Assembly: GCA_040005235.1 (NCBI GenBank)
Contig: JBDTZG010000014.1
Coordinates: forward strand, 1 to 64,000
Origin: Acidobacteriota bacterium
Lineage (GTDB): Bacteria; Acidobacteriota; Thermoanaerobaculia; Multivoradales; UBA5704
Length of the DNA stretch: 64,000 bases
Reading direction: 5' to 3'
Shown here: piece by piece, positions 1-64,000 of the stretch
Numbering within the stretch: position 1 is the stretch's first letter
Layout: each line of letters starts with the position of its first letter
The notes under the pieces: generated by a model
Told to the model about the DNA's origin: nothing
The model's database searches: none
The model's input: the letters and a program-made list of their open reading frames with translations, nothing else
Program-made: the position numbers and the translations under genes

Positions 1-2
1 CG

Positions 3-608
3 GCGCTCAGTTGCCACCCGGGAATCCGTGAGACGGTGGTCCTGGCGTGCGAAGAAGAGGGCGAAACGCGCCTCGCCGCCTATGTCGTGCCCGACGGGTC
101 TCCCTTGGGGGCCGAGACTCTGCGCGCCTTCTTGCGTGAGCGGCTGCCGGAGCCGATGGTGCCGTCCTGGTTCGTCGCCTTGGACGCCCTGCCGCGCACC
201 CCCAACGGCAAGCTCGACCGCCGGGCGATGCCGCTCCCGGGGGGCGAGCGGCCGGATCTCGAAGCGCCGTTCGTCGAGCCGGGGACAGACCTCGAACGGA
301 CGATCGCCGAGGTCTGGCGCGAGGTTCTGCGCCTCGACCGGGTAGGCCTGTACGACAACTTCTTCGATCTGGGCGGCAACTCGCTCACCATCGCGCAGGT
401 TCGCGTCCATCTGTACCACCGGCTCGCGCAGGACCTGCCGCTGGTCGAGCTGTTCCGCTTCCCAACCGTCGGCGCGCTGGCCTCCTACCTTGATCGGTCC
501 GGGCCGCAAGAAGCGCCGTCGTTCGCCGCGGTCGAGCAACGCGTCGATAAAGCCAAGGTCGCGCTCGAACGCCAGCGGCGCGCCGCCAAAGCGAGGAAGG
601 CCGGATGA
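3..608 (+). CDS. NRPS, 3' fragment (A-domain C-terminus, PCP, basic docking tail); truncated by the left window edge
   Basis: Frame is open from position 3 (ALSCHPGIRETVVLA...). Motifs: A10 LPRTPNGKLDR, PCP NFFDLGGNSL, Arg/Lys-rich tail. The stop overlaps the next ATG (ATGA at 605-608). Confidence 0.93.
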   Translation, partial: ALSCHPGIRETVVLACEEEGETRLAAYVVPDGSPLGAETLRAFLRERLPEPMVPSWFVALDALPRTPNGKLDRRAMPLPGGERPDLEAPFVEPGTDLERTIAEVWREVLRLDRVGLYDNFFDLGGNSLTIAQVRVHLYHRLAQDLPLVELFRFPTVGALASYLDRSGPQEAPSFAAVEQRVDKAKVALERQRRAAKARKAG

Positions 609-3600
609 GCCCCCTCGACGAAACCGACGAAGAGTCGGCGCCGGGAAACGGCATCGCGATCGTCGGTCTCGCCGGTCGCTTCCCGGGCTCCCCGACGCTG
701 CCCGAGCTGTGGCGCAACCTGCGCGATGGTGTTGAGTGCATCTTCCCGATCTCCGAGGCGGACCTCGAAGCGTCGGGTCTGCCGCCGGAGACCTGGAAGG
801 ACCCGCGCTACGTCCGCGCTTCGCCCTGGCTCCCCGGAATCGACCGGTTCGACGCCCGGTTCTTCGGCTTTTCCCCACGCGAAGCCACTCTCCTCGATCC
901 GCAGCACCGGCTGTTCCTGGAGTGCGCGTGGGAGGCGTTCGCCAACGCGGGCTACGACCCGCAGGGTTATGCCGGCGCGATCGGCGTCTACGTCGGCTGC
1001 CAGTTCAACCAGTACCTGCTGTGGAACGTCCTGCCGAACGTCGCGTCGCTCCACCCGGCCGAGATCGCCGGGCTGCGCCAGCTTTCCGATAAGGATTACC
1101 TCGCGACCCGCATCTCCTACCTGTTGAACCTGCGCGGGCCGAGCATGGCGGTGCAGACCGCCTGCTCGACCTCGGCTGTAGCCGCGCACCTCGCCTGTCG
1201 GAGCCTCCTCGGCTACGAGTGCGACATGGCGCTGGTCGGGGGAGTCTGCCTGACCGTCCCGCACCGCGCGGGCTACCTCTACCAGAAGGGGGGCATCCTC
1301 TCGCCCGACGGGCACTGCCGGGCCTTCGATGCCGAGGCGCAGGGGACGGTGATGGGCAGCGGCGCCGGTGCCCTGGTGCTCAAACGGCTGGAGGACGCCC
1401 GGGCCGACGGCGACTCGATCCGCGCCGTGATCCAAGGCTCCGCGGTCAACAACGACGGCTCGAACAAAGTCGGCTACACCGCGCCGAGCGTCGATTCCCA
1501 GGCCGAGGCGATCGCCGCCGCCCACGACTTCGCGGGTTTTTCGCCCGAAACTATCTCGTACATCGAGGCGCACGGCACCGGGACGCCGATGGGCGATCCG
1601 ATCGAGATCGCCGCGTTGAACCACGCCTTCCGCCGCGGCACCGAGCGGAGGGGCTTCTGCGCCGTCGGCTCGCTCAAGACCAACCTCGGCCACCTGGAGG
1701 CGGCGGCCGGGGTCGCGGGGGTGATCAAGACCGTTCTGGCGCTCGAAAACGAGCTGATCCCGCCGAGCCTTAACTGCAAGACACCGAATCCGGAGATCGA
1801 CTGGGCGACTTCGCCCTTCTTCGTCAACACCGCGGCGCGCGCCTGGCCCAAGGGCGAGGCGCCGCGGCGCGCGGGAGTCAGCTCGTTCGGCGTCGGCGGC
1901 ACCAACGCCCATCTGGCGCTCGAAGAGGCGCCTGAGCGCGCTCCCGGCAGTCCCTCGCGCCCCTGGCAGCTGCTGGTGCTCTCGACCCGGACGGAGACCG
2001 CGCTCGAAATCGCGACCGCGGAGCTGGCGGAGCATCTCAGCAAGAGCCCCGAGCAGTCGGATCTCGCCGACGCCGCCTACACCTTGCAGATCGGCCGCCG
2101 CGCCTTCGCCCATCGCCGGATCGTCGTGGCGCGAGACTTTGCCGATGCGGCGGAGACACTCAAGAGCCGCGACCCGAAGCGCGTGCTCTCCCGGCGCGAG
2201 GAACGGGCGGATCGGCCGGTGGCGTTCCTTTTCCCCGGGCAGGGGACGCAACACGTAGGCATGGCGCGCGGTCTCTACGAAGCGGAGCCGACCTTTCGGG
2301 CCGAGATCGACCGCTGCTGCGAAGTGCTCGGCGCCGATCTGCGTTCGTTGATCTTGGGCCACGGGGACGATGCCGCGGTCCGCCTGGAGCGGACCGCGAA
2401 CGCCCAGCCGGCGCTGTTCGTCGTCGAGTACGCGCTCGCCCGGCTCTGGATGGAGTGGGGGATCGAGCCCGCTGCGATGCTCGGCCATTCGATCGGCGAG
2501 TACGTGGCGGCGTGCCTGGCGGGCGTGCTGTCGCTCGAAGACGCGCTCGCGCTGGTGGCGGCCCGCGGGCGGCTGATGGACGGCCTCCCCGAAGGGGCGA
2601 TGCTGAGCCTGCCGTTGCCCGAGGCCGAAGTGACGGCGATGCTGGGAAGCGAGCTGTCGCTCGCCGCGGTCAATGCCCCTTCACTCTCTGTCGTCTCGGG
2701 GCCAATCGACGCCGTCGCGGCGCTCCGCGAGGATCTAGCGACCCGCGGAATCGACGCCCGTCGCCTCCACACCTCGCACGCTTTCCATTCGGCGATGATG
2801 GATCCGGCGCTCGAAGCGTTCGGTCGAGAGGTGCGGAAGGTCCGTCTGAACCCGCCGCAACGCCCGTATCTCTCCAACCTCACCGGCACCTGGATCACCG
2901 CGGAAGAGGCGACGGACCCCGAGTACTGGGTACGTCACCTGCGCGGAACAGTTCGATTCTCGGCGGGTCTTTCCGAATTGCTGCGCAACAAAGACCTGGC
3001 GCTCCTGGAGGTCGGCCCCGGACGCGCGCTAAGCACCCTGGTTCGCCAGCATCCCGATGCCGCCAAATCGCGGGCCACGATCCAGTCCCAGCGCCCGCCG
3101 CGCGCGAGCCAGCCGGAGACGGCCGAAGAGCCCGATCAGGCCTACCTGCCCATCGCCCTGGGCCGCCTCTGGCTCGCCGGAGCGCGGATCGACTGGCGCG
3201 GCTTCTATGCCCGCGAGAGGCGCCTGCGCGTCCCGCTGCCGAGCCATCCGTTCGAGCGCCAGCGCTACTGGATCGATCCACCGCGCGCTGCCCAGGCACC
3301 CGCCGTTTCCTCCCTTCCTGACGTTCTTGCCGTACCTGCCGTTCTCTCGGTCCCTGCCCAGCCCCTGGGCCTGTTCCACCCCCGCCCCGATCTCGAAACC
3401 CCCTACGCCGCGCCAACCCACCCGACCGAGCAACTGCTCGCCGAAATCTGGCAGCAGATGCTCGGCCTCGAACCGGTCGGCATTCACGACAGCTTCTTCG
3501 ATCTGGGCGGCCACTCGCTGATGGCCACCCAACTGGTCTCCCGCGTCCGCGACCGTTGCGGCGTCGAGCTGCCGCTCGCTGCCTTCTTCGACGGGCCGAC

Positions 3601-6600
3601 GATCGCCGAGCTGGCGCCGCTGCTGGCGGCATCCGGACCGCTCGCGATCGTCCCGGCGACGATTCCTCGTGCCCCGCGGGACCGCCCTCTGCCGCTCTCG
3701 TTCGCCCAAGCGCGGCTCTGGTTCCTCTACCAGCTCGATCCGGCCAATGCCGGCTACAACATGCCGCTCGCCCTCCGCGTCGCCGGGCCGCTCAAACCCG
3801 CGGTGCTCGAACGGGCGATCGAAGAAATCGTCCGTCGCCACGAGATTCTGCGCACCACGTTTCGGGTCTCTGCCGGCCAACCGGTCCAGGAGATCGCGCC
3901 GGCGCGTCCGTTCGCCCTGCCGGTGGTCGCGTTCGAAGGCGTCCCCGGGGCGTTGGAGGAAACCAAGCGCCTGCTACGCGGCCAAGTCCGCGCGTCGTTC
4001 GACCTCGAACGCGGGCCGCTCTGGCGCCTGTGCCTGCTGCGCCTGGCTCCCGAAGACCACGCAGTGGTGCTCGCAATGCACCACATCGTCTCCGACGGCT
4101 GGTCGATGGGTGTCCTGGTCCGCGAGCTGGGAGCGCTCTACGACGCCTTCTCGCGCGGCGAGTCGTCGCCGCTACGCCCCCTGCCGATCCAATACGCCGA
4201 CTTCGCCGCCTGGCAGCGCTCGGAGCTTTCCGGACCGGCCCTGGAAGAGCGGCTCGCCTGGTGGCGCGACCTGCTGATCGGCGGGCGCGGCGAGCTGCCG
4301 GTCCTGGAGCTGCCGCTCGACCGCCCGCGCCCGCCGTTCCAAAGATTCCACGGCGCGAAGCTCCCGGTGGTTTTCCCAACTGGGCTCACGGAGAGCCTGC
4401 GCGGTCTCGGCAACAGGAATGGCGCCACGCTGTTCATGATCCTCCTAGCCGGATTCGAGACCCTCCTCCACCGCTACACGCGCCAAACCGACCTGGTCGT
4501 AGGCACGCCCATCGCCGGGCGCAACCGTAGCGAGATCGAGGGTCTGATCGGCCTGTTCCTCAACAATCTACCGCTACGCGCCAACCTCTCGAATACGCCC
4601 TCCTTCATTGAGCTTTTAGCGCAGGTCCGGGAGACCACGCTCGGCGCCTATGGCCACCAGGATCTCCCCTTCGAGCGGTTGGTCGAGGAGCTGAAACCCC
4701 GCCGCGACCTCGCGCGGAGCCCGATCTTCCAAGTCATGCTCAGTCTAGAGACGGCGGCCGCAGCGCCTCCGGAACCCTCCGGGGCCTCCGGTCTAGCCTG
4801 GAGCCGCCTCCCGGCGGACATCGGCGCTTCGCGCTACGAATGGACCTTCTTCCTCTCCGACGACGGGAACGACGTCCGAGGGATTCTCGAATACGACACC
4901 GACCTGTTCGACGAGACGACGGTGTGCCGCGCTGTCGGCCATCTGATCCGCCTGCTGGAAGCGGCGGCGGACGCCCCCGCGACGAGCCTCTCCCGGCTCC
5001 GCCTGCTCTCGGACGACGAGGAGCGGCAGCTGGTGGTCGAGTGGAACGACACGGCGCGCGACAACGACCTCGGCGCATCTTGGCGGCCGACTCACGTGCG
5101 AATCGCCGAGCAGGCGGCGCGGGCACCGAAAGCCCTGGCCGTCACCTGCGATGGCGAGACCCTCACCTACGCCCAGCTCGAAGCCCGCGCCAACCGCCTT
5201 GCCCGCCACCTGCGTGCCCTGGGTGTAGGACCGGAGGTGCCGGTCGGCATTTATCTCGACCGATCGCTCAACCTGCCGGTCGCCCTCCTCGCGGTCTGGA
5301 AAGCCGGTGGAGCCTATCTGCCGCTCGATCCGGCGTACCCCAAAGACCGCCTCTCCTACATGCTGGAGGACTCAGGCGCGCCGCTGGTGTTGACGGAGGC
5401 AGGCCTCTTGGCGACGGTGCCGCCGAGCCGAGCCCGCATCGAACGTATCGATCTCGATTCCGACGAGAGCGCGATCGATCCCGGCGTCCCGACGGCGCCC
5501 GAGTCGCTCGCCTACATCCTCTACACCTCCGGCTCGACGGGGCGGCCCAAAGGCGTGCAGATCCCGCACGGCGCGTTGATCAATTTCCTCGAATCGATGG
5601 AGGTGCGCCCAGGCCTGGTCGCCTCCGATCGCCTGCTCGCGGTTACTTCGCTGTCGTTCGACATCGCGGGCCTGGAGCTGTTCCTGCCGCTGCTTGCCGG
5701 AGCCGAGGTCGAGATTGCGAGCCGGGCGCTCGCATCCGACGGCCCCCGGCTGATCGCGCGCCTCGCCGCCGCGACCGTGCTTCAGGCGACCCCTTCCACC
5801 TGGCGTCTGCTGCTCGATGCCGGCTGGCATGGGAGCGCGGGCCTCAAGGCGCTGTGCGGCGGCGAAGCCTTGCCGCCGAAACTCGCGCACGAGATCGCCG
5901 CGCGCGCCGGCTCGCTGTGGAACATGTATGGCCCGACGGAGACGACGATCTGGTCCGCCGTCCGCCTCGTCGAGCCGGGAATGGGGGAGAGCGCCACGCC
6001 CGTCTCGATCGGCCGGCCGATCTCCAACACGACGATCTACGTCGTCGATTCGGCGTTTCAGCCCACCCCGGTCGGCGTGCCCGGCGAGCTGTGGATCGGT
6101 GGCTCGGGTGTAGCCAGAGGCTACCGCGGCCGTCCCGACCTCACCGCCGAGCGCTTCATCCCCGACCCGTTCTCAAAAGTAGTCGGCGCGCGCCTCTACC
6201 AGACCGGCGATCTCGCCCGGTGGCTTGGCGACGGCGAGCTGGAGTTCCTCGGCCGCATCGACCATCAGGTGAAGGTTCGCGGCTACCGCATCGAGCTGGG
6301 GGAGATCGAGGCGGCGCTCGAACAGCACCCGGCCCTTCGCGCCGCCGTAGTCGTGGTGCGGGAGGACACGCCCGGCGATCCGCGGCTGACCGCCTATGCG
6401 GTGGCAGGAGGAGCCACGGTCGAGGGCGGCGAGCTTCCGCCGGTCTTGAGGCGCCACCTGCGCGCCAAGCTCCCCGAGTACATGGTGCCTTCGGCATTCG
6501 TGCTCCTCTCGGCGCTGCCGCTGCTGCCGAACGGCAAGGTGGACCGCCGTTCTCTGCCTGCTCCGGCCGTGTCGGCCGCACCGGACACCGAGCCGAGCAA

Positions 6601-9600
6601 GCCGTCTTCCGCTCCGAAGAGTCGCCTCGAAGCGATCATCGCGGACGCCTGGCGCGCTGTGTTGAACGTCGATCGGGTAAGCGTCCAAGACAACTTTTTC
6701 GATCTCGGCGGCCATTCGCTGCTGCTCGCGCAGGTCCACCTGCGGCTGCGCGAGAGCTTGCCCGACGACCTCGGCGCGCGGCTCTCGATGGTCGAGCTGT
6801 TCCAGCATCCGACGATCGCCGCTTTGGCCCGCCACCTGCGCCCCGAGGCCTCGCTCACGCTCGCCGAGCCCGGCCGGCTGCGCGCCGAGCTGCGGCTCGG
6901 CACCCACGCCCGGCGGGGGAGCGAGATCGCGATCGTCGGCATGAGCGGCCGGTTCCCGGGCGCCGCCGACGTCGAGCGGTTCTGGCACAACCTCCGCCTC
7001 GGGGTCGAGTCGATCTCCAACTTCAGCGACGAGGAGCTGCTCGGCTCAGGCGTCGACCCCGACCTGTTCCGCGGTCCCCACTACATCAATGCCAAGGGGA
7101 TCCCCGACGGGATCGGCTGGTTCGACGCCGGCTTCTTCGGCTACACGCCGCGCGAGGCCGAGATCATCGACCCGCAGCAGCGGATGTTTTTAGAGGTCGC
7201 CTGGGAGGCGCTGGAAAACGCCGCCTGCGATCCCGATCGCTACCCCGGTTCGATCGGGGTGTTCGCCGGCTCGGGGCTCAACACCTACCTGATCAACCTC
7301 TACTCGAACCCTGAGCTGATGGCGGCGGTCGGCGGCTTCCAAGCGACGATCAGCAACGACAAGGATTTTCTGCCCACCCGGGTGTCGTACAAGCTGAACC
7401 TCAAAGGGCCAAGCCTGAACGTTCAGACCGCCTGCTCGACTTCTCTGGTCGCCGTCCATCTCGCCTGCCAGCACCTGCTGCACGGCGAGTGCGACGTGGC
7501 GCTCGCGGGTGGCGCAACCCTGTATTTTCCGATCAAGTCCGGGACCACCTACCACGAGGGGGGCATCCTCGCCCGCGACGGCCATTGCCGGGCGTTCGAC
7601 GAACGATCGCAAGGGACCGTGGTGGGCAACGGCGTCGCCGCGGTGGTGCTCAAGCGGCTGGACGACGCTCTGGCGGACGGCGATTCGATCTACGCCGTGA
7701 TCAAGGGCTCGGCGATCAACAACGACGGCTCGGTGAAGGTAGGCTACACCGCGCCCAGCGTCGAGGGGCAGGCCGCCGTGATCTCCCAGGCGCACTCTGT
7801 TGCCGGCGTTTCCCCCGAGACGATCCGCTACGTCGAGGCCCACGGCACCGGCACGGCCCTCGGCGACCCGATCGAGGTCCGCGCGCTTTCGCAGGCGTTC
7901 CGACTCGGTACGGCCAAGCTCGGCTTTTGCGGCATCGGCTCGGTCAAAAGCAACATCGGCCATCTCGACACCGCGGCCGGCGTCGCCGGGTTGATCAAGG
8001 CGACGCTCGCGGTCGAGCGCGGCGAGCTGCCACCATCGCTCCATTTCGAGCGGCCGAACCCTGCCCTCGATCTACCGAACACACCGTTTTACGTCGTCGA
8101 CCGGCTCACGCCCTGGACGGCCGACGCAACGCCCCGGCGCGCCGGGGTGAGCGCGTTCGGCATCGGCGGCACCAACGCCCACGTGATTCTGGAGCAGGCG
8201 CCGCCGGCCGTTCCTACCGGTCCCGCTCGCGCCCATCAGCTGCTCGTGCTGTCAGCGCGTACCGAAGCGGCGCTCGATCAGGCGACCGACAACCTCGCGC
8301 GGCATCTGCGCGAGCGATCAGAGGGGGCGGAGTGTCCGGAGCCACCGCTCGCCGACGTGGCGTTCACCCTGCAGGTCGGCCGCAAGGTCTTCGCCCACCG
8401 CCGCACGGTGGTCGCCGAAACGTTAGAGGACGCCGCCTCGGCGCTCGAATCGCGCGATCCCAAGCGGGTGCTCTCCCAGGTCCAGGAAGCCGGCGACCGC
8501 CCGGTCGTCTTCCTGTTCGCGGGGGGCGGCGCGCAGTACGCCAATATGGGCCTCGACCTCTACCGTTCGGAACCGGTGTTTCGCGAGCAGGTGGACCTCT
8601 GCCTGCGTCTATTCGAGCCGCATGTCGATGCCGATCTGCGGCGGTATCTCTTCCCCGCGCCCGAAGAGGTGGAAGAGACCGCGCGCGAGATCGAGCGCAC
8701 GTCGATCGCCCTGCCGATCCTGTTCGCGGTCGAGGTGGCTCTCGCGCGCCTGTGGATGTCGTGGGGCGTTGCACCGCAGGCGATGATCGGCCACAGCCTG
8801 GGGGAGTACGCGGTGGCTCACCTTTCCGGAGTCCTGGCGCTCGAAGACGCGGTGGCTCTCGTGGCGCTACGCGGCCGCCTGTTCGAGACCCTACCCGAGG
8901 GCGGGATGCTGTCCGTGCCTCTGCCCGAGGCGGAGGTCTTGGCCCTCTTGTCGATGCTTTTCGCCGAGAGCAATCGACTTTCGATCGCTCTCGGCGATGG
9001 GCTCTCGATCGCCGCGGTCAACGGCCCCGCCTTCTGCGTCGTCTCCGGTCCGGCTGCGGCGATCGGGCAGGCTCGCGAGGCGTTCGCCGCGCGCGGCATC
9101 GACGCCCGCCGCCTGCACATCGCGGTCGCCGCTCATTCGACGGTGGTGGAGCCCATCCTGCGCGAATTCGGCGATTTCGTCGCAACACTTTCACTCTCGC
9201 CCCCCGCCATCCCTTACATCTCGAACGTCACCGGCACCTGGATGACCGCCAACGACGCCGCAGATCCCCAATATTGGGTGCGGCATTTGCGCCAGACCGT
9301 GCGCTTCGGCGACGGCATCGGCGAGCTGCTCAAAGACGGCGAACGGATCTTCCTGGAGGTCGGTCCCGGCCAGACCCTGAGCATGCTCGTCATGCAGCAC
9401 CCCGGCCGGCCGTCGGGTCAGACGGTGCTCCATTCGCTGCGCCATCCGCAGGACCGGCAATCGGACGCTGTATTCCTGCTCCAAGCTCTCGCCAAGCTCT
9501 GGCTGGCCGGCGCGGCCGTCGATTGGACGGGTTTCCATTCCGGCGCGCGCCGCCGCCGGCTGCGCCTGCCGACCTATCCGTTCGAGCGCCGGCTCTTTTT

Positions 9601-11494
9601 TGTCGAACCGCAGCGCCGCGGGTTCGAAGACCTGCAGCGGCGAGCAGCCCTGCGCCGCCGGTCGGACGTCGGCGACTGGCTCTACGCTCCCTCCTGGCGT
9701 CAGTCCCCGCCGCCACGTCCGGCCGGCGAGATCGCCGCCGCCTCTTGGCTGCTGTTCCTCGATCGCCATGGGCTCGGGGACCTTCTCTCCGCCCGGCTGA
9801 CGGAGATGGGACAGCGGGTGGCGGCGGTGCGCCCGGGCGAGCGGGACCCTGGCGCCGTGCTGCGCGATCTCGGAGAGCTCCCGGACGTCATCGTTCACCT
9901 CGGGTGCGTGGACGACGGTGCCGAGGATGCGGCCGAGGAGGCGGGCTTCTACAGCCTGCTCGGCCTGGCCGGGGCTCTCGCCGAGCGCGGGGCGGGCAAG
10001 CCGGTGCGCCTCGAGGTCGTCACTTGCGGCGCGCAGGCGATCATCGGCGAGGAGCGAATCGATCCGGAGAAGGCTCTCGTCCTCGGGCCGGTCCGGGTCG
10101 TGCCGCAAGAGATCCCGAACGTCGCCTGCCGCGCCATCGACGTCGACCTGCCGGAGCGGGGGAGTCGGCGCGAGCGCGCGCAGGTCGATCGGCTCGCCGC
10201 GGACTTGCTCTCCGCCTTCGCCGCGCCGCCGCCGCCCACTGAGTACGCCGTGGCCTACCGCGGTGCGCAGCGCTGGGTGCAGGGCTTCGAGCCGGTCCCG
10301 CTGTCGGCGGGGCCCGGCCCGTTGCGGCCGGGCGGCGTCTACCTCATCACGGGCGGTCTGGGCGGCGTAGGCATGGCGCTCGCCGAGCACCTTGCGCGGA
10401 CGGTGCAGGCCAAGTTGGTCCTCGTGGGCCGTTCCCCCTTGGCGCCGCGCGAGATTCGCCGCCTCCAGGTCCTCAAGGAGCTGGGCGCGGAGGTCTTGGC
10501 GGCGAGCGCCGACGTCTGCGATCTCGTCGCCCTGCGCGCCGTGCTCGACGAGGCGCATCGGCGCTTCGGTCCGCTCCACGGCGCCATCCATGCCGCGGGT
10601 GTCGCGAGCGGCGGCATGATCCAGCTGAAGACCCGGGAGAGCGCGGCGGCGGTCCTCGCGCCCAAGGTACAAGGCACGCGGGTCCTCGCCGCGGCTTTGG
10701 AAGGGGAGCCGCTCGATTTCCTGGTGCTCTGCTCCGCCGTCAACTCGGTGCTCGGCGGCTTCGGGCGGGTGGATTTCTGCGCCGCGAGCGCCTTCCTCGA
10801 CGCCTTCGCCCTGGAGCGTTCGGGCGTGCGGGAGGGCTTGACGCTGGCGATCGACTGGGACACCTGGAGCGAGACCGGAGTGGTGGCGGAGGGCGAGCTG
10901 CCCCCGGACTTGGAGGAGGCGCGGCGGCGGAGCCTCGCCCACGGCATGGCGACGGCCGAAGCGATCGAGGTGTTCGACCGCGCTCTGGCGAGCGGCCTGC
11001 CGCGGGTGGTGGTCTCGACGCGCGACCTCATGGGTCTGCTCGAACGGCGCCCCACCGCCGCGGCGAGCGAGACGGCCGAAGTGCCACGCGTCACGGCCTC
11101 GCACGGCCGGCCGACGCTCTCCACTCCTTATGTGGCGCCCCAGGGCGAGATCGAGCCGGGGGTCGCCGCCGTCTGGGAGGAGTTTCTCGGCATCGGTGGG
11201 CTCGGCGCGCACGACAATTTCTTCGAGCTGGGAGGGCATTCGCTGCTCGCGACCCAGATCACCTCGCGCCTGCGCGATCGCTTCGACGCCGCGCTCTCGA
11301 TCGCCCGCTTCTTTGCCGAGCCGACGATCGCCGGGCTGGCCGCCACCTTTGCGAGCGCCGACCGGGCGGAGGGGATGGACACCGGGCGGGTGGGCCGCCT
11401 GCTCGAAGAGATCGAAGGGTTGTCGGAAGCGGAGCTTGACGCTCTGCTCGCCGCCGAGGAGAGCCTGGTCGAAAGCGAGCAGCTGGATGAGTGA
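605..11494 (+). CDS. Hybrid PKS-NRPS-PKS: KS-AT-ACP-C-A(Gly)-PCP-KS-AT(unusual)-KR(likely inactive)-ACP
   Basis: KS1 QTACSTS/HGTGT/GHLE; AT1 GHSIG and HAFH (malonyl); ACP GGHSL; C HHIVSDGWS; A code read as DILQLGMIWK (Gly type); KS2 QTACSTS/HGTGT/GHLD; AT2 GHSLG and VAAH; KR GGLGGVG but VDFCAAS in place of YxxxN; ACP GGHSL. Confidence 0.95.
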   Translation: MSPLDETDEESAPGNGIAIVGLAGRFPGSPTLPELWRNLRDGVECIFPISEADLEASGLPPETWKDPRYVRASPWLPGIDRFDARFFGFSPREATLLDPQHRLFLECAWEAFANAGYDPQGYAGAIGVYVGCQFNQYLLWNVLPNVASLHPAEIAGLRQLSDKDYLATRISYLLNLRGPSMAVQTACSTSAVAAHLACRSLLGYECDMALVGGVCLTVPHRAGYLYQKGGILSPDGHCRAFDAEAQGTVMGSGAGALVLKRLEDARADGDSIRAVIQGSAVNNDGSNKVGYTAPSVDSQAEAIAAAHDFAGFSPETISYIEAHGTGTPMGDPIEIAALNHAFRRGTERRGFCAVGSLKTNLGHLEAAAGVAGVIKTVLALENELIPPSLNCKTPNPEIDWATSPFFVNTAARAWPKGEAPRRAGVSSFGVGGTNAHLALEEAPERAPGSPSRPWQLLVLSTRTETALEIATAELAEHLSKSPEQSDLADAAYTLQIGRRAFAHRRIVVARDFADAAETLKSRDPKRVLSRREERADRPVAFLFPGQGTQHVGMARGLYEAEPTFRAEIDRCCEVLGADLRSLILGHGDDAAVRLERTANAQPALFVVEYALARLWMEWGIEPAAMLGHSIGEYVAACLAGVLSLEDALALVAARGRLMDGLPEGAMLSLPLPEAEVTAMLGSELSLAAVNAPSLSVVSGPIDAVAALREDLATRGIDARRLHTSHAFHSAMMDPALEAFGREVRKVRLNPPQRPYLSNLTGTWITAEEATDPEYWVRHLRGTVRFSAGLSELLRNKDLALLEVGPGRALSTLVRQHPDAAKSRATIQSQRPPRASQPETAEEPDQAYLPIALGRLWLAGARIDWRGFYARERRLRVPLPSHPFERQRYWIDPPRAAQAPAVSSLPDVLAVPAVLSVPAQPLGLFHPRPDLETPYAAPTHPTEQLLAEIWQQMLGLEPVGIHDSFFDLGGHSLMATQLVSRVRDRCGVELPLAAFFDGPTIAELAPLLAASGPLAIVPATIPRAPRDRPLPLSFAQARLWFLYQLDPANAGYNMPLALRVAGPLKPAVLERAIEEIVRRHEILRTTFRVSAGQPVQEIAPARPFALPVVAFEGVPGALEETKRLLRGQVRASFDLERGPLWRLCLLRLAPEDHAVVLAMHHIVSDGWSMGVLVRELGALYDAFSRGESSPLRPLPIQYADFAAWQRSELSGPALEERLAWWRDLLIGGRGELPVLELPLDRPRPPFQRFHGAKLPVVFPTGLTESLRGLGNRNGATLFMILLAGFETLLHRYTRQTDLVVGTPIAGRNRSEIEGLIGLFLNNLPLRANLSNTPSFIELLAQVRETTLGAYGHQDLPFERLVEELKPRRDLARSPIFQVMLSLETAAAAPPEPSGASGLAWSRLPADIGASRYEWTFFLSDDGNDVRGILEYDTDLFDETTVCRAVGHLIRLLEAAADAPATSLSRLRLLSDDEERQLVVEWNDTARDNDLGASWRPTHVRIAEQAARAPKALAVTCDGETLTYAQLEARANRLARHLRALGVGPEVPVGIYLDRSLNLPVALLAVWKAGGAYLPLDPAYPKDRLSYMLEDSGAPLVLTEAGLLATVPPSRARIERIDLDSDESAIDPGVPTAPESLAYILYTSGSTGRPKGVQIPHGALINFLESMEVRPGLVASDRLLAVTSLSFDIAGLELFLPLLAGAEVEIASRALASDGPRLIARLAAATVLQATPSTWRLLLDAGWHGSAGLKALCGGEALPPKLAHEIAARAGSLWNMYGPTETTIWSAVRLVEPGMGESATPVSIGRPISNTTIYVVDSAFQPTPVGVPGELWIGGSGVARGYRGRPDLTAERFIPDPFSKVVGARLYQTGDLARWLGDGELEFLGRIDHQVKVRGYRIELGEIEAALEQHPALRAAVVVVREDTPGDPRLTAYAVAGGATVEGGELPPVLRRHLRAKLPEYMVPSAFVLLSALPLLPNGKVDRRSLPAPAVSAAPDTEPSKPSSAPKSRLEAIIADAWRAVLNVDRVSVQDNFFDLGGHSLLLAQVHLRLRESLPDDLGARLSMVELFQHPTIAALARHLRPEASLTLAEPGRLRAELRLGTHARRGSEIAIVGMSGRFPGAADVERFWHNLRLGVESISNFSDEELLGSGVDPDLFRGPHYINAKGIPDGIGWFDAGFFGYTPREAEIIDPQQRMFLEVAWEALENAACDPDRYPGSIGVFAGSGLNTYLINLYSNPELMAAVGGFQATISNDKDFLPTRVSYKLNLKGPSLNVQTACSTSLVAVHLACQHLLHGECDVALAGGATLYFPIKSGTTYHEGGILARDGHCRAFDERSQGTVVGNGVAAVVLKRLDDALADGDSIYAVIKGSAINNDGSVKVGYTAPSVEGQAAVISQAHSVAGVSPETIRYVEAHGTGTALGDPIEVRALSQAFRLGTAKLGFCGIGSVKSNIGHLDTAAGVAGLIKATLAVERGELPPSLHFERPNPALDLPNTPFYVVDRLTPWTADATPRRAGVSAFGIGGTNAHVILEQAPPAVPTGPARAHQLLVLSARTEAALDQATDNLARHLRERSEGAECPEPPLADVAFTLQVGRKVFAHRRTVVAETLEDAASALESRDPKRVLSQVQEAGDRPVVFLFAGGGAQYANMGLDLYRSEPVFREQVDLCLRLFEPHVDADLRRYLFPAPEEVEETAREIERTSIALPILFAVEVALARLWMSWGVAPQAMIGHSLGEYAVAHLSGVLALEDAVALVALRGRLFETLPEGGMLSVPLPEAEVLALLSMLFAESNRLSIALGDGLSIAAVNGPAFCVVSGPAAAIGQAREAFAARGIDARRLHIAVAAHSTVVEPILREFGDFVATLSLSPPAIPYISNVTGTWMTANDAADPQYWVRHLRQTVRFGDGIGELLKDGERIFLEVGPGQTLSMLVMQHPGRPSGQTVLHSLRHPQDRQSDAVFLLQALAKLWLAGAAVDWTGFHSGARRRRLRLPTYPFERRLFFVEPQRRGFEDLQRRAALRRRSDVGDWLYAPSWRQSPPPRPAGEIAAASWLLFLDRHGLGDLLSARLTEMGQRVAAVRPGERDPGAVLRDLGELPDVIVHLGCVDDGAEDAAEEAGFYSLLGLAGALAERGAGKPVRLEVVTCGAQAIIGEERIDPEKALVLGPVRVVPQEIPNVACRAIDVDLPERGSRRERAQVDRLAADLLSAFAAPPPPTEYAVAYRGAQRWVQGFEPVPLSAGPGPLRPGGVYLITGGLGGVGMALAEHLARTVQAKLVLVGRSPLAPREIRRLQVLKELGAEVLAASADVCDLVALRAVLDEAHRRFGPLHGAIHAAGVASGGMIQLKTRESAAAVLAPKVQGTRVLAAALEGEPLDFLVLCSAVNSVLGGFGRVDFCAASAFLDAFALERSGVREGLTLAIDWDTWSETGVVAEGELPPDLEEARRRSLAHGMATAEAIEVFDRALASGLPRVVVSTRDLMGLLERRPTAAASETAEVPRVTASHGRPTLSTPYVAPQGEIEPGVAAVWEEFLGIGGLGAHDNFFELGGHSLLATQITSRLRDRFDAALSIARFFAEPTIAGLAATFASADRAEGMDTGRVGRLLEEIEGLSEAELDALLAAEESLVESEQLDE
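3302..3355 (+). repeat. Degenerate 9-bp tandem repeat (about 6 units) in the AT1-ACP1 linker
   Basis: gccgtttcc/tcccttcct/gacgttctt/gccgtacct/gccgttctc/tcggtccct, encoding AVS SLP DVL AVP AVL SVP. T-rich third positions, unlike the flanking codons. Confidence 0.6.
8961..8997. repeat. In-frame hairpin (17-bp arms, 1 mismatch, 3-nt loop) inside AT2
   Basis: tcgccgagagcaatcga-ctt-tcgatcgctctcggcga. It coincides with about 14 extra residues (SMLFAESNRLSIAL) relative to AT1 of the same protein. Confidence 0.8.
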
Positions 11495-12860
11495 GACCGA
11501 GCGCGTGGGTGAGGCGGAGGTGCAGGGGATGCCCTCCGGCGCACCCGACCGGCCGCGGGGCATGCGGGACTTCCTGGTGCTCTGGATCGGGCAGGTCGTT
11601 TCGAGCCTGGGCTCGGGGCTGTCCGGCTTCGCGATCGGGGTGTGGACCTTCAAGCAGACCGGCTCGGCCACGGCGCTTTCGCTGATCACCCTGTTCGCCA
11701 CCCTGCCGAACTTCCTGCTCTCGCCGATCGCCGGCGCGCTGATCGACCGCTGGGGGCGGCGCTCGGTGCTGCTGATCAACAACTTCGGCTCCGGGGCGTG
11801 CACCCTCGCGATGGCGCTGCTCTACTGGACCGGCCGGCTGGAGCTTTGGCACGTCTATACCCTGGTGCTCGCGAGCCGCTGCTTCAACGTCTTTCAGCTT
11901 CCCGCCTTCTCCGCGACCACCGCGCTCCTGGTGCCGAAGCGACAGCTAGTGCGCGCCAATGGCATGGCCCTGCTGGGGCCGGCGGCGGGACAGATCGCCG
12001 CCCCTCTGCTCGCCGCGGCGCTGATGGGGGTGATCGGGGTTGGGGGGGTCGTCTTCCTCGACTGCAGCTCGTTCCTGTTCGCCGCAGTTACCCTGCTCGC
12101 GATCAAAATCCAACGCCCCGCGATCTCGTCGGCCGGCCAAGAAGGGCGGGGATCGCTGCTCTTCGAGTCGTTCTACGGCTGGACCTTTATCCGCAAACGG
12201 CCCGGCCTGCTGGGCCTGTTGCTGTTCTTCGCCTTCGCCAACTTCTGCCTCTCGGTGGTGCAGATCCTACTCACGCCGTTGGTGCTGTCGTTCGCCTCGA
12301 CCCAGACGCTCGCCGCGGTGCTGACCTCCGGCGCGGCCGGCGGCATCGCGGGCGGCCTCGCGCTGGGGGTGTGGGGCGGTGGCCGCTCGCTACGCCGAAT
12401 TCCGATCATCTTGAGCTTCACCGTGCTTCAGGGCGCAATGCTGCTGCTCGGCGGCCTGCGCCCGAGCGCGCTGCTGGTGGCCGCCGCCACGTCGATCGCG
12501 CTGTTCGCGGCGCCGGTGATCCGCGGTTCGAGCGAGGCGATCTGGCAGAGCAAGGTGCCCCAGGATCTCCAGGGCCGGGTCTTCGCGATCCGCCGGATGA
12601 TTGCGGGCGTTGCGTTTCCGCTCGCCGGGGCGGCGGCCGGGCCGCTCGCCGACCGGGTCTTCGGGCCGCTTCTGATGCCCGGCGGGCCGCTCGCCGACAG
12701 CGTCGGCCGCCTGCTTGGCACCGGGCCGGGCCGAGGGATCGGCCTGCTGTTCATGATGCTCGGGGTGCTCACCCTGCTGTCGGTCGCGGTGATCGCCCGG
12801 ATCCGGTCGGTGCGCAAAGTGGAGACCGAATTGCCGGATCTGCTGGAGTTTTCTCGGTGA
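11487..12860 (+). CDS. MFS transporter (DHA3/macrolide-efflux-like), probable product exporter
   Basis: Multiple hydrophobic helices; FLVLWIGQVVSSLGSGL; motif A GALIDRWGRR; QSKVPQDLQGRVFA. ATG at 11487 overlaps the upstream stop. The ORF-track start at 11130 lies inside the PKS gene. Confidence 0.92.
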   Translation: MSETERVGEAEVQGMPSGAPDRPRGMRDFLVLWIGQVVSSLGSGLSGFAIGVWTFKQTGSATALSLITLFATLPNFLLSPIAGALIDRWGRRSVLLINNFGSGACTLAMALLYWTGRLELWHVYTLVLASRCFNVFQLPAFSATTALLVPKRQLVRANGMALLGPAAGQIAAPLLAAALMGVIGVGGVVFLDCSSFLFAAVTLLAIKIQRPAISSAGQEGRGSLLFESFYGWTFIRKRPGLLGLLLFFAFANFCLSVVQILLTPLVLSFASTQTLAAVLTSGAAGGIAGGLALGVWGGGRSLRRIPIILSFTVLQGAMLLLGGLRPSALLVAAATSIALFAAPVIRGSSEAIWQSKVPQDLQGRVFAIRRMIAGVAFPLAGAAAGPLADRVFGPLLMPGGPLADSVGRLLGTGPGRGIGLLFMMLGVLTLLSVAVIARIRSVRKVETELPDLLEFSR

Positions 12861-15800
12861 GCGCCGCGGACGATCTCGCCCGGCGCCTCGCCGCGCTGCC
12901 GGAGAAGCAGCGGCGGCTGCTGGAGCTGCGCCTGGCCCGCGAGCGCAAGGAGGAGCCGGCAAGCGGCTCGATCCCGACGCAGCCGCGCGACGGACGCCGG
13001 TTCCCGCTCTCACCCGCTCAAGCGCGGCTCTGGTTCCTCGACCGCCTGGAGCCCGGCAGCCCCTGGTACAACATGGCCCTGCCGCTGCGCCTGACCGGAC
13101 CGCTGGACGCCGCGGCGCTCGCGGCCTCGCTCGCCGAGGTGGAGCGCCGCCACGAGGTGCTACGCACCACGTTCGCGTTGGACGGCGAGGGGAGCGCGGT
13201 CCAGGGCGTCGGCGCGCCGGCCGGCCTGCCGCTCCCCGCGGTCGCCCTCTTGGCGCTGCCGCCCGCCGCGCGCGGGCTTGAGCTCAAGCGCTTGCTGGCT
13301 GCTCCGGTCCGGCGGCCGTTCGACCTCGCGAGCGGGCCGCTGATGCGCGCCCTCTTGGTCTCGACCGCCGAGTCCGAGCACGCGTTCCTGCTCTCCATGC
13401 ACCACATCGTTTCGGACGGCTGGTCGCTCGGCGTCCTGGTCCGGGAGCTGGCTGTCCTCTATCAGGCTTTCTCGCGGCGCCTGCCGTCGCCGCTCGCCTC
13501 GCTGCCGATTCAGTACGCGGATTTCGCGGTCTGGCAACGTGGCCTGCTCGCCGGGCCGTTTCTCGCGGAGCTTCTCGCCTACTGGCGCCGCCAGCTCGAT
13601 GGCGCGCCCCCGCTGGTGGCTCTCGCCACCGACCGGCCGCGCCCGGCGGTCCAGACGTTTCACGGCGCCACCTGGACGTTCGCGCTGCCGCCGGGGACCG
13701 CGACCTCGGTCCACGAGCTCTCCCGCCGCGCGGGCGCAACCCCGTTCATGACCCTGCTGGCCGCGTTCCTCGCGCTGCTCCATCGCCATTCCGGTCAGGA
13801 CGACCTAGCAGTGGGCTCACCGATCGCCAACCGCGGCCGGGCGGAGCTAGAAGATTTGATCGGCTTCTTCGTCAATACCCTGGTGCTGCGCGCCGATCTC
13901 TCCGGCGATCCCGGATTTGACGCGTTGCTGCGCCAAGTCAAGACGCTCGCGACCGGCGCGTATGGGCATCAGGATCTGCCGTTCGAAATGCTGGTCGAAG
14001 AGCTGGCGCCGGAACGCGAGCTGGCGCATGCGCCGCTGTTCCAGGTGATGTTCGTGCTGCAGAACGCCCCGTCCCCGGCGCTCGACCTCTCCGGGCTGAC
14101 ACTCGCGCCGCTGCCGGCAAGGAGCGGCACGTCGAAGTTCGACCTCACGCTTTTCCTCTGGGAAGGGCAGAACGAATTCGGCGGCACCTTCGAGTACAAC
14201 ACCGACCTGTTCGACCCGGCGACGATCGTCCGCTTGGCGGACGGCTTCGCGCTCCTGGTGGGCGGCGCTCTCGCCGATCCTCAGTGCCGGGTCTCGGAGC
14301 TGCCGCTCTTGAGCCCCGCGGAGCGGCACCGCCTGCTCGTCGAGGCCGGCGATACGGCGCCTAGCTTCCGTGTAGATTCCGGACTCACCCGTCTTCACCA
14401 TCCCTTCGAGCGCCAAGCAACGGCGACGCCCGACGCGATCGCCCTAGTGGCCGGCGGGCGGCGGCTGAGCTATCGGGATCTCGACATCCGCGCCAACCGG
14501 CTCGCCCATCGCCTGCGCGGCCTCGGGGTCGGAGCGGAGAGCCCGGTCGGGATCGCGATGCGCCGCTCGGCCGAGCTGGTGGTGACGATCCTCGCGGTCT
14601 TGAAGGCGGGAGGCGCCTACGTGCCGCTCGATCCCGAGTATCCCGCCGAGCGCCTCGCCTTCATCCTCGAAGACTCCCGCGCAAAGGTGCTGATCGTCGA
14701 CGCGATGGACGCTAACGACGCGGGAAGCGGCGCGCGACGTATCTGCCCGGCCGCCGAGCAGGAGGCGCTCGCCGCGCTACCGGCGTCGCCACCCGCGCTC
14801 GCCGAACCCGCCGGGATCGCCTACGCGATCTACACCTCCGGCTCGACCGGCCGCCCGAAGGGGGTCGCGATCGAGCACCGGAGCGCCCTCCTCTTTCTGC
14901 ACTGGGCGCGCGAGGCCTTTTCGCCGGAGGAGCTGGCGGGAGTTCTGTTCTCGACGTCGATCTGTTTCGACCTGTCGATCTTCGAGTTGTTCGCGCCGCT
15001 TTCGTGGGGCGGCCGGATCGTCCTGGTCGAGGACGCGCTCGCTCTCGCCGGTCTGCCCGCGGCGGACGAATTGACGCTGATCAACACGGTCCCCTCGGCG
15101 ATCTCCGAGCTTCTCCGGCTGGGCCCATTGCCGCGCTCGGTGCGGACTGTGAACCTCGCCGGAGAGGCGCTCCCGCGCGCTCTCGCGGACCGGGTGTACG
15201 CCGAGCCGGGAGTGGCCCGGATCTACGACCTCTACGGACCGTCGGAAGATACGACCTATTCGACCTACGCCCTGGTCGTCCGGGGCAGCAGCCAAGAGCC
15301 CGCGATCGGCCTACCCCTGCCGGGGACCCGCGTCTACCTGCTCGACCGGCAGCTTCATCCGGTGCCGCTCGGGGCGTCCGGCGAGCTGTGTCTCTCCGGC
15401 GAGGGCTTGGCGCGAGGCTACCTGGGTCGTCCCGCTCTCACCGCGGAGAGATTCCTTCCCGATCCCTTCGGCGGCGGTCGTGATTTTGTTTGCCTCCTCG
15501 CTCCTTCGGGCGCCTTCGGCAGCAGCCAGTCGCTGCGGGGCAAACAAAACCACGACCTTGGTGGAGAAAGGGGGGGGCGCCTCTATCGCACCGGCGACCT
15601 GGCGCGCTGGCTGCCCGACGGCAACCTCGCCTATCTGGGCCGGCTCGACCACCAGGTGAAGATCCGCGGTTTCCGTATCGAGCTGGGGGAGATCGAGACC
15701 GCCCTGCGCGCCCATCCGGCCGTTCGCGAGGCGGCGGTCACCGCGGGGGCCGGCCCGAGCGGCGAGCAGCGCCTGGTGGCCTACGTCGTCCAGGACCAAG

Positions 15801-18391
15801 GCGCCGAGGGCGGTGGTGAAGAAAGCGAGGAGATCGCGGCCTGGCGCGCGGAGCACGTCGCCCAGTGGCAGGCGCTTTACGAGCACACCTACGGCGGGGC
15901 GACCGGCGGCGGAGCCACGGGAGCCACCGATGCCACGTTCGACGTCTCCGGCTGGAATAGCAGCTACACGGGCGAGCCGATCCCCGCCGCGGAGATGGCC
16001 GCCTGGGTCGACTCAACCGTCGAACGAATCCTCGCGCTCTTCGGCGAGCGTCGCCCGAGAATTCTGGAGATCGGCTGCGGCACCGGCCTGTTGCTCTTCC
16101 GCCTCGCACCGCACGCGGCGTGCTACCAGGGCCGGGATTTCTCCGCCGCCGCGGTCGCGCAGGTGGCGACCCAGCTCAGCGCGATGGCGAAGGACGGCAA
16201 ACCCCTTTCGGAGGCCACGGTCGCGCAGCACACGGCGGACGATTTTTCCGCAATCGCGCCGGGCTCTTTCGACCTGGTGATTCTCAACTCAGTCGTTCAG
16301 TACTTCCCCGACGTCGAGTATCTGCGCCGGGTGCTTGGAGGCGCGGTCGCCGCCACGGCGCCAGGAGGCGCGGTGTTCGTCGGCGACGTGCGGAGCCTGC
16401 CTCTGCTCGGCGCCTTCGCCGCCTCGGTCGAGCTCTATCAGGCGCCGGGCTCGCTGCCGGCGGCCGAGCTGGCGCAGCGGGTGCGCCGACGGGTCCAAGC
16501 CGAGGAGGAGCTGGTGCTCGATCCGGCGCTGTTTGCCGCCCTTGCCGCGACTCTCCCCGAGGTCGCGCGGACGGAAGTGCGCTTGAAGCGCGACCGCGGA
16601 GCCGATGAGCTGGTCCGCTTCCGCTGCGACGCGGTGCTGCGGCTGCGCGCAGGGGGTGGCGTTGCGGATTCGGCGGTAGGCCCCGCCCTCCGCCTCGGCT
16701 GGGCCGAGCGAAGCTTGTCGCTCGACGCCGTGCGCCGGAAGCTGGCGGAGGAACGGCCGCCGGAGCTTGCGCTGTACGGCGTTCCGAACGGCCGGGTGAT
16801 CGCGGCGGTGGTTGCCGCGGAACGGCTGGCCGAACCCGGCGGGCTCGCGACCGCGGCCGAGATCGCCGCGGCGGCGCGTGAAGGAGAGGCGCGCGGCATC
16901 GAGCCGGAGGACTTCCAGCGCCTGGGCGGGGAGCTGGCCTACGCGGTGGACGTCCTCTGGTCGGACTCGGCGGCCGACGGCAGCTACGAGGTCCGATTCC
17001 GCGACTTGCAGGCGCCAAGTGCGGTCGGGGCGACGGCCGGCCCCGAGCGTCCCGTGGAGCGGTCGAGGAGCGTCCACCGTCCGTGGTCCTCCTACGCCAA
17101 CAATCCCCTTCAGGGGCAGTTCGCGCGCCGGCTGGTGCCGCACCTGCGCGCGTTCCTCGGCGAGCGGCTCCCCGATCACATGGTGCCTTCGGTCTTCTCC
17201 CTGCTCGACGCCCTGCCGCTCACCCCCAATCGCAAGGTCGATCGCCGGGCGCTGGTGCCCCCCGACACCGCCCGGCCGCGGGTCGGCGCAGCCTACGCCG
17301 CGCCGCGCAACTCGACCGAGGAGGCGCTGGCGGCGATCTGGTCGCAGGTTCTGGAGGTCGATCGGATCGGAGTCCACGACAATTTCTTCGAGCTGGGTGG
17401 GCACTCGCTGCTCGCCGTTCGCCTGTTCGCCGGCATTCGTTTGGGCCTCGGTCGCGACCTGCCGCTCGCGGCAATCTTCCGCGCCCCGACCATCGCCCAG
17501 CTGGCGGCGGCTCTCGGAGAGGGGGGCGAAGCGGACGGCCCCGGATCGATGGCTCACGGCGCCCTGGTCGGGCTCTCGACCGGGGGCTCCCGCCGGCCGT
17601 TCTTCTTCGTCCATCCGGTCGGCGGCGGCGTCTTCTGCTACACCGAGCTCGCCCGCGCCCTCGGTCCCGACCAGCCGGTCTACGGCCTCCAGTCGCCCGA
17701 AGGGGACGACGAGGCGACGGCGACCCTGGAGGAGATGGCTGCGCGCTACCTCGCGGCCCTACGCGCCGTGCAGCCGGAGGGACCCTACCGCCTGGGCGGC
17801 TGGTCGATGGGGGGAGTTGTGGCCTACGAGATCGCGCGCCAGCTCGTCGCCCGCGGCGAGGCGGTCGAACAGCTCGCGGTGCTCGACGTCTTCGCCCCCG
17901 GCCGCGGTTTCGGGAGACCCGGCGGTCCTGAAAGCCCCGTTGTTGACAATGCCCGCGCCGTCAACGAGGCGACCCTACGCGCCTGGTTCGCCCGCGACCT
18001 CGCCGGGCTGCTCGGCAAGCCGCTCCCCGCCGAGCTGGCGGATCTCTCCGCCGACGCACCGCTGTCCGAAGCCTTCGCCCGGGCGCGCGATCTGGGAATC
18101 CTCCCCAACGATCTCGACTTCACCGTGGCCGCCCGCCGCTTCGACCTGTTCCGGGCGAACCTGCGCCTGATCGAGCATTACGCGGCGCGCCCCTACCCGG
18201 GTCGCATACGGCTCTTCCGCGCCGCCGGCTCCCACTTCGACGACCCGGAAGACTCGACCCTCGGCTGGGCCGCCCTCGCTGCCGGCGGGGTCGAGCTCCA
18301 CCGCCTGCCCGGCGATCACTGGGGAATGGTGCGCCGCCCGGCTGTCGAAGCGATCGCCGCGGCGCTCGGCAAGGCTGCGCTCGCGGGCTGA
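12857..18391 (+). CDS. Terminal NRPS: C-A(Ala)-N-methyltransferase-PCP-TE
   Basis: GTG overlaps the MFS stop (GTGA). N-terminal docking helix LARRLAALPEKQRRLL; C HHIVSDGWS; A code DLFNNALTYK (Ala); MT ILEIGCGTG and NSVVQYFP inserted between A8 and A9; PCP GGHSL; TE GWSMGG with C-terminal GDH. Confidence 0.94.
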   Translation: MSAADDLARRLAALPEKQRRLLELRLARERKEEPASGSIPTQPRDGRRFPLSPAQARLWFLDRLEPGSPWYNMALPLRLTGPLDAAALAASLAEVERRHEVLRTTFALDGEGSAVQGVGAPAGLPLPAVALLALPPAARGLELKRLLAAPVRRPFDLASGPLMRALLVSTAESEHAFLLSMHHIVSDGWSLGVLVRELAVLYQAFSRRLPSPLASLPIQYADFAVWQRGLLAGPFLAELLAYWRRQLDGAPPLVALATDRPRPAVQTFHGATWTFALPPGTATSVHELSRRAGATPFMTLLAAFLALLHRHSGQDDLAVGSPIANRGRAELEDLIGFFVNTLVLRADLSGDPGFDALLRQVKTLATGAYGHQDLPFEMLVEELAPERELAHAPLFQVMFVLQNAPSPALDLSGLTLAPLPARSGTSKFDLTLFLWEGQNEFGGTFEYNTDLFDPATIVRLADGFALLVGGALADPQCRVSELPLLSPAERHRLLVEAGDTAPSFRVDSGLTRLHHPFERQATATPDAIALVAGGRRLSYRDLDIRANRLAHRLRGLGVGAESPVGIAMRRSAELVVTILAVLKAGGAYVPLDPEYPAERLAFILEDSRAKVLIVDAMDANDAGSGARRICPAAEQEALAALPASPPALAEPAGIAYAIYTSGSTGRPKGVAIEHRSALLFLHWAREAFSPEELAGVLFSTSICFDLSIFELFAPLSWGGRIVLVEDALALAGLPAADELTLINTVPSAISELLRLGPLPRSVRTVNLAGEALPRALADRVYAEPGVARIYDLYGPSEDTTYSTYALVVRGSSQEPAIGLPLPGTRVYLLDRQLHPVPLGASGELCLSGEGLARGYLGRPALTAERFLPDPFGGGRDFVCLLAPSGAFGSSQSLRGKQNHDLGGERGGRLYRTGDLARWLPDGNLAYLGRLDHQVKIRGFRIELGEIETALRAHPAVREAAVTAGAGPSGEQRLVAYVVQDQGAEGGGEESEEIAAWRAEHVAQWQALYEHTYGGATGGGATGATDATFDVSGWNSSYTGEPIPAAEMAAWVDSTVERILALFGERRPRILEIGCGTGLLLFRLAPHAACYQGRDFSAAAVAQVATQLSAMAKDGKPLSEATVAQHTADDFSAIAPGSFDLVILNSVVQYFPDVEYLRRVLGGAVAATAPGGAVFVGDVRSLPLLGAFAASVELYQAPGSLPAAELAQRVRRRVQAEEELVLDPALFAALAATLPEVARTEVRLKRDRGADELVRFRCDAVLRLRAGGGVADSAVGPALRLGWAERSLSLDAVRRKLAEERPPELALYGVPNGRVIAAVVAAERLAEPGGLATAAEIAAAAREGEARGIEPEDFQRLGGELAYAVDVLWSDSAADGSYEVRFRDLQAPSAVGATAGPERPVERSRSVHRPWSSYANNPLQGQFARRLVPHLRAFLGERLPDHMVPSVFSLLDALPLTPNRKVDRRALVPPDTARPRVGAAYAAPRNSTEEALAAIWSQVLEVDRIGVHDNFFELGGHSLLAVRLFAGIRLGLGRDLPLAAIFRAPTIAQLAAALGEGGEADGPGSMAHGALVGLSTGGSRRPFFFVHPVGGGVFCYTELARALGPDQPVYGLQSPEGDDEATATLEEMAARYLAALRAVQPEGPYRLGGWSMGGVVAYEIARQLVARGEAVEQLAVLDVFAPGRGFGRPGGPESPVVDNARAVNEATLRAWFARDLAGLLGKPLPAELADLSADAPLSEAFARARDLGILPNDLDFTVAARRFDLFRANLRLIEHYAARPYPGRIRLFRAAGSHFDDPEDSTLGWAALAAGGVELHRLPGDHWGMVRRPAVEAIAAALGKAALAG
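15476..15557. mobile_element. 82-bp palindromic MITE/REP-like element inserted in frame in the A domain
   Basis: Terminal inverted repeats ggtcgtgattttgtttgcctc ... ggggcaaacaaaaccacgacc (21 bp, 2 mismatches). Adds 30 residues between ERFLPDPF and RLYRTGD, absent from the paralogous A domains in the window. Possible decayed 8-bp duplication tcggcggc/ttggtgga. Confidence 0.72.
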
Positions 18392-18596
18392 ATCCGATGC
18401 GGCACCTCTTAAAATGGCTTATCCGCTTTGCCGTCAGAGTGTCCTACTATGGTGTGGGAGATGGCCCGATCTTCTTACGCCGCTGCCTTTCGACGATCAC
18501 CATTACGACAGCCGACCGCCTCGTCAAGGTGGAGTACGGGGGGGCTTTTCTTGCCGGCTGCAGCGAGAACGGCCATAGAAAGGGGAAGGCACAACT

Positions 18597-20024
18597 GTGA
18601 CAGAGGTAACCATTTCGGTTGAGGAGACAAGCACCTTTGATGGCAGTTGGACTGAAGAGCTGCAGTCCGTACACCGGAGTATCTCGGAGGTGGATTTTCG
18701 TTTCCGCGAGTTTGCCCGAACTCGTCCTGAGTTCCTCGAGCGGATGAAGTTCTCCGTGCTTGACCAGAATCGAGACCTGTTGAAATTCGCGATTCAACCC
18801 TGGCCCACTTTCGTGGGCCGTGAAAAGCTTGCCGAGTTTCTGCGAGTGAGTGGCGGGATCAACCGCCTGATTCGACAGATCCCGACTCGGATCTTCCGGA
18901 ATGATCCGGAGAAAGTCAGTAACTTTTACGAAGTGGGCTCACCCATGTTGGCGGAGATCGTACTCTCTGAACCCAACGGAGTCTCCTCCGCCTTGTCGAG
19001 GGGAGATTTCATCGAGACCCGCGATGGCTTCAAGTGCATCGAATTCAATTTTACCCCGAACCTGGGAGGGTGGGAGACCTCCGTCCTCGTGGGCATGCAT
19101 CTGGAGGTGCCCGCCACCGCGGAATTCATCCGCTCATCCGGGATCGAAGTGAGATACACCAACACGATGAGGAAATTCTTCTTTCACATAATTGACGAAG
19201 CCACCCGCCTGGGACTTTGCCCGGACGGCGAGCTCAACATTGCGCTGGTCGTTTCCCGCGAGAACTCCGCCTATCGAACAGAGACCGCCAGGAGGTATCT
19301 GAATTCCGAATACGACTTGGCAAAGAAGGAGCTGGAAGGGAGGGTTCATGGCACCGTAGAGGTCTGTCAGTACGGCTCCCTGGTACCTAGCGGCGGCACC
19401 CTATTCCTGAACCGTCTCAAGATCCAAGCCCTGGTGGAACTCAGTGGCGAGGTCACTCCTTCGAGCGTCTACCGATGTTTCAAGGCAAAGAAGCTCGCTC
19501 TACTGAATGGCCCCGCATCGCCAATCCTGTCCAGCAAGCAGAACATCGCGTTGCTCTCCGAGCACGCGGACTCTTCGGTGTTCGGTGCCGAGGAACAGCA
19601 GCTCATTCGCGATCACATACCTTGGACCCGCGAAGTGACCGACCGAGAGGTCGACTATCTTGGCACCCGCGTGGCCTTGCCAGACTTGCTGGCGAACCGG
19701 CAAAACGACCTCGTGCTCAAGCAGGTACGTTCGTTTGGCGGCAAGGACGTCATCGTCGGAACCTATGCCTCGGCCGAGCAATGGGAAGAGCAGGCCCGGA
19801 TCGCCCTTCAGGAACGGGGCTGGGTGGTCCAGGAGTTCATGGAATCGCTACCCTATTTGTTTCAGTGTGGGGAGTACGGGAGCGCTGCCCACGATGTGAT
19901 CTGGGGTCCCTTCTATCTTGGCGAGACCTACGGTGGCGGAATTCTGCGGATGCAGCCGAAGGCCTCCGGAGGACCAGTCAACCTAAGCCTGACCGCCACT
20001 GAGGGAATCATGCTCGAGGTCTGA
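18597..20024 (+). CDS. Circularly permuted ATP-grasp / glutathionylspermidine-synthase-like ligase
   Basis: RGDF...KCIEFN, SSKQNIALL, HIPWTR, LVLKQVRSFGGKDVIVG and WVVQEF match the motif order of this family. GTG start with a purine-rich RBS. Visibly lower GC than the upstream genes. Confidence 0.78.
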   Translation: MTEVTISVEETSTFDGSWTEELQSVHRSISEVDFRFREFARTRPEFLERMKFSVLDQNRDLLKFAIQPWPTFVGREKLAEFLRVSGGINRLIRQIPTRIFRNDPEKVSNFYEVGSPMLAEIVLSEPNGVSSALSRGDFIETRDGFKCIEFNFTPNLGGWETSVLVGMHLEVPATAEFIRSSGIEVRYTNTMRKFFFHIIDEATRLGLCPDGELNIALVVSRENSAYRTETARRYLNSEYDLAKKELEGRVHGTVEVCQYGSLVPSGGTLFLNRLKIQALVELSGEVTPSSVYRCFKAKKLALLNGPASPILSSKQNIALLSEHADSSVFGAEEQQLIRDHIPWTREVTDREVDYLGTRVALPDLLANRQNDLVLKQVRSFGGKDVIVGTYASAEQWEEQARIALQERGWVVQEFMESLPYLFQCGEYGSAAHDVIWGPFYLGETYGGGILRMQPKASGGPVNLSLTATEGIMLEV

Positions 20025-20042
20025 AGGCCAAGAGCTCGATCC

Positions 20043-22448
20043 TCATTCATAGCGGATGGCGATGAGAGGGTCGACCTGCGCGGCGCGCCGAGTCGGGAGG
20101 TAGGTAGCGAGGAACGCGACAAGCAGCAGGAAGGCGGCGGCAAGGAGGTAAAGAAGCGGGTCTGCCGCCGAGACGCCGAACAGCAGGCTGGTGATCAGGC
20201 GCGAAACGGCCAGGGCGCCTGCGACTCCAATGACGATTCCCAGCAAGGCGAGGGAAAGACCCTGGCCCGAGATGAGACTGAAGATTCTGCTGCGCTGTGC
20301 GCCGAGAGCGATCCGCAAGCCGATTTCGTTCATCCTTTCCGCCACCGAATAGGAAAATATTCCGTAGATGCCGAGCGCGGCAAGGACTAGAGCCAAGAGG
20401 GCGAAGAATCCGAGAAGGAGAGTCTTCGAGCGCGGCTCGGCAAGTGAATCGGCGAGGTGCTCGTCCCAAGTTCTGAGCTCGTCCAAAGGAAGGTCCGGAT
20501 CGAGTGCCCAAATGACCTTGCGCATGCTGTCGACATAAGGCTTTGGATCCGTGGTCGTGCGTACCATGTACGTCAGATCGTCGATGTGGTTCTGTCGTAG
20601 GGGGGTGTAGACGGTCGGTGTGATGTCTTCCGTGATGCCACGCTCGCGGGCGTCACCGACGATGCCTACAACCGCCCATTGCTTTTCGTTATAGGTGAAG
20701 CGGTTTCCCAAGGCGTTCTGGCCCGGCCAATAAGTGTCGGCCATCTTCTTGTTGATCATCGCTACCGGCGGGCTGTCGGCGACGTCCGAGTTGGAAAAAG
20801 CCCGCCCTTTGAGGAGAGGTGTCTCCATCGTCTTGAAATAGTCACCCAGGACGATTCGGATGTTGGCGGAGGGTTCCTGCCCCTTCGGCGGTTCCGGGCG
20901 CCCTTCAATGGCGATGGTGCTGACGGTTGCGGGCCACATCAAGGGAGGCTGATTGATGGCGCCCACCGACACGACGCCGGGCAAGGCGGCGGCGCGCCTT
21001 TCGAGCTCTTCGAGGAACGCCGTCTGCTTCTGAGGAGTGTCATAGCGGGGAGTGTTGGAGCCGAGGCCCAAGACGACGGGCGCCATGACCACGTGGCTGG
21101 GGTTGAAACCGAGATCCACGGCTCGAAGGTTCGCCAAGCTGCGCAGTAAAAGGGCCGCGACGATCAGAACCACCATGGTGAGAGCAACTTCGGCGACCAG
21201 CAGAATCTTGACGGGACGGCGGCTGCGCCCGGTTCCGGAGCGTCCACGCGCCTCCTTGAAGGAGGAGGCGAGGTCGAGACGGAAGGTCTGGAACACGGGA
21301 GCCATGCCGGCGAGCACTCCGGCGACCAAAGCGATGACCAGGGTGACCAGTAGCACCTTGGTATCGAGGACGATTTCGTCCTGGCGCGGCAGGGTGGTGA
21401 GCAGGCGGAGCAGGAACTGTTTCGACAGAATGGCGAAGACCAGACCCAGAGCACCACCAAGAAGCGCTAGGAGCACTCCTTCGGTGAGAAACTGCCGAAC
21501 GATAACGCCACGTTGGGCGCCGAGTGCCATGCGGAGCGAAACTTCGTGACTGCGCTGGCTGGCTCTGGCGAGGAGGAGGCTGGCCACGTTGCCGCAAGCG
21601 ATCAGGAGCACCAAGCCGACCGCACCCATCAAAACCAGAATGCCCGTGCGCGTCTTGCCGACGACCACCTCCTGCAATGGCACGACGTTGATGCCCCAGC
21701 CGGTATTGGTATCCGGGAATTGCTGTTCGAGGCGAGTGGCGATCGTCGAGAGCGCTTCCTGGGCGCTGGCGAGGGAGGCGTTGGTCTTGAGGCGGCCGAT
21801 GGTGAAGAAATAGCGCCAACGAATCACCTTCTCCTCGGGGCTGAACGCCACCGGTACCCAGAGCTGGGCCGAAGTCGGATAGACGTAACCCGGAGGCATG
21901 ACCCCGATCACCGTGTAGGCCTCGTTGTTCAGCTTCAGGGTCTTGCCGAGAATGTCCGGATCGCCGCCCAGATACCCCTTCCAGAAAGAGTGGCGGAGCA
22001 CCACCACTTTCGACTTCGCCGGCTCGTCTTCGTCGGGCAGAATGCCGCGCCCGAGGATGGGCTTCATGTCCATGATCTTGAAAAAATCGCTGCTGACCCG
22101 GACGCCGAGCTGGCTAGTCGGTTTTCCTTGGCCGGTGATGCTGTAGTACTGATAGCCGGCCGGACTGAACGCATCGAAGACCGAGCTTTGAGCCCGCCAA
22201 TCGAGAAAATTTCCCGGCGAAACCATCGAGCGATCGTCGGCGGCACCCTTTTGGTGGTCGTAGACCATCACCACCTTGTCGGGATTCGAGACCGGGAGGG
22301 GTTTCAGCAGAACTGCGTTGACGATGCTGAAGATCGCGGTGTTGGCGCCGATGCCCAAAGCCAGAGCCAGGATCGCAAGCAGAGCGTAGGCGGGTTTCAA
22401 AAAGAGCGAACGACAGGCGTGGCGTAGGTCTCGAAACAGGCTGTCCAT
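20043..22448 (-). CDS. ABC transporter permease, duplicated MacB/FtsX type (ADOP, acidobacterial duplicated orphan permease family)
   Basis: MDSLFRDLRHACRSL...LALGIGANTAIFSIVNAVLL; VLLIACGNVASLLLAR; EIGLRIALGA; PTRRAAQVDPLIAIRYE. AGGAGG RBS before the ATG at 22448. No ATPase gene is adjacent. Confidence 0.92.
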   Translation of the reverse strand: MDSLFRDLRHACRSLFLKPAYALLAILALALGIGANTAIFSIVNAVLLKPLPVSNPDKVVMVYDHQKGAADDRSMVSPGNFLDWRAQSSVFDAFSPAGYQYYSITGQGKPTSQLGVRVSSDFFKIMDMKPILGRGILPDEDEPAKSKVVVLRHSFWKGYLGGDPDILGKTLKLNNEAYTVIGVMPPGYVYPTSAQLWVPVAFSPEEKVIRWRYFFTIGRLKTNASLASAQEALSTIATRLEQQFPDTNTGWGINVVPLQEVVVGKTRTGILVLMGAVGLVLLIACGNVASLLLARASQRSHEVSLRMALGAQRGVIVRQFLTEGVLLALLGGALGLVFAILSKQFLLRLLTTLPRQDEIVLDTKVLLVTLVIALVAGVLAGMAPVFQTFRLDLASSFKEARGRSGTGRSRRPVKILLVAEVALTMVVLIVAALLLRSLANLRAVDLGFNPSHVVMAPVVLGLGSNTPRYDTPQKQTAFLEELERRAAALPGVVSVGAINQPPLMWPATVSTIAIEGRPEPPKGQEPSANIRIVLGDYFKTMETPLLKGRAFSNSDVADSPPVAMINKKMADTYWPGQNALGNRFTYNEKQWAVVGIVGDARERGITEDITPTVYTPLRQNHIDDLTYMVRTTTDPKPYVDSMRKVIWALDPDLPLDELRTWDEHLADSLAEPRSKTLLLGFFALLALVLAALGIYGIFSYSVAERMNEIGLRIALGAQRSRIFSLISGQGLSLALLGIVIGVAGALAVSRLITSLLFGVSAADPLLYLLAAAFLLLVAFLATYLPTRRAAQVDPLIAIRYE

Positions 22449-22695
22449 ACGGGCTCCCTCCTGGAGAACGATCGAGACTAAGCGGACCCACGCAAGCAAC
22501 GCAGATGCTCGACTCGCGTATTCCATCTTATCCTATCACCTGCCATGGACGCCAAGCGGATCTACGCATACTTGTTTCTTCGGGGTTCGTTGTCCCGATT
22601 CTGAGCCAAAGTGCACTACCTCAAGTTAGCGCTCTTCAGCAAGCGCAGGGGAGGATATCGTTCAAGATACTTGCAATGCAGATGGGAGGAGTTGC
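22449..22695. promoter_or_regulatory. Divergent intergenic region, probable promoters for the permease and the lipopeptide operon
   Basis: Lower-GC gap of about 250 bp between divergently oriented genes, with an RBS at each end. No -35/-10 pair could be assigned confidently. Confidence 0.45.
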
Positions 22696-25600
22696 TTGTA
22701 TCCTGGCCGCGCGGGCGAAGGATCGCTCGTCGAGCGGGTCGAACGGCTCTCGGAAGTAAGGCCCGAGCATCAGATCTACCTCTTTCTGGCCGAAAGCGGG
22801 GAGGAAGCCGGCAGTCTGACTCTAGCCGACCTTTCCGCTCGGGCACGGGCGATAGCCGTCTGTCTGCAGAAGCAGGGCTTGGAGGGTGAGCGTGCCCTTC
22901 TGCTCTTCCCTCCCGGCCTGGCCTTCATTTCGGCCTTCCTGGGCTGCTTGTACGCGGGGGTGGTGGCGGTACCGGTTGCGCCGCCGCGCCGCGATCGAGG
23001 GCTGCAAAGGCTGGCCGACGTGGCGGGGGACGCCCGACCGAAGGCGGTACTGGTCGGGACGTCCATGCTCGAGAGGGCTCGCAATTGGGATCTACCCGGG
23101 GCGTCCGAATGGGCTTGGCTCGATGTCGAAAGCGTCGCGCGAGGGGAGGCCGAGAAGTGGCGAAAGCCGGATCTCGATCCGGCGGCACTGGCTTTCCTCC
23201 AGTACACCTCGGGCTCGACTTCCGTACCTAAGGGGGTAATGGTCAGCCACGGCAATCTGGTGGCCAACCTCCAGCTGATCACCGCGGGTTTCGGCCAGAC
23301 GGAGAGCTCGGTAGTGGTCGGCTGGTTGCCGGCCCACCACGATATGGGGCTGATCGGCAACATCTTGCAGCCGCTGTGGTCGGGATCGCGCTGCATCCTG
23401 ATGTCGCCGCTGACCTTTCTGCAGAAACCGGTCCGTTGGCTGGAGGCGATCTCCCGTTACGGCGCGACGACGAGCGGCGGGCCGAGCTTCTCCTACGAGC
23501 TGTGCGCTGAAAAGATAACGGATGAACAAAAAGCCGGTCTGGACCTGAGCCGCTGGAGCGTAGCGTTCAACGGCGCCGAGCCGGTGCGGGCGGATACCCT
23601 GGATCGCTTTGCCGCTGCTTTCGACTCTTGCAGCTTTCGCCGCCAAGCTTTTGCGCCTTGCTTCGGTCTCGCCGAAGCGACTCTGCTGGTCACGGTTGCC
23701 GGGCCGGATCGCGGACCCCGAGTGGCATCGTTCTCCTCTGCCGATTTGGAGCAGGGGATCGCCATTCCCGCGAAAGATCTTACGGTGCCTTCCCGTCGCC
23801 TGGTGGGATGCGGTACCCCCCCGCCGGGGGTGGACGTGAAGATCGTCGACCCGGAGAGCGGACTTGTTTGTCCCGAGGGGCGCGTCGGCGAACTGTGGGT
23901 GGCGGGAGACAGCGTCACGGAGGGTTACTGGCAACGCCCCGAGCTTTCGGCAGAGACCTTTGGCGCTCAGCTCGGAGACTTTGGAAAGGGGCGTTACCTT
24001 CGTACCGGAGATCTAGGCTTTCAGGTCGAGGGTGCGGAGCTCTTCGTGACCGGACGCCTCAAGGATCTCATCATCATCCGCGGGCGCAACCACTATCCAC
24101 AGGATATCGAGTTGACCGTCGAGCGGAGTCACCCTTCGCTGCGCTCGGCCCACGGCGTCGCTTTTTCAGTGGAGAGCGGTGGCGAGGAAAGGCTGGTGGT
24201 GGTCCAGGAAGTCGAGCGACGCAGTCGCGTATCGTCGGAGGAACTGGAGGACGCGATACGCCAGGCGGTTGCGGATCAACACGACATCTCGGTGCTTGCG
24301 GTGGTGCTGCTCGGATTTGGCTCCTTGCCGAAGACGACCAGCGGCAAGGTTCAGCGGCGGCGCTGTCGGGATCTCTTTTTACGAGGCGAGCTTGCCGGCG
24401 GCGGGCGCGGCGCAGCGCCGCGGGGAGCCGCGTCGCCAACCGGGAAGATATCGCCGACGGTTGCGGCCGACCTTCCGAGGGCCGAAGCGCTTGCGGCATT
24501 GCGAGAGTTTGTGGCGCAAGCCTTACGAACCGATCCTGCGGTCCTTGACGCCGGCCGGCCGTTGACCGCCCAAGGTCTGGATTCGCTGGCGGCATTCGAG
24601 GTTGGGGGACGCATAGAGGCGGCGTTCGGAGTCGCCGTGGACCCGGCGGACCTCTTGGCCGGAGCGAGCCTGGAAGAGATCGTCGGAACTCTATCTGCCC
24701 ACGGCTCTCGATTAAACGCCGACGATCGAGCCATCGTCGAGGGGACGCGGGAGTTGAGGCCAGCGGACCGCGAGCGTTCCGATGGAACCGCCTCGATCTC
24801 GCGTGGCCAGAGGGCGATCTGGTTCATGCAGCGTCTTGAGCCCCAGTCCGCGGCATACAATCTCTCAGCTGCCTTTCGAGTGCTGTCTCCCCTCGATCTG
24901 GCCGCCTTCGAGCGTGCCCTCGGAAGGCTCCTCGCTCGGCACGATTCGCTCCGCTCCCGGTTTCCGGTAGAGGATGACGAGCCGGTCTGCCGGATCGTGG
25001 CGGAAGAGGTGGGGGTCGAACGCCTGGATGTCTCGTCCTTGAGCCCCGCCGAGCTCGCCGAGCGTCTGTCGGCGGCAGCGCATCTCCCCTTCGACCTGGA
25101 GCGGGGACCGCTCCTGCGCGCGACCCTCTTCGAAAGCGCCGAAGGGGCGACTCTGCTGCTCTCCGTCCATCACATCGTGGTGGACTTCCAGTCTCTCGCG
25201 GTCGTCGCTCGCGATCTCGGGCGGTTCTATGAGAGCGAGCGCCGGCCCGGAGTCGCCACTCTGCCGAGCGTCGGCGGGGATCTCGGGCGCTACGTCGCAT
25301 GGGAAGAGCTTCAGGCCACCGGCCTCGTTGGCGACAAGGGGTGGGAGTACTGGCGTGAGACCCTGGGTGGCGCCCTGCCGGAGCTGGATCTGCCCACCGA
25401 TCGCCCGCGTCCCCGCCACCAGAGGTTCAAGGGCGGATCTCGCTCTTTACGCCTGGATGGCAATCTTTCGTCCCGCGTGGCCGCCCTGGCGCGGGGGAAG
25501 TCATCGACCCAGTTCAGTATCTTGCTCGCCGCGTTCCAGATCCTCCTGCACCGGCATTCGGGTCAAGATGACGTATTGGTGGGGATTCCAGCTTCCTGCC

Positions 25601-28600
25601 GCGAGGCGGCGAGGGCCGGCGACCTGGTGGGGTTCTTGATCAACCCTTTGGTCAGTCGGGGCCGCTTCACCGCCGCCGATACCTTCAGCGACTTTTTGAC
25701 CCAGGTACACGCCGGCATGGTAGGCGCGCTACGCCACCAGGGATTTCCATTTCCGCTTCTGACGGAGCGGTTGGCGCCTGCCCGAAATTCGTCTCGCGCT
25801 CCATTATTCCAGGCCATGTTCGTCCTGCACCGCAGACGCTCGGAGGCGGATAGCATGTTGGCGGATCTCGCGCTCGGTGAGCCCGGCGTGAGCTGGGTGC
25901 TCGGCGATGAAACCGAGGGTCTCCATCTTTCCTCTGTGCCTCTCGAAGTACGCAGCAGTCAGCTAGATCTCTCCTTGGCCGTCGCGGAGAGCCGCAGCGA
26001 GCTGGCGTTGCGTCTGGTCTTCGACAGCGACCTGTTCGACGACGCGACGGCGGAGCGGATGCTCGGCCACCTGCGTTGCCTGCTTGCGGCGGCGATCGAG
26101 GCCCCGGAGAAGCCGGTTGCGGACCTGCAGTTGCTGTCGCCGACCGAAGAAGAGCAACTCGCCTCCTGGAACGGCACCGAGGTTTCGCAACCCTCGACGC
26201 TTGCGGTCCACGACCTGTTCGCGCGGCAGGCGAAGCAGATGCCGGCCGCGGTGGCGGTTGAGTGGGAGGGGCAGGAGCTGACGTACCGCGAGCTCGCCGT
26301 CGCCGCCGCGGCGGTGACCCGGCGTCTGCGCGACCTGAGGATCGGGCCCGGGTCCCTGGTGGGTCTCCTCGTCGGCCGATCGCCGGATCTGTTGGCGGGT
26401 ATCCTGGGCATCCTCGCAGCCGGGAGCGCCGTGGTACCGCTCGATCCGGTTTACCCGGTTCGGCGCATCCGGCTCATGGCTAGGGACTCGGGAATCGCCG
26501 CTTTGATCGTCGACCCCTCCACCGTCGGCCTCTTTCCCGACCTGGACGTGAAGGTCTTGGTCCTCGAGCAAAGCGCCTCAGCGGTTGCGGCTCCCGTCGA
26601 AAGCGCGTTTGGGCACCCCGCGAACATCGCGTATGTCCTCTACACTTCGGGTTCGACCGGCCGACCGAAGGGAGTGATGGTGACTCACCGGGGCCTGGCC
26701 AACGTGCTCCTGGCCATCGGCCGCGAAGCGGCGATGGGACCGGCCGACCGCGTGCTTTCCTTCACCACGCCGAGCTTCGACATCGGACTTTTGGAGCTTC
26801 TTTTGCCGCTGGTTACCGGCGGGCGGCTAATCCTTGCGCCTACTGAGACCGGACGTGACGGTGCGGCTCTCGCGAGAGCGATTGCGGCGCACCGGCCGAC
26901 GCTGGTTCAGGCCACGCCCGCGACCTGGTCGCTCCTTTTGGAAAGCCCGCCGCCGCGAGACGAAGGACTCAAGGCCTTCAGCGGCGGAGAGGCGATGACA
27001 GACTTGCTGGCTGATGGCCTGCGAACGTTGGCCGGACGAGCTTGGAACATGTACGGCCCCACCGAGACCGCGGTGTACTCGGTGATCTTCGACTTGGCCA
27101 AAGGGGTGGGCGCGCCACCCATCGGCAGGCCCGTTGCCAATACCCGATGCCAAGTGCTGAGCCCGGCGTCGCACCGGATGCCAATCGGGGTGCCCGGTGA
27201 GCTGTGCATAGCCGGCGAGGGTGTCGCCAGGGGTTACTTGGGGCGGGCCGATCTAACGGCGGAGCGCTTCCTGCCCGATCCGTTCTCACCTCGCCTTGGT
27301 GAGCGGATGTATCGGACGGGCGACCTGGCTCGCCGGCGGCACGACGGTGAGATCGAGTATCTCGGGCGCATCGATCGCCAGGTCAAGATCCGGGGATATC
27401 GCATCGAGCTCGGCGAGATCCAGGAACGCCTGCGTAGCCACCCTGAAGTTCGAGACGCCGTGGTGGTGGCGCAGGCCGATGAAACCGGGGAGAAACGCTT
27501 GGTGGCGTATTTCATCGGTGTCACGGACCAGCCGATCGATGGGGGGGATCTCGCGGCATTTCTCCGCGAGGATCTGCCGGAGTTCATGGTGCCCGCCTTC
27601 TTCGTGCCCCTGGAATCGTTTCCTCTCACGCCGAATGGAAAAGTCGACGACCGGTCTCTGCCCAGGCCTCAACCCACGATTCCCATCCGGGAGGACGCGG
27701 TTTCCCGGCGCTCGCCGGTCGAGGAGTGGGTGGGGGAAATCTGGGCCGACGTGCTCGGCATCGGGCGTGTCGGGGCCAAGGAGAATTTTTTCGCGCTCGG
27801 CGGGCACTCGCTCAAAGCGGCGCGGGTAATCGCCCGGGCGCGCAAGGTGTTCGGCGTCGACCTGCCGTTGCGCTCTCTCTTCGAATCGCCGACATTGGAG
27901 ACCTTCGCCCGGCAGGTTGAGGAGGCCCGTCGAAACCTCGTCGCCGGGGGGGTTCCCATAGAGTCTTTGGCGGCATCGGACGATGAGATCTCCGTGGCTT
28001 CGTTCGGAGAGCGTCGGCTCTGGCTCATGGATCGCTTGCGCCCGGGGCTGTCGGTTTACAACATGCCGCTCTCTTGCGAGCTGCACGGCTCCCTTTCCGT
28101 CAACGCCCTGGTCGGCGCTGTCGGTGAGATCGTGCGCCGGCACGAGGTTCTGCGCACCTGCTTTCCGGCCACGTCCGGCGAGCCCGTGCCCGTCGTCGAT
28201 CCCGCGGTGACGCCCGGACTGGAATCCGTCGACCTCAGCGCCTTGTCGCCGGCGATGGCGACGGCGGAGGCGTCCCATCTCGCTGCCCGCGAGGCGGCTC
28301 GGCCGTTCGACCTCGCGGCCGGTCCGGTGTTGCGCCACCACCTTCTTTGGCTGCCCGGCTCAATCTACACCCTGCTTCTCAATGTGCATCACATCGTCGC
28401 CGACGGCGCCTCTTTGGATCTGTTCGTCTCGGAGTTGGAGACCCTCTACGCAGCGTTCAGCGCCGGAAGGCCCTCGCCGCTGCCGCCGCTGCCGTTGCGG
28501 TACCGCGACTATGCGAATTGGCAGAGGAGTACTTTTTCCGTCGTCGCGCGGGATCTGCGCCTCAAACAGTGGGCGGCCAAGCTCATCGGGGTCGAGCCGT

Positions 28601-31164
28601 TGGAAATGCCCATCGATAATCAGCGCCGGGGCGTTCAGAGCTTTCGGGGCCATCGCACCACCTCGCTTCTGCCGTCAAAGGCGGCGGGTCCGGTTTCGCT
28701 CTTGGCTCGGCGGGAAGGGATGACGCCGTTCGTGATCCTCAGCGCCGCCTTCGCCCTTCTCTTGCAGCGTTGGGCGCGGCAAAGGGGGGCGGTGGTCGTC
28801 GGAACCCCGTTCGAGGGACGTGACAGAGTGGAGCTCGAACCGCTGATCGGACTCTTCGTTCAGCTCCTGCCGCTACGGTTGCACCCCGAAGAGGGGGCGA
28901 CCGGTTCGGCTCTGCTGCACCAGGTCCGCGACGAGGTGCTCACGGCTTGGGAGCATCGCGACCTTCCCATCGAGCTGATCGTGGAAGAGATCCAGGCGCA
29001 TCGCAGCACGAGTCGTGCGCCCCTGATCCAGACCACCCTGTCTTACGAGCGCGCCTCGGACCGGCCGGCCGGTCCCTTGGTAACCCGCGTTGCGGCCATC
29101 GACAACGGCACCACCAAATTTGATTTGAGCCTTTTCGCTTGTGAGTCGGCCGACGGCTTGGCCCTCACTTTGGAGATGAGCGCCGACCTTTTCGACCGTA
29201 CCACCGCGCAGCGGATGGTGGGCCATTTCGAGCGCCTGTTGACGGGTCTTGCAGCGGCGCCAGAGGTCCCGTTGGCGGAAATTTCCCTCCTGAGCGACGG
29301 GGAACGCCAACAGATCGCGGTCGAATGGAACGACACTCGAACTCTCCCTTTGGGGGATGCGGCCGAGATCACGGCCTGCGATCTCTTCGAAGCGCGGGCG
29401 CGGAGTTTTCCGGATGCAGCGGCGGTCGTCACCGACCAGGCCGTTTTGACCTACGGCGAGCTCGATCGCCGGGCCGGTCGGCTCGCGGGCCTTCTGTGCA
29501 AGCTCGGAGTCGGGCCGGAGTCTGTCGTGGCGATTCTCCTTCCTCGCTCGCCCGAGCTGGTGCTGGCGGTTTTGGCCGTCGCCAAGGCGGGTGCAGCTTA
29601 TTTGCCCTTGGATCTGCAGCATCCGCAAGAGCGTGTGCAATCCATGCTTGAGGATTCAAGGGCCAGGGTATTGCTCACCGCAGCCGGCTCTCACCAAAGT
29701 GCTTCGGGATTCGCCGGTACAGAGCTCGACATTCACCGCTGCCTTGAGGAGTCCCGAGAGATTTTGCCCTCCCCGCTTGGCGCCCGGGCTCCGGAGAGCC
29801 TGGCGTATGTCGTCTACACCTCAGGTTCCACGGGTCGCCCCAAGGCCGTCGCGATTTCCCACCGCGGGCTCGCCAATCTTGTCAGCTGGCACTTGCGCAC
29901 CTATCGGGTCGTTGCCTCCGACCGAGCCACGCTCATCGCGGCCCCCGCCTTCGACGCCTCGGTTTGGGAGACCTGGCCTTACCTGTGCGCGGGCGCGAGC
30001 CTGGTCCCTCTTTCGTTTGCGCAGGTCGCCGCCCCGGCGGTGCTCGCCGACGAGTTGGCGCGACTGGGCACAACGTTCGTATTCCTGCCGACTCCGCTGG
30101 CCGAGTCGCTGCTTGCCGAACCGGGTATCCGGCGCCCTATTCTGCGGGCTCTGCTCACGGGCGGGGATCGGTTGAGGCGCGGCAATCCGGACGTTGAAAC
30201 GCGACTGATGAATCACTATGGCCCTACCGAGGCGACGGTGGTGACCAGTTGGGCGCCCGTACCGGTGGAAGAAGGCTCAGAAAGCGCTCCGGCGATCGGC
30301 AGGCCGATCGACAACTTGCGCACCCATGTTCTCGACGAGCGGGGCCGGCCGGTTCCCATCGGCATTCCAGGGGAGCTTCATGTCGCAGGCCTTGGACTCG
30401 CTCGAGGGTATCTGGGACAGCCCTCCGCCACGGCGGAACGTTTCATCCCTTCTGCTTTCGCGTCGGAGCCGGGAGAGCGCCTCTATAGGACCGGAGACCT
30501 CGTGCGCTATCTGCCCGACGGTCGCCTCGAATTCGTGGGACGCGCCGATCGCCAGGTCAAGATTCGCGGATTCCGGGTGGAACCGGGGGAAATCGAGAGT
30601 CGCCTGCTGAAACACAGCGGCGTGCATCAAGCGGTGGTCGGCGTTTGGGAAGACCGAATACTCGGATCGCGCCTTGCGGCCTTCATCGTTCCTAGAGACG
30701 TCGACGCCCGGCCATCAGCGGGCGAGCTCCGAGGATGGCTCAAGGAAACGCTGCCGGATTACATGGTTCCTTCGGCTTTCAGGATGCTCGAACGCCTACC
30801 GCAAACCAGCAACGGCAAGGTCGACCTCGCGGCTCTTCCGCCGCCGGAAGAGGACGGTCCTTTAGCGGAGGGCGGACCTTCGCAATCCCCGCTGGAGGAG
30901 ATCCTGTCCGGCCTGTGGTCCGAGCTCCTGGGCCGGGTCAGAATAGGAACCGACGACAATTTTTTCGAGTTGGGCGGCCACTCCCTTCAGGTCGCCCGTC
31001 TGCAGGCCCGAATTCAAGAGGAGTTGGGAGTCGAGTTGCCGCTCGAGACGATCTTTCGTCGGCCAATTCTAGGCGAGCTCGCGGAGGAAGTGGCCGCGCG
31101 GCTCGTTGCTGCGGTCGGTGAGGAAGCGATGCAGGGTCTGCTGGTGTCCGCCAACGAAGAGTGA
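22696..31164 (+). CDS. Lipopeptide-initiating NRPS: FAAL-ACP-C(starter)-A(Gly-like)-PCP-C-A(Leu)-PCP
   Basis: FAAL LAFLQYTSGST, WLPAHHDMGLIG, GRNHYPQDIE, PKTTSGK; ACP GLDSL; C1 HHIVVDFQS; A1 code DILQFGMVYK; C2 HHIVADGAS; A2 code DAWFLGHVVK (Leu type). TTG start follows GGAGG. Confidence 0.93.
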   Translation: MYPGRAGEGSLVERVERLSEVRPEHQIYLFLAESGEEAGSLTLADLSARARAIAVCLQKQGLEGERALLLFPPGLAFISAFLGCLYAGVVAVPVAPPRRDRGLQRLADVAGDARPKAVLVGTSMLERARNWDLPGASEWAWLDVESVARGEAEKWRKPDLDPAALAFLQYTSGSTSVPKGVMVSHGNLVANLQLITAGFGQTESSVVVGWLPAHHDMGLIGNILQPLWSGSRCILMSPLTFLQKPVRWLEAISRYGATTSGGPSFSYELCAEKITDEQKAGLDLSRWSVAFNGAEPVRADTLDRFAAAFDSCSFRRQAFAPCFGLAEATLLVTVAGPDRGPRVASFSSADLEQGIAIPAKDLTVPSRRLVGCGTPPPGVDVKIVDPESGLVCPEGRVGELWVAGDSVTEGYWQRPELSAETFGAQLGDFGKGRYLRTGDLGFQVEGAELFVTGRLKDLIIIRGRNHYPQDIELTVERSHPSLRSAHGVAFSVESGGEERLVVVQEVERRSRVSSEELEDAIRQAVADQHDISVLAVVLLGFGSLPKTTSGKVQRRRCRDLFLRGELAGGGRGAAPRGAASPTGKISPTVAADLPRAEALAALREFVAQALRTDPAVLDAGRPLTAQGLDSLAAFEVGGRIEAAFGVAVDPADLLAGASLEEIVGTLSAHGSRLNADDRAIVEGTRELRPADRERSDGTASISRGQRAIWFMQRLEPQSAAYNLSAAFRVLSPLDLAAFERALGRLLARHDSLRSRFPVEDDEPVCRIVAEEVGVERLDVSSLSPAELAERLSAAAHLPFDLERGPLLRATLFESAEGATLLLSVHHIVVDFQSLAVVARDLGRFYESERRPGVATLPSVGGDLGRYVAWEELQATGLVGDKGWEYWRETLGGALPELDLPTDRPRPRHQRFKGGSRSLRLDGNLSSRVAALARGKSSTQFSILLAAFQILLHRHSGQDDVLVGIPASCREAARAGDLVGFLINPLVSRGRFTAADTFSDFLTQVHAGMVGALRHQGFPFPLLTERLAPARNSSRAPLFQAMFVLHRRRSEADSMLADLALGEPGVSWVLGDETEGLHLSSVPLEVRSSQLDLSLAVAESRSELALRLVFDSDLFDDATAERMLGHLRCLLAAAIEAPEKPVADLQLLSPTEEEQLASWNGTEVSQPSTLAVHDLFARQAKQMPAAVAVEWEGQELTYRELAVAAAAVTRRLRDLRIGPGSLVGLLVGRSPDLLAGILGILAAGSAVVPLDPVYPVRRIRLMARDSGIAALIVDPSTVGLFPDLDVKVLVLEQSASAVAAPVESAFGHPANIAYVLYTSGSTGRPKGVMVTHRGLANVLLAIGREAAMGPADRVLSFTTPSFDIGLLELLLPLVTGGRLILAPTETGRDGAALARAIAAHRPTLVQATPATWSLLLESPPPRDEGLKAFSGGEAMTDLLADGLRTLAGRAWNMYGPTETAVYSVIFDLAKGVGAPPIGRPVANTRCQVLSPASHRMPIGVPGELCIAGEGVARGYLGRADLTAERFLPDPFSPRLGERMYRTGDLARRRHDGEIEYLGRIDRQVKIRGYRIELGEIQERLRSHPEVRDAVVVAQADETGEKRLVAYFIGVTDQPIDGGDLAAFLREDLPEFMVPAFFVPLESFPLTPNGKVDDRSLPRPQPTIPIREDAVSRRSPVEEWVGEIWADVLGIGRVGAKENFFALGGHSLKAARVIARARKVFGVDLPLRSLFESPTLETFARQVEEARRNLVAGGVPIESLAASDDEISVASFGERRLWLMDRLRPGLSVYNMPLSCELHGSLSVNALVGAVGEIVRRHEVLRTCFPATSGEPVPVVDPAVTPGLESVDLSALSPAMATAEASHLAAREAARPFDLAAGPVLRHHLLWLPGSIYTLLLNVHHIVADGASLDLFVSELETLYAAFSAGRPSPLPPLPLRYRDYANWQRSTFSVVARDLRLKQWAAKLIGVEPLEMPIDNQRRGVQSFRGHRTTSLLPSKAAGPVSLLARREGMTPFVILSAAFALLLQRWARQRGAVVVGTPFEGRDRVELEPLIGLFVQLLPLRLHPEEGATGSALLHQVRDEVLTAWEHRDLPIELIVEEIQAHRSTSRAPLIQTTLSYERASDRPAGPLVTRVAAIDNGTTKFDLSLFACESADGLALTLEMSADLFDRTTAQRMVGHFERLLTGLAAAPEVPLAEISLLSDGERQQIAVEWNDTRTLPLGDAAEITACDLFEARARSFPDAAAVVTDQAVLTYGELDRRAGRLAGLLCKLGVGPESVVAILLPRSPELVLAVLAVAKAGAAYLPLDLQHPQERVQSMLEDSRARVLLTAAGSHQSASGFAGTELDIHRCLEESREILPSPLGARAPESLAYVVYTSGSTGRPKAVAISHRGLANLVSWHLRTYRVVASDRATLIAAPAFDASVWETWPYLCAGASLVPLSFAQVAAPAVLADELARLGTTFVFLPTPLAESLLAEPGIRRPILRALLTGGDRLRRGNPDVETRLMNHYGPTEATVVTSWAPVPVEEGSESAPAIGRPIDNLRTHVLDERGRPVPIGIPGELHVAGLGLARGYLGQPSATAERFIPSAFASEPGERLYRTGDLVRYLPDGRLEFVGRADRQVKIRGFRVEPGEIESRLLKHSGVHQAVVGVWEDRILGSRLAAFIVPRDVDARPSAGELRGWLKETLPDYMVPSAFRMLERLPQTSNGKVDLAALPPPEEDGPLAEGGPSQSPLEEILSGLWSELLGRVRIGTDDNFFELGGHSLQVARLQARIQEELGVELPLETIFRRPILGELAEEVAARLVAAVGEEAMQGLLVSANEE

Positions 31165-31182
31165 CCATAGAGGAGAGGAAAA

Positions 31183-32109
31183 ATGGAAAGTAAAAGGACG
31201 ATTTGGGCCAAAGTTCGGCCGGTGTGTCTCTTGGCCTTGCTTTTGTCGCCTTCGGCAGCCGTTGCGGATGATGGTGCGCGTTTCGTCGGTTTCTGGAAAG
31301 GGGCGATCATCTTCGAAAAAGGTGCCATCGAAGGAGACATGGTCGCCGAATTCATTGCCAACCCCGGGGGAAAGCTCGTCGGCCTTTGCTCTTTGCCGGT
31401 TCACGGTGTGACCGACAAGCCTCTCGTCGACATCAAATGGAACCGCGATGAGATTTCTTTCGTGTACAAAGATGATACCGGAACATCTCTGGTGACGCTC
31501 GCTCTTTCCGCTGATGGCAAGCGCTTGAGCGGAAAAATGCAGGAGAAAGATAAGAGCTATCCCATCTACCTCAAGAGGACGAGTGAGGAGGAGCTGACCG
31601 CCAAGGGCTCGCTGGAGGTGCTCTCCGCCGACAACCGAGAGCTGAGGGAGCGGTTCGACAAGGATGCGGGAAAGGTTCGATTGGTCGTCCTGCTCTCGCC
31701 AACGTGCTCGGTCTGCATTCGGATGGCGCGGATGATCCAGCGCTACCTTCTGGAGGAGGTTGACGATCCGCGCCTGGCGGTCTACGTCGTTTGGGGACCG
31801 ATGCTGGAAGGTGACAACCAGGAGGTGGCGAAGACCATGCTGACGCACCTCACGGATCGGCGGGCGGTGCATTACTGGACGGCGAACGCCGATCTTGCCA
31901 AGTTGTTCAGCGAGCCTCTCAAGGCAGAGTCTCCGGCGTGGGACGTCCTCTTTTTCTTCGGCTCGGGTGCCCGTTGGACGAACTCTCCGCAACCCGCGGA
32001 CTACGCACACCAGCAGGGCAAGAGCCTTCCTCTGGACCATCAGTTCAACGGTGAGAAGCTGGTCGCCCAGGTGCGCAAGCTCCTGCCCGCCCAGCAGGCT
32101 CCAAAGTAG
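31183..32109 (+). CDS. Exported protein with a C-terminal thioredoxin-like CxxC domain
   Basis: Strong RBS; Sec-type signal (basic N-region, CLLALLLSPSAAVA); N-terminal beta-rich domain; RLVVLLSPTCSVC...VYVVWGPML...AWDV. Confidence 0.75.
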   Translation: MESKRTIWAKVRPVCLLALLLSPSAAVADDGARFVGFWKGAIIFEKGAIEGDMVAEFIANPGGKLVGLCSLPVHGVTDKPLVDIKWNRDEISFVYKDDTGTSLVTLALSADGKRLSGKMQEKDKSYPIYLKRTSEEELTAKGSLEVLSADNRELRERFDKDAGKVRLVVLLSPTCSVCIRMARMIQRYLLEEVDDPRLAVYVVWGPMLEGDNQEVAKTMLTHLTDRRAVHYWTANADLAKLFSEPLKAESPAWDVLFFFGSGARWTNSPQPADYAHQQGKSLPLDHQFNGEKLVAQVRKLLPAQQAPK

Positions 32110-32150
32110 GGGACCGGTTAAACCCTGGGGAAACTCGAACCGTAACGACG

Positions 32151-35100
32151 ATGGTTGCATCTCACACAAATCTGGTCTCCCGGCTCTCGGCTGATCAGTT
32201 ACGACGGATCGCTCGGCAACTCCGTGAAAAGGGGGGGGCCGTAGGGACGGATAGCCTTGCCCGGTTGCCCCGCGACCAGGGTGGTTTTCCACTCTCTTTT
32301 GCCCAGGAACGACTGTGGTTCCTGGACCAACTTGAGCCTGGATCGATCAGCTATAACGTCGGTGTGAAGGTGCGTTTTCGCGGCCGGCTGGACATCGCGG
32401 CTTTGCGAGAGAGCCTGTCGCGGATCGCGGGTCGGCACGAGGCGCTGCGGACCTGCTTCCGATCCGTGGACGGTAAATCCCAGCAGGAGATCCGGCCGGT
32501 GGAGCCGGTGGCGGTGCCACTGGTGGATCTCGCGGGCTTCTCGGCTGCGAGGAGCGGGGCCGAGGCCGAGGCTCTTTCGCTCGGCGGCGCCCGGACGCCG
32601 TTCGACCTGACTCGTGGACCGCTCCTCAGAGCGACGCTGCTGCGGGTGGCCGAGCAGGAGCATCTGCTCGTCCTGGTTCTTCATCACATCGTCTGCGACG
32701 GTTGGTCGGCGGGTATTCTGGTCCGTGAGTTTGCTCTGCTCTACGCGGGTCGGGTGGAGGGGCGAGAGGCCGCACTCGCGGAGCTGTCGGTGCAGTATGC
32801 CGATTTCGCGGTTTGGCAGCGCCTGCAGGTTACTCAAGGCGCTTGGGCGGAGCAGCTCGCCTATTGGCAAGGTCAGCTCAATGGGCTGCCTCCCCTCATC
32901 TTGCGCACCGACCTTCAACGTCCGTCCATCTCGGACGGGAACGGAGAGCGCCATGTCCTCGAATTCAAGCCGGGCACCGCGGAGGCTGTGAGCGAGCTCG
33001 GACGGCGCGCTCAAGCCACGCCGTTCATGGTGCTGTGGTCGGTCTTTTCCGTACTCCTCGCTCGATTGGCCGGACAGGACGATTTTGGTGTCGCGACGCC
33101 GGTGGTCGGGCGCAGCCGGCCGGAGCTTCAGAGCCTCATCGGTTTCTTCGCCGACACCTTGGTCCTGCGCACCTCTCTGAGCGGCAACCCGACCTTCGGC
33201 GAGCTGCTGAATTTGAACCGGGAGATCGTTGCCGCGGCCTTCGCCAACCAGAGCATGCCGTTCGCCCTACTGGTCAAGGAGCTCGCGCCCGACCGCGTGC
33301 TCGGCACCACCCCCCTGGCGCAGGTGATGTTCAGCTTGGAGGATCGACTCTCGATTTCTTCCTTCGCAGGGCTCTCAGTGAGCTTGGAGGAGATCGACAA
33401 TCGGACGGCGAAATTCGATCTGATGCTGACTTTGCGCTTCGGTGCAAACGGGCTCTCGGGCCACCTGGAATATCCCACCGACCTTTTCGAACCGGTGACG
33501 GTGGCACGAATCGCGGCGCAGCTCGCTCTGCTTCTTGAAACCGCGACCACAGTTCCATCGGTGCCGGTTTTCGATTTGCCTCTGCTCGGCGCGGGCGAGC
33601 GCCACCAGGTCGTGACCGAGTGGAATGACAATTCGCGGAGCGCGGAAGCGAGAACGGTTCCGGATCTCCTGGCGGCGCAAGCGGCCCGGGCGCCCGATTC
33701 GACGGCGGTGATCCACGGCTTGGAGCGATTCTCCTACGGGGAGCTGCGCGCTCGGGCTCATCGGCTGGCGGGCCTGCTCAGGCAACGAGGCGTCGGGCCC
33801 GAGGTACGGGTGGGCGTATGCCTGGAGCGGTCTTTCGAGCTGGTGATCGCCCTGGTTGCGGTGCTGGAGGCGGGCGGGGCGTACGTCCCTCTCGATCCTA
33901 CCTATCCCAGAGAGCGCCTCTCCTACATTCTCGCCGACAGCGGCGCCGCCCTCGTGGTGACGAGCGAAGAGAGCGTCGCGTGCCTGCCGACGGACGGCGC
34001 CGTGGCGGTCTGCCTGATTCGAGCCGCGGGAGATTGGAGGACGGCTGAAGAGCCGATGGAGATATCGGGCTACACCCCACGGGCTCTGCCGGAGTCCCTG
34101 GCCTACTTGATCTATACCTCAGGCTCGACGGGGCGGCCCAAGGGAGTGGGGATCGAGCACCGCCACGCAGCGACCTTCCTCACCTGGGCGCGGCGGGCCT
34201 TTCTCAGCTCGGAGATCGCCGGCGTTCTTGCTTCGACCTCCGTCTGCTTCGACCTTTCGGTCTTCGAGCTGTTCGTGCCGTTGGCCTGGGGCGGAAGCGT
34301 AATCCTCGCGGACAACGTGCTGAATCTGCTGGCGCTCCCGGCTTCGACTGAGATCACCTTGGTGAGCTCCGTGCCCTCGGCGGTCGCGGAGTTGGTCGCC
34401 AGCGGCCTGCCGCCCGGAGTGCGCACGGTGAATCTGGCGGGAGAAGCGCTGCCACGGAGTCTGGTCGATCAGCTCTTCGCGCAGCCCGGCGTACGCCGCG
34501 TGCTCAACCTCTATGGTCCGTCCGAGGACACGACCTATTCGACGATGGCCGTAATGCGACGGGAGGACGGCCGGATACCGGCCATCGGCCGCCCCATTGC
34601 TGAGACGCGGGCCTATGTATTGGATGCCTTGCTTCGGCCGTTGCCTCTTGGGATTCCCGGCGAGCTGGCGCTGTCGAGTCGGAGCCTCGCTCGAGGATAC
34701 CTGGGCCGTCCCGAACTGACGGCGGAGAAATTCGTGCCGGATTCGCTGTCCGGGATTCCTGGCGAGAGAATGTACCGAACCGGCGACCTGGTGCGTTGGC
34801 GCGCCGACGGCGAGTTGGAGTTCTTCGGCCGCGCCGACCATCAGGTCAAGATTCGCGGTTTCCGTATCGAGATGGGGGAGATCGAAGCGGCACTTCTCGA
34901 GGTCCCCGGTATCGACGAAGCGGTGGTCGAGGTGTTCGAGGCCGCGGGGGGAGACCGTCGGCTGGCCGGCTTCTATGTGATGCGCCAGGTCGGGTCGGAA
35001 GTCGACGACCTCCCCGAACGGTTACAAGCGCGGTTGCCCGCTTACATGGTGCCGGCGTCCCTCCTACAGATTGCGGCGCTCCCCCGCACGGCGAACGGCA

Positions 35101-38100
35101 AGGTGGATCGCCGCGCGCTGCCGAAGCCGCAGTGGGGCTCCGTCAACGTCGGTGCCGCCGCGCCCCGCTCGGTCGTCGAGCAGATGTTGGCGGACATCTG
35201 GTGTGAAGCTCTGGGCGTGGACCGGGTTGGGCGAGAGGATCGCTTCTTCGATCTGGGTGGGCATTCCCTGCTGGCCACCCGAGTGGTTTCACGAGTGCGT
35301 AGCGTCCTCGGCATCGACATCCCTGTGCGGGCGATCTTCGAGGCGAGGGATCTCTCTGCGCTCGCGGCGCGCATTGAAGCGACGGTGGCTCTGGCCGGCG
35401 GCGACTCACCGGAGCCTCCGGTCCCACCCTTGGCCTCGCTGCCTCGTCCGGAAATGGTTCCATTGTCCTTTGCGCAGCAGCGGCTATGGCTCATCGACCA
35501 ACTCAGGCCCGGTGGCGCAACCTACAATGTGCCGTACGCTTTGCGGGCGGTCGGTCGCCTGGACATCGCCGCGTTGACTCGGGCTTTTTCCGAGATCGCG
35601 CGCCGGCACGAGGGGCTGCGCACCCGCTTCGCCGCCACCGAAAACGGCGAGCCCGCACAGTGGATCTCACCGCCCCTGCCCGTGCCGCTGCCGCTGGTGG
35701 ATCTGAGCTTCTTGAAAGATGCGGGAGCCTGCGCGGAAACGGTGGCAACGGCCGAGGCACGCCGCCCCTTCGATCTCGTTCGTGGGCCGCTCCTGCGTCT
35801 CTGTTTGTTGCGCTTGGCCAAGGAGGAGCATTTGTTGCTCCTCAATTTTCACCACATCGTGATGGATGGCTGGTCACTGGGCGTGCTGATCGGCGAGCTC
35901 GCTGCACTCTATGAAGCCTTCGTCCAAGGTCGTCCGTCGCCGCTGCCCGACCTGACGATCCAGTACGCCGATTTTTCCCTTTGGCAGCGCCAATGGCTGG
36001 CGGGTGGAGCCCTCGAACGGCAGCTTTTTTTCTGGCGCTCCCGTTTGGTAGGTTCGCGGACGCTCGATCTGCAGACGGATCGGCCGCGGACCGGAGCGAC
36101 CGGATTGCGCGGTGGAGCGCAGTCGGTCGCTCTGCCTTCCGACCTCGTGCAGGCCGTTCAAACCCAGGGCCGCTCGCTCGGAGCGACGCCGTTCGTCGTG
36201 TTGTTGACCGCCTTCGCGGCGCTCCTCTCGCGCCTTTCCGGGCACGAGGATCTGTGCGTCGCCGTTCCGGTGGCGGGACGCCGCCGGATCGAGACCGAGC
36301 CGCTCATCGGGTACTTCGTCAACACCCTGGTGCTCCGAATGGACTTCTCCGAGGGGCCGATGTTCCTCGATGCCATAGGCCGGATTCGAAGGGTGGTGCT
36401 CGAAGCGGACGCACATCAGGATCTGCCCTTCGAGCGTCTGGTCGAGGAGCTGCAGCCGGAAAGGAGTCTGGAGCAGCCGCCTTTGGCACAGGTGATGTTT
36501 GCTCTACAGCATTTGCCCCCGGCGCCTCCCTCCATGCCGGGTCTGAGGCTCGAGGGACGCGAGGTTGAGACGGGATCCGCCAAATTCGACCTTTCGCTTT
36601 CCTTGCTCACCTCGTCGACGACGATCGAGGGGCGCCTCGGCTACGACGCCGAGTTGTTCCTGCCGGCCACGACGATCCGCTTTCTACGTCAGTATCAGGT
36701 GCTTCTCGTCGCTGCGTTGAGACATCCTGAGCGCCAGGTGGCGGACTTGCCGTTATTGAGCGAGGGCGAGCGCTTACAACTGGTGGTGGACTGGAACGAG
36801 TCCGGCGAAGCACTCTTTGCACCGCCGGAGGCTTTGCCGCTTCAGATCGCAGCCCGTGCCGCATGGACTCCGGACGCGCCGGCGGTGGTGTTCGAGGGGC
36901 GGTCTTTGACCTTTGGGGAATTGAACCTTCGGGCCAACCAGCTCGCGCATTTTCTATTGCGGCGGGGTGCGGGATCGGAGAAGCCGGTCGCCCTTCTCTT
37001 GGAGCGTTCGGAACAAGTCGTGATCGGAATGCTTGGGATATTGAAATCCGGCGCTCCGTATATCCCTCTCGATCCTTCGCTTCCGCCTGAGCGTCTCGGC
37101 GCCATTCTGGTCGATAGCGGAGCACGAGCTCTGGTGAGCACGTCGAGGCTCTCGCACCGCCTGCCGTCCACCGGCCTCGAAGGTATTCAGCGCGTCCAGC
37201 TCGACTCGGACGCCTCCCCGATCGCCGCCGAGAGCACCGGCGAGCCCTCGGTGCGGATCCTTCGGGAGAGCCTTGCCTATGTGATCTTCACTTCCGGTTC
37301 GACCGGGAGGCCAAAGGGAGTGGCTGTGGAGCACCGGCAGCTCGCCGCGTACGTTCGAGGTGTCGAGTTGCGCTTCGGACTTGCGGAATGTGCGAGCTTT
37401 GCTTTGGTCTCGACGTTTGCGGCCGATCTCGGGCATACCGTCGTTTTCCCTGCGCTCGTCGCAGGCGCCTGCCTGTATGTCGTCTCCCAAGAGCGGTCGG
37501 GGGACGCCGACGCTTTCGGCGACTATTTCGAACAGCACTCGATCGACTGTCTCAAGATTGTTCCTTCCCATCTCGCCGCGCTCCTGGCCGGCTCCCGTCC
37601 TCAGCGGGCGCTCCCACGACGCAAGTTGATCCTGGGAGGCGAAGCCTCGACTTGGGCGGAGATCGACCGCATCCACCTTCTCGCTCCCGGCTGCCGGGTC
37701 TACAACCATTACGGCCCAACCGAAACGACCGTGGGTGCCGTGGCTTTTACCGCTTCGGCGGGTCCCCGGGAAGTGGAGCGCGGATTCCTGCGCGTGCCCC
37801 TGGGTCGCCCCTTGCCCGGATCCCGAGTCTTTGTTCTGGATCGGCAACATCAATTGGTGCCGGTTGGGGTCCCGGGAGAGCTTTGGATCGGCGGCGTCGG
37901 CGTGGCCCGCGGCTATGTGGGAAGACCTGATCTCACCGCCGAGCGATTTTTCCCTGACGTTTGGAGCGGTGCTTCGGGGGCGAGGATCTATCGCACCGGC
38001 GACTTGACCCGGCGTCTGCCCGGAGGCGATCTCGAATTCTTAGGTCGTGTCGATCTTCAGGTAAAGATCCGCGGCTTTCGCGTCGAGCCCCAAGAAGTCG

Positions 38101-41100
38101 CCGCTCACCTCGCACGTCACCCGGAGGTGCGCGAGGCCCTGGTGATCGCTCAGAGCGGTGATGCCGGGGCGCAACTGGTGGCCTATTTCGTGAGCATCGA
38201 GGAGTTGGATGCGGATACGTTGCGCGCGTATCTCGCGGCCAGCCTACCGGACTACATGCTCCCCACGGCATTCGTACGAATCGCCGCGATCCCCTTGACG
38301 CCCAATGGAAAGGTGGACCGGACGGCGCTTCCGCCACCCAACCCGGCGGCGCCCGAACCGCAGACCTCCGCGCCGCGAACTCCCACCGAGGAGCTGCTCG
38401 CCGTCCTCTGGGCTCAGGTGTTGAGTCGCGATCGGGTCGGGGTCTTCGAAGATTTCTTTCGCCTGGGCGGTCACTCTCTCCTGGCCACCCGGCTGGTGGC
38501 TCGCGCACGCCAAACCTTCGGGCTCGACTTACCGTTGCGCAGCCTTTTCGAGGCTCCTACCATCGCCGCACTGGCCACGAGGATCGACGAACTTCGGAGG
38601 GTTGGCGGGCCGGCTCCTCCGCCGCCGATCGTTCGTTGGAACGCCGGCGGCGAGGTGCCGCTGTCGTTCGCTCAGGAGCGCCTCTGGTTCCTCGATCAAT
38701 TGGAGCCGGGAAGCCCCGCCTATTCTTTGCCGTATTTTGCCCGGATCCGCGGTTCGGTTTCCCCGGCGATTCTCGCGGGCGTCCTCCGCTTCTTGACTCG
38801 ACGCCATGAGAGCTTGCGCACCCGCTTTCCCGCGATCGCCGGGCGGCCGTTTCAGCAGATCGTGCCGGAGTCGTCTCTCCCTCTGCCGCAAGTGGATCTT
38901 GCCGGACTGCCCTCGGTCGTCCGGGAAGAGAAACTTGAGCACCTGTTGAGGGCGGCGGCGATGCGCCCGTGGAACCTGGCAACCGGTCCGCTCGTTCGCG
39001 CCTCGCTGATACGGCTCGGCGACGGAGACCAGGTTTTCGCCCTGTCTTTGCACCACATTGTTTCGGACGCTTGGTCGCGCGGTGTGCTGACGCGAGAGAT
39101 GGCCACGCTCTACGTTGCGGTGTTGCAGGCCGAGCCACCGTCGCTCGCTTCCCTGCCGCTTCGGTACTCTGATTTCGCCCACTGGCAGCGCAAGTGGCTG
39201 GATGGCGAAAATCTAGATTCCGAGGTCGCTTGGTGGTGCGCCCGACTCGACGGTATTCCGCCGCTTCAACTGCCGTTGGATCGGCCCCGGCACAAGGTGC
39301 GGAGCGGGCAGGGCTGTGTGCAGTCGGCGCCTCTGCCCCGCGGGTTTGAAGGGCGGGTGGAGGAGTTGGCAAAACGGCTGGGAGCCACGCCGTTCATGGT
39401 TCTTCTCTCGATCTACGCCACACAGCTCCATCGCTACACGGGAAGCGACCGGATCGTAGTGGGCGCTCCCATCGCGAACCGAAACCGGACCGAGATCGAG
39501 GGGCTGATCGGTTGCTTCGTCAACACTCTGGCGCTGCCTGTCCGTTTCGGAGTTGCTCTTTCTTTCGAGGGGCTCGTGGCGCAAATGCGGGAGACCTCTC
39601 TCGGCGCTTACGACCATCAGGATCTGCCGTTCGAGAAGCTCGTGGAGGCGATGATCGGAGAGCGAGACCTTCATCGGCCGCCTCTCGCATCGGTGGCCTT
39701 TCTGTATCAAACCGAGCCGATCGCGAGCCTCGATTTTGCCGGCCTCGTTTGGCAACCTCTCGACCTGCACAATGGTTCGGCGAAGTTTGACCTCGCCCTT
39801 GCCTTCACCGGCACGGAAGGCGAGCGCCGCGCGACCCTGGAGTACGACCGAGACCTCTTGGACGCGGCCACTGTCGTTCGAATGATTGGGCATTTCGGGC
39901 GCCTCGCCGACGCCGCGCTGGAGCGCCCGGAGTTGGCGCTCGTTGCGTTGCCGTTGCTGACCGCGGCGGAAGTCGCCGAGCTGACAGCTTGGAACCGCAC
40001 AGGCCGCACGTATCCGTCGGGCCTCTGCCTCCACCAGCTTTTCGAGGCCCAAGCCGGGCGAACGCCCGACGCCGAGGCGCTTATCTGGGGGCACGAGCGG
40101 ACGACCTATCGCGAGCTCGACCGGCGGGCCGATCAGGTGGCCTGGGAGCTTCGACGTTTGGGGGTAGGCCCAGAAGCGCGAGTAGGGGTCCTGCTCGAGC
40201 GGACCTCGAAGTTGGTGGTCGGACTTCTCGGCATCTTGAAGGCGGGAGCTGCCTACGTCCCGCTCGATCCGGCATACCCGACCGAACGTCTGGCGTGGAC
40301 GGCGAACGACGCAGGAATCGTCGCGGCGCTTGTCGATCTCGGTGCCCAGGACGCCGGTTCACCGGCTCGCTCCGAGCGGTTGGCGGCGATTTTCTCACCC
40401 TCCATGCCTCTGCTCGGTCTGCCGCCGGCGTCGGCGGCGAGGAACGGATTTCACTCGGAGGCCAGTACGGCCGGTCCCGGAAATTTGGCCTACTTGATCT
40501 ATACCTCAGGCTCTACCGGGCGCCCGAAAGCCGTGGCGATCGAGCACCGTAGCGCCGTGGTGCTGATGCGTTGGGCACGGGAAGTCTTCACCGCGGAGGA
40601 ATTGTCGGGGGTTTTGGGGGCCACTTCCATCTCGTTCGATCTATCGGTCTTCGAGCTTTTCGCCCCGCTTTCCTGGGGCGGCAAAGTGGTGCTGGCGGAC
40701 AGCGCCCTGTCTCTCCCTCACCTTCCGGCCGCCGCCGAGGTCAAGTTGGTCAACACGGTGCCTTCCGCGATGACCGAATTGCTTCGCCTGGCGGCAGTGC
40801 CCTCCGGAGCTCGGACGGTAAACCTCGCCGGAGAGTCGCTGCCTCGGTCGCTGGCTGACCGCCTCTACGGAACCGGACACGTCGTGAGGGTGCTCAACCT
40901 GTACGGCCCTTCCGAGGACACCACCTATTCCACCTGGTCGTTGGTCGCGGCGGACGACGTGCGGGCGCCGAACGTCGGGCGTCCCGTCCCTGAGACGCAG
41001 GCCTGGGTGTTGGACGCCCACCTCGGACTCCTCCCGAAGGGGGTGCCCGGCGAGCTCTACCTTGGCGGTGGTGGACTCGCCCGGGGTTACTTGGGACGGC

Positions 41101-44100
41101 CGGAGCTGACGGCCGAGCGTTTCGGGCCGGATCCCTTCGCCGCAGTGCCGGGAGCACGCCTTTACCGGACCGGTGATTTCTGCCGGCTGCGCGCCGACGG
41201 GGAGTTGGAATACCTCGGCCGCCTCGATCACCAGGTCAAGGTACGCGGTTTCCGCATCGAGCCCGGGGAGGTCGAAGCGGCGCTCCTCGCCTGCCACGGT
41301 GTACGCGAAGCGGTCGTCAGGGTCGGAGAGAACAGCACTCTGGTCGCCTGGGTCGCCGCCGATTCCCAGGACGCTCCGCTCGCCCCATCGCTGCGTCTAA
41401 TCCTGGGCGAGAAACTACCGCCCCATATGGTTCCCTCGGTCTTCGTCGAGCTCAAAGCGCTGCCGCGGACGCCCAATGGCAAGGTGGACCGGCAGGCCCT
41501 CCCGAATCCGGCGGAGGAGGGAGTGGCGAATGAGTCCGCGGGGCTCCACAGGTCGCCGATCGAAGAGGTTGTCGCGACGCTGTGGGCGGAGGTGCTCGGC
41601 GGTCGGTTGGCCGGGAGGGAGGAGAGCTTTTTCGAGATCGGCGGCCACTCGCTGCTGGCGGCACAGGTGGTGGCGCGAGTCCGCGTGACGTTCGGCGTGG
41701 AGCTCCCAGTACGAGCGCTTTTCGAAAGTCCGACGGTGGCTGGGCTGGCGACGGCGATTGAGCGAGGGCTAAGGGAAGAAAACGGCGTCGAAGTTCCGCC
41801 GATCGTGCGGGGAATGGCGGCGCCGGACCTACCGGCTCCCCTGTCCTTTGCCCAGGAACGTCTCTGGTTTCTCGATCAGCTGGCGCCGGGCGACCCGGCC
41901 TACAACATCACGCAGGCGATCCAAATGGTTGGCAAGCTTTATCCTTCTCTGCTGGAGCGGAGTCTGGCGGAGGTGGTTCGCCGGCACGAGACCCTGCGCA
42001 GCCGATTTTCCTTCCTGGACGGCGAGCCGGTCTCGGTCCTCGTTCCGGATTCGCGGTTCGCGCTTTCGGAGGTGGATCTTTCCCGGCTGCCGTCGACGAT
42101 CCGGCAGGAGGAGGCCGGCGCGTTGGCGCGTCGCGAGGCGCTGCGCGGATTCGACCTCGGCAGCGGACCGCTGGTCCGAGCCATCTTGCTGCGTCTCGAG
42201 GCCGAAGCCTTGCTGGCTCTCTTCGGTTTCCACCACATCGTCGGCGATGGCTGGTCCATGGGATTGATGGTCCGCGAGATCGGGGCGCTCTACGCCGCCT
42301 TTTGCCGCGGAAAAGGATCGCCGTTGACGGCTCTGCCGCTGAGCTATCGGGACTATGCGGCTTGGCAGCGGGAATGGCTGCGCGGGGAGGTGCTGGAGCG
42401 CGAGATCGCCGTTTGGCGAAGCCGCCTGAGCGGCGCTCCCGCGGTACTGGAGCTACCTGCGGATCGCCTTCGTGGCATTGCGGCCGGCTCCCGAGGAGCG
42501 GCGCTCCCGTTCGTATTGGACGCCAAGGTCGGCGCGAGCCTTGCCGGCCTCGGGCGACGGGAAGGAGCGACGCTGTTCATGGCGCTCCTGGCCGGCTTTC
42601 AGACGCTGCTTGCCCGCTACACCGGGGAGACCCGGATTCCGGTAGGCGTACCGGTGGCCGGTCGCCATCAAGTCGAGACCGAAGAGCTGATCGGGCTCTT
42701 CGTCAATACCCTCGTCCACTGCGGCAACCTCGACGAAGCCCCCACGTTCAGCGAGCTCCTCCAACGGGTCCGGAACGAAGCCCTGGAGGCGTGGGCGCAC
42801 CAGCACCTGCCGTTCGAAAAACTTGTCAGCGCGCTCCAGCCCGAGAGGAACCTGGGCAGTACGCCGTTGTTCCAGGTTCTGTTCGCGCTGCAGAACGCCC
42901 CTCTCCCCGAATTGGCGCTTCCCGGCCTGAGCGTGGAGCTCGTCGAAATACCTCGCGAATCCACCAAGTTCGATTTGAGTTTGGTGCTTGCCGAACGGCG
43001 CGGTGAGATCGTGGGTTGGGTGGAATACAGCACCGACCTCTTCGACCGCGTGCGAATCGAACGATTGGCCGGGCATCTGCGCACGCTGTATCAGGCGGTT
43101 GGTTTGGATGCGGGCAGGTCGGTGTCCGATCTTCCCTTGCTCGCTCCGGCGGAACGATCGCAGCTCGTCGACGAGTGGAACAACACCGGCGCGCCGGCCG
43201 GAGCGGACGGTCTACTGCATGCCCTGTTTGAAGATCAGGTTGCGCGGACACCGGAGGCCGTAGCTCTTGTATCCGGGCAGGAACGGCTCACCTATTCCGA
43301 CCTCGACGGACGAGCCGATCGTCTAGCGTCCTGGCTGCGGCGCCACGCCGTCGGCCCCGAGACCCGAGTTGCTGTTCTCCTCGAGCGAACGGTGGAGATG
43401 GTCGCAGCTCTCCTGGCGATCTTGAAAGCCGGCGGCGCTTACGTGCCTCTCGATCCGAGCTATCCGGATGAGCGGTTGGCAATGATGGCGGAGGATTCCG
43501 GGTTTACTGCGGTGGTCACCCAAAGCTCTCTGGTGACGCGGCTCCCGAGGTCGGTCGCCGATCTTCCCGTCGCCCGAATCGATGCCGACCGTGAGGAGAT
43601 CGACCGTGAATCGGGGCGGAATCGCATCTCCACCGTCGTGCCGCGGAATCTGGCTTACGTGATCTTCACCTCCGGCTCTACCGGCCGTCCGAAGGGGGTG
43701 GCCATCGAGCACCGCAGCGCGGTGGCGATGGTGCATTGGGCGCGCGGCGTTTTCTCCGCCGGTGAGCTCGAGGGTGTTCTGGCTTCGACCTCGATTTCTT
43801 TTGACCTTTCGGTGTTCGAAATCTTCGCCACCCTTTCCTGGGGAGGCAAGGTGGTCTTGGCGGGCAACGTCTTGGACCTGCCGCTTCTACCGGCCGCCGC
43901 CGAGGTTCGCCTGATCAATACCGTTCCTTCCGCCATTTCCGAGCTGCTTGCCGGCGGTGGCCTGCCGAAGTCGGTTCGCACGGTCAATCTCGCGGGAGAG
44001 GAGCTGCCTCTGCCTTTGGTCGACCGCCTTTTCGCCGCCGGCGTCGAGCGGGTCTATAACTTGTACGGGCCTTCCGAGGATACGACCTACTCCACCTTCG

Positions 44101-47100
44101 CCGGGATGACCCCGGGCTCCTCCCAAGCACCCGCAATCGGGCGACCGATCATCGGCACGCAGAGCTACCTGCTGGATTCCGGCCTGCAGCCGGCTCCGCT
44201 GGGGGTTCTGGGCGAATTGTTCCTCGGTGGAGCGGGGCTTGCCCGGGGATATCTCGGGCGGCCGGACCTTACGGCTGCCCGCTTCCTGCCGGATCCTTTC
44301 GGATCGACGGCCGGCGGTCGGCTCTACCGTACCGGAGACCTCTGTGCCTACCGTGCCAACGGCAAACTTGAGTTCCGGGGGCGTACCGATCATCAGACCA
44401 AAATTCGTGGTTTCCGGATCGAGCTCGGCGAGATCGAATCGGTACTGCTGGCCCAGAGGGGCGTTCACGATTCCGTAGTAGTGGCCCGCGAGCACCCGGC
44501 CGGCGGCAAGCAACTGGTGGCGTATGTCGTCCTGAACCCGGAGGATGAGACCAGAGGCACAGCCGCGATGGACCGGCTTCGCCATTCGATCGAACGTTTC
44601 CTGCCGGCTCACATGGTGCCTTCTGCCTTCGTCAGCCTGCCACAGTTGCCGCGCACCCCGAACGGAAAGGTGAATCGCTCGGCACTTCCCATGCCCGAGC
44701 GAGGCTCGGCCGCCCGCGCATTCACGAAGCCCGCTTCGGCGGCTGAAGAGAGCATGACGCGGCTGTGGGCTGACTTGCTCAAGATTTCGCCGGTGGGAAC
44801 CGAGGCCGACTTTTTCGATCTGGGAGGCCACTCGCTTCTCGCGGCGCGTCTGGTCCATAGGATTCGCGACGCCTTCGGCGTGGCCCTCCCCCTGCGGGCG
44901 GTGTTCGAAGCCCCGGTGCTCGCCGACCTCGTCGTGCAGGTCGAAGCGCTGCGCGGGCAAGGTGGGAAGGGGCCGGCCGTTCGCCTGCGGCAGCGAGATC
45001 GGGAGGGGACGGCCCCTCTCACTTTTGCCCAAGAGCGGCTTTGGTTCCTCGAACGATTCGATCAGGGGCGCTCCGCTTTGAACCTGCCGGTGGACCTGGA
45101 GATCCGCGGTTCGCTCCATTTCGTCGCCTTGAAGCGGAGCTTGTCGGAAGTGGTGCGTCGCCATGAAGTGCTGCGATCGGTGTTCCTGAATGTCGAGGGG
45201 AGCGGGTGTCAGAGAGTCATGGCTCCGGCGCCTCTGCTGTTGCCCCGGGTCGACCTGAAGGGATTGGCGCCGGACTTTCGCCAGGACGAGTGCTCCCGTC
45301 TGGTCTCCGGCGAGGCGCTACGGCCCTTCAATCTGGAAAAGGGTCCGCCGTTGCGCGCCCTGCTCGTTTCACTCGGCGGTCGGCTGCAAGTCTTGGGACT
45401 CACGCTTCACCATATCGTCGCCGACGGATGGTCCATCGGCACGCTGGTGCACGAGATGTCGGAGCTCTACCAGGCGTTTTCATCGGGCCGCGCCCTGCAG
45501 CTCCCCGAGTTGGCGGTGCAGTACGCGAGCTTTGCCGAGTGGCAGCGCTCCGAGGAATCCGCCGAGCTTTTTGGCCGACAGCTCGCTTATTGGCGAGAAC
45601 GCCTTGGCGGGGCACCCCCGAGCGTCGACCTTCCGACGGACCGTTTGCGGCCTTCGGTCCAGACCTATCGCGGCGCGCGTTGCACTCTGGTCTTGGAGCG
45701 CGAGCTCGCCGAGGGGCTCATTGCGGTCGGTCAGGCGCGCCATGCGACCTTGTTCATGACCCTGCTCGCGGCGTGGAAGGTACTCCTTTTTCGTTTCAGC
45801 GGTCAGACCGACCTGGTTGTCGGGACTCCTTTTGCCGGCCGCGTCAGCGTCGATCTGGAAGGGCTGATCGGCCTGTTCCTCAACTCGCTCGCTCTGCGCA
45901 CCGACCTGTCGGGCAACCCTTCATTCAGCGAGCTTTTGGATCGGGTGCGCGAGACGGCTCTGGGTGCTTACGCCAACGAGGACGTTCCCTTTGAGAAGGT
46001 CCTTGCGGAGCTGCGGCCGGAGCGCGATCTGAGCCGCACTCCGATCTTCCAAATCTTGTTCAACATGCTCAATTTTGAGGTGGCGGAGGTTCGCCTGCCC
46101 GATTTGGAGTTGCGCCTTCTCGCGACGCCGGAGCTGCCTTCGAAATTCGATCTTACGGTTTACGCCGCGGAGCGACCGGAAGGGATTCTGCTCACCCTGG
46201 TCTACAACGCGGACCTCTTCGACGGCCCCCGGATGACCGAGGCTCTGCGGCAGTTCCGGCTCCTCCTTTGCGGCATCGTCGCCGACCCGCAGATGCGGAT
46301 CGATCGGTTTTCGCTGGTTAGCCAGGACGCAGCGGCGATTCTGCCGGATCCCCGGGCCACTCTGGACGCCACCTGGTACGGTCCGGTACACCAGGTCTTC
46401 AGCCGCCGGGCCGCAGACGTTCCGGATGCCGCGGCGATCCTCGATCCGCAGGGCACGATGAGCTACGGCGAGCTCGATCGGCGCAGCAACCGTTTGGCAC
46501 GTTCCCTGGTCGAGGGCGGCCTCCGGACCGGCGACGCGGTGGCCGTCTACGCCCATCGTAGCTCGCCGATCGTGTGCGCGGTCCTGGCCATCATGAAGGC
46601 CGGTGGAGCGTTCGTAATTCTGGATCCGGCTTACCCGGCGCAGCGCATCATCGAGCTCATCGAAGTGGCCCAACCGCGCGCTTGGATGGAAATGACGGCC
46701 GCCGGCAACTTGGCGCCGGAGCTCGAGGAATATGTCTCCGCGAGATCCTGGTGTCCGAGGGTGCGGCTTCCCCCGGTGCGGGATACGACGCTCGCATGGG
46801 AGCAAGCATCGTCCGAGCCGCTACGGATCGAGGTGGGAAAAGACGACGTTGCCTATGTCGCCTTCACCTCGGGTTCTACCGGAATCCCCAAGGGTGTGCA
46901 GGGACGCCATGGTTCTTTGTCTCACTTCGTGCCTTGGCAGCAAAGCCACTTCGGCCTGGACGCTTCCGATCGGTTCTGCATGCTTTCGGGGATCGCTCAC
47001 GATCCTCTACAGCGGGACATTTTCACGCCGCTGCAAATCGGAGCTTCGATCGTCATTCCGGATCCCGGCGAAATGCTTGCTTCCGGCCGGCTTGCGGAGT

Positions 47101-48293
47101 GGCTGCAGCGCGAAGGAGTAACCGTCGCCCATCTCACCCCGGCCATGGGGCAGGTGATTGTCCAGGCAAAGGCGGGGACCGTTTTGGTTTCCTTGCGGTA
47201 CTCGTTTCTGGTGGGTGACGTGTTGACCCGCCGAGACGCCGCACGGTTGCAGCACCTGGCCCCCCGGATGACCTGTGTCAACTACTTTGGCTCGACCGAG
47301 ACCCAGCGTGCGGTGGGCTTTCACGTCGTTCCAAACGTGGTGGAAGCGAGCCTTGCGGGGGAAGTGAGCCAAGAGGTACTGCCTCTTGGGAGAGGTATCC
47401 GGGACGTTCAACTCCTCGTGTTGAACGCCAACGACCAACTCGCGGGAATCAGCGAAGTCGGCGAGATCTGTGTGCGAAGTCCGCATCTGGCACGCGGCTA
47501 CCTGGGCGATTCCGAGCTGACTTCGCGCAAGTTCGTCCCCAACCCTTTCACCGGTGCGTCCGAAGACCGCCTCTACCGCACCGGCGATCACGGCCGCTAT
47601 CTGGCGGACGGAGAAGTTGGGTTCCTCGGTCGGGCCGATCAGCAGGTCAAGGTTCGAGGTTTCCGGGTCGAGCTCGGCGAGATCCAGGCGGTCCTTGGGC
47701 GTCACTCCGGAGTCCGCGACGTAGTGGTGCTGCCGTGGAAGGACGGAACAGGGGCGACAAGATTGGCAGCCTACGCGGTGCCGAACCCGGGTGTCGATCT
47801 CGATACCGGCGAGCTGCGGAGCTTTCTCCAGGACCGCTTGGCGGCGTACATGGTCCCCTCGGTCTTCCTGATTCTCGACCGCCTGCCGATGACCCCCAAT
47901 GGCAAGCTCGACCGGCGCTCGCTTCCCGATCCTCTCACCGCACGACGTGGTGAGCAGGAGTATGTCCAACCGAGGACCCAAGTCGAGATGACGATCGCCG
48001 ACATCTGGCGCAAGGTACTCGAGGTGGACAAGATCAGCGCTTTCGACAATTTCTTCGACCTTGGTGGTCACTCGTTGTTGCTTCTCCAGGCCCATAGCGA
48101 GCTGGAGAAGCGGCTGAGACTTCAGATCGCGGTGGTTGACCTTTTCAGGTACCCCACGGTCAACGCGCTGGCCAAGGCCTTGACCCAGGACCCGGGTCCT
48201 CCGGACGAAACGCAACTCGATCGACGCGATCGAGCCACCCGCAGGTGGCAAGGGATCGAAGAACGCAAGAAAGGGCTAAGGCGGCAAAGATGA
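32151..48293 (+). CDS. Five-module NRPS (C-A-PCP)x5: Ala-like, Asp, Ala, Ala, aminoadipate/Glu-like
   Basis: Five HHxxxD C domains of LCL appearance (PLSFAQERLWFL type) and five GGHSL PCPs. Codes read as DLFSNALTYK, DLTKIGHVGK, DLFNNALTYK, DLFNNALTYK, DPRHFVYRAK. No E domains. Exact start codon uncertain (weak RBS). Confidence 0.94.
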   Translation: MVASHTNLVSRLSADQLRRIARQLREKGGAVGTDSLARLPRDQGGFPLSFAQERLWFLDQLEPGSISYNVGVKVRFRGRLDIAALRESLSRIAGRHEALRTCFRSVDGKSQQEIRPVEPVAVPLVDLAGFSAARSGAEAEALSLGGARTPFDLTRGPLLRATLLRVAEQEHLLVLVLHHIVCDGWSAGILVREFALLYAGRVEGREAALAELSVQYADFAVWQRLQVTQGAWAEQLAYWQGQLNGLPPLILRTDLQRPSISDGNGERHVLEFKPGTAEAVSELGRRAQATPFMVLWSVFSVLLARLAGQDDFGVATPVVGRSRPELQSLIGFFADTLVLRTSLSGNPTFGELLNLNREIVAAAFANQSMPFALLVKELAPDRVLGTTPLAQVMFSLEDRLSISSFAGLSVSLEEIDNRTAKFDLMLTLRFGANGLSGHLEYPTDLFEPVTVARIAAQLALLLETATTVPSVPVFDLPLLGAGERHQVVTEWNDNSRSAEARTVPDLLAAQAARAPDSTAVIHGLERFSYGELRARAHRLAGLLRQRGVGPEVRVGVCLERSFELVIALVAVLEAGGAYVPLDPTYPRERLSYILADSGAALVVTSEESVACLPTDGAVAVCLIRAAGDWRTAEEPMEISGYTPRALPESLAYLIYTSGSTGRPKGVGIEHRHAATFLTWARRAFLSSEIAGVLASTSVCFDLSVFELFVPLAWGGSVILADNVLNLLALPASTEITLVSSVPSAVAELVASGLPPGVRTVNLAGEALPRSLVDQLFAQPGVRRVLNLYGPSEDTTYSTMAVMRREDGRIPAIGRPIAETRAYVLDALLRPLPLGIPGELALSSRSLARGYLGRPELTAEKFVPDSLSGIPGERMYRTGDLVRWRADGELEFFGRADHQVKIRGFRIEMGEIEAALLEVPGIDEAVVEVFEAAGGDRRLAGFYVMRQVGSEVDDLPERLQARLPAYMVPASLLQIAALPRTANGKVDRRALPKPQWGSVNVGAAAPRSVVEQMLADIWCEALGVDRVGREDRFFDLGGHSLLATRVVSRVRSVLGIDIPVRAIFEARDLSALAARIEATVALAGGDSPEPPVPPLASLPRPEMVPLSFAQQRLWLIDQLRPGGATYNVPYALRAVGRLDIAALTRAFSEIARRHEGLRTRFAATENGEPAQWISPPLPVPLPLVDLSFLKDAGACAETVATAEARRPFDLVRGPLLRLCLLRLAKEEHLLLLNFHHIVMDGWSLGVLIGELAALYEAFVQGRPSPLPDLTIQYADFSLWQRQWLAGGALERQLFFWRSRLVGSRTLDLQTDRPRTGATGLRGGAQSVALPSDLVQAVQTQGRSLGATPFVVLLTAFAALLSRLSGHEDLCVAVPVAGRRRIETEPLIGYFVNTLVLRMDFSEGPMFLDAIGRIRRVVLEADAHQDLPFERLVEELQPERSLEQPPLAQVMFALQHLPPAPPSMPGLRLEGREVETGSAKFDLSLSLLTSSTTIEGRLGYDAELFLPATTIRFLRQYQVLLVAALRHPERQVADLPLLSEGERLQLVVDWNESGEALFAPPEALPLQIAARAAWTPDAPAVVFEGRSLTFGELNLRANQLAHFLLRRGAGSEKPVALLLERSEQVVIGMLGILKSGAPYIPLDPSLPPERLGAILVDSGARALVSTSRLSHRLPSTGLEGIQRVQLDSDASPIAAESTGEPSVRILRESLAYVIFTSGSTGRPKGVAVEHRQLAAYVRGVELRFGLAECASFALVSTFAADLGHTVVFPALVAGACLYVVSQERSGDADAFGDYFEQHSIDCLKIVPSHLAALLAGSRPQRALPRRKLILGGEASTWAEIDRIHLLAPGCRVYNHYGPTETTVGAVAFTASAGPREVERGFLRVPLGRPLPGSRVFVLDRQHQLVPVGVPGELWIGGVGVARGYVGRPDLTAERFFPDVWSGASGARIYRTGDLTRRLPGGDLEFLGRVDLQVKIRGFRVEPQEVAAHLARHPEVREALVIAQSGDAGAQLVAYFVSIEELDADTLRAYLAASLPDYMLPTAFVRIAAIPLTPNGKVDRTALPPPNPAAPEPQTSAPRTPTEELLAVLWAQVLSRDRVGVFEDFFRLGGHSLLATRLVARARQTFGLDLPLRSLFEAPTIAALATRIDELRRVGGPAPPPPIVRWNAGGEVPLSFAQERLWFLDQLEPGSPAYSLPYFARIRGSVSPAILAGVLRFLTRRHESLRTRFPAIAGRPFQQIVPESSLPLPQVDLAGLPSVVREEKLEHLLRAAAMRPWNLATGPLVRASLIRLGDGDQVFALSLHHIVSDAWSRGVLTREMATLYVAVLQAEPPSLASLPLRYSDFAHWQRKWLDGENLDSEVAWWCARLDGIPPLQLPLDRPRHKVRSGQGCVQSAPLPRGFEGRVEELAKRLGATPFMVLLSIYATQLHRYTGSDRIVVGAPIANRNRTEIEGLIGCFVNTLALPVRFGVALSFEGLVAQMRETSLGAYDHQDLPFEKLVEAMIGERDLHRPPLASVAFLYQTEPIASLDFAGLVWQPLDLHNGSAKFDLALAFTGTEGERRATLEYDRDLLDAATVVRMIGHFGRLADAALERPELALVALPLLTAAEVAELTAWNRTGRTYPSGLCLHQLFEAQAGRTPDAEALIWGHERTTYRELDRRADQVAWELRRLGVGPEARVGVLLERTSKLVVGLLGILKAGAAYVPLDPAYPTERLAWTANDAGIVAALVDLGAQDAGSPARSERLAAIFSPSMPLLGLPPASAARNGFHSEASTAGPGNLAYLIYTSGSTGRPKAVAIEHRSAVVLMRWAREVFTAEELSGVLGATSISFDLSVFELFAPLSWGGKVVLADSALSLPHLPAAAEVKLVNTVPSAMTELLRLAAVPSGARTVNLAGESLPRSLADRLYGTGHVVRVLNLYGPSEDTTYSTWSLVAADDVRAPNVGRPVPETQAWVLDAHLGLLPKGVPGELYLGGGGLARGYLGRPELTAERFGPDPFAAVPGARLYRTGDFCRLRADGELEYLGRLDHQVKVRGFRIEPGEVEAALLACHGVREAVVRVGENSTLVAWVAADSQDAPLAPSLRLILGEKLPPHMVPSVFVELKALPRTPNGKVDRQALPNPAEEGVANESAGLHRSPIEEVVATLWAEVLGGRLAGREESFFEIGGHSLLAAQVVARVRVTFGVELPVRALFESPTVAGLATAIERGLREENGVEVPPIVRGMAAPDLPAPLSFAQERLWFLDQLAPGDPAYNITQAIQMVGKLYPSLLERSLAEVVRRHETLRSRFSFLDGEPVSVLVPDSRFALSEVDLSRLPSTIRQEEAGALARREALRGFDLGSGPLVRAILLRLEAEALLALFGFHHIVGDGWSMGLMVREIGALYAAFCRGKGSPLTALPLSYRDYAAWQREWLRGEVLEREIAVWRSRLSGAPAVLELPADRLRGIAAGSRGAALPFVLDAKVGASLAGLGRREGATLFMALLAGFQTLLARYTGETRIPVGVPVAGRHQVETEELIGLFVNTLVHCGNLDEAPTFSELLQRVRNEALEAWAHQHLPFEKLVSALQPERNLGSTPLFQVLFALQNAPLPELALPGLSVELVEIPRESTKFDLSLVLAERRGEIVGWVEYSTDLFDRVRIERLAGHLRTLYQAVGLDAGRSVSDLPLLAPAERSQLVDEWNNTGAPAGADGLLHALFEDQVARTPEAVALVSGQERLTYSDLDGRADRLASWLRRHAVGPETRVAVLLERTVEMVAALLAILKAGGAYVPLDPSYPDERLAMMAEDSGFTAVVTQSSLVTRLPRSVADLPVARIDADREEIDRESGRNRISTVVPRNLAYVIFTSGSTGRPKGVAIEHRSAVAMVHWARGVFSAGELEGVLASTSISFDLSVFEIFATLSWGGKVVLAGNVLDLPLLPAAAEVRLINTVPSAISELLAGGGLPKSVRTVNLAGEELPLPLVDRLFAAGVERVYNLYGPSEDTTYSTFAGMTPGSSQAPAIGRPIIGTQSYLLDSGLQPAPLGVLGELFLGGAGLARGYLGRPDLTAARFLPDPFGSTAGGRLYRTGDLCAYRANGKLEFRGRTDHQTKIRGFRIELGEIESVLLAQRGVHDSVVVAREHPAGGKQLVAYVVLNPEDETRGTAAMDRLRHSIERFLPAHMVPSAFVSLPQLPRTPNGKVNRSALPMPERGSAARAFTKPASAAEESMTRLWADLLKISPVGTEADFFDLGGHSLLAARLVHRIRDAFGVALPLRAVFEAPVLADLVVQVEALRGQGGKGPAVRLRQRDREGTAPLTFAQERLWFLERFDQGRSALNLPVDLEIRGSLHFVALKRSLSEVVRRHEVLRSVFLNVEGSGCQRVMAPAPLLLPRVDLKGLAPDFRQDECSRLVSGEALRPFNLEKGPPLRALLVSLGGRLQVLGLTLHHIVADGWSIGTLVHEMSELYQAFSSGRALQLPELAVQYASFAEWQRSEESAELFGRQLAYWRERLGGAPPSVDLPTDRLRPSVQTYRGARCTLVLERELAEGLIAVGQARHATLFMTLLAAWKVLLFRFSGQTDLVVGTPFAGRVSVDLEGLIGLFLNSLALRTDLSGNPSFSELLDRVRETALGAYANEDVPFEKVLAELRPERDLSRTPIFQILFNMLNFEVAEVRLPDLELRLLATPELPSKFDLTVYAAERPEGILLTLVYNADLFDGPRMTEALRQFRLLLCGIVADPQMRIDRFSLVSQDAAAILPDPRATLDATWYGPVHQVFSRRAADVPDAAAILDPQGTMSYGELDRRSNRLARSLVEGGLRTGDAVAVYAHRSSPIVCAVLAIMKAGGAFVILDPAYPAQRIIELIEVAQPRAWMEMTAAGNLAPELEEYVSARSWCPRVRLPPVRDTTLAWEQASSEPLRIEVGKDDVAYVAFTSGSTGIPKGVQGRHGSLSHFVPWQQSHFGLDASDRFCMLSGIAHDPLQRDIFTPLQIGASIVIPDPGEMLASGRLAEWLQREGVTVAHLTPAMGQVIVQAKAGTVLVSLRYSFLVGDVLTRRDAARLQHLAPRMTCVNYFGSTETQRAVGFHVVPNVVEASLAGEVSQEVLPLGRGIRDVQLLVLNANDQLAGISEVGEICVRSPHLARGYLGDSELTSRKFVPNPFTGASEDRLYRTGDHGRYLADGEVGFLGRADQQVKVRGFRVELGEIQAVLGRHSGVRDVVVLPWKDGTGATRLAAYAVPNPGVDLDTGELRSFLQDRLAAYMVPSVFLILDRLPMTPNGKLDRRSLPDPLTARRGEQEYVQPRTQVEMTIADIWRKVLEVDKISAFDNFFDLGGHSLLLLQAHSELEKRLRLQIAVVDLFRYPTVNALAKALTQDPGPPDETQLDRRDRATRRWQGIEERKKGLRRQR
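46385..47930 (+). other. Lys2 (alpha-aminoadipate reductase)-like adenylation domain
   Basis: PKGVQGRHGSL, MLSGIAHDPLQRDIFTPL, HLTPAMGQ, FLVGDVLTRRD, GSTETQRAV and GRGIRDVQLLVLN follow the diagnostic fungal Lys2 motifs as I recall them. Confidence 0.85.
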
Positions 48294-48308
48294 AGAAGGA
48301 GCTCGTTC

Positions 48309-51300
48309 GTGGCTGAAACGGCGGTCGAGAAGGGAATTGCGATCATCGGCCTAGATGGCCGCTTCCCGGGTGCTCGAAACGCAGAAGAGTTGTGGCAGAA
48401 CCTCTGCGAAGGTGTCGAATCGCTCTCCCGGTTCTCACAGGAAGAGCTGCGCGCGTCGAGCCCTGACGGGACGCGCCTGGAGGATCCGCGGTTGGTACCT
48501 GTTCGCGGTGTTCTTTCCGAGGTCGAGCTTTTCGACGCCGGCTTTTTCGGGATAAGTCCACGCGAGGCGGCCGCGACCGATCCGCAGCAGCGTGTCTTCA
48601 TCGAATGCGCCTGGACCGCGTTGGAGGACGCCGGCTACGACCCGGGCAACTGCGGAGGCCTTGTCGGCGTTTACGCAGGCTCCGCGCTCAGCTCCTACGC
48701 CTGGAACAACCTGGGCTCGGACCCGGAGCTCCTGGCATCGCTGGGAGCCCTCCAGCTCGGCATTTTGAACGGCAAGGACCACCTGCCGACCCGAGTTTCC
48801 TACCTTTTGAATCTCACCGGTCCGAGCGTTGCGGTGCAGACGGCCTGCTCGACGTCCTTGGTGGCCGTACACATGGCCTGCCTTGCCTTGCTCAACTACG
48901 AGTGCGACATGGCGCTGGCGGGAGGCGTCAGCATCGCGGTGCCGCAAAAGGCAGGCTATCTGTTCGAAGAGGGGGGAATCTTGTCGCCGGACGGGCACTG
49001 TCGCGCTTTCGACGCCGCTGCCCATGGCACGGTGATGGGCGATGGCGTCGGCATCGTGGTGCTCAAGCGTCTCGATGAGGCAATGGCGGACGGCGACCGT
49101 ATTCGCGGGGTGATCCTCGGTTCGGCAATCAACAATGACGGCGGAGGAAAGGTTGGCTACACCGCTCCGGGTTTGGAGGGTCAGGCGGAGGTCATCGCGG
49201 CGGCCCATGCGGTGGCGGGGATCGACGCAGGAACGATCAGCTATGTGGAGACGCACGGCACCGGCACCCCTTTGGGCGATCCGGTGGAGATTTCGGCCCT
49301 GACTCGCGCCTTCCGAATGAGCACGGACCGTATCGGTTCCTGTTCTATCGGTTCGCTCAAGACCAATATCGGGCACCTCAACACGGCGGCAGGTGTCGCC
49401 GGCTTGATCAAAGCGGTCCTTGCCCTCGAGCACAAGGCGATCCCACCGAGTTTGCACTTCGAGCGGCCCAATCCACGGATCCATTTTGACGACAGCCCCT
49501 TCTTCGTCAACACGCGTTTGACGGAATGGTCGGCCGACGGCGCGCCGCTCCGCGCGGGTGTCAGTTCGTTCGGCATTGGCGGAACCAACGCCCACGTCGT
49601 TCTTGAGGAAGCTCCGGTGCCGGAGGTGTCCGATGACGCGCGGCGCTGGCAATTGTTGGTGATCTCGGCCAAAACCGAGTCCGCCCTTGAAGCGGCGGCC
49701 CAGAACTTGGCGGAGCACCTCGGCCGGCACCCTGACTTGAAGCTCGCGGACGCTGCCTTCACGTTGCAAGTCGGACGCAACCGCATGGAGCATCGCCAGA
49801 TCTTGGTCTGCCGCGATGCCGCGGAAGCGATCCGCGAGCTGACGGCCGGCGAGGACTCGCGGGCCGTGCGGCTGCACGAAGCGGCTCGGGAGCGGCCGGT
49901 GGTTTTCCTCTTCCCGGGGCAAGGTTCACAGTACGTCGGCATGGGACGCGAGCTCTTCGAGCTCGAGCCTCTCTTTAGAGAGCAGGTTGATCTCTGCGCC
50001 TCTCATCTTTTGCCGCACTTGGGATTCGACATTCGAACGCTCTTCGAGAGCTCAACCGAGGAGTCGCGGGCAGCGGAGGAGCGGCTTCAGGAAACCGCGG
50101 TAGCGCAACCGGCTCTGTTTGTCGTCGAATACTGCCTTGCCCGCCTGTTTGCCGAGTGGGGCATCGAGCCGGAGGCGATGATCGGGCATTCGATCGGGGA
50201 GTACGTCGCCGCCTGTCTTTCCGGGGTCATGAGCCTTCCTGACGCCCTACGTCTGGTGGCGGCCCGGGGTCGCCTCATGGGGGAGTTACCACCCGGCGGG
50301 ATGACCGCGGTTCACCTTTCTGAAGCCCAGGTTAGACATCTTCTACCTGCGGATTTGGAGATCGCGGCGGTCAATGGGCCGACGCTAGTCGTGGTGGCGG
50401 GAACCCTTACCGCCGTGGCGGCTTTTGAAGAAAAGCTGGCTGAGGACGGTGTCGAGCATCGACGGCTCAAGACCTCTCACGCTTTCCACTCCGCGATGAT
50501 GGAGCCGATCTTGGAGCCCTTCGCCCGCGTGGTGGCCTCGATCGCGTTGCACGAACCGCAGCGGACCTTCATTTCAAATCTGACCGGACGACCGGCGACC
50601 GCCTCCGAAGTTACGGACCCCAACTATTGGGTCCGCCACTTGCGCGACGAAGTACGTTTCTCCGACGGTGTCGACGAGATATTCCGCGATCCAGGGCGGG
50701 TCTTCCTTGAGATCGGGCCAGGCCGAGCGCTGACCACGATCGTCCGGCAGAATCCTGGCGCGCAGGCCGGGATGACAATCCCCACCATGCGCCCGCAGTC
50801 TCGGGAAGGGTCGGACTTGGCTTGGGCGCTGGAGGCCCTGGGTCGCGCCTGGCTCGCGGGGGTGGCGATCGATTGGCGCGGTTTCCACCACCGCCATCGC
50901 CGCTTGCGGGTGGCGATGCCTGGTTATCCGTTCGAACGGCAACTGCATTGGATCGAGGCGCGTCCTCTCCGACCGTCCGGACCTCTCTCCGCAATTCCGG
51001 CAAGGAGCGCGGACCCCGCGGGCTGGTTCCATGCCCGGACTTGGCGGCGATCGGCAGGACAGGGCTCAGCCGCGACCGAACCGGGCGCCCTCCTACTGTG
51101 GGCCGCGCCCGGCGGTTTGGGCGGTGAAATCCACCGTGAGCTCACCTCGCGCGGCGTTGCGGTGGTGCTCGCCGAGCTTTCGGGCAGTCTGGAGCCTAGT
51201 TCCTTAACCGCCAGCCTTGCGGAAGAGGTCGCCCCACGACGTATCGCTCTGTTGGTGGAGCGTTGTACGCCGGGGCCGGAAGCAGCCGGGGCGCTCGCCC

Positions 51301-54300
51301 TCCTACTCTCCTCCCTGGCCTCTCGTCCGGAAGGTCGCGATGATTCGCCGGAGCTGATCCTGGTCACCGAATGCGCCGAAGAGGTGGTTGGCAGCGAAGT
51401 GACGAACGCGGTCCCTAACGACACCCTCGCCACCTTGATGGCAGAGGCCGCTCGGATGCCCGGTCTCCGCTGGCGCTGCGTGGACGTTGATGTCGAAGGA
51501 GAAAGCCCGCGGAGCGACAAGCTCGTCGACGAGTTGCTCGCGCCGGGACCGGCCGGCGTGGGGTCTGTGGTGGCCCTTCGAAACGGCTATCGATGGCTGC
51601 CGGCTTACGAGGTGGTTCACTTGGAGCATCGCGCGGGAGCCATTCGGCCCGGCGGTGGTTATCTGGTGGTGGGCCAGATAGGGGTGGCAAGCCAGTCCGT
51701 GCTCGCCGCGTTCGCGGAGGCGGGCGCACAGGCGCAGCTCATCCCGGCCGATCCGGCCGTAATCCTCGCATCTCCGGCGTTTGCATCCAATCTGCACGGA
51801 ATCGTCGTCACGGGCGGTTGGGAGACTCCTGCAGACACTCTCGCGGCGCTCGACGTCGCCCTCGGCGGTCGCGCGCTGGATTTCCGGCTCGTCCTCGCCC
51901 CATTCGCTGCTGGGCAGGAGATCGAAATTGGCGAAACCGTCGCCGAACGGCGGCTTGCCGCAGCGGTTCGCGTCCGTGCCCAAGCCGGTGGTGTCCGCTG
52001 GCGGATCGCCTCCTGGCGGATCACCTCGAGATCGGGTGATGACCAGGGGCTGACCCCGGGGGAGGCCGCGGAAGCCTTCCTGAGGCTCATCACGTGGCAG
52101 GGAGAGGCTCACCTCGTCGTGGCGCCCGTCGACCCTTCGGTTGCGGTACCCGTCGCCGAACCGCTCTCGTTCGCGGCAGAGCTTAAGCCAACAGGCAAGG
52201 GCGGGTATGTGGCGCCGCGCAACGCGGTAGAACGCGATTTGGCTGCGATCTGGGAGCACTTCCTGGGGATCGCTGCCGTGGGCGTTTTCGACAGTTTTCT
52301 CGAGCTCGGCGGACACTCCTTGCTGGCGACGCGCGTGACTGCGCGGATGCGCGAGGTCTTCGGGGTCGAACTGCCGCTCAGCAGCCTCTTCGAGAGCCCC
52401 CACTTGGCCGCGCTGGCCGTCGAAATCGGTGCGCGCCGAGAATCTCTGGGTGAGCCGTCGTCTGCTGCGCAGAGTCCGGCTTTTCACGCGATTGCCGCCC
52501 CGGCGGATCGTTATGATCCGTTTCCCCTTACCGAGGTGCAGCAAGCTTACTGGATCGGGCGTAGCGCCGGATTTGAGCTGGGGAATGTGGCAGCGCACAG
52601 CTACCTTGAGGCGGAGACTCGGAATCTCGATCTCTCGCGGCTTGAGGCGGCGCTCGATCGGCTCGTAAACCGCCACGAAATGTTGCGGGCGGTCGTAACA
52701 CGCGATGGTCAGCAGCGAATTTTGGCTGAGGTTCCGACTTATCGCATTGAAGTCGATGATCTTCGGGGTATGGCCCCAGAGGCTGCGGAAGCGGTCCTCA
52801 AGGAGACGCGAGCTCGCCTGGCGCAAGAGGTCGTACCGACCGACCGCTGGCCGCTTTTCGCCGTGCGCGCCTCGCTCCTGGATTCGGGCGCAACTCGCCT
52901 GCACATCCGACTCGATTACCTGATCGCCGACGCTTGGAGCGCTCGGACTTTGGCACGCGATGTCGGAGCTTTCTACGCCGATCCGACGATTTTCCTGCCG
53001 AACCTCGAGGTCTCGTTCCGAGATTATGTCCTTTGGCTGGAATCCCTGCGCGAAACCGAAGAGCATCGACGAGCCCTCGCCTACTGGCAGGGACGGCTGG
53101 AAAATCTTCCTCCGGCACCGGATCTACCTCTCGCGGTGAGTCCAACCACCCTGCTGAAGCCGCGCTTCGAGCGTCGGCGCGCCGCCCTGCCGGCCTTCCA
53201 TTGGGGGGAGCTCAAGCGCCGCTTCGCACAGGCGGACCTCGCGCCTTCCGCAGCGCTGGCGGCGGTATTTGCAGAGATTCTCACCGGTTGGAGCAAGAGT
53301 CCTCGTTTCACCATCAATCTGACGCTGTTCAATCGTCGGCCGGTGCATGCCCAAGTTGGGGAGTTGGTCGGCGATTTTACCTCTCTCACCTTGTTGGCGG
53401 TGGAGAGCGAACCAGGCGGCGGATTCCTGTCACGAGCCCGCGCCTTACAGCGGCAACTGTGGCGGGACCTTGACCACCAATCGGTGAGCGCCGTTCAGGT
53501 GTTACGCGACCTTTCCCGAGAACGCGGCGAGCTGGCGCGAGGATCGATGCCGGTCGTCTTTACCAGCACTTTGAGCATGACCACCGGCACTTCCGCGGCT
53601 GAGACGGAGGCGAGCGTTGCCGACCCTGTCCAGGTGGTCTACAGCCTCAACCAGGGACCGCAGGTCTGGATCGACCATCAGGTCTCGGAGCGTCAAGGGG
53701 AGCTCGTTTTCAATTGGGATGTCGTGGAGGGCCTTTTCCCACCGGGGCTGATCGACGCGATGTTCGAGGCCTATCGTGCGCTTTTGGAGACGCTCGCCCA
53801 GGCCGATGAAGCTTGGGGGGTTGTCCCGTTGCCCTTGGTGTCAACCGCCCAGCTCGAACAGCGTGCTGCGGTAAATGCCACCGAGGCACCCGTCACCGAC
53901 GATCTCCTTCACACCTTGTTCCGCGCGCAGGCAGCCCGTCGGCCCGAGGCGACGGCGGTAGTCGCCGGAGATCGCCGATTGACCTATGGCGAGCTCGCCG
54001 CACGTGCCGGCTGGCTAGGCCGTCGGCTGCGAGATTTGGGAGCACGGCCCAACACGCTGATTGCGGTGGCGATGGAAAAGGGTTGGGAACAGGTGGCTGC
54101 GGTGCTCGGCGTGCTCGAGGCCGGTGCCGCCTATCTGCCGGTCGATCCGTCGCTGCCCTCCGACCGGCTGGGATATCTGCTCGCCCATGGTGAGGTTCGA
54201 ATCGCCCTCACGCAGTCCTGGCTGGAACATCGTCTCGACTGGCCACCCGGAATCGTGCGCATCTGCGTCGACCGTGAGCCCGCGAAAGAGGGACTCGAAC

Positions 54301-57300
54301 CGCTGGAGATTTCCCAGGCACCCGGCGACTTGGCCTACGTTCTCTACACCTCCGGATCGACCGGCTTGCCCAAGGGCGTAATGATCGACCACCGCGGCGC
54401 CGTGAACACTATTCTCGACGTCAATCGCCGCTTTGCGCTGGGCCCCAACGACGCAGTTCTCGCCGTGTCATCCTTGAGCTTCGATCTTTCGGTCTTTGAC
54501 ATCTTTGGTCTCCTCGCCGCAGGAGGCAAGGTGATCGTGCCGGAGCCCGGGACCAGCCGGGATGCCGAACGATGGGTGGAGCTTCTGCACCGCGAAGGCG
54601 TGACGCTGTGGAATACGGTGCCTGCGCTCTTTGAGATGCTGGTGGAGCACGTGTCGGGTCGGCCGGATCTCCTACCGCCGCCCCTTCGGTTTGCGTTGCT
54701 CTCCGGCGACTGGATTCCTCTGTCGCTTCCCGATCGCGCCCGTCAGGCTCTTCCGGGTATCGAGGTGGTCAGCCTGGGAGGTGCCACGGAAGCGTCGATC
54801 TGGTCCATTCTCTATCCCGTCGCCGAAGTTGCGGGCGATTGGAAAAGCATCCCGTACGGCCGGCCGATGCTCAATCAGTCCTTTTCTGTCCTCGACGGCC
54901 AGCTCGAGGCGCGGCCGGTGTGGGTTCCGGGGCAACTGTACATCGGCGGTATCGGTCTGGCGCTCGGCTACTGGCGCGACGAGGAAAGGACGAGAGCCAG
55001 CTTCATCCGTCATCCACGCACCGGCGAACGCCTGTACCGCACCGGCGATCTCGGTCGATACCTGCCCGATGCAACGATCGAGTTCCTGGGGCGCGAGGAC
55101 TTCCAGGTCAAGATCCATGGCTATCGCATCGAGCTTGGAGAGATCGAGGCCACTCTTTCTCAACACCCGGCGGTGCGCGAATGCGTGGTCGCCGCGCCGG
55201 GCTCACCACAAGGTGCCCGCCGTTTGGTGGCCTACGTGGTTCCAGGCTCCGACCCTGTCGCTGTGAAGAGCGCGAAGACCGAGTCGGCACAGGTGGCGCA
55301 GTGGCAGGCGCTGTTCGACGCCACGTACGGTGCGTCAACCGGTAGAGAGGCCACCTTCGACATCGCCGGGTGGAAAAGTAGCTATGGCGGCGATATACCG
55401 CCGGAGGAGATGCAGCGCTGGGTTTCTTCCACCGTGGAGCGCATTCTGGCCCTGCGGCCCCGGCGCGTACTGGAGATCGGCTGCGGTACGGGCCTGCTTC
55501 TGTTTCGGATCGCCCCTTTCTGCGAGCATTACCGAGGCACCGATCTTTCGGCGGAGGCCCTGGCGTCGATCCATCGCCAGATCGCGGCAGCGGGTATCAA
55601 GCTGCCCCAAATACAGCTTGCTCAATCCGCTGCGGACGACTTCACCGGCGTCGCGTCCGGCGAATTTGATTTGGTGATCATCAACTCGGTCATTCAGTAT
55701 TTCCCGGATGTTGGATATCTGCTTCGGGTGGTCGAGGGAGCGGCAGGAGTTGTCTCACCCGGCGGCCATATCTTCGTGGGCGATGTACGTGACTTGACGA
55801 CGCTTCCCGCCTTTTACGCCTCCATCGAGCAGGCGCTGTCACTGGTCGACCTCGGACAGGAAGAGCTGCGGCGAAGGATCGAGCAGCGTACGGCGAAGGA
55901 AGAGGAATTGGTGGTCAGCCCCGATTTCTTCAGGGCACTTGCAGACCGGCTGCCGGCGGTTCAGGGTGCGGTGATGGAGCCGAAGCGCGGGCGCGACCGC
56001 AATGAGTTGGTCAACTATCGGTACGACGTGACGCTCTTGATCGACCCTCCGGCCGCGCCTCGCCAAGTCCGCTGGCAGGACTGGCAGGACGTCGGCGGAA
56101 CCCTTGCCGCTCTGTGCGACCGGTGGCGCGCCTCAGAAGGCGAGCCGATAGGCGTTCGCGGCATACCGAGCTCACGGCTCACCGGGGATCTCGCCCGGTG
56201 GGCCGATCCCGCACGAGGACCGGACGGATCATCGGCCGGGGCCGTCGAAGCTGTCGATCCGGAAGATTTGTTCCATCTTGGCCAGGAGCTCCGTTGCGGT
56301 ACGACCTTGACCGTTTGCGGCGCGGACCGCCCCGGTGCTCTCGATCTCGTCCTTTGGCCCCTCACAGCATTGGACTCGTCGACGCCTTTTTGGCTCCCGG
56401 CCGAACCGCATTTCGGAGAGCCGAGGTGGAAGTTCTGGGCCAACGATCCATCGAGGCCGCAGCTGGCACATACCTTGGTTCCAAAGCTGACCGCCTTCCT
56501 GCGCGAAAAGTTGCCCGACTACATGGTGCCGGGCGTTTTCGTGATCCTCGACGGTTTACCGCTCACCGCCAATGGCAAGGTTGACCGCAGCGCCTTGCCC
56601 GCGCCCGGCATCGATCCCGAGGCTGCGCCCGGACTCCACGTCGCTCCGCGAACGCCCACCGAGCAAGCGGTGGCGGAAATCTGGTCTCAGGTGCTGCGCG
56701 CGGAGCGGGTGGGTGTCGAGGACAACTTCTTCGACCTGGGAGGCCATTCGCTCCTCGCGATCCAGGTGCTTTCTCGACTGCGTCAGCAACTGAAAGTCGA
56801 AGTTCCGGTTCAAACCCTTTTCGAGTCCGCAACGGTCGCCGGTCTGTCGAGAGAGATCGACGTTCTCCTGCAGCGATCGATTCCGGAAGACGGCGCGCGT
56901 CTCCAGCCTGTATCGCGCGATCAACGACTGCCGCTTTCCTTCTCACAAAAGCGGCTTTGGTTTCTCGATCGCTTAGTTCCGGGGAATGCTTTCTACAACA
57001 TTCCAGCGGGCGTTCGAATGAAAGGAAAAGCGGACCTACGGTCTCTCGCCGCGGCGATCAACGAGATCGTCCGCCGCCATGAAACCCTGCGAACGACGTT
57101 TGCCGAAGCGGATGGCGAACCCTTCCAGGTGATCGCACCGGGGATTCACGTGGCGGTGCCTCACGTCGATCTGCGGAATCTGTCCGATGCAGCAGGAGAG
57201 GCGGAGATCGTGCGCCTGATGAACGAGGAGGCAAAACGCCCGTTCGACCTCGCGGCCGGACCCATGCTGCGCGCCTTCACCCTCTGGCGGGCGGAGAACG

Positions 57301-60300
57301 ACTTCGTCCTCCTTCTCACGTTGCATCACATCGTTTCCGACGGCTGGTCGATGGGCGTCTTCTATCGCGAGCTTCAGGCTCTCTACTCGGCATTTTCCGC
57401 GGGTCGGCCTTCTCCTCTGGCCCCTCTGCCCATCCAGTACGCCGATTTCGCCTACTGGCAGAATCAAGCTCTGCAAGGGGAGCTGCGCGAGGCTCACCTG
57501 TCTTTCTGGCGCGAGCAGCTCGGCGGCTTGCCGTTATTGGAGCTTCCCACCGACCGCCCAAGACCACGTTTCGAGAGCTTCCGCGGCTCCATGGTGTCGG
57601 CCCTGCTCGATCGTACCCTCGTGAGCTCTCTAAAGGCGATGAGCCAGCGCTGCGAGGCCACGTTGTTCATGACGATCCTCGCCGGGTTTAAGGTCTTCTT
57701 GGCGCGATACTCACGGCAGTGGGAAATTGTCGCGGGCTCGGCGGCTGCCGCGCGCAATCGCCCTGAGCTCGAAGGGTTGATCGGATTCTTCCTCAATATG
57801 CTGGTCCTGCGCACCGACCTGTCCGGCAAACCCAGCTTCGAGGCGGCGGTGCGGCGGGTTCGCCAGGTCACCTTGGACGCCTACTCTCATCAGGACCTGC
57901 CTTTCGAAATTTTGGTGGACGAGTTGCAGCCGGAACGCGATCCGAGCCGGAACCCGCTCTGTCAAGTTCTACTGATGTACCAGAACTACCCCGTAGAAGA
58001 GCGCGGGCTCGAGGGCGATTCCCTGAGGCTCATGAAGGTCGATAGCGGTACAGCCAAGTTTGATCTCGTCCTGTTCGTAGACGATGTGGAGCAGGGCTTG
58101 CAGGTAAAGCTGGAGTTCAACACCGATCTTTTCGACCGGACGACGGCGCGGCGGGCGCTCGGGCAATTTGAGATCCTGTTGCGTTCGGCGATGGCGACTC
58201 CGGAGCGGTCGATCACCGATCTGCCGATGATCGACGACGTGGAGAGGCATCAGGTTCTGACCGAATGGAACGACACGGAACATCGATACGCGACGGCGGA
58301 ACGTATCGAAGAGCTATTCGAACGCGCGGCGGCTCGCCAGCCGAATGCCGTGGCAGTGGTGTTCGAAGACGTCGTGCTCACGTACCGACAGCTCGACGAA
58401 CTGGCCAACCAGTTGGCTTGGCGGCTGACAGCTCTCGGCGCGGGCCCAGGAAGCTACATAGCGGTCTATTTGGAACGATCGGCGGCAATGATCCCGGCCC
58501 TGCTCGGTATCCTCAAGGCAGGCGGAGCCTATGTTCCCTTGGAAGTGACCTACCCGGAGGCGCGGATCGAATGGATCCTGGATCGACTGGACATCCGCTT
58601 CGCGGTCACCCAGGCGAGTCTGTCGGCGGCCATCGGCAACCTTGGAGCGGGTTCCTTAAAGACGGTATGCATTGATGACGCCTTGGTGCTCGCCACGCAC
58701 CCGCGGAACCGTCCGGTTCTACCGCTCATTGAAAATGGCATGGCCTACGTCATCTTCACTTCAGGTTCCACCGGTACACCCAAGGGCGTCATGGTGCGCC
58801 ATCGTGCCGTTGTCAATCTAATCGACTGGATTGGCCGCGAACACCGGATCGGTTCGCGGGATCGGGTGCTTTTCGTCACATCCCTTTGCTTCGACCTTTC
58901 GGTCTACGACGTCTTTGGTCTCCTGGCGGCGGGTGGATCGATTCGCGTGGTCTCTGCGGCGGACGTGCGAGATCCGCAACGCCTGCTACAGATTCTGATG
59001 ACCGAGCCCATCACCTTTTGGGATTCGGCTCCGGCCACCTTGCAGCAGTTGGTCCCTTACTTTCCGGTCACGCCACACGAGATCGATCTGCGTCTGGTCT
59101 TTTTGAGCGGAGATTGGATTCCCGTTGGGCTTCCGGACGACGTGCGCGCGAGCTTCCCCGGCACTCAGGTGATCAGCCTTGGCGGTGCTACGGAGGCGAC
59201 GGTGTGGTCCAACTCTTTTCCCATAGGAGAGGTCGAGGCGCATTGGGTGAGCATTCCCTACGGTCGTCCGATGCAGAACGCCCGCTACCACGCCCTGGAC
59301 TCCGATTTCGAGCCGGCGCCTATCGGCGTTCCGGGCGATCTTTACATTGCGGGCGACTGTCTCAGCTCGGGCTATGAGGACGCCGCACTCAGCGCCGAGA
59401 AATATCTGCCGGACCCTTTCTCCGGGCAGCCCGGGGAACGCATCTACAAGACGGGCGACCTGGTACGTTACCGGCCCGACGGAAACCTGGAGTTCCTCGG
59501 CCGCGCCGATCAGCAGGTCAAGGTGCGCGGATTCCGGATTGAGCTGGGGGAGATCGAAAGTTTGTTGGCACGGCATCCGGTGGTTGCGGACGCCGTAGTC
59601 GTGGTGCGCGAGGACGAGCCCGGCGATCAGCGCTTGGTGGCCTATGCCGTTCCGCGACAGGGGGAAGCGGTGTACGCGACCTCGGAGGAAGACTGGCAGC
59701 TACGCGTCGCCGAGTGGCAGACGATCTACGACAACATCTACGGCGATTCTTCCGCCGTGCTCGATCCTACTTTTAACATTTCCGGGTGGCGAAGCAGCTA
59801 CACCGGGCGACCGCTTCCTGCCGAGGAGATGCTGGAGTGGGTGGACGATACGGTCTCCCGCATCCTCGCGCTGCGGCCACGGCGGGTGCTCGAGATCGGT
59901 TGCGGCACCGGACTGCTTCTCTTCCGCGTGGCGCCGCACTGCCGCTCTTATTGGGCCACCGACTTCTCACGCACCGCGCTGCAGGCGATCCGTCGAACCC
60001 TCGGCAGTCCGGGACTGGAACTGCCTCAGGTCCGCCTATTCGAGCGCTTGGCCGACGATTTCGAGGGCCTTCAGGCGGGTTCGTTCGATCTGGTGCTCAT
60101 CAACTCGGTGATCCAGTACTTCCCGAGCCTGGATTATCTCAGCAAGGTGGTGTCCGGGGCCGCGTCCCTCCTTTCACCCGGGGGACATCTTTTCGTGGGC
60201 GACGTGCGGAGCCTTCCGCTTCTCTCGACGTTCCATACCTCGGTGCAACTCTCTCAGGCGCCCCCGGATCTTTCCACGGAGACTCTGCGCCAAAACGTGC

Positions 60301-63300
60301 GAGAGGGTCTTACCCAGGAAGAGGAATTGGTCGTTGCCCCGGCCTTCTTTACCGAGATCGAACAGCGGGTACCCGGCTTAGGTTCAACCCGTATCCTGCT
60401 CAAGCGCGGCGCCATCGACAACGAGCTTAATCGCTATCGCTATGATGTCATCTGCGCTGCGGACCACGGTGAAGCTCAGGCTCCGGAGCCGTGTCATTGG
60501 TTGGCTTGGAAGGAGGAGGCCTGGACGCTTCCCGGCATCGCGCAGTTTTTGAAAGAGACAACCCCAAGCGTGATCGGTTTTTTCGGCGTGCCGAACGCGC
60601 GCCTGGCCGGAGACGCGGAGCTGGAGAGGCTCCTCTCCGATCCGGCCGGACCGGAGACGGTCGGCCAACTTCGAATCGCCATCGCGGCGAGGCCGGAGGT
60701 TGGAGTGGACCCCTCGGAGCTCTGGTCCTCGGGTGAGGTCTTGGGATTTTCCGTCGAAGTCTCCTGGTCGTCGGCGGGCAAAGAGTACTTCGACGTGGTC
60801 TTCCGCGACTCCAGACTTGCGATCCTTCCGGTGTGTCCTCCGGATCGGGATCAGACGACGGAAGAGCCGCAGGTCCTTGCCAACGATCCCCTTCAGGCGC
60901 GGGTACAGCAGCGACTGGCGTCCGCTCTCCGTGCCTGGCTGCAACAGCACCTTCCGCCCTACATGATGCCGTCAGATTTCGTGCTGTTGCAATCCGTGCC
61001 GCTGACACCTAACGGTAAGCTCGATCGAAATTCGCTGCCGATTCCGACACGACGGTCCGGGGGAGCGATCGGCGTACCTCGCAATCCCTTGGAGCAAAAG
61101 CTGGCTGAGATTTGGGCCGAAGTGCTGGGTGTCGAGCAAGTGGGTGTGTTTGACAATTTCTTCGAGCTTGGAGGCCATTCCCTGCTTGCCACGCAGGTGA
61201 TGGCTCGAGTAGCCCAAGCGGTAGGTGAGGAGGTTCCCCTCCGCTCCTTGTTCGAAAACCCAACGGTCGCCGGCCTTGCGGCGAGCTTCGGGCGTTGGCA
61301 GAGTGCGGCGGGTGTGGCGACACTTCCACGGATCGAACCGATTTCCCGCGTTCGGCCTCTCGCACTCTCGTACTCCCAACTCCGCCTCTGGCTGCTGGAC
61401 CGTTTGGCTCCGGGCAATGTCGCCTACAGCATTCCGACCGCGCTTCGGATGGTCGGAAGTCTTGCGCCGGCGATCCTCGCCGCGAGTTTGAGCGAGATCG
61501 TTCGTCGCCATGAGACATTGCGGACGACCTTTTTCCTCGATGGCGATGAACCGGTGCAGGTCATCGCGTCGGCGCGACCCTTGCCTCTTCCCATCATCGA
61601 TCTGAGCGCACTGCCCGCCGAACACTTGGATACCTGCGCCGGCGGACTCAAAGCCTGGCATGCCGCCCGTCCCTTCGACCTGGAGGTAGGCCCGCTGCTA
61701 CGAGTCTGCCTGCTACGTTTCAGCGAACGCGAACACTGGGCGCTCGCCAACCTGCATCACATCGTGGGTGATGGTTGGTCGGTGGGGCTCCTCATTCGCG
61801 AGCTGGCAGCTCTTTACGAGGCGGCGATCGCCGGCCGGCCATCGCCGCTGCCGCCGCTACCGGTCCAATATGCGGACTACGCTCACTGGCAGCGTCAGAG
61901 GGTGCGCGGAGCCCGCCTCTCGACTCTCCTCGACTACTGGCGGCAGCGGCTGGAGGGTGCGCCGGCCGTTCTCGATCTGCCCATGGATCGGCCTCGACCG
62001 GAGGTGCAGACATACGATGGAAACCTAATGTCGGTTCTGGTGCCGACAGGGGTCGTGGCGGAGTTGCGAGCCGTCATTCGCTCCGAATCGGCGACCTTGT
62101 TCATGGCGTTCCTCGCGCTGTTCGGTACCTTGCTCCGCCGCACGACCCGATCTGAAAACTTTGTGATCGGTACGGCCATCGCAGGACGAGCTCAGGTGGA
62201 GATCGAGAGCCTCATCGGTTTCTTCGTGAACACCCTGGCCTTGCCCTTGGATGTTTCAGGCGATCCTGAGTTTTCCGTCCTCCTGCGCCAGGCGAGAGAG
62301 ACGGCCCTGGGCGCTATTGCGAATCAAGAGCTGCCCTTCGAGAAACTCGTCGACGAGCTCCAGCCCGAGCGCTCGCTGAGCCATTCGCCGATTTTTCAGG
62401 TCGCCCTTGTGATTCAAAACACCGCCTGGTCGAGCCTTGACCTTCCCGGGTTGACCCTCAGCCAAGTGAGCTCCGGAGCGCCAACCGCGAAATACGATCT
62501 GACTCTCCTCGCCGAAGAGCGCGGCGACAAACTCGCGGTCGTGTTCGAGTACAACTCAGGACTGTTCGACCGCACGACCATCGCCCGCCTGCTGTCGCAC
62601 CTCATGATCCTGCTCAAGGGCGCTGCCGCGGATCCCCTCCAACGCCTATCCGAATTGAGCTTGATGTCCGCTGCCGAGACGCATCAACTTTTCTGCGAGT
62701 GGAACGACTCGCAGGTGGCGCGGCCGGAAGCAGCGTCCTGCATCCATCAACTCTTTGCCGCCCAAACGCAGCGCACTCCCGAGGCGGTGGCTGTCCGGGT
62801 TGGCGACGCGGCGCTCAGCTATCGTGAGCTCGATCTGCGTACCAACCGGCTTGCCCGGCACCTGCGCGCGCGAGGCGTCGGGGTCGAGTCGCGGATCGGC
62901 GTATTCATCGATCGCTCGTTCGAAATGCCGGTGGCCCTGTTGGCAATCCTCAAAGCGGGTGGTGCCTATCTGCCGTTGGACCCGACGATTCCGGGTCCGC
63001 GCCTGGCCCAGATGCTGAGCGACGGTGGCGTCGAGCTCGGGCTGACCGCTGCGCGATTCATGGCCACCCTCCCCCCGGAGACGCCAAGACCGATCGACTG
63101 GATTGCCATCGATTCCGATGGGCCGGAGTTTAGCGACGATCCATTGGTCGGCGGTGCGGTGCCGGAGAACTTGGCTTACGTGATCTACACCTCGGGATCG
63201 ACGGGCCTGCCTAAAGGCGTGATGATTCCCCACGCAGCGATCGCGAACCGACTTCTTTGGATGCAAGAGCGATTTCCCTTAAGCCCGTCGGACCGGGTAC

Positions 63301-64000
63301 TGCAGAAGACTCCGTACAGTTTTGATGCGTCGGTCTGGGAGCTTTTCGTGCCCCTGTTGGCCGGAGCCGAGCTGGTCATGGCGCGGCCGGGCGGCCATCA
63401 AGAGCCGGCCTACCTCGTCGAGACCATGGCTCGAGACCGCATCACGGTTCTTCAGCTCGTGCCCTCAATGTTGCCGCTGCTCGTGGAGGAGAAGGGGCTC
63501 GATGATTGTCGCTCGCTGCGGCGACTGTTCTGTGGCGGCGAGGCGCTTCCCGTCGAATCTTGCGCCGAATTCGAAGCGAGGCTGGGGGCGCGCGTCATCA
63601 ATCTCTATGGGCCGACCGAGACGGCGATCGATGCGAGCTACTGGCCCTATCGACCGGGGTCCGGAGAGGTCATTGCTCCGATCGGTCGACCGATCTCCAA
63701 CCTGCACTTGCGAATCCTCGGGCAGGTGGCGGAGCCGGTCCCATTGGGCTCGCCAGGGGATCTTCTGGTGGGGGGCATCGGTCTCGCGCGCGGCTATCTG
63801 GACCGGCCCGACCTGACGGCCGAGCGGTTCTTGCCCGATCCCTTCGCGGAGGTGCCTGGAGGGCGCCTCTACAAGACCGGCGACTTGGCGAAGGCGGGCG
63901 TCGATGGAGGGTTGCGCTTCCTGGGCCGTTCCGACCACCAGGTAAAGATTCGCGGCTTCCGCATCGAGCTGTTTGAGATCGAAGAGGCGCTACGCCAGGA
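48309..64000 (+). CDS. Hybrid PKS-NRPS, truncated by the right edge: KS-AT-KR(degenerate)-ACP-Cy-A(Cys)-MT-PCP-C-A(Cys-like)-MT-PCP-C-A(Gln)...
   Basis: Absent from the ORF track, presumably because no stop is reached. GTG at 48309 follows aagaagga and reads MAETAVEKGIAIIGLDGRFPGA; the same frame reads RIELFEIEEALRQ at the window end. Motifs read from DNA: QTACSTS, HGTGT, GHSIG, HAFH, GGHSL x3, Cy DYLIAD/PVVFTS/PQVWIDHQ, LEIGCGTG x2, HHIVSDG, HHIVGDG. Codes DLFNLSLIWK, DLYDFSLVWK, DAWQFGLIDK. Confidence 0.92.
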   Translation, partial: MAETAVEKGIAIIGLDGRFPGARNAEELWQNLCEGVESLSRFSQEELRASSPDGTRLEDPRLVPVRGVLSEVELFDAGFFGISPREAAATDPQQRVFIECAWTALEDAGYDPGNCGGLVGVYAGSALSSYAWNNLGSDPELLASLGALQLGILNGKDHLPTRVSYLLNLTGPSVAVQTACSTSLVAVHMACLALLNYECDMALAGGVSIAVPQKAGYLFEEGGILSPDGHCRAFDAAAHGTVMGDGVGIVVLKRLDEAMADGDRIRGVILGSAINNDGGGKVGYTAPGLEGQAEVIAAAHAVAGIDAGTISYVETHGTGTPLGDPVEISALTRAFRMSTDRIGSCSIGSLKTNIGHLNTAAGVAGLIKAVLALEHKAIPPSLHFERPNPRIHFDDSPFFVNTRLTEWSADGAPLRAGVSSFGIGGTNAHVVLEEAPVPEVSDDARRWQLLVISAKTESALEAAAQNLAEHLGRHPDLKLADAAFTLQVGRNRMEHRQILVCRDAAEAIRELTAGEDSRAVRLHEAARERPVVFLFPGQGSQYVGMGRELFELEPLFREQVDLCASHLLPHLGFDIRTLFESSTEESRAAEERLQETAVAQPALFVVEYCLARLFAEWGIEPEAMIGHSIGEYVAACLSGVMSLPDALRLVAARGRLMGELPPGGMTAVHLSEAQVRHLLPADLEIAAVNGPTLVVVAGTLTAVAAFEEKLAEDGVEHRRLKTSHAFHSAMMEPILEPFARVVASIALHEPQRTFISNLTGRPATASEVTDPNYWVRHLRDEVRFSDGVDEIFRDPGRVFLEIGPGRALTTIVRQNPGAQAGMTIPTMRPQSREGSDLAWALEALGRAWLAGVAIDWRGFHHRHRRLRVAMPGYPFERQLHWIEARPLRPSGPLSAIPARSADPAGWFHARTWRRSAGQGSAATEPGALLLWAAPGGLGGEIHRELTSRGVAVVLAELSGSLEPSSLTASLAEEVAPRRIALLVERCTPGPEAAGALALLLSSLASRPEGRDDSPELILVTECAEEVVGSEVTNAVPNDTLATLMAEAARMPGLRWRCVDVDVEGESPRSDKLVDELLAPGPAGVGSVVALRNGYRWLPAYEVVHLEHRAGAIRPGGGYLVVGQIGVASQSVLAAFAEAGAQAQLIPADPAVILASPAFASNLHGIVVTGGWETPADTLAALDVALGGRALDFRLVLAPFAAGQEIEIGETVAERRLAAAVRVRAQAGGVRWRIASWRITSRSGDDQGLTPGEAAEAFLRLITWQGEAHLVVAPVDPSVAVPVAEPLSFAAELKPTGKGGYVAPRNAVERDLAAIWEHFLGIAAVGVFDSFLELGGHSLLATRVTARMREVFGVELPLSSLFESPHLAALAVEIGARRESLGEPSSAAQSPAFHAIAAPADRYDPFPLTEVQQAYWIGRSAGFELGNVAAHSYLEAETRNLDLSRLEAALDRLVNRHEMLRAVVTRDGQQRILAEVPTYRIEVDDLRGMAPEAAEAVLKETRARLAQEVVPTDRWPLFAVRASLLDSGATRLHIRLDYLIADAWSARTLARDVGAFYADPTIFLPNLEVSFRDYVLWLESLRETEEHRRALAYWQGRLENLPPAPDLPLAVSPTTLLKPRFERRRAALPAFHWGELKRRFAQADLAPSAALAAVFAEILTGWSKSPRFTINLTLFNRRPVHAQVGELVGDFTSLTLLAVESEPGGGFLSRARALQRQLWRDLDHQSVSAVQVLRDLSRERGELARGSMPVVFTSTLSMTTGTSAAETEASVADPVQVVYSLNQGPQVWIDHQVSERQGELVFNWDVVEGLFPPGLIDAMFEAYRALLETLAQADEAWGVVPLPLVSTAQLEQRAAVNATEAPVTDDLLHTLFRAQAARRPEATAVVAGDRRLTYGELAARAGWLGRRLRDLGARPNTLIAVAMEKGWEQVAAVLGVLEAGAAYLPVDPSLPSDRLGYLLAHGEVRIALTQSWLEHRLDWPPGIVRICVDREPAKEGLEPLEISQAPGDLAYVLYTSGSTGLPKGVMIDHRGAVNTILDVNRRFALGPNDAVLAVSSLSFDLSVFDIFGLLAAGGKVIVPEPGTSRDAERWVELLHREGVTLWNTVPALFEMLVEHVSGRPDLLPPPLRFALLSGDWIPLSLPDRARQALPGIEVVSLGGATEASIWSILYPVAEVAGDWKSIPYGRPMLNQSFSVLDGQLEARPVWVPGQLYIGGIGLALGYWRDEERTRASFIRHPRTGERLYRTGDLGRYLPDATIEFLGREDFQVKIHGYRIELGEIEATLSQHPAVRECVVAAPGSPQGARRLVAYVVPGSDPVAVKSAKTESAQVAQWQALFDATYGASTGREATFDIAGWKSSYGGDIPPEEMQRWVSSTVERILALRPRRVLEIGCGTGLLLFRIAPFCEHYRGTDLSAEALASIHRQIAAAGIKLPQIQLAQSAADDFTGVASGEFDLVIINSVIQYFPDVGYLLRVVEGAAGVVSPGGHIFVGDVRDLTTLPAFYASIEQALSLVDLGQEELRRRIEQRTAKEEELVVSPDFFRALADRLPAVQGAVMEPKRGRDRNELVNYRYDVTLLIDPPAAPRQVRWQDWQDVGGTLAALCDRWRASEGEPIGVRGIPSSRLTGDLARWADPARGPDGSSAGAVEAVDPEDLFHLGQELRCGTTLTVCGADRPGALDLVLWPLTALDSSTPFWLPAEPHFGEPRWKFWANDPSRPQLAHTLVPKLTAFLREKLPDYMVPGVFVILDGLPLTANGKVDRSALPAPGIDPEAAPGLHVAPRTPTEQAVAEIWSQVLRAERVGVEDNFFDLGGHSLLAIQVLSRLRQQLKVEVPVQTLFESATVAGLSREIDVLLQRSIPEDGARLQPVSRDQRLPLSFSQKRLWFLDRLVPGNAFYNIPAGVRMKGKADLRSLAAAINEIVRRHETLRTTFAEADGEPFQVIAPGIHVAVPHVDLRNLSDAAGEAEIVRLMNEEAKRPFDLAAGPMLRAFTLWRAENDFVLLLTLHHIVSDGWSMGVFYRELQALYSAFSAGRPSPLAPLPIQYADFAYWQNQALQGELREAHLSFWREQLGGLPLLELPTDRPRPRFESFRGSMVSALLDRTLVSSLKAMSQRCEATLFMTILAGFKVFLARYSRQWEIVAGSAAAARNRPELEGLIGFFLNMLVLRTDLSGKPSFEAAVRRVRQVTLDAYSHQDLPFEILVDELQPERDPSRNPLCQVLLMYQNYPVEERGLEGDSLRLMKVDSGTAKFDLVLFVDDVEQGLQVKLEFNTDLFDRTTARRALGQFEILLRSAMATPERSITDLPMIDDVERHQVLTEWNDTEHRYATAERIEELFERAAARQPNAVAVVFEDVVLTYRQLDELANQLAWRLTALGAGPGSYIAVYLERSAAMIPALLGILKAGGAYVPLEVTYPEARIEWILDRLDIRFAVTQASLSAAIGNLGAGSLKTVCIDDALVLATHPRNRPVLPLIENGMAYVIFTSGSTGTPKGVMVRHRAVVNLIDWIGREHRIGSRDRVLFVTSLCFDLSVYDVFGLLAAGGSIRVVSAADVRDPQRLLQILMTEPITFWDSAPATLQQLVPYFPVTPHEIDLRLVFLSGDWIPVGLPDDVRASFPGTQVISLGGATEATVWSNSFPIGEVEAHWVSIPYGRPMQNARYHALDSDFEPAPIGVPGDLYIAGDCLSSGYEDAALSAEKYLPDPFSGQPGERIYKTGDLVRYRPDGNLEFLGRADQQVKVRGFRIELGEIESLLARHPVVADAVVVVREDEPGDQRLVAYAVPRQGEAVYATSEEDWQLRVAEWQTIYDNIYGDSSAVLDPTFNISGWRSSYTGRPLPAEEMLEWVDDTVSRILALRPRRVLEIGCGTGLLLFRVAPHCRSYWATDFSRTALQAIRRTLGSPGLELPQVRLFERLADDFEGLQAGSFDLVLINSVIQYFPSLDYLSKVVSGAASLLSPGGHLFVGDVRSLPLLSTFHTSVQLSQAPPDLSTETLRQNVREGLTQEEELVVAPAFFTEIEQRVPGLGSTRILLKRGAIDNELNRYRYDVICAADHGEAQAPEPCHWLAWKEEAWTLPGIAQFLKETTPSVIGFFGVPNARLAGDAELERLLSDPAGPETVGQLRIAIAARPEVGVDPSELWSSGEVLGFSVEVSWSSAGKEYFDVVFRDSRLAILPVCPPDRDQTTEEPQVLANDPLQARVQQRLASALRAWLQQHLPPYMMPSDFVLLQSVPLTPNGKLDRNSLPIPTRRSGGAIGVPRNPLEQKLAEIWAEVLGVEQVGVFDNFFELGGHSLLATQVMARVAQAVGEEVPLRSLFENPTVAGLAASFGRWQSAAGVATLPRIEPISRVRPLALSYSQLRLWLLDRLAPGNVAYSIPTALRMVGSLAPAILAASLSEIVRRHETLRTTFFLDGDEPVQVIASARPLPLPIIDLSALPAEHLDTCAGGLKAWHAARPFDLEVGPLLRVCLLRFSEREHWALANLHHIVGDGWSVGLLIRELAALYEAAIAGRPSPLPPLPVQYADYAHWQRQRVRGARLSTLLDYWRQRLEGAPAVLDLPMDRPRPEVQTYDGNLMSVLVPTGVVAELRAVIRSESATLFMAFLALFGTLLRRTTRSENFVIGTAIAGRAQVEIESLIGFFVNTLALPLDVSGDPEFSVLLRQARETALGAIANQELPFEKLVDELQPERSLSHSPIFQVALVIQNTAWSSLDLPGLTLSQVSSGAPTAKYDLTLLAEERGDKLAVVFEYNSGLFDRTTIARLLSHLMILLKGAAADPLQRLSELSLMSAAETHQLFCEWNDSQVARPEAASCIHQLFAAQTQRTPEAVAVRVGDAALSYRELDLRTNRLARHLRARGVGVESRIGVFIDRSFEMPVALLAILKAGGAYLPLDPTIPGPRLAQMLSDGGVELGLTAARFMATLPPETPRPIDWIAIDSDGPEFSDDPLVGGAVPENLAYVIYTSGSTGLPKGVMIPHAAIANRLLWMQERFPLSPSDRVLQKTPYSFDASVWELFVPLLAGAELVMARPGGHQEPAYLVETMARDRITVLQLVPSMLPLLVEEKGLDDCRSLRRLFCGGEALPVESCAEFEARLGARVINLYGPTETAIDASYWPYRPGSGEVIAPIGRPISNLHLRILGQVAEPVPLGSPGDLLVGGIGLARGYLDRPDLTAERFLPDPFAEVPGGRLYKTGDLAKAGVDGGLRFLGRSDHQVKIRGFRIELFEIEEALRQ
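52510..53800 (+). other. Heterocyclisation (Cy) domain
   Basis: PFPLTEVQQAYWIGR, DYLIAD (52914-52931), FTINLTLFNR, VGDFTS, PVVFTS, QGPQVWIDHQ. Confidence 0.9.

Follow-up and report, generated by a model that had tools for sequence, protein, structure and literature searches.

The acyltransferase (AT) of zwittermicin A synthase, ZmaA-AT, is specific for hydroxymalonyl-ACP. It is a cis-AT of a hybrid NRPS/PKS line and its module reduces the beta-keto group, as can be concluded from a passage of Park et al. (2014; PMC4207774) that speaks of ZmaA-KR2. Table 2 of that paper ties ACP-linked extenders to a Tyr in the GHSxG motif, and a further passage describes as a mark of ATs using such extenders that RXR, located five residues upstream of YASH, is replaced by a hydrophobic MXW or MXM; these two criteria derive from one paper and few characterised enzymes. 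Binding of the extender's free carboxylate is attributed in the same passages to a conserved Arg. ZmaA-AT shows GNG instead of GQG, GYSFG, GAAH and an M-C-M patch, and it keeps the Gln of SQP; ZmaF carries the motifs FPGVGSHY and GYSLGEY. In the zma cluster, the extender cassette is located next to the synthase, and ZmaN/D/G/E have been used to prepare hydroxymalonyl-ACP in vitro.

PDB entry 5yda, which we take to be SpnD-AT of the splenocin PKS, is presumably an AT of broad alkylmalonyl-CoA specificity. The substrates of SpnD-AT are supplied by crotonyl-CoA carboxylase/reductase (CCR). In literature passages on the splenocin AT the motif Phe is described as stacking on the substrate, and review passages place the SpnD module downstream of an NRPS. 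Furthermore, a passage of a review (PMC6164871) names the pocket positions Q150, H278 and F280 as size-determining for extender choice, and a preprint reports that EryAT6 became more promiscuous when this Gln was mutated (bioRxiv 10.1101/2020.04.23.058214).

Assembly line and motifs of AT2

The window, i.e. the whole stretch of 64,000 nucleotides analyzed here from the genome of an Acidobacteriota bacterium, contains exactly three AT domains according to a whole-genome PF00698 search (2225-3076, 8507-9514, and 49902-50861). The first two, AT1 and AT2, belong to one hybrid synthase (Table 1). The cluster is an ordinary hybrid NRPS/PKS; the question arises at the level of domain specificity. In the closest relative, G151, the upstream NRPS gene encodes at least 6662 aa, and window positions 18-616 align to the end of that open frame. 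The terminal NRPS probably does not begin at the GTG at 11642 that the ORF finder listed. Glycine had been named in the initial annotation as the residue that is extended; the specificity residues of the A domain upstream of KS2 were read by eye as D-I-L-Q-L-G-M-I-W-K, which we take to be the glycine pattern of the Stachelhaus code. AT2 would load the ACP of a KS-AT-KR-ACP module extending a glycyl-terminated chain.

Table 1. Features of the hybrid assembly line surrounding AT2 (window positions)
Feature	Position	Strand	Basis or remark
Upstream NRPS gene, 3' end (A-domain C-terminal part and PCP)	3..608	+	5' truncated by contig start; Pfam AMP-binding_C, PP-binding
Hybrid synthase gene, 3629 aa, KS-AT1-ACP-C-A-PCP-KS-AT2-KR-ACP	605..11494	+	Translation and Pfam domains
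AT1, canonical malonyl-type motifs FPGQGTQH, AQP, GHSIGEY, IDARRLHTSHAFHS	2225..3076	+	PF00698 and motif scan
A domain of the NRPS module feeding KS2	5105..6547	+	Pfam AMP-binding aa 1501-1840; anchor motifs located
KS2	6926..8197	+	Active-site Cys in QTACSTS at 7424-7453; HGTGT at 7841-7855; Pfam and motif scan
AT2	8486..9520	+	PF00698 match 8507-9514
FAGGGAQY, GGG instead of GQG	8516..8539	+	Motif scan; kept in 11/11 orthologous lines
SIALPILF, Leu instead of Gln of AQP (last Gln of RVDVVQ)	8702..8725	+	Alignment and motif scan
GHSLGEY, catalytic Ser preceded by His, not Tyr	8789..8809	+	Motif scan
ALRGRLF, conserved Arg predicted to bind the extender's free carboxylate	8864..8884	+	Aligned with R217 of ZmaA-AT
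IDARRLHIAVAAHS, D-A-R at the RXR position, then VAAH with catalytic His	9098..9139	+	Motif scan; VAAH at 9125-9136
KR domain of AT2 module	10334..10873	+	Pfam KR aa 3244-3423
ACP phosphopantetheine site GGHSL of AT2 module, predicted carrier loaded by AT2	11231..11257	+	Motif scan
MFS transporter gene between both synthase genes	11570..12860, start approximate	+	Pfam MFS_1 on ORF 11130-12860, match from aa 151
Terminal NRPS, C-A(embedded methyltransferase)-PCP-TE	12950..18391	+	Pfam

Judged by its sequence, AT2 is an intact acyltransferase with Ser, His, and carboxylate-binding Arg all retained. It matches PF00698 with 173.3 bits (cut-off 32.7) over profile positions 1-317 of 319, and its GHSLGE, VAAH, and ALRGRL align with S192, H297, and R217 of ZmaA-AT. 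The initial annotation had described FAGGGAQY and VAAH in AT2 next to a retained GHSLG and downstream Arg, and HAFH in the other two ATs of the window. A motif scan of ORF 605-11494 agrees on both deviating motifs, at the positions given there, and on GHSLGE (8789-8806) and the Arg, and AT1 (FPGQGTQH) and AT3 (FPGQGSQY) both read HAFH. The Leu replacing the Gln of AQP is a further change that had not been described.

AT2 shares only GHSLG with the motif set of malonyl-CoA-specific cis-ATs (GQG[ST]Q, AQP/TQP, GHS[IVL]G, HAFH), and it has GHSLG and VAAH where methylmalonyl-CoA-specific ATs have GHSQG and YASH. Like the malonyl-CoA-specific cis-ATs AT1, AT3, ZmaK-AT, and CurL it has the AT fold, Ser-His-Arg, and the IDARRLH stretch, the latter identical to that of AT1, but it departs from them at four active-site positions, i.e. 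at both Gln residues (of GQG and AQP) and at the first and third residues of HAFH; identity of AT2 to AT1 is 50-55% (55%; 50% by tblastn). VAAH agrees with the small residues, neither HAFH nor YASH, of ATs using ACP-linked extenders, but AT2 has His instead of the Tyr in GHSxG and D-A-R instead of the hydrophobic patch of these enzymes. AT2 resembles ZmaA-AT in its position as a cis-AT of a hybrid line followed by a KR, in its small residues (VAAH), and in the missing Gln of the GQG motif, and it differs from it by GHSLG, ALP, and D-A-R. ZmaA-AT (PDB 4QBU) is the best solved-structure match of AT2 (284 bits, 58 bits above the next), about 40 bits higher than the scores of the HAFH-type ATs of the window against ZmaA (239 and 243 bits). 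ZmaA had been regarded as the closest parallel, which holds among solved structures, but the malonyl-CoA-specific ZmaK-AT is equally similar (293 bits, as compared to 290 bits for ZmaA-AT).

All three pocket positions named in PMC6164871 are changed in AT2 to smaller or hydrophobic residues, and the resulting V, A, and L correspond to the enlarged pocket of ATs of the SpnD/AntD kind. It is conceivable, albeit very improbable, that AT2 is itself a transferase for bulky alkylmalonyl-CoA of the splenocin/antimycin type. In the alignment, 5yda shows LPGGGTQY with GGG for GQG, an identical GHSLGEY, and AAAH; the Gln of AQP is replaced by a hydrophobic residue, and Arg-Arg upstream of the YASH loop is kept. 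The SpnD module also lies downstream of an NRPS, and the stacking of the motif Phe in the splenocin AT likewise speaks for this reading. However, 5yda is an actinomycete enzyme of unremarkable overall similarity, and AT2 (226 bits) is no nearer to it than AT1 (235 bits) and AT3 (231 bits). Furthermore, a search of the genome for CCR with TIGR01751 gave no match over the cut-off (0/11; best 65.4 bits, cut-off 378.55), and neither a carboxylase nor a CCR gene was seen in the AT2 cluster. A literature match linking AAAH with an antimycin acyltransferase was not found.

Orthologous lines and the GGG-type clade

Ten AT2 orthologues from other genomes (75-91% identity) all carry FAGGG[AST]QY, ALP, GHSLGEY, and VAAH or AAGH; the motif deviation of AT2 is therefore neither noise nor a sequencing error. 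AT1 remains FPGQG/HAFH in the 9 other orthologous lines typed, 10 counting the window's own. Since this HAFH/GGG split is kept and both PKS modules come after an NRPS carrier, AT1 and AT2 probably have different jobs.

ATs of the AT2 kind, here termed GGG type, appear as a distinct and well-supported clade with GGG for GQG, A-L-P for A-Q-P, and xA[A/G]H for HAFH. Four active-site residues are replaced: Gln (GQG) by Gly, Gln (AQP) by Leu, the His of HAFH by Val or Ala, and its Phe by Ala or Gly. In a FastTree phylogeny 60 of 62 motif-typed GGG sequences fell into one clade (support 0.962), and a careful IQ-TREE search united all 16 sampled GGG rows (UFboot/SH-aLRT 98/98). They were found in Acidobacteriota, Pseudomonadota, Chloroflexota, and Calditrichia. 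By motifs and tree position, AT2 thus belongs to a large, widespread, uncharacterised family, and its odd motifs are no private peculiarity. GGG-type modules would add one C2 unit to a carrier-bound amino-acid-derived chain; at 33 loci the GGG-type domain is the sole AT of a one-module KS-AT-KR-DH-ACP-TE synthase. Carriers also include a conserved synthase locus with flanking glycosyltransferase genes in Proteobacteria and Chloroflexota.

A biochemically characterised member could not be placed in the clade, also when a plasmid collection was searched. Among the plasmid-collection matches retrieved, a Paracoccus PKS within a polysaccharide locus was the only one of GGG type; matches from a Ralstonia megaplasmid and from Planktothrix were rejected as characterised GGG-type ATs, both being of HAFH type. 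In the passages of the polyketide literature found, the only apparent use of VAAH was as a ketosynthase motif.

AT2 might be a plain malonyl-CoA transferase of a divergent lineage, in which GGG, ALP, and VAAH reflect the history of the clade and no change in specificity; we regard this as unlikely, though deserving attention. In the trees the GGG clade is nested among HAFH-type ATs of hybrid synthases, many genomes with the 33 one-module loci are free of FkbH, and the window's genome is without CCR. HAFH is not required for malonyl specificity, as the malonyl-specific FabD of E. coli carries VPSH (Table 2 of PMC4207774). Against this reading stand the 10 typed lines in which one protein keeps an AT of HAFH type in its first and one of GGG type in its second PKS module, the change of all three size-determining pocket positions, and the promiscuity reported for EryAT6 mutated at the Gln.

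The relation of AT2 to ZmaA-AT was analyzed by phylogeny, as the initial annotation had proposed, in AT trees without the FkbA, SorA, OzmC, and SpnD/AntD ATs. Relative to the quick free IQ-TREE, a tree constrained to unite the GGG clade, ZmaA-AT, and two relatives of the latter gained 15 log-likelihood units; the quick topology was set aside as non-optimal and the tree was therefore rebuilt by careful search. In the careful tree ZmaA-AT groups with ZmaK-AT (97/89), together with two Aminicenantes ATs, outside the GGG clade. However, by our own calculation the constrained tree falls short of the careful tree by only about 2 units, and the AU test did not reject it (p 0.764). Judging from this test and the likelihood gaps, the GGG clade may be sister to ZmaA-AT.

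FkbH cassettes and GYS-type ATs

In a profile search, the sole FkbH match of the genome was located on contig C24, within a single intact 3HCDH-ACP-ACAD-FkbH cassette. The cassette lies mid-contig between ThiC and a Schlafen/AlbA gene and is unlinked to any PKS, unlike that of the zma cluster. The earlier statement that the window contains no extender-supply genes therefore holds for FkbH. A genome devoid of any extender cassette, with AT2 loading malonyl- or methylmalonyl-CoA, had been considered an argument against an unusual extender; since a cassette is present, this argument does not apply. Hydroxy-, methoxy-, and aminomalonate had been proposed: the non-canonical motifs, the Ser/His/Arg set suited to a carboxylated extender, and the cassette are in line with them, but AT2 lacks the Tyr and the hydrophobic patch of ACP-dependent ATs. 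Methoxy- and aminomalonate are less likely, because neither an O-methyltransferase beside the C24 cassette nor a second 3HCDH/ACAD pair in the genome was found.

Another AT of this genome (C117:22765-23796), which a lipopeptide line contains within a KS-AT-KR-ACP module, reads FPGLGDQY / GYSLGEL / VACLPVSTTHAFHS. The Tyr of its GYSLG and its hydrophobic A-C-L patch correspond to the two marks described for ACP-dependent ATs. A special link to ZmaA among PDB entries was rejected, the score of 178 bits being tied with a GfsA chimera. ATs of this GYS type form a separate clade (100/98), in which GQG is changed to G[LIV]GD, the His of GHSxG is changed to Tyr or Phe, and HAFH is kept. They resemble AT2 in fold, in occurring in the same genomes, and in the architecture of their hybrid modules (KS-AT-KR-ACP), but, unlike the clade of AT2, they are tied physically and statistically to the FkbH cassette. 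In five Chloroflexota genomes (G170, G173, G183, G199, G203) a discrete GYS-type AT (frames of 504-515 aa) directly adjoins 3HCDH-ACP-FkbH, whereas the GGG-type AT is part of a separate PKS; the AT adjoining the cassette is of GYS type in all five and never of GGG type.

FkbH genes of the cassette type cannot be told apart from the others by bit score; cassette-type FkbH was therefore recognised by identity to the FkbH of the window's genome and by ACP, ACAD, and 3HCDH neighbours. Among 23 genomes with a GYS-type AT, an intact cassette-type FkbH was found in 20 and a frameshifted one in G155, the cassette type being unconfirmed in G205 and G206. Among 58 genomes with a GGG-type AT, 33 had no FkbH over the cut-off, including G103 (99% complete), G129 (98% complete), G151, and the cultured Caldimonas, Novosphingobium, Shimia, and one of two Sphingobium isolates; related genomes are non-independent samples in all these counts. 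In G151, the closest relative (AT2 91% identical), FkbH and GYS-type ATs are both absent; this genome is a MAG of unstated completeness. G149, of the same genus, and G093, of the same family, possess the cassette and a GYS-type AT and no GGG-type AT. An extender cassette within 10 kb of the AT was found in none of 80 related loci; the only FkbH match, in L118 from a Holophagales MAG, belongs to a C-FkbH-PCP glyceryl-loading module and was rejected.

These data bear on the possibility that AT2 loads hydroxymalonyl-ACP from the unlinked C24 cassette, whereby glycine would be converted to a 4-amino-2,3-dihydroxybutyryl unit after the KR. The VAAH resembling GAAH of ZmaA-AT, the top PDB match, the intact cassette in the window's own genome and altogether in 9 of the 11 genomes with an AT2 orthologue, and the unrejected joint clade speak for it; given these 9 genomes, co-occurrence alone leaves room for AT2 as a second client of the cassette. 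We nevertheless consider it rather improbable in view of the His in GHSxG, D-A-R in place of M-C-M, the equal similarity to ZmaK-AT, the persistence of the AT2 orthologue in FkbH-free G151 and of GGG-type ATs in all 33 of the 58 genomes without FkbH over the cut-off (G151 included), the cassettes adjoining GYS-type ATs instead, and the cassette-free surroundings of the 80 loci.

Extender choice of AT2 and its significance

Most likely, AT2 takes a CoA-linked extender, which may be malonyl with a substituent (e.g. methylmalonyl) or unsubstituted malonyl. This reading is deduced from the absence of FkbH from many GGG-type genomes, and the same preference for CoA-linked over ACP-linked extenders would extend to the whole GGG clade. 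The sole hydroxymalonyl-ACP cassette, on C24, would feed the C117 hybrid PKS module, because the C117 AT shows ZmaA/ZmaF-like marks, i.e. GLGD for GQGxQ, the Tyr of GYSLG, and the A-C-L patch; the special building-block genes of the genome seem to serve a different synthase than that of AT2. As a whole, a GGG-clade AT2 with a CoA-linked extender and a C24 cassette feeding C117 is the best explanation, which we hold to be slightly on the probable side. Regarding the substrate itself, an alpha-substituted malonyl-CoA is the foremost candidate without reaching an even chance; plain malonyl-CoA is clearly less probable, hydroxymalonyl-ACP about as improbable or a little more so, and a small remainder falls to something else. 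Among substituted malonyl-CoAs, methylmalonyl-CoA suggests itself, since the genome has two methylmalonyl-CoA-mutase-family genes and none of its ATs shows a YASH motif. More doubtful is the proposal that AT2 and its more than 50 GGG-type relatives constitute a separate extender class, using a unit other than malonyl-CoA independently of FkbH and CCR.

Genome miners rely on extender choice by ATs when they predict the structure of a polyketide; for AT2, the usual HAFH/YASH rules yield no assignment. An xAAH motif together with a genomic FkbH cassette is insufficient to call hydroxymalonate; the C24 cassette is better explained by the second AT clade with Tyr in GHSxG, which adjoins the cassette in five genomes. 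If the link between GYS-type ATs and the cassette holds, it would offer a rule of practical use in the assignment of ACP-linked extenders. If GGG-type ATs indeed are a separate class, GGG / A-L-P / xA[A/G]H would be a new predictive signature, and G[LIV]GD / GYSxGEY would be a general signature of ATs fed by FkbH cassettes. Because the GGG clade is large and taxonomically wide and no characterised member can be placed in it, an assay of one member would annotate many clusters.

Motifs and gene surroundings of AT2

Contig C132, whose initial 64 kb form the window, belongs to a 6.2-Mb genome (66% G+C, 140 contigs). A whole-genome profile search for PF00698 acyltransferases (ATs) revealed seven across the genome, three of them inside the window. 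The initial annotation had regarded the motifs of AT2 as unusual and had concluded that glycine is extended with hydroxy-, methoxy- or aminomalonate. A motif scan agreed exactly with it on the positions of FAGGGAQY, GHSLG, the conserved Arg and VAAH; the two other ATs of the window, AT1 of the same synthase and AT3, both read FPGQG...HAFH. The deviating AT2 motifs are genuine, are conserved and mark out a clade.

Features of the window, of other contigs of the source genome (C24, C117) and of extracted loci from other genomes (L and G numbers)
Feature	Position	Remark
Upstream NRPS gene end	first 608 nt of window	A-domain C-terminus and PCP
Hybrid synthase gene, KS-AT-ACP-C-A-PCP-KS-AT-KR-ACP	605-11494	translation of 3629 aa
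FAGGGAQY, AT2	8516-8539	motif scan
SIALPILF, AT2	8702-8725	Leu in place of AQP-motif Gln; absent from initial annotation
GHSLGE, AT2	8789-8806	motif scan
ALRGRLF, AT2	8864-8884	motif scan; conserved Arg
VAAH, AT2	9125-9136	motif scan
MFS transporter gene	ORF 11130-12860	between hybrid synthase gene and terminal NRPS
Terminal NRPS, C-A-PCP-TE	ends 18391	methyltransferase embedded in A
Separate NRPS/PKS cluster	starts 22696	
Second hybrid line, FAAL-ACP-(C-A-PCP)x4, then KS-AT-KR-ACP-C-A-PCP-C-A-PCP	C117:14284-39307 (L147, L148)	outside window
GYS-type AT of source genome	C117:22765-23796	KS-AT-KR-ACP module of FAAL-primed lipopeptide line
Cassette 3HCDH-ACP-ACAD-FkbH	C24:45500-48789 (L002:9500-12789)	intact operon; outside window
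FkbH, sole genomic match	C24:47761-48693	TIGR01686, 264 bits; mid-contig (C24, 89.7 kb)
Discrete GYS-type ATs	L207-L211 (G199, G183, G173, G203, G170)	FPGIGD[HQ]Y / GYSLGEY / TTHAFHS
Conserved GGG-type locus	L124:3434-17928 and 32 others (e.g. L091, L079, L115)	Burkholderiales, Sphingomonadales, Rhodobacterales, Chloroflexota, Calditrichia

The upstream NRPS, whose open frame spans 6662 aa or more in the closest relative (G151), ends in a PCP and the synthase has an internal PCP; therefore, KS1 and KS2 are both fed from peptidyl carriers. The A domain before KS2, read by eye, gave D-I-L-Q-L-G-M-I-W-K, which we take to be the glycine pattern of the Stachelhaus code. For the terminal NRPS, the ORF finder chose a GTG start at 11642, adding about 430 Arg/Ala/Pro-rich residues without a domain; the stretch 11642-12950 in fact codes, in a different frame, for the MFS transporter, and the probable start of the NRPS is near 12950. 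Two ORFs adjoining synthase genes, 18597-20024 (475 aa) and 31183-32109 (308 aa), matched no Pfam family; the sole match of the former was a circularly permuted ATP-grasp domain (17.6 bits).

Two AT clades and the relation to ZmaA

The alignment took in the ATs of the source genome together with those from 150 genomes of its class and from 80 related loci in species genomes; types were set by ourselves from motifs. The GGG type (F[PA]GGGxQY, [AN]-L-P, GHS[LM]GEY, xA[A/G]HS) includes AT2 and ten orthologues (75-91% identity), which read VAAH (6/11) or AAGH (5/11) at the YASH position, and occurs also in Burkholderiales, Sphingomonadales, Rhodobacterales, Chloroflexota and Calditrichia. The GYS type is characterized by [FL]PG[LIV]GDxY, AQP, G[YF]S[LI]GEY and mostly x-C-[LIM] ahead of TTHAFHS; the ZmaF motifs FPGVGSHY and GYSLGEY resemble it.

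A FastTree analysis of 168 distinct sequences placed 60 of 62 GGG-typed rows in a pure clade (support 0.962) and 38 of 38 GYS-typed rows inside a clade of 39 (support 0.946). The two GGG-typed rows outside were Aminicenantes ATs with GYSFGEY and were re-labelled. Careful IQ-TREE analysis of 49 rows, hand-picked from 186, supported the GGG (98/98) and GYS (100/98) clades, with no resolution of the backbone between clades; it joined ZmaA-AT to the two Aminicenantes ATs (99/96) and this group to ZmaK-AT (97/89). The initial annotation had named ZmaA as the closest parallel; in this phylogeny, AT2 would fall outside the group of ZmaA but may be sister to it: when GGG, ZmaA-AT and the two Aminicenantes ATs were constrained to one group, a grouping chosen after the quick tree was seen, the AU test gave no rejection (p 0.764). 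In log-likelihood, the constrained tree exceeded the quick free tree by 15.2 units and, by our own arithmetic, fell about 1.7 short of the careful tree. The Aminicenantes MAG ATs (L111, L119), placed closest to ZmaA-AT in the tree, read FSG[QH]GSQY, GYSFGEY and xRAGHS; they may represent genuine ZmaA-like ATs beyond Bacillus.

Among PDB entries, AT2 matched ZmaA-AT best (4qbu, 284 bits), followed by 5yda (226 bits) and CurL (206 bits). As a control, the HAFH-type AT1 and AT3 scored 239 bits (rank 3) and 243 bits (rank 1) against ZmaA; therefore, the likeness is mostly shared background, with an excess of about 40 bits for AT2. Sequences of ZmaA, ZmaK and ZmaF came from Bacillus thuringiensis, where plasmid pBMB400 carries the zwittermicin cluster; the ZmaK and ZmaF motif residue numbers agree with Table 2 of PMC4207774. 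By blastp, AT2 gave 293 bits (41.6% identity) with the malonyl-CoA-specific ZmaK-AT and 290 bits (41.5%) with ZmaA-AT.

ZmaA-AT is described as taking hydroxymalonyl-ACP and rejecting malonyl- and methylmalonyl-CoA (Park et al. 2014, PMC4207774). The same account gives two marks of ATs for ACP-bound extenders: the His of GHSxG is replaced by Tyr (GYSFG in ZmaA, GYSLG in ZmaF), and the RXR of CoA-using ATs by a hydrophobic patch (M-C-M, I-A-I; MXW in methoxymalonyl ATs). AT2 retains His in GHSLG and has D-A-R within IDARRLH, a stretch identical in malonyl-type AT1. Among these motifs, AT2 and ZmaA-AT share only small residues at the YASH position and loss of the GQG Gln. Residues setting pocket size are listed in a review as Q150, H278 and F280 (PMC6164871); mutation of the same Gln in EryAT6 is described as increasing promiscuity, and a Phe in this motif of the splenocin AT as stacking on the substrate (bioRxiv 10.1101/2020.04.23.058214). 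The three positions are Leu, Val and Ala in AT2.

Extender-supply genes and their likelier user

The initial annotation had counted the lack of any extender cassette in the genome, together with loading of malonyl- or methylmalonyl-CoA by AT2, against itself; a cassette is present on C24. Upstream of FkbH, on the same strand, lie 3-hydroxyacyl-CoA-dehydrogenase-like and acyl-CoA-dehydrogenase-like genes, separated by a gene for a 79-aa carrier protein with weak ACP-family matches (E ~1e-7, below cut-off). The cassette lies between ThiC and a Schlafen/AlbA gene, at a long distance from any synthase gene on this contig. No methyltransferase (O-methyltransferase) adjoins the cassette, which makes a methoxy unit less likely. 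A tblastn search of all 140 contigs found no second site with two of the four cassette proteins within 6 kb; therefore, no second, aminomalonate-type cassette was seen, and an amino unit is likewise less likely. Crotonyl-CoA carboxylase/reductase was not found in the genome, and two methylmalonyl-CoA-mutase-family genes were.

The C117 AT reads GYSLGEL with a hydrophobic A-C-L patch. Cassette-type FkbH proteins are 57-93% identical to that of the source genome, with ACP and ACAD and/or 3HCDH adjoining; others are 25-34% identical, for example in a C-FkbH-PCP module. In one such module, from a Holophagales MAG (L118:15170-18970), an NRPS-like protein contains the FkbH domain, and similar domains lie inside open frames of 8984 aa (G153) and 9105 aa (G195).

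Among the typed genomes, which are related and include many MAGs, 20 of 23 with a GYS-type AT carry an intact cassette; it is frameshifted in one (G155) and of unverified type in two (G205, G206). In G155, a long-read MAG, cassette ACAD and FkbH are broken across several frames (G155:C13:64202-65058; L142, L145), by either decay or uncorrected indel errors. Five Chloroflexota genomes have a discrete GYS-type AT (open frames of 504-515 aa) that directly adjoins 3HCDH-ACP-FkbH on the same strand, and their GGG-type AT is in a separate synthase elsewhere. This discrete AT looks like a trans-AT of the ZmaF/OzmC style, serving an ACP-bound extender; three of the five genomes encode a synthase of about 3300 aa on the same contig, 8-10 kb away.

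FkbH over the cut-off is absent from 33 of 58 typed genomes with a GGG-type AT, where typing covered part of the ATs in the large genomes (for example in G061, and all but one AT each in G103 and G129). These 33 include G103 (99% complete, two GGG-type modules within one line), G129 (98% complete), cultured Caldimonas, Novosphingobium and Shimia, and one of two Sphingobium isolates. G151 (7.4 Mb), whose AT2 is 91% identical, has no FkbH match and no GYS-type AT, both matches to the C117-AT query (E <= 1e-60) being non-GYS. G149 (same genus) and G093 (same family) possess cassette and GYS-type AT, with no GGG type among two ATs each. The C24 cassette is thus better accounted for by the C117 AT, its likelier user.

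An intact cassette also occurs in 9 of 11 genomes carrying an AT2 orthologue; therefore, AT2 could be a second client and take hydroxymalonyl-ACP. We consider this unlikely, since AT2 has neither the Tyr nor the hydrophobic patch, its clade, G151 included, commonly lacks FkbH and the C117 AT would better explain the cassette. For the same reasons the hydroxy-, methoxy- or aminomalonate originally proposed has become the less likely reading.

The extender of AT2 and the GGG-type loci

AT1 keeps HAFH in the nine orthologous lines typed, and in 10 of 10 lines with both ATs typed, one protein retains an HAFH AT and a GGG-type AT in its two equivalent hybrid modules. Such retention speaks, short of proof, against a simple duplication of malonyl specificity by AT2, and malonyl-CoA as its extender appears doubtful. 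Tentatively, we favor a substituted malonyl-CoA, with methylmalonyl-CoA as the first candidate.

Outside this family, all 33 of the loci inspected (Proteobacteria, Chloroflexota, Calditrichia) had the GGG-type AT within a single KS-AT-KR-DH-ACP-TE protein, about 2150-2200 aa long. This protein is preceded by a formyltransferase-A-PCP protein with a luciferase-like monooxygenase embedded in the A domain, and GT2, DegT-type aminotransferase and PPTase genes often come next; one copy, on a Paracoccus plasmid, is within a polysaccharide locus. A literature search found no biochemically characterized member among these synthases. One GGG-type AT (L049, G020:C16:77837-78826) is encoded by an open frame of just 474 aa and may be a discrete member of the clade acting in trans. 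At the 33 loci, too, a carrier-bound unit undergoes a single PKS extension, and the product is possibly a sugar-linked acyl unit.

Follow-up and report, generated by a model that had tools for sequence, protein, structure and literature searches.

What is an adenylation domain of the kind known from fungal Lys2 doing inside a bacterial assembly line? The window, by which we mean the whole 64,000-nt stretch of DNA that was analysed, contains an NRPS gene (32151-48293, + strand) whose fifth module had been described in the first-pass annotation as an intact C domain with an unusual A domain (A5), handing its chain to a PKS. Our analysis bears out the intact C domain, which covers profile positions 2-452 of 456, and by Pfam module 5 is an intact C-A-T module (Table 1). 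The four motifs quoted for A5 are all in frame in this ORF, with HDPLQRDIFTPL at nt 46998, HLTPAMGQ at nt 47130, VGDVLTRRD at nt 47211 and TETQRAV at nt 47295. The module also has what a canonical C-A-T elongation module has, namely the C3 histidine (HHIVADG), A3 (FTSGSTGIPK), A10 (PMTPNGKLDR) and the carrier serine (FFDLGGHSL), in a gene whose reading frame is open across 16 kb. An identical domain order is found in two other assemblies (loci L018 and L019), which are colinear with 40.9-53.4 kb of the window at 78% and 70% nucleotide identity, respectively.

Table 1. Features of module 5 and of the modules that follow it (positions in the window).
Feature	Position	Strand	Evidence
Condensation domain, module 5	45003..46334	+	Pfam PF00668, E 1e-93; HHIVADG at nt 45408
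A5 adenylation domain, Lys2-type ('DPRH' clade), code DPRHFVYRAK	46398..47906	+	Pfam AMP-binding (E 1.3e-67) and AMP-binding_C
A5 pocket-forming stretch, core motifs A4 to A5	46953..47333	+	Quoted motifs and 9/10 code residues inside
T5 peptidyl carrier domain (FFDLGGHSL)	47994..48182	+	Pfam PP-binding, E 1e-18
KS, first domain of next gene	48333..49463	+	Pfam PF00109 and PF02801 (ketoacyl-synt E 1.7e-73); Cys, His, His
AT, GHSIG and HAFH	49902..50855	+	Pfam PF00698 (Acyl_transf_1), E 8.9e-59; malonyl-type by HAFH rule
Degenerate KR remnant, 457 aa	50856..52226	+	phmmer homology to Pfam-recognised KR domains; deletions in alignment
ACP of PKS module	52236..52418	+	Pfam PP-binding, E 3.8e-12
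Cy heterocyclisation domain (DYLIADAWS)	52509..53858	+	Motif, domain map; would take the ketide-extended chain

A5 is indeed unlike every other A domain of its gene, because the other four have codes of the DL type (DLFSNALTYK, DLTKIGHVGK and, twice, DLFNNALTYK). Its own code was obtained again from two MAFFT alignments, and the extraction also gave, for other domains, codes printed for Thr in the zeamine paper. The A5 code is common to 36 further domains in our sample. In GrsA-PheA numbering, A5 retains Asp235 and Lys517, the holders of an ordinary alpha-amino acid. Positions 299, 301, 322 and 330 are variable among its close relatives, and the code may therefore not fix the substrate.

Judged by profiles and phylogeny, the likeness of A5 to Lys2 is real. 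No NCBIfam model matches it better than the Lys2 model TIGR03443, with 505 bits; two sister A domains scored 139 and 208 bits against that model. A 127-aa pocket region of A5 scored 169.7 bits against the Lys2 model and 76.7 bits against the generic A-domain model, whereas the same region of an ordinary A domain gave no match to the Lys2 model. Together with half of the C domain, A5 scored 555.4 bits over model positions 2-751, and the first part of that alignment (positions 2-266) falls in the C-terminal half of the module 5 C domain. The score is below the curated whole-protein cut-off of 1030.1 bits, which a retrieved protein, P0333, exceeds with 1410.7 bits. P0333 has an ADA-like half C domain, A, T and R. 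Its code (DPRHFVMRAK) agrees with that of A5 at 9/10 positions, and the two domains are 44.8% identical, versus 37.1% for A5 and A1. The first-pass annotation had called for a phylogeny with Lys2. In our FastTree tree of 379 A domains, in which the Lys2 type is represented by one sequence, P0333, A5 grouped with it in a 208-tip clade at support 1.0, apart from the other 171 domains. We define this 'DPRH' clade by D-P-R-H at positions 235/236/239/278 plus R/Q-A at 330/331, residues that both A5 and P0333 carry.

The idea of a singular 'fungal' domain set in a bacterium had to be given up, as A5 sits in a large bacterial clade with ordinary C-A-T modules. From their phylogeny and domain context, DPRH A domains are a large NRPS clade that is routine in bacterial elongation and termination modules, and the C-A(DPRH)-T module type is common in uncultured Acidobacteriota. 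A C domain precedes the DPRH domain in 188/201 cases in our sample, and a C domain (60), a TE (57) or the end of the protein (72) comes after it. The preceding C domains are themselves related: 168/178, that of module 5 included, fell in one 174-tip clade of the C-domain tree (support 0.987). Epimerisation domains were counted in 0/201 versus 3/177 cases, too few to give this comparison power. Codes of the VDWVVSLGDK type adjoin DPRH domains within the same proteins.

The pairing of a C-A(DPRH)-T module with a KS is recurrent in uncultured soil bacteria. Among the best 80 loci, in which 12 DPRH modules and 8 other A modules were unscored, a KS comes next in 33/67 scorable DPRH modules, and C (25), TE (5), Cy (3) or A (1) in the others. 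In contrast, none of the 71 other A modules in the same best 80 loci hands to a KS, the next domain being C (68), Cy (2) or TE (1). A further DPRH module of this genome (C118) likewise leads into KS-AT-ACP.

In the window, the stop codon of the module 5 gene lies 111 nt past the carrier domain. A new ORF starts 15 nt on with a GTG at 48309 and opens with the KS, and the hand-off is therefore one between two proteins. The first-pass annotation placed a malonyl-type KS-AT module, and no reductase, after module 5. This part stands: Pfam found no reductase after the carrier domain of module 5, and KS, AT and ACP are all recognised by Pfam. The KS has TACSTS, ETHGTG and NIGHLN in its translation, and the HAFH of the AT is a mark of malonyl-CoA. 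A bare KS-AT, however, does not describe the module, which includes a long KR remnant. No Pfam family was recognised in the remnant, even at E 1, but it is homologous to the same region of three other loci (L055, L047 and L064; phmmer E 8.5e-16, 1.1e-11 and 3.4e-18, respectively), where Pfam does recognise a KR. Aligned with these Pfam-recognised KRs, it is without the NADPH-binding loop and the catalytic Ser-Tyr-Asn stretch, which are deleted or replaced. The module has the KS Cys-His-His, AT GHSxG and ACP of a type I modular PKS elongation module and lacks an active KR. With the KR reduced to a dead remnant, the beta-keto group probably stays in place. The A domain of the Cy module that comes next has a Cys-like code (DLFNLSLIW-).

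We consider it fairly probable that module 5 works in NRPS elongation and represents a distinct module type, in which a dedicated C domain is combined with a Lys2-type A domain and loading through the distal carboxyl. A5 would adenylate the side-chain carboxyl of an acidic alpha-amino acid, which would be tethered to T5 by that carboxyl, and the C domain would transfer the upstream lipopeptide onto its free alpha-amine. The chain would then run through the side chain, leave the alpha-carboxylate free and be passed in trans to the KS that opens the following protein. The PKS module would extend it by one malonate, the beta-keto group would be retained, and the Cy module would add cysteine as a thiazoline. 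A more specific version is that Aad or Glu is tethered distally and the PKS makes a C-C bond there, giving an amino-oxo-dicarboxylic unit with a free alpha-carboxylate, an undescribed building block, and that DPRH modules are the bacterial stock that gave rise to Lys2 of fungi, with its half C, A, T and R domains. We put this version forward only tentatively, as it is rather doubtful.

The best reading of A5 itself is that it activates an acidic amino acid at the distal carboxyl, which we regard as reasonably likely because A5 belongs to the Lys2-type clade and because zeamine A1 gives a side-chain-linked aspartate. Judging from the pocket, Aad is our best guess for the substrate; glutamate or aspartate is possible. 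The first-pass annotation had suggested looking for an aminoadipate supply, and the genome, rated 100% complete, yielded no such route. LysW was not found in the cut-off search, and neither lysine 6-aminotransferase (LAT; best match 145.7 vs 520.8 bits) nor homocitrate synthase (173 vs 413 bits) reached its cut-off. DapA was found, as was one weak saccharopine-dehydrogenase-like match (36.8 bits). We saw no Aad supply genes beside either DPRH cluster.

An alternative explanation might be that A5 is Lys2-like by descent only, activating an alpha-carboxyl, so that the PKS makes an ordinary gamma-amino-beta-keto unit. The substrate would perhaps still be acidic, its side chain held by Arg239, His278 and Arg330. 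Such an ordinary role would suit the retention of Asp235 and Lys517, the high frequency of the clade in plain C-A-T and C-A-T-TE modules, where nearly all its members follow a C domain, and the missing supply genes for Aad. In addition, the DPRH clade could serve as the local 'Glu' domain, because no A domain in the clusters of this genome has the classical Glu code. Yet the pocket is that of a distal-carboxyl Lys2-type enzyme at nine of ten positions, and the one characterised bacterial DPRH domain, zeamine A1, leads to a side-chain-linked residue. The separate clade of C domains would also be expected if the acceptor amine sits differently. We therefore hold alpha-carboxyl activation to be rather unlikely.

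Possibly, A5 loads a substrate that is not a dicarboxylic acid, such as an omega-amino acid (beta-alanine, GABA) or a carboxylic acid with a distant amine. The animal Lys2 relatives ACSF4-U26 and Ebony activate beta-alanine, and a spacer-like unit would suit the frequent hand-off to a KS. The two arginines and the histidine of the pocket, however, suggest that the substrate carries an anionic group, and the role of beta-alanine seems to be taken by the VDWVVSLGDK-type domains alongside, VDWVVSLGDK presumably being the bacterial beta-alanine code. This makes an omega-amino acid improbable. Finally, the adjoining KR shows that domains of this assembly line can decay, and module 5 might likewise be skipped or inactive, its Lys2-like domain a relic. 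Against this argue the intact motifs from HHIVADG to GGHSL, the long open frame, the conservation of the module in two other assemblies in the same order, and a pocket code found in dozens of other domains. A relic is therefore very improbable indeed.

If distal loading holds, a side-chain-held acidic amino acid, Aad or other, would belong to the routine NRPS building blocks of a large uncultured bacterial group. A 2021 paper still named ACVS module 1 and Lys2-type reductases as the sole known aminoadipate activators. Backbones would be built in a new way where such a thioester goes on to a ketosynthase, and lipopeptides would gain a flexible keto-diacid spacer that keeps a carboxylate free. 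Module 5 has a bearing on the origin of Lys2 as well. Iacovelli et al. (2021) proposed that Lys2 arose from bacterial elongation modules and gave no example; a full C-A-T module with an A domain of the Lys2 clade would offer a concrete candidate in the ancestry of this fungal primary-metabolism enzyme. In addition, DPRH domains are labelled 'Aad' by prediction tools while the one tested case is Asp, and therefore hundreds of predicted clusters may be misread.

How does module 5 compare with known systems? In line with the first-pass annotation, we found no characterised pathway in which a DPRH-type module stands directly before a KS. The glutamate module of McyE and NdaA (microcystin, nodularin) has the code DPRHSGVVGK and incorporates D-Glu via the gamma-carboxyl. 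Here, too, a C-A-T module elongates the chain within a PKS-NRPS hybrid, but the polyketide precedes the amino acid, and the distal carboxyl ends up in an amide and not in a C-C bond. ACV synthetase module 1 joins Aad via the delta-carboxyl, and its A domain is preceded by a truncated C-like domain. Unlike module 5, which elongates, it initiates the chain, and its code, EPRNIVEFVK, falls outside the DPRH type.

Side-chain tethering of Asp is also reported for two A domains in PARAS. That DPRH codes mark distal-carboxyl activation, as had been claimed, has one published bacterial precedent among the papers we consulted. Zeamine A1 (Zmn16) has the printed code DPRHLALLAK, read by NRPSpredictor as 2-aminoadipic acid (PMC3547906 Table 2), and the first residue of prezeamine was identified as 'gamma-aspartate' by MS and NMR (PMC5811116). 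Thus, an 'Aad' call has been in print since 2013 for a DPRH domain that turned out to carry Asp. Zeamine and, by its authors' statement, fabclavine resemble our system as bacterial NRPS-PKS hybrids with a DPRH code and an acidic residue joined via its side chain, although zeamine A1 is placed with the DPRH type by its printed code alone and differs from A5 at positions 299, 301, 322 and 330, with Leu for Arg330. Unlike module 5, zeamine A1 is a loading module followed by a C domain, so that nothing is condensed onto the amine of its residue, and the ketide extension comes after Val.

Lys2 acts on the delta-carboxyl of Aad, reducing it (PMC7884236). The Lys2-type reductase P0333 shares SGIAHDP.QRD.FTPL, HLTPAMGQ and TETQRAV with A5, and has a C-like stretch before its A domain as module 5 does, seen as a half Condensation match. 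In contrast to its truncated C-like (ADA) N-terminus, the C domain of module 5 is full and catalytically intact. Where the reductase continues from A-T to a thioester reductase, the carrier domain of module 5 leads to a KS, within a very long hybrid assembly line of a bacterium in which this module is number five.

Judged by its sequence, module 5 is an elongation module that carries an A domain (A5) of the Lys2/zeamine-A1 type and is coupled to a ketosynthase. The window makes up the initial 64 kb of a 106-kb contig (C132), which consists of NRPS and PKS genes nearly throughout, and the feature straddles two of them: the 3' end of a 5380-aa gene with five C-A-T modules, and the 5' start of a 6333-aa gene. 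According to Pfam, module 5 comprises Condensation (E 1e-93, motif HHIVADG), AMP-binding with AMP-binding_C, and PP-binding. Fifteen bases separate the stop codon (48293) from the next ORF, which opens with KS, AT, a 457-aa stretch without a Pfam family, ACP, Cy and a Cys-like A domain. The KS has its Cys, His and His all in place, and the AT shows the motifs GHSIG and HAFH. The first-pass annotation had described a carrier followed by KS-AT rather than by a reductase, and the Pfam assignments, with KS as first domain of the next ORF, bear this out.

Features of the window and of other parts of the same genome (window coordinates unless a contig is named)
Feature	Location	Strand	Content
Separate hybrid assembly line	605-18391		KS-AT-ACP-C-A-T-KS-AT-KR-ACP, then a gene with C, A (~420-aa insert), T, TE; cut by the contig start; G+C ~70% (second cluster ~64%)
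Region between clusters	18597-22526		475-aa ORF; its sole match, to circularly permuted ATP-grasp, is faint (E 0.002)
Second gene of this region	18597-22526	minus	MacB/FtsX-type ABC permease
Opening of second assembly line	22696-24900		Fatty-acyl-AMP-ligase-like domain (AMP-binding plus DIP2-like C-terminal part), ACP
308-aa ORF	31183-32109	plus	Tightly packed between two NRPS genes; overlapped by a 407-aa opposite-strand ORF; no Pfam or NCBIfam family, faint glutaredoxin-like PDB match only (E 0.0014)
5380-aa gene	32151-48293		Ends with module 5
A5	46398-47906		A domain of module 5
6333-aa gene	48309-67310		Starts with KS
Two A domains of the 6333-aa gene	53900-57000 and 58300-61300		~395-aa inserts between core motifs, containing VLEIGCGTGLLL, by eye reminiscent of a SAM methyltransferase
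Later gene of the same line (L011)	C132:80135-86293, beyond the window		KS-AT-ACP-aminotransferase-C
TE ending the second assembly line	C132:101407		Carbamoyltransferase gene next
Second large cluster (start in L015)	C118:153341-206020		Stand-alone C-A(DPRHLVLRAK)-T protein first, then KS-AT-ACP-C-A-T and further modules
Third DPRH-type A domain (L003)	C84:12-932	minus	Lies where a 7176-aa ORF is cut off; motifs HDPLLRD and TETPQAM; code by eye DPRHFGFQAK, a type frequent in cyanobacterial matches

The second assembly line probably makes a lipopeptide, because it opens with a fatty-acyl-AMP-ligase-like domain and an ACP. The layout of its later aminotransferase-containing gene is the beta-amino-forming module type of mycosubtilin and microcystin synthesis.

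All four motifs quoted earlier for A5 were located, at nt 46998, 47130 (HLTPAMGQ), 47211 (VGDVLTRRD) and 47295 (TETQRAV). Its pocket code, read at positions that follow GrsA-PheA numbering, is DPRHFVYRAK in two independent MAFFT alignments. The sister domains have DLFSNALTYK, DLTKIGHVGK and DLFNNALTYK (twice), and A5 is indeed unlike the other A domains of its gene, as had been stated. The same extraction procedure gave DFWNIGMVHK for other domains, which is the Thr code printed in the zeamine paper (PMC3547906).

The top NCBIfam match of A5 was the Lys2 equivalog model TIGR03443, with 505 bits over model positions 267-751, compared to 139 and 208 bits for two sister A domains. Over the 127-aa pocket stretch, the Lys2 model scored 169.7 bits versus 76.7 bits for the generic A-domain model, and an ordinary A domain from this gene had no match to the Lys2 model. 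When 1.84 billion representatives were searched with the A5 pocket, one protein, P0333 (1425 aa), came up with its match where Lys2 would have it. P0333 was picked by length and match place, and then confirmed by its domains (half Condensation, A, carrier and NAD_binding_4 reductase) and by the Lys2 model (1410.7 bits; cut-off 1030.1). It carries the motifs SGIAHDPIQRDIFTPL, HLTPAMGQ and TTETQRAV, and its code, DPRHFVMRAK, differs from that of A5 at one residue. A FastTree phylogeny of 379 A domains placed A5 and P0333 together with 206 further DPRH domains (named for the first four code residues) in one clade with support 1.0, separate from 171 ordinary A domains drawn from the same proteins. 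Because this clade stands apart, A5 does not group with ordinary A domains, the outcome that the first-pass annotation had named as refuting its reading. The proposed Lys2 likeness is upheld by the best model match, the pocket scores and the shared clade.

Within the clade, P0333, the single Lys2-type sequence in the tree, was placed with low support. Nearest to it, also at low support, were P0005, P0007 and P0010, NRPSs of the order C-A-T-C-A-T-TE whose two A domains both have the DPRH-type code DPRHLILRAK. The 120 matches listed in each of the whole-domain and pocket searches were all bacterial NRPSs, with no Lys2 among them. A PDB search found no close solved structure for A5, and an ESM Atlas search returned generic AMP-binding clusters only. 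Linear gramicidin synthase A, the top PDB match with 490 bits, was considered as a close Gly-activating relative and dropped, because this score is a sum over two ordinary A domains (236 + 252).

The description of A5 as fungal or unique was overstated, as DPRH domains are common in bacterial NRPSs. Most of the best 120 database matches to A5 are normal multimodular NRPSs with a domain of DPRH type, and the organisms among them include Thermoanaerobaculia, Longimicrobium, Pyrinomonadaceae, Chloroflexota, cyanobacteria, Binatia and Bradyrhizobium. Our census of 204 fetched proteins and the NRPSs of the source genome yielded 201 DPRH modules, 188 of them with a C domain upstream of the A domain; the carrier was followed by the protein end (72), C (60), TE (57), Cy (5) or KS (3), with 4 left unclassed. 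In a contig scan that took a single genome for each species, both clade motifs occurred in at least 599 stretches, and the best 80 of these all came from metagenome-assembled Acidobacteriota, Longimicrobium and Herpetosiphonaceae. Despite these numbers, the domain is patchy within the phylum of the window, since only 3 of 301 sampled genomes, the source genome included, had a match at E 1e-30. A tblastn search of plasmids gave 13 records with 38–43% identity. The source genome itself has three DPRH domains: A5, one on contig C118 (DPRHLVLRAK) and one clipped by the end of contig C84. That fungal aminoadipate reductases have bacterial sister sequences was already noted by Bushley and Turgeon (PMC2823734). 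A literature search for the code strings returned nothing relevant, although codes in image tables or supplements would escape it.

The C domains and the hand-off suggest that DPRH modules are a distinct module type, often feeding a PKS. The C domain in front of a DPRH A domain fell, in 168 of 178 cases, into one clade of 174 tips with support 0.987. Module 5 and the C118 module both have their C domain in this clade, and the tree's 27 other C domains from this genome all lie outside it. Among the 80 closest loci, KS was the next domain after 33 DPRH modules versus 0 other A modules of the same loci. The remaining DPRH modules were followed by C (25, versus 68 for other A modules), TE (5 versus 1), Cy (3 versus 2) or A (1 versus 0), or were not scorable (12 versus 8). 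The KS-linked loci come from ~32 different assemblies by accession prefix; they are related, and hence do not represent independent events. The DPRH module on C118 is likewise followed by KS-AT-ACP. Window positions 40.9-53.4 kb have colinear counterparts in two further loci, L018 (78% nucleotide identity) and L019 (70%), each with the order C-A-T, KS-AT-gap-ACP-Cy and an A domain of DPRH type. Since all three show it, the arrangement of module 5 and the PKS is conserved and no assembly accident. The pairing of DPRH module and KS is widespread in uncultured bacteria, and so far uncharacterised. An epimerisation domain followed the carrier in 0 of 201 DPRH modules versus 3 of 177 other modules, numbers too small to distinguish the two kinds, and the dual E/C motif was absent from the 178 C domains examined. 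The first C domain of the C118 cluster lies in the DPRH-linked C clade and does not resemble a distinct starter type. The flanks of this cluster contain no supply genes; upstream there are type I restriction-modification genes.

Even at an E-value of 1, the 457-aa stretch between AT and ACP had no match in Pfam. By phmmer it is homologous to the equivalent region in other loci (E 1e-11 to 3e-18), which in L047 and L055 is a KR domain (Pfam, 150-163 bits). In the alignment, this stretch and its counterparts in L018 and L019 show deletion or replacement of both the nucleotide-binding loop and the catalytic stretch. Because this KR-homologous stretch lacks both elements, the beta-keto group would probably be kept, unless a separate reductase acts. 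The retained beta-keto group assumed in the first-pass annotation is therefore probably right.

DPRH modules may also bear on the origin of Lys2. The first 266 positions of the Lys2 model, its C-like N-terminal domain ADA, align with the C-terminal half of the C domain of module 5, and P0333 has a half Condensation match at its N-terminus. The same 266 positions also align with C-terminal halves of ordinary C domains across the genome, in the window at 45591-46398 and in several further NRPS modules. The alignment to C-terminal halves fits the published view that ADA is a truncated C domain. In a C-domain tree, the Lys2 ADA stretch was tentatively placed with long-branched C domains in a clade of 179 tips, 168 of them DPRH-linked (support 0.898); with the two C-domain kinds, its mean identity was 28.5% versus 26.0%. 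According to a proposal by Iacovelli et al., an elongation module was the forerunner of both Lys2 and module 1 of ACVS. For such an ancestor, the DPRH C-A-T modules offer a concrete candidate.

Lys2 acts on the delta-carboxyl of alpha-aminoadipate (Aad), which is established and restated in PMC7884236. The 9 of 10 pocket residues that A5 has in common with the Lys2-type P0333 count for distal-carboxyl loading, and two A domains are described in the PARAS paper as holding Asp via its side-chain carboxyl. The loading A domain of the zeamine NRPS, zeamine A1, also counts for it: NRPSpredictor read its code DPRHLALLAK as 2-aminoadipic acid (PMC3547906, Table 2), and prezeamine begins with a side-chain-linked 'gamma-aspartate' (PMC5811116). 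By analogy with these enzymes, A5 rather probably loads an acidic amino acid by the distal carboxyl. Loading by the ordinary alpha-carboxyl, against which the shared pocket residues weigh, appears somewhat unlikely. A substrate of another kind would be very unlikely for a domain with such a pocket, and an inactive module 5 is scarcely to be expected.

Under distal-carboxyl loading, the identity of the acid is less clear. The suggested genome check for an Aad supply route disclosed no clear one: LysW, lysine 6-aminotransferase and homocitrate synthase had no match at cut-off in a genome rated 100% complete, the only saccharopine-dehydrogenase-like match was weak, and the genome uses DapA. No Aad supply gene was seen adjoining the window cluster or the C118 cluster. 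The sole tested bacterial case, zeamine A1, proved to be Asp, which counts against Aad specifically. Of the distal-carboxyl substrates, Glu would be unlikely and Asp still less likely. Aad is tentatively ranked first, because Arg330 is common to A5 and the Lys2-type P0333, and zeamine A1 has Leu at this position.
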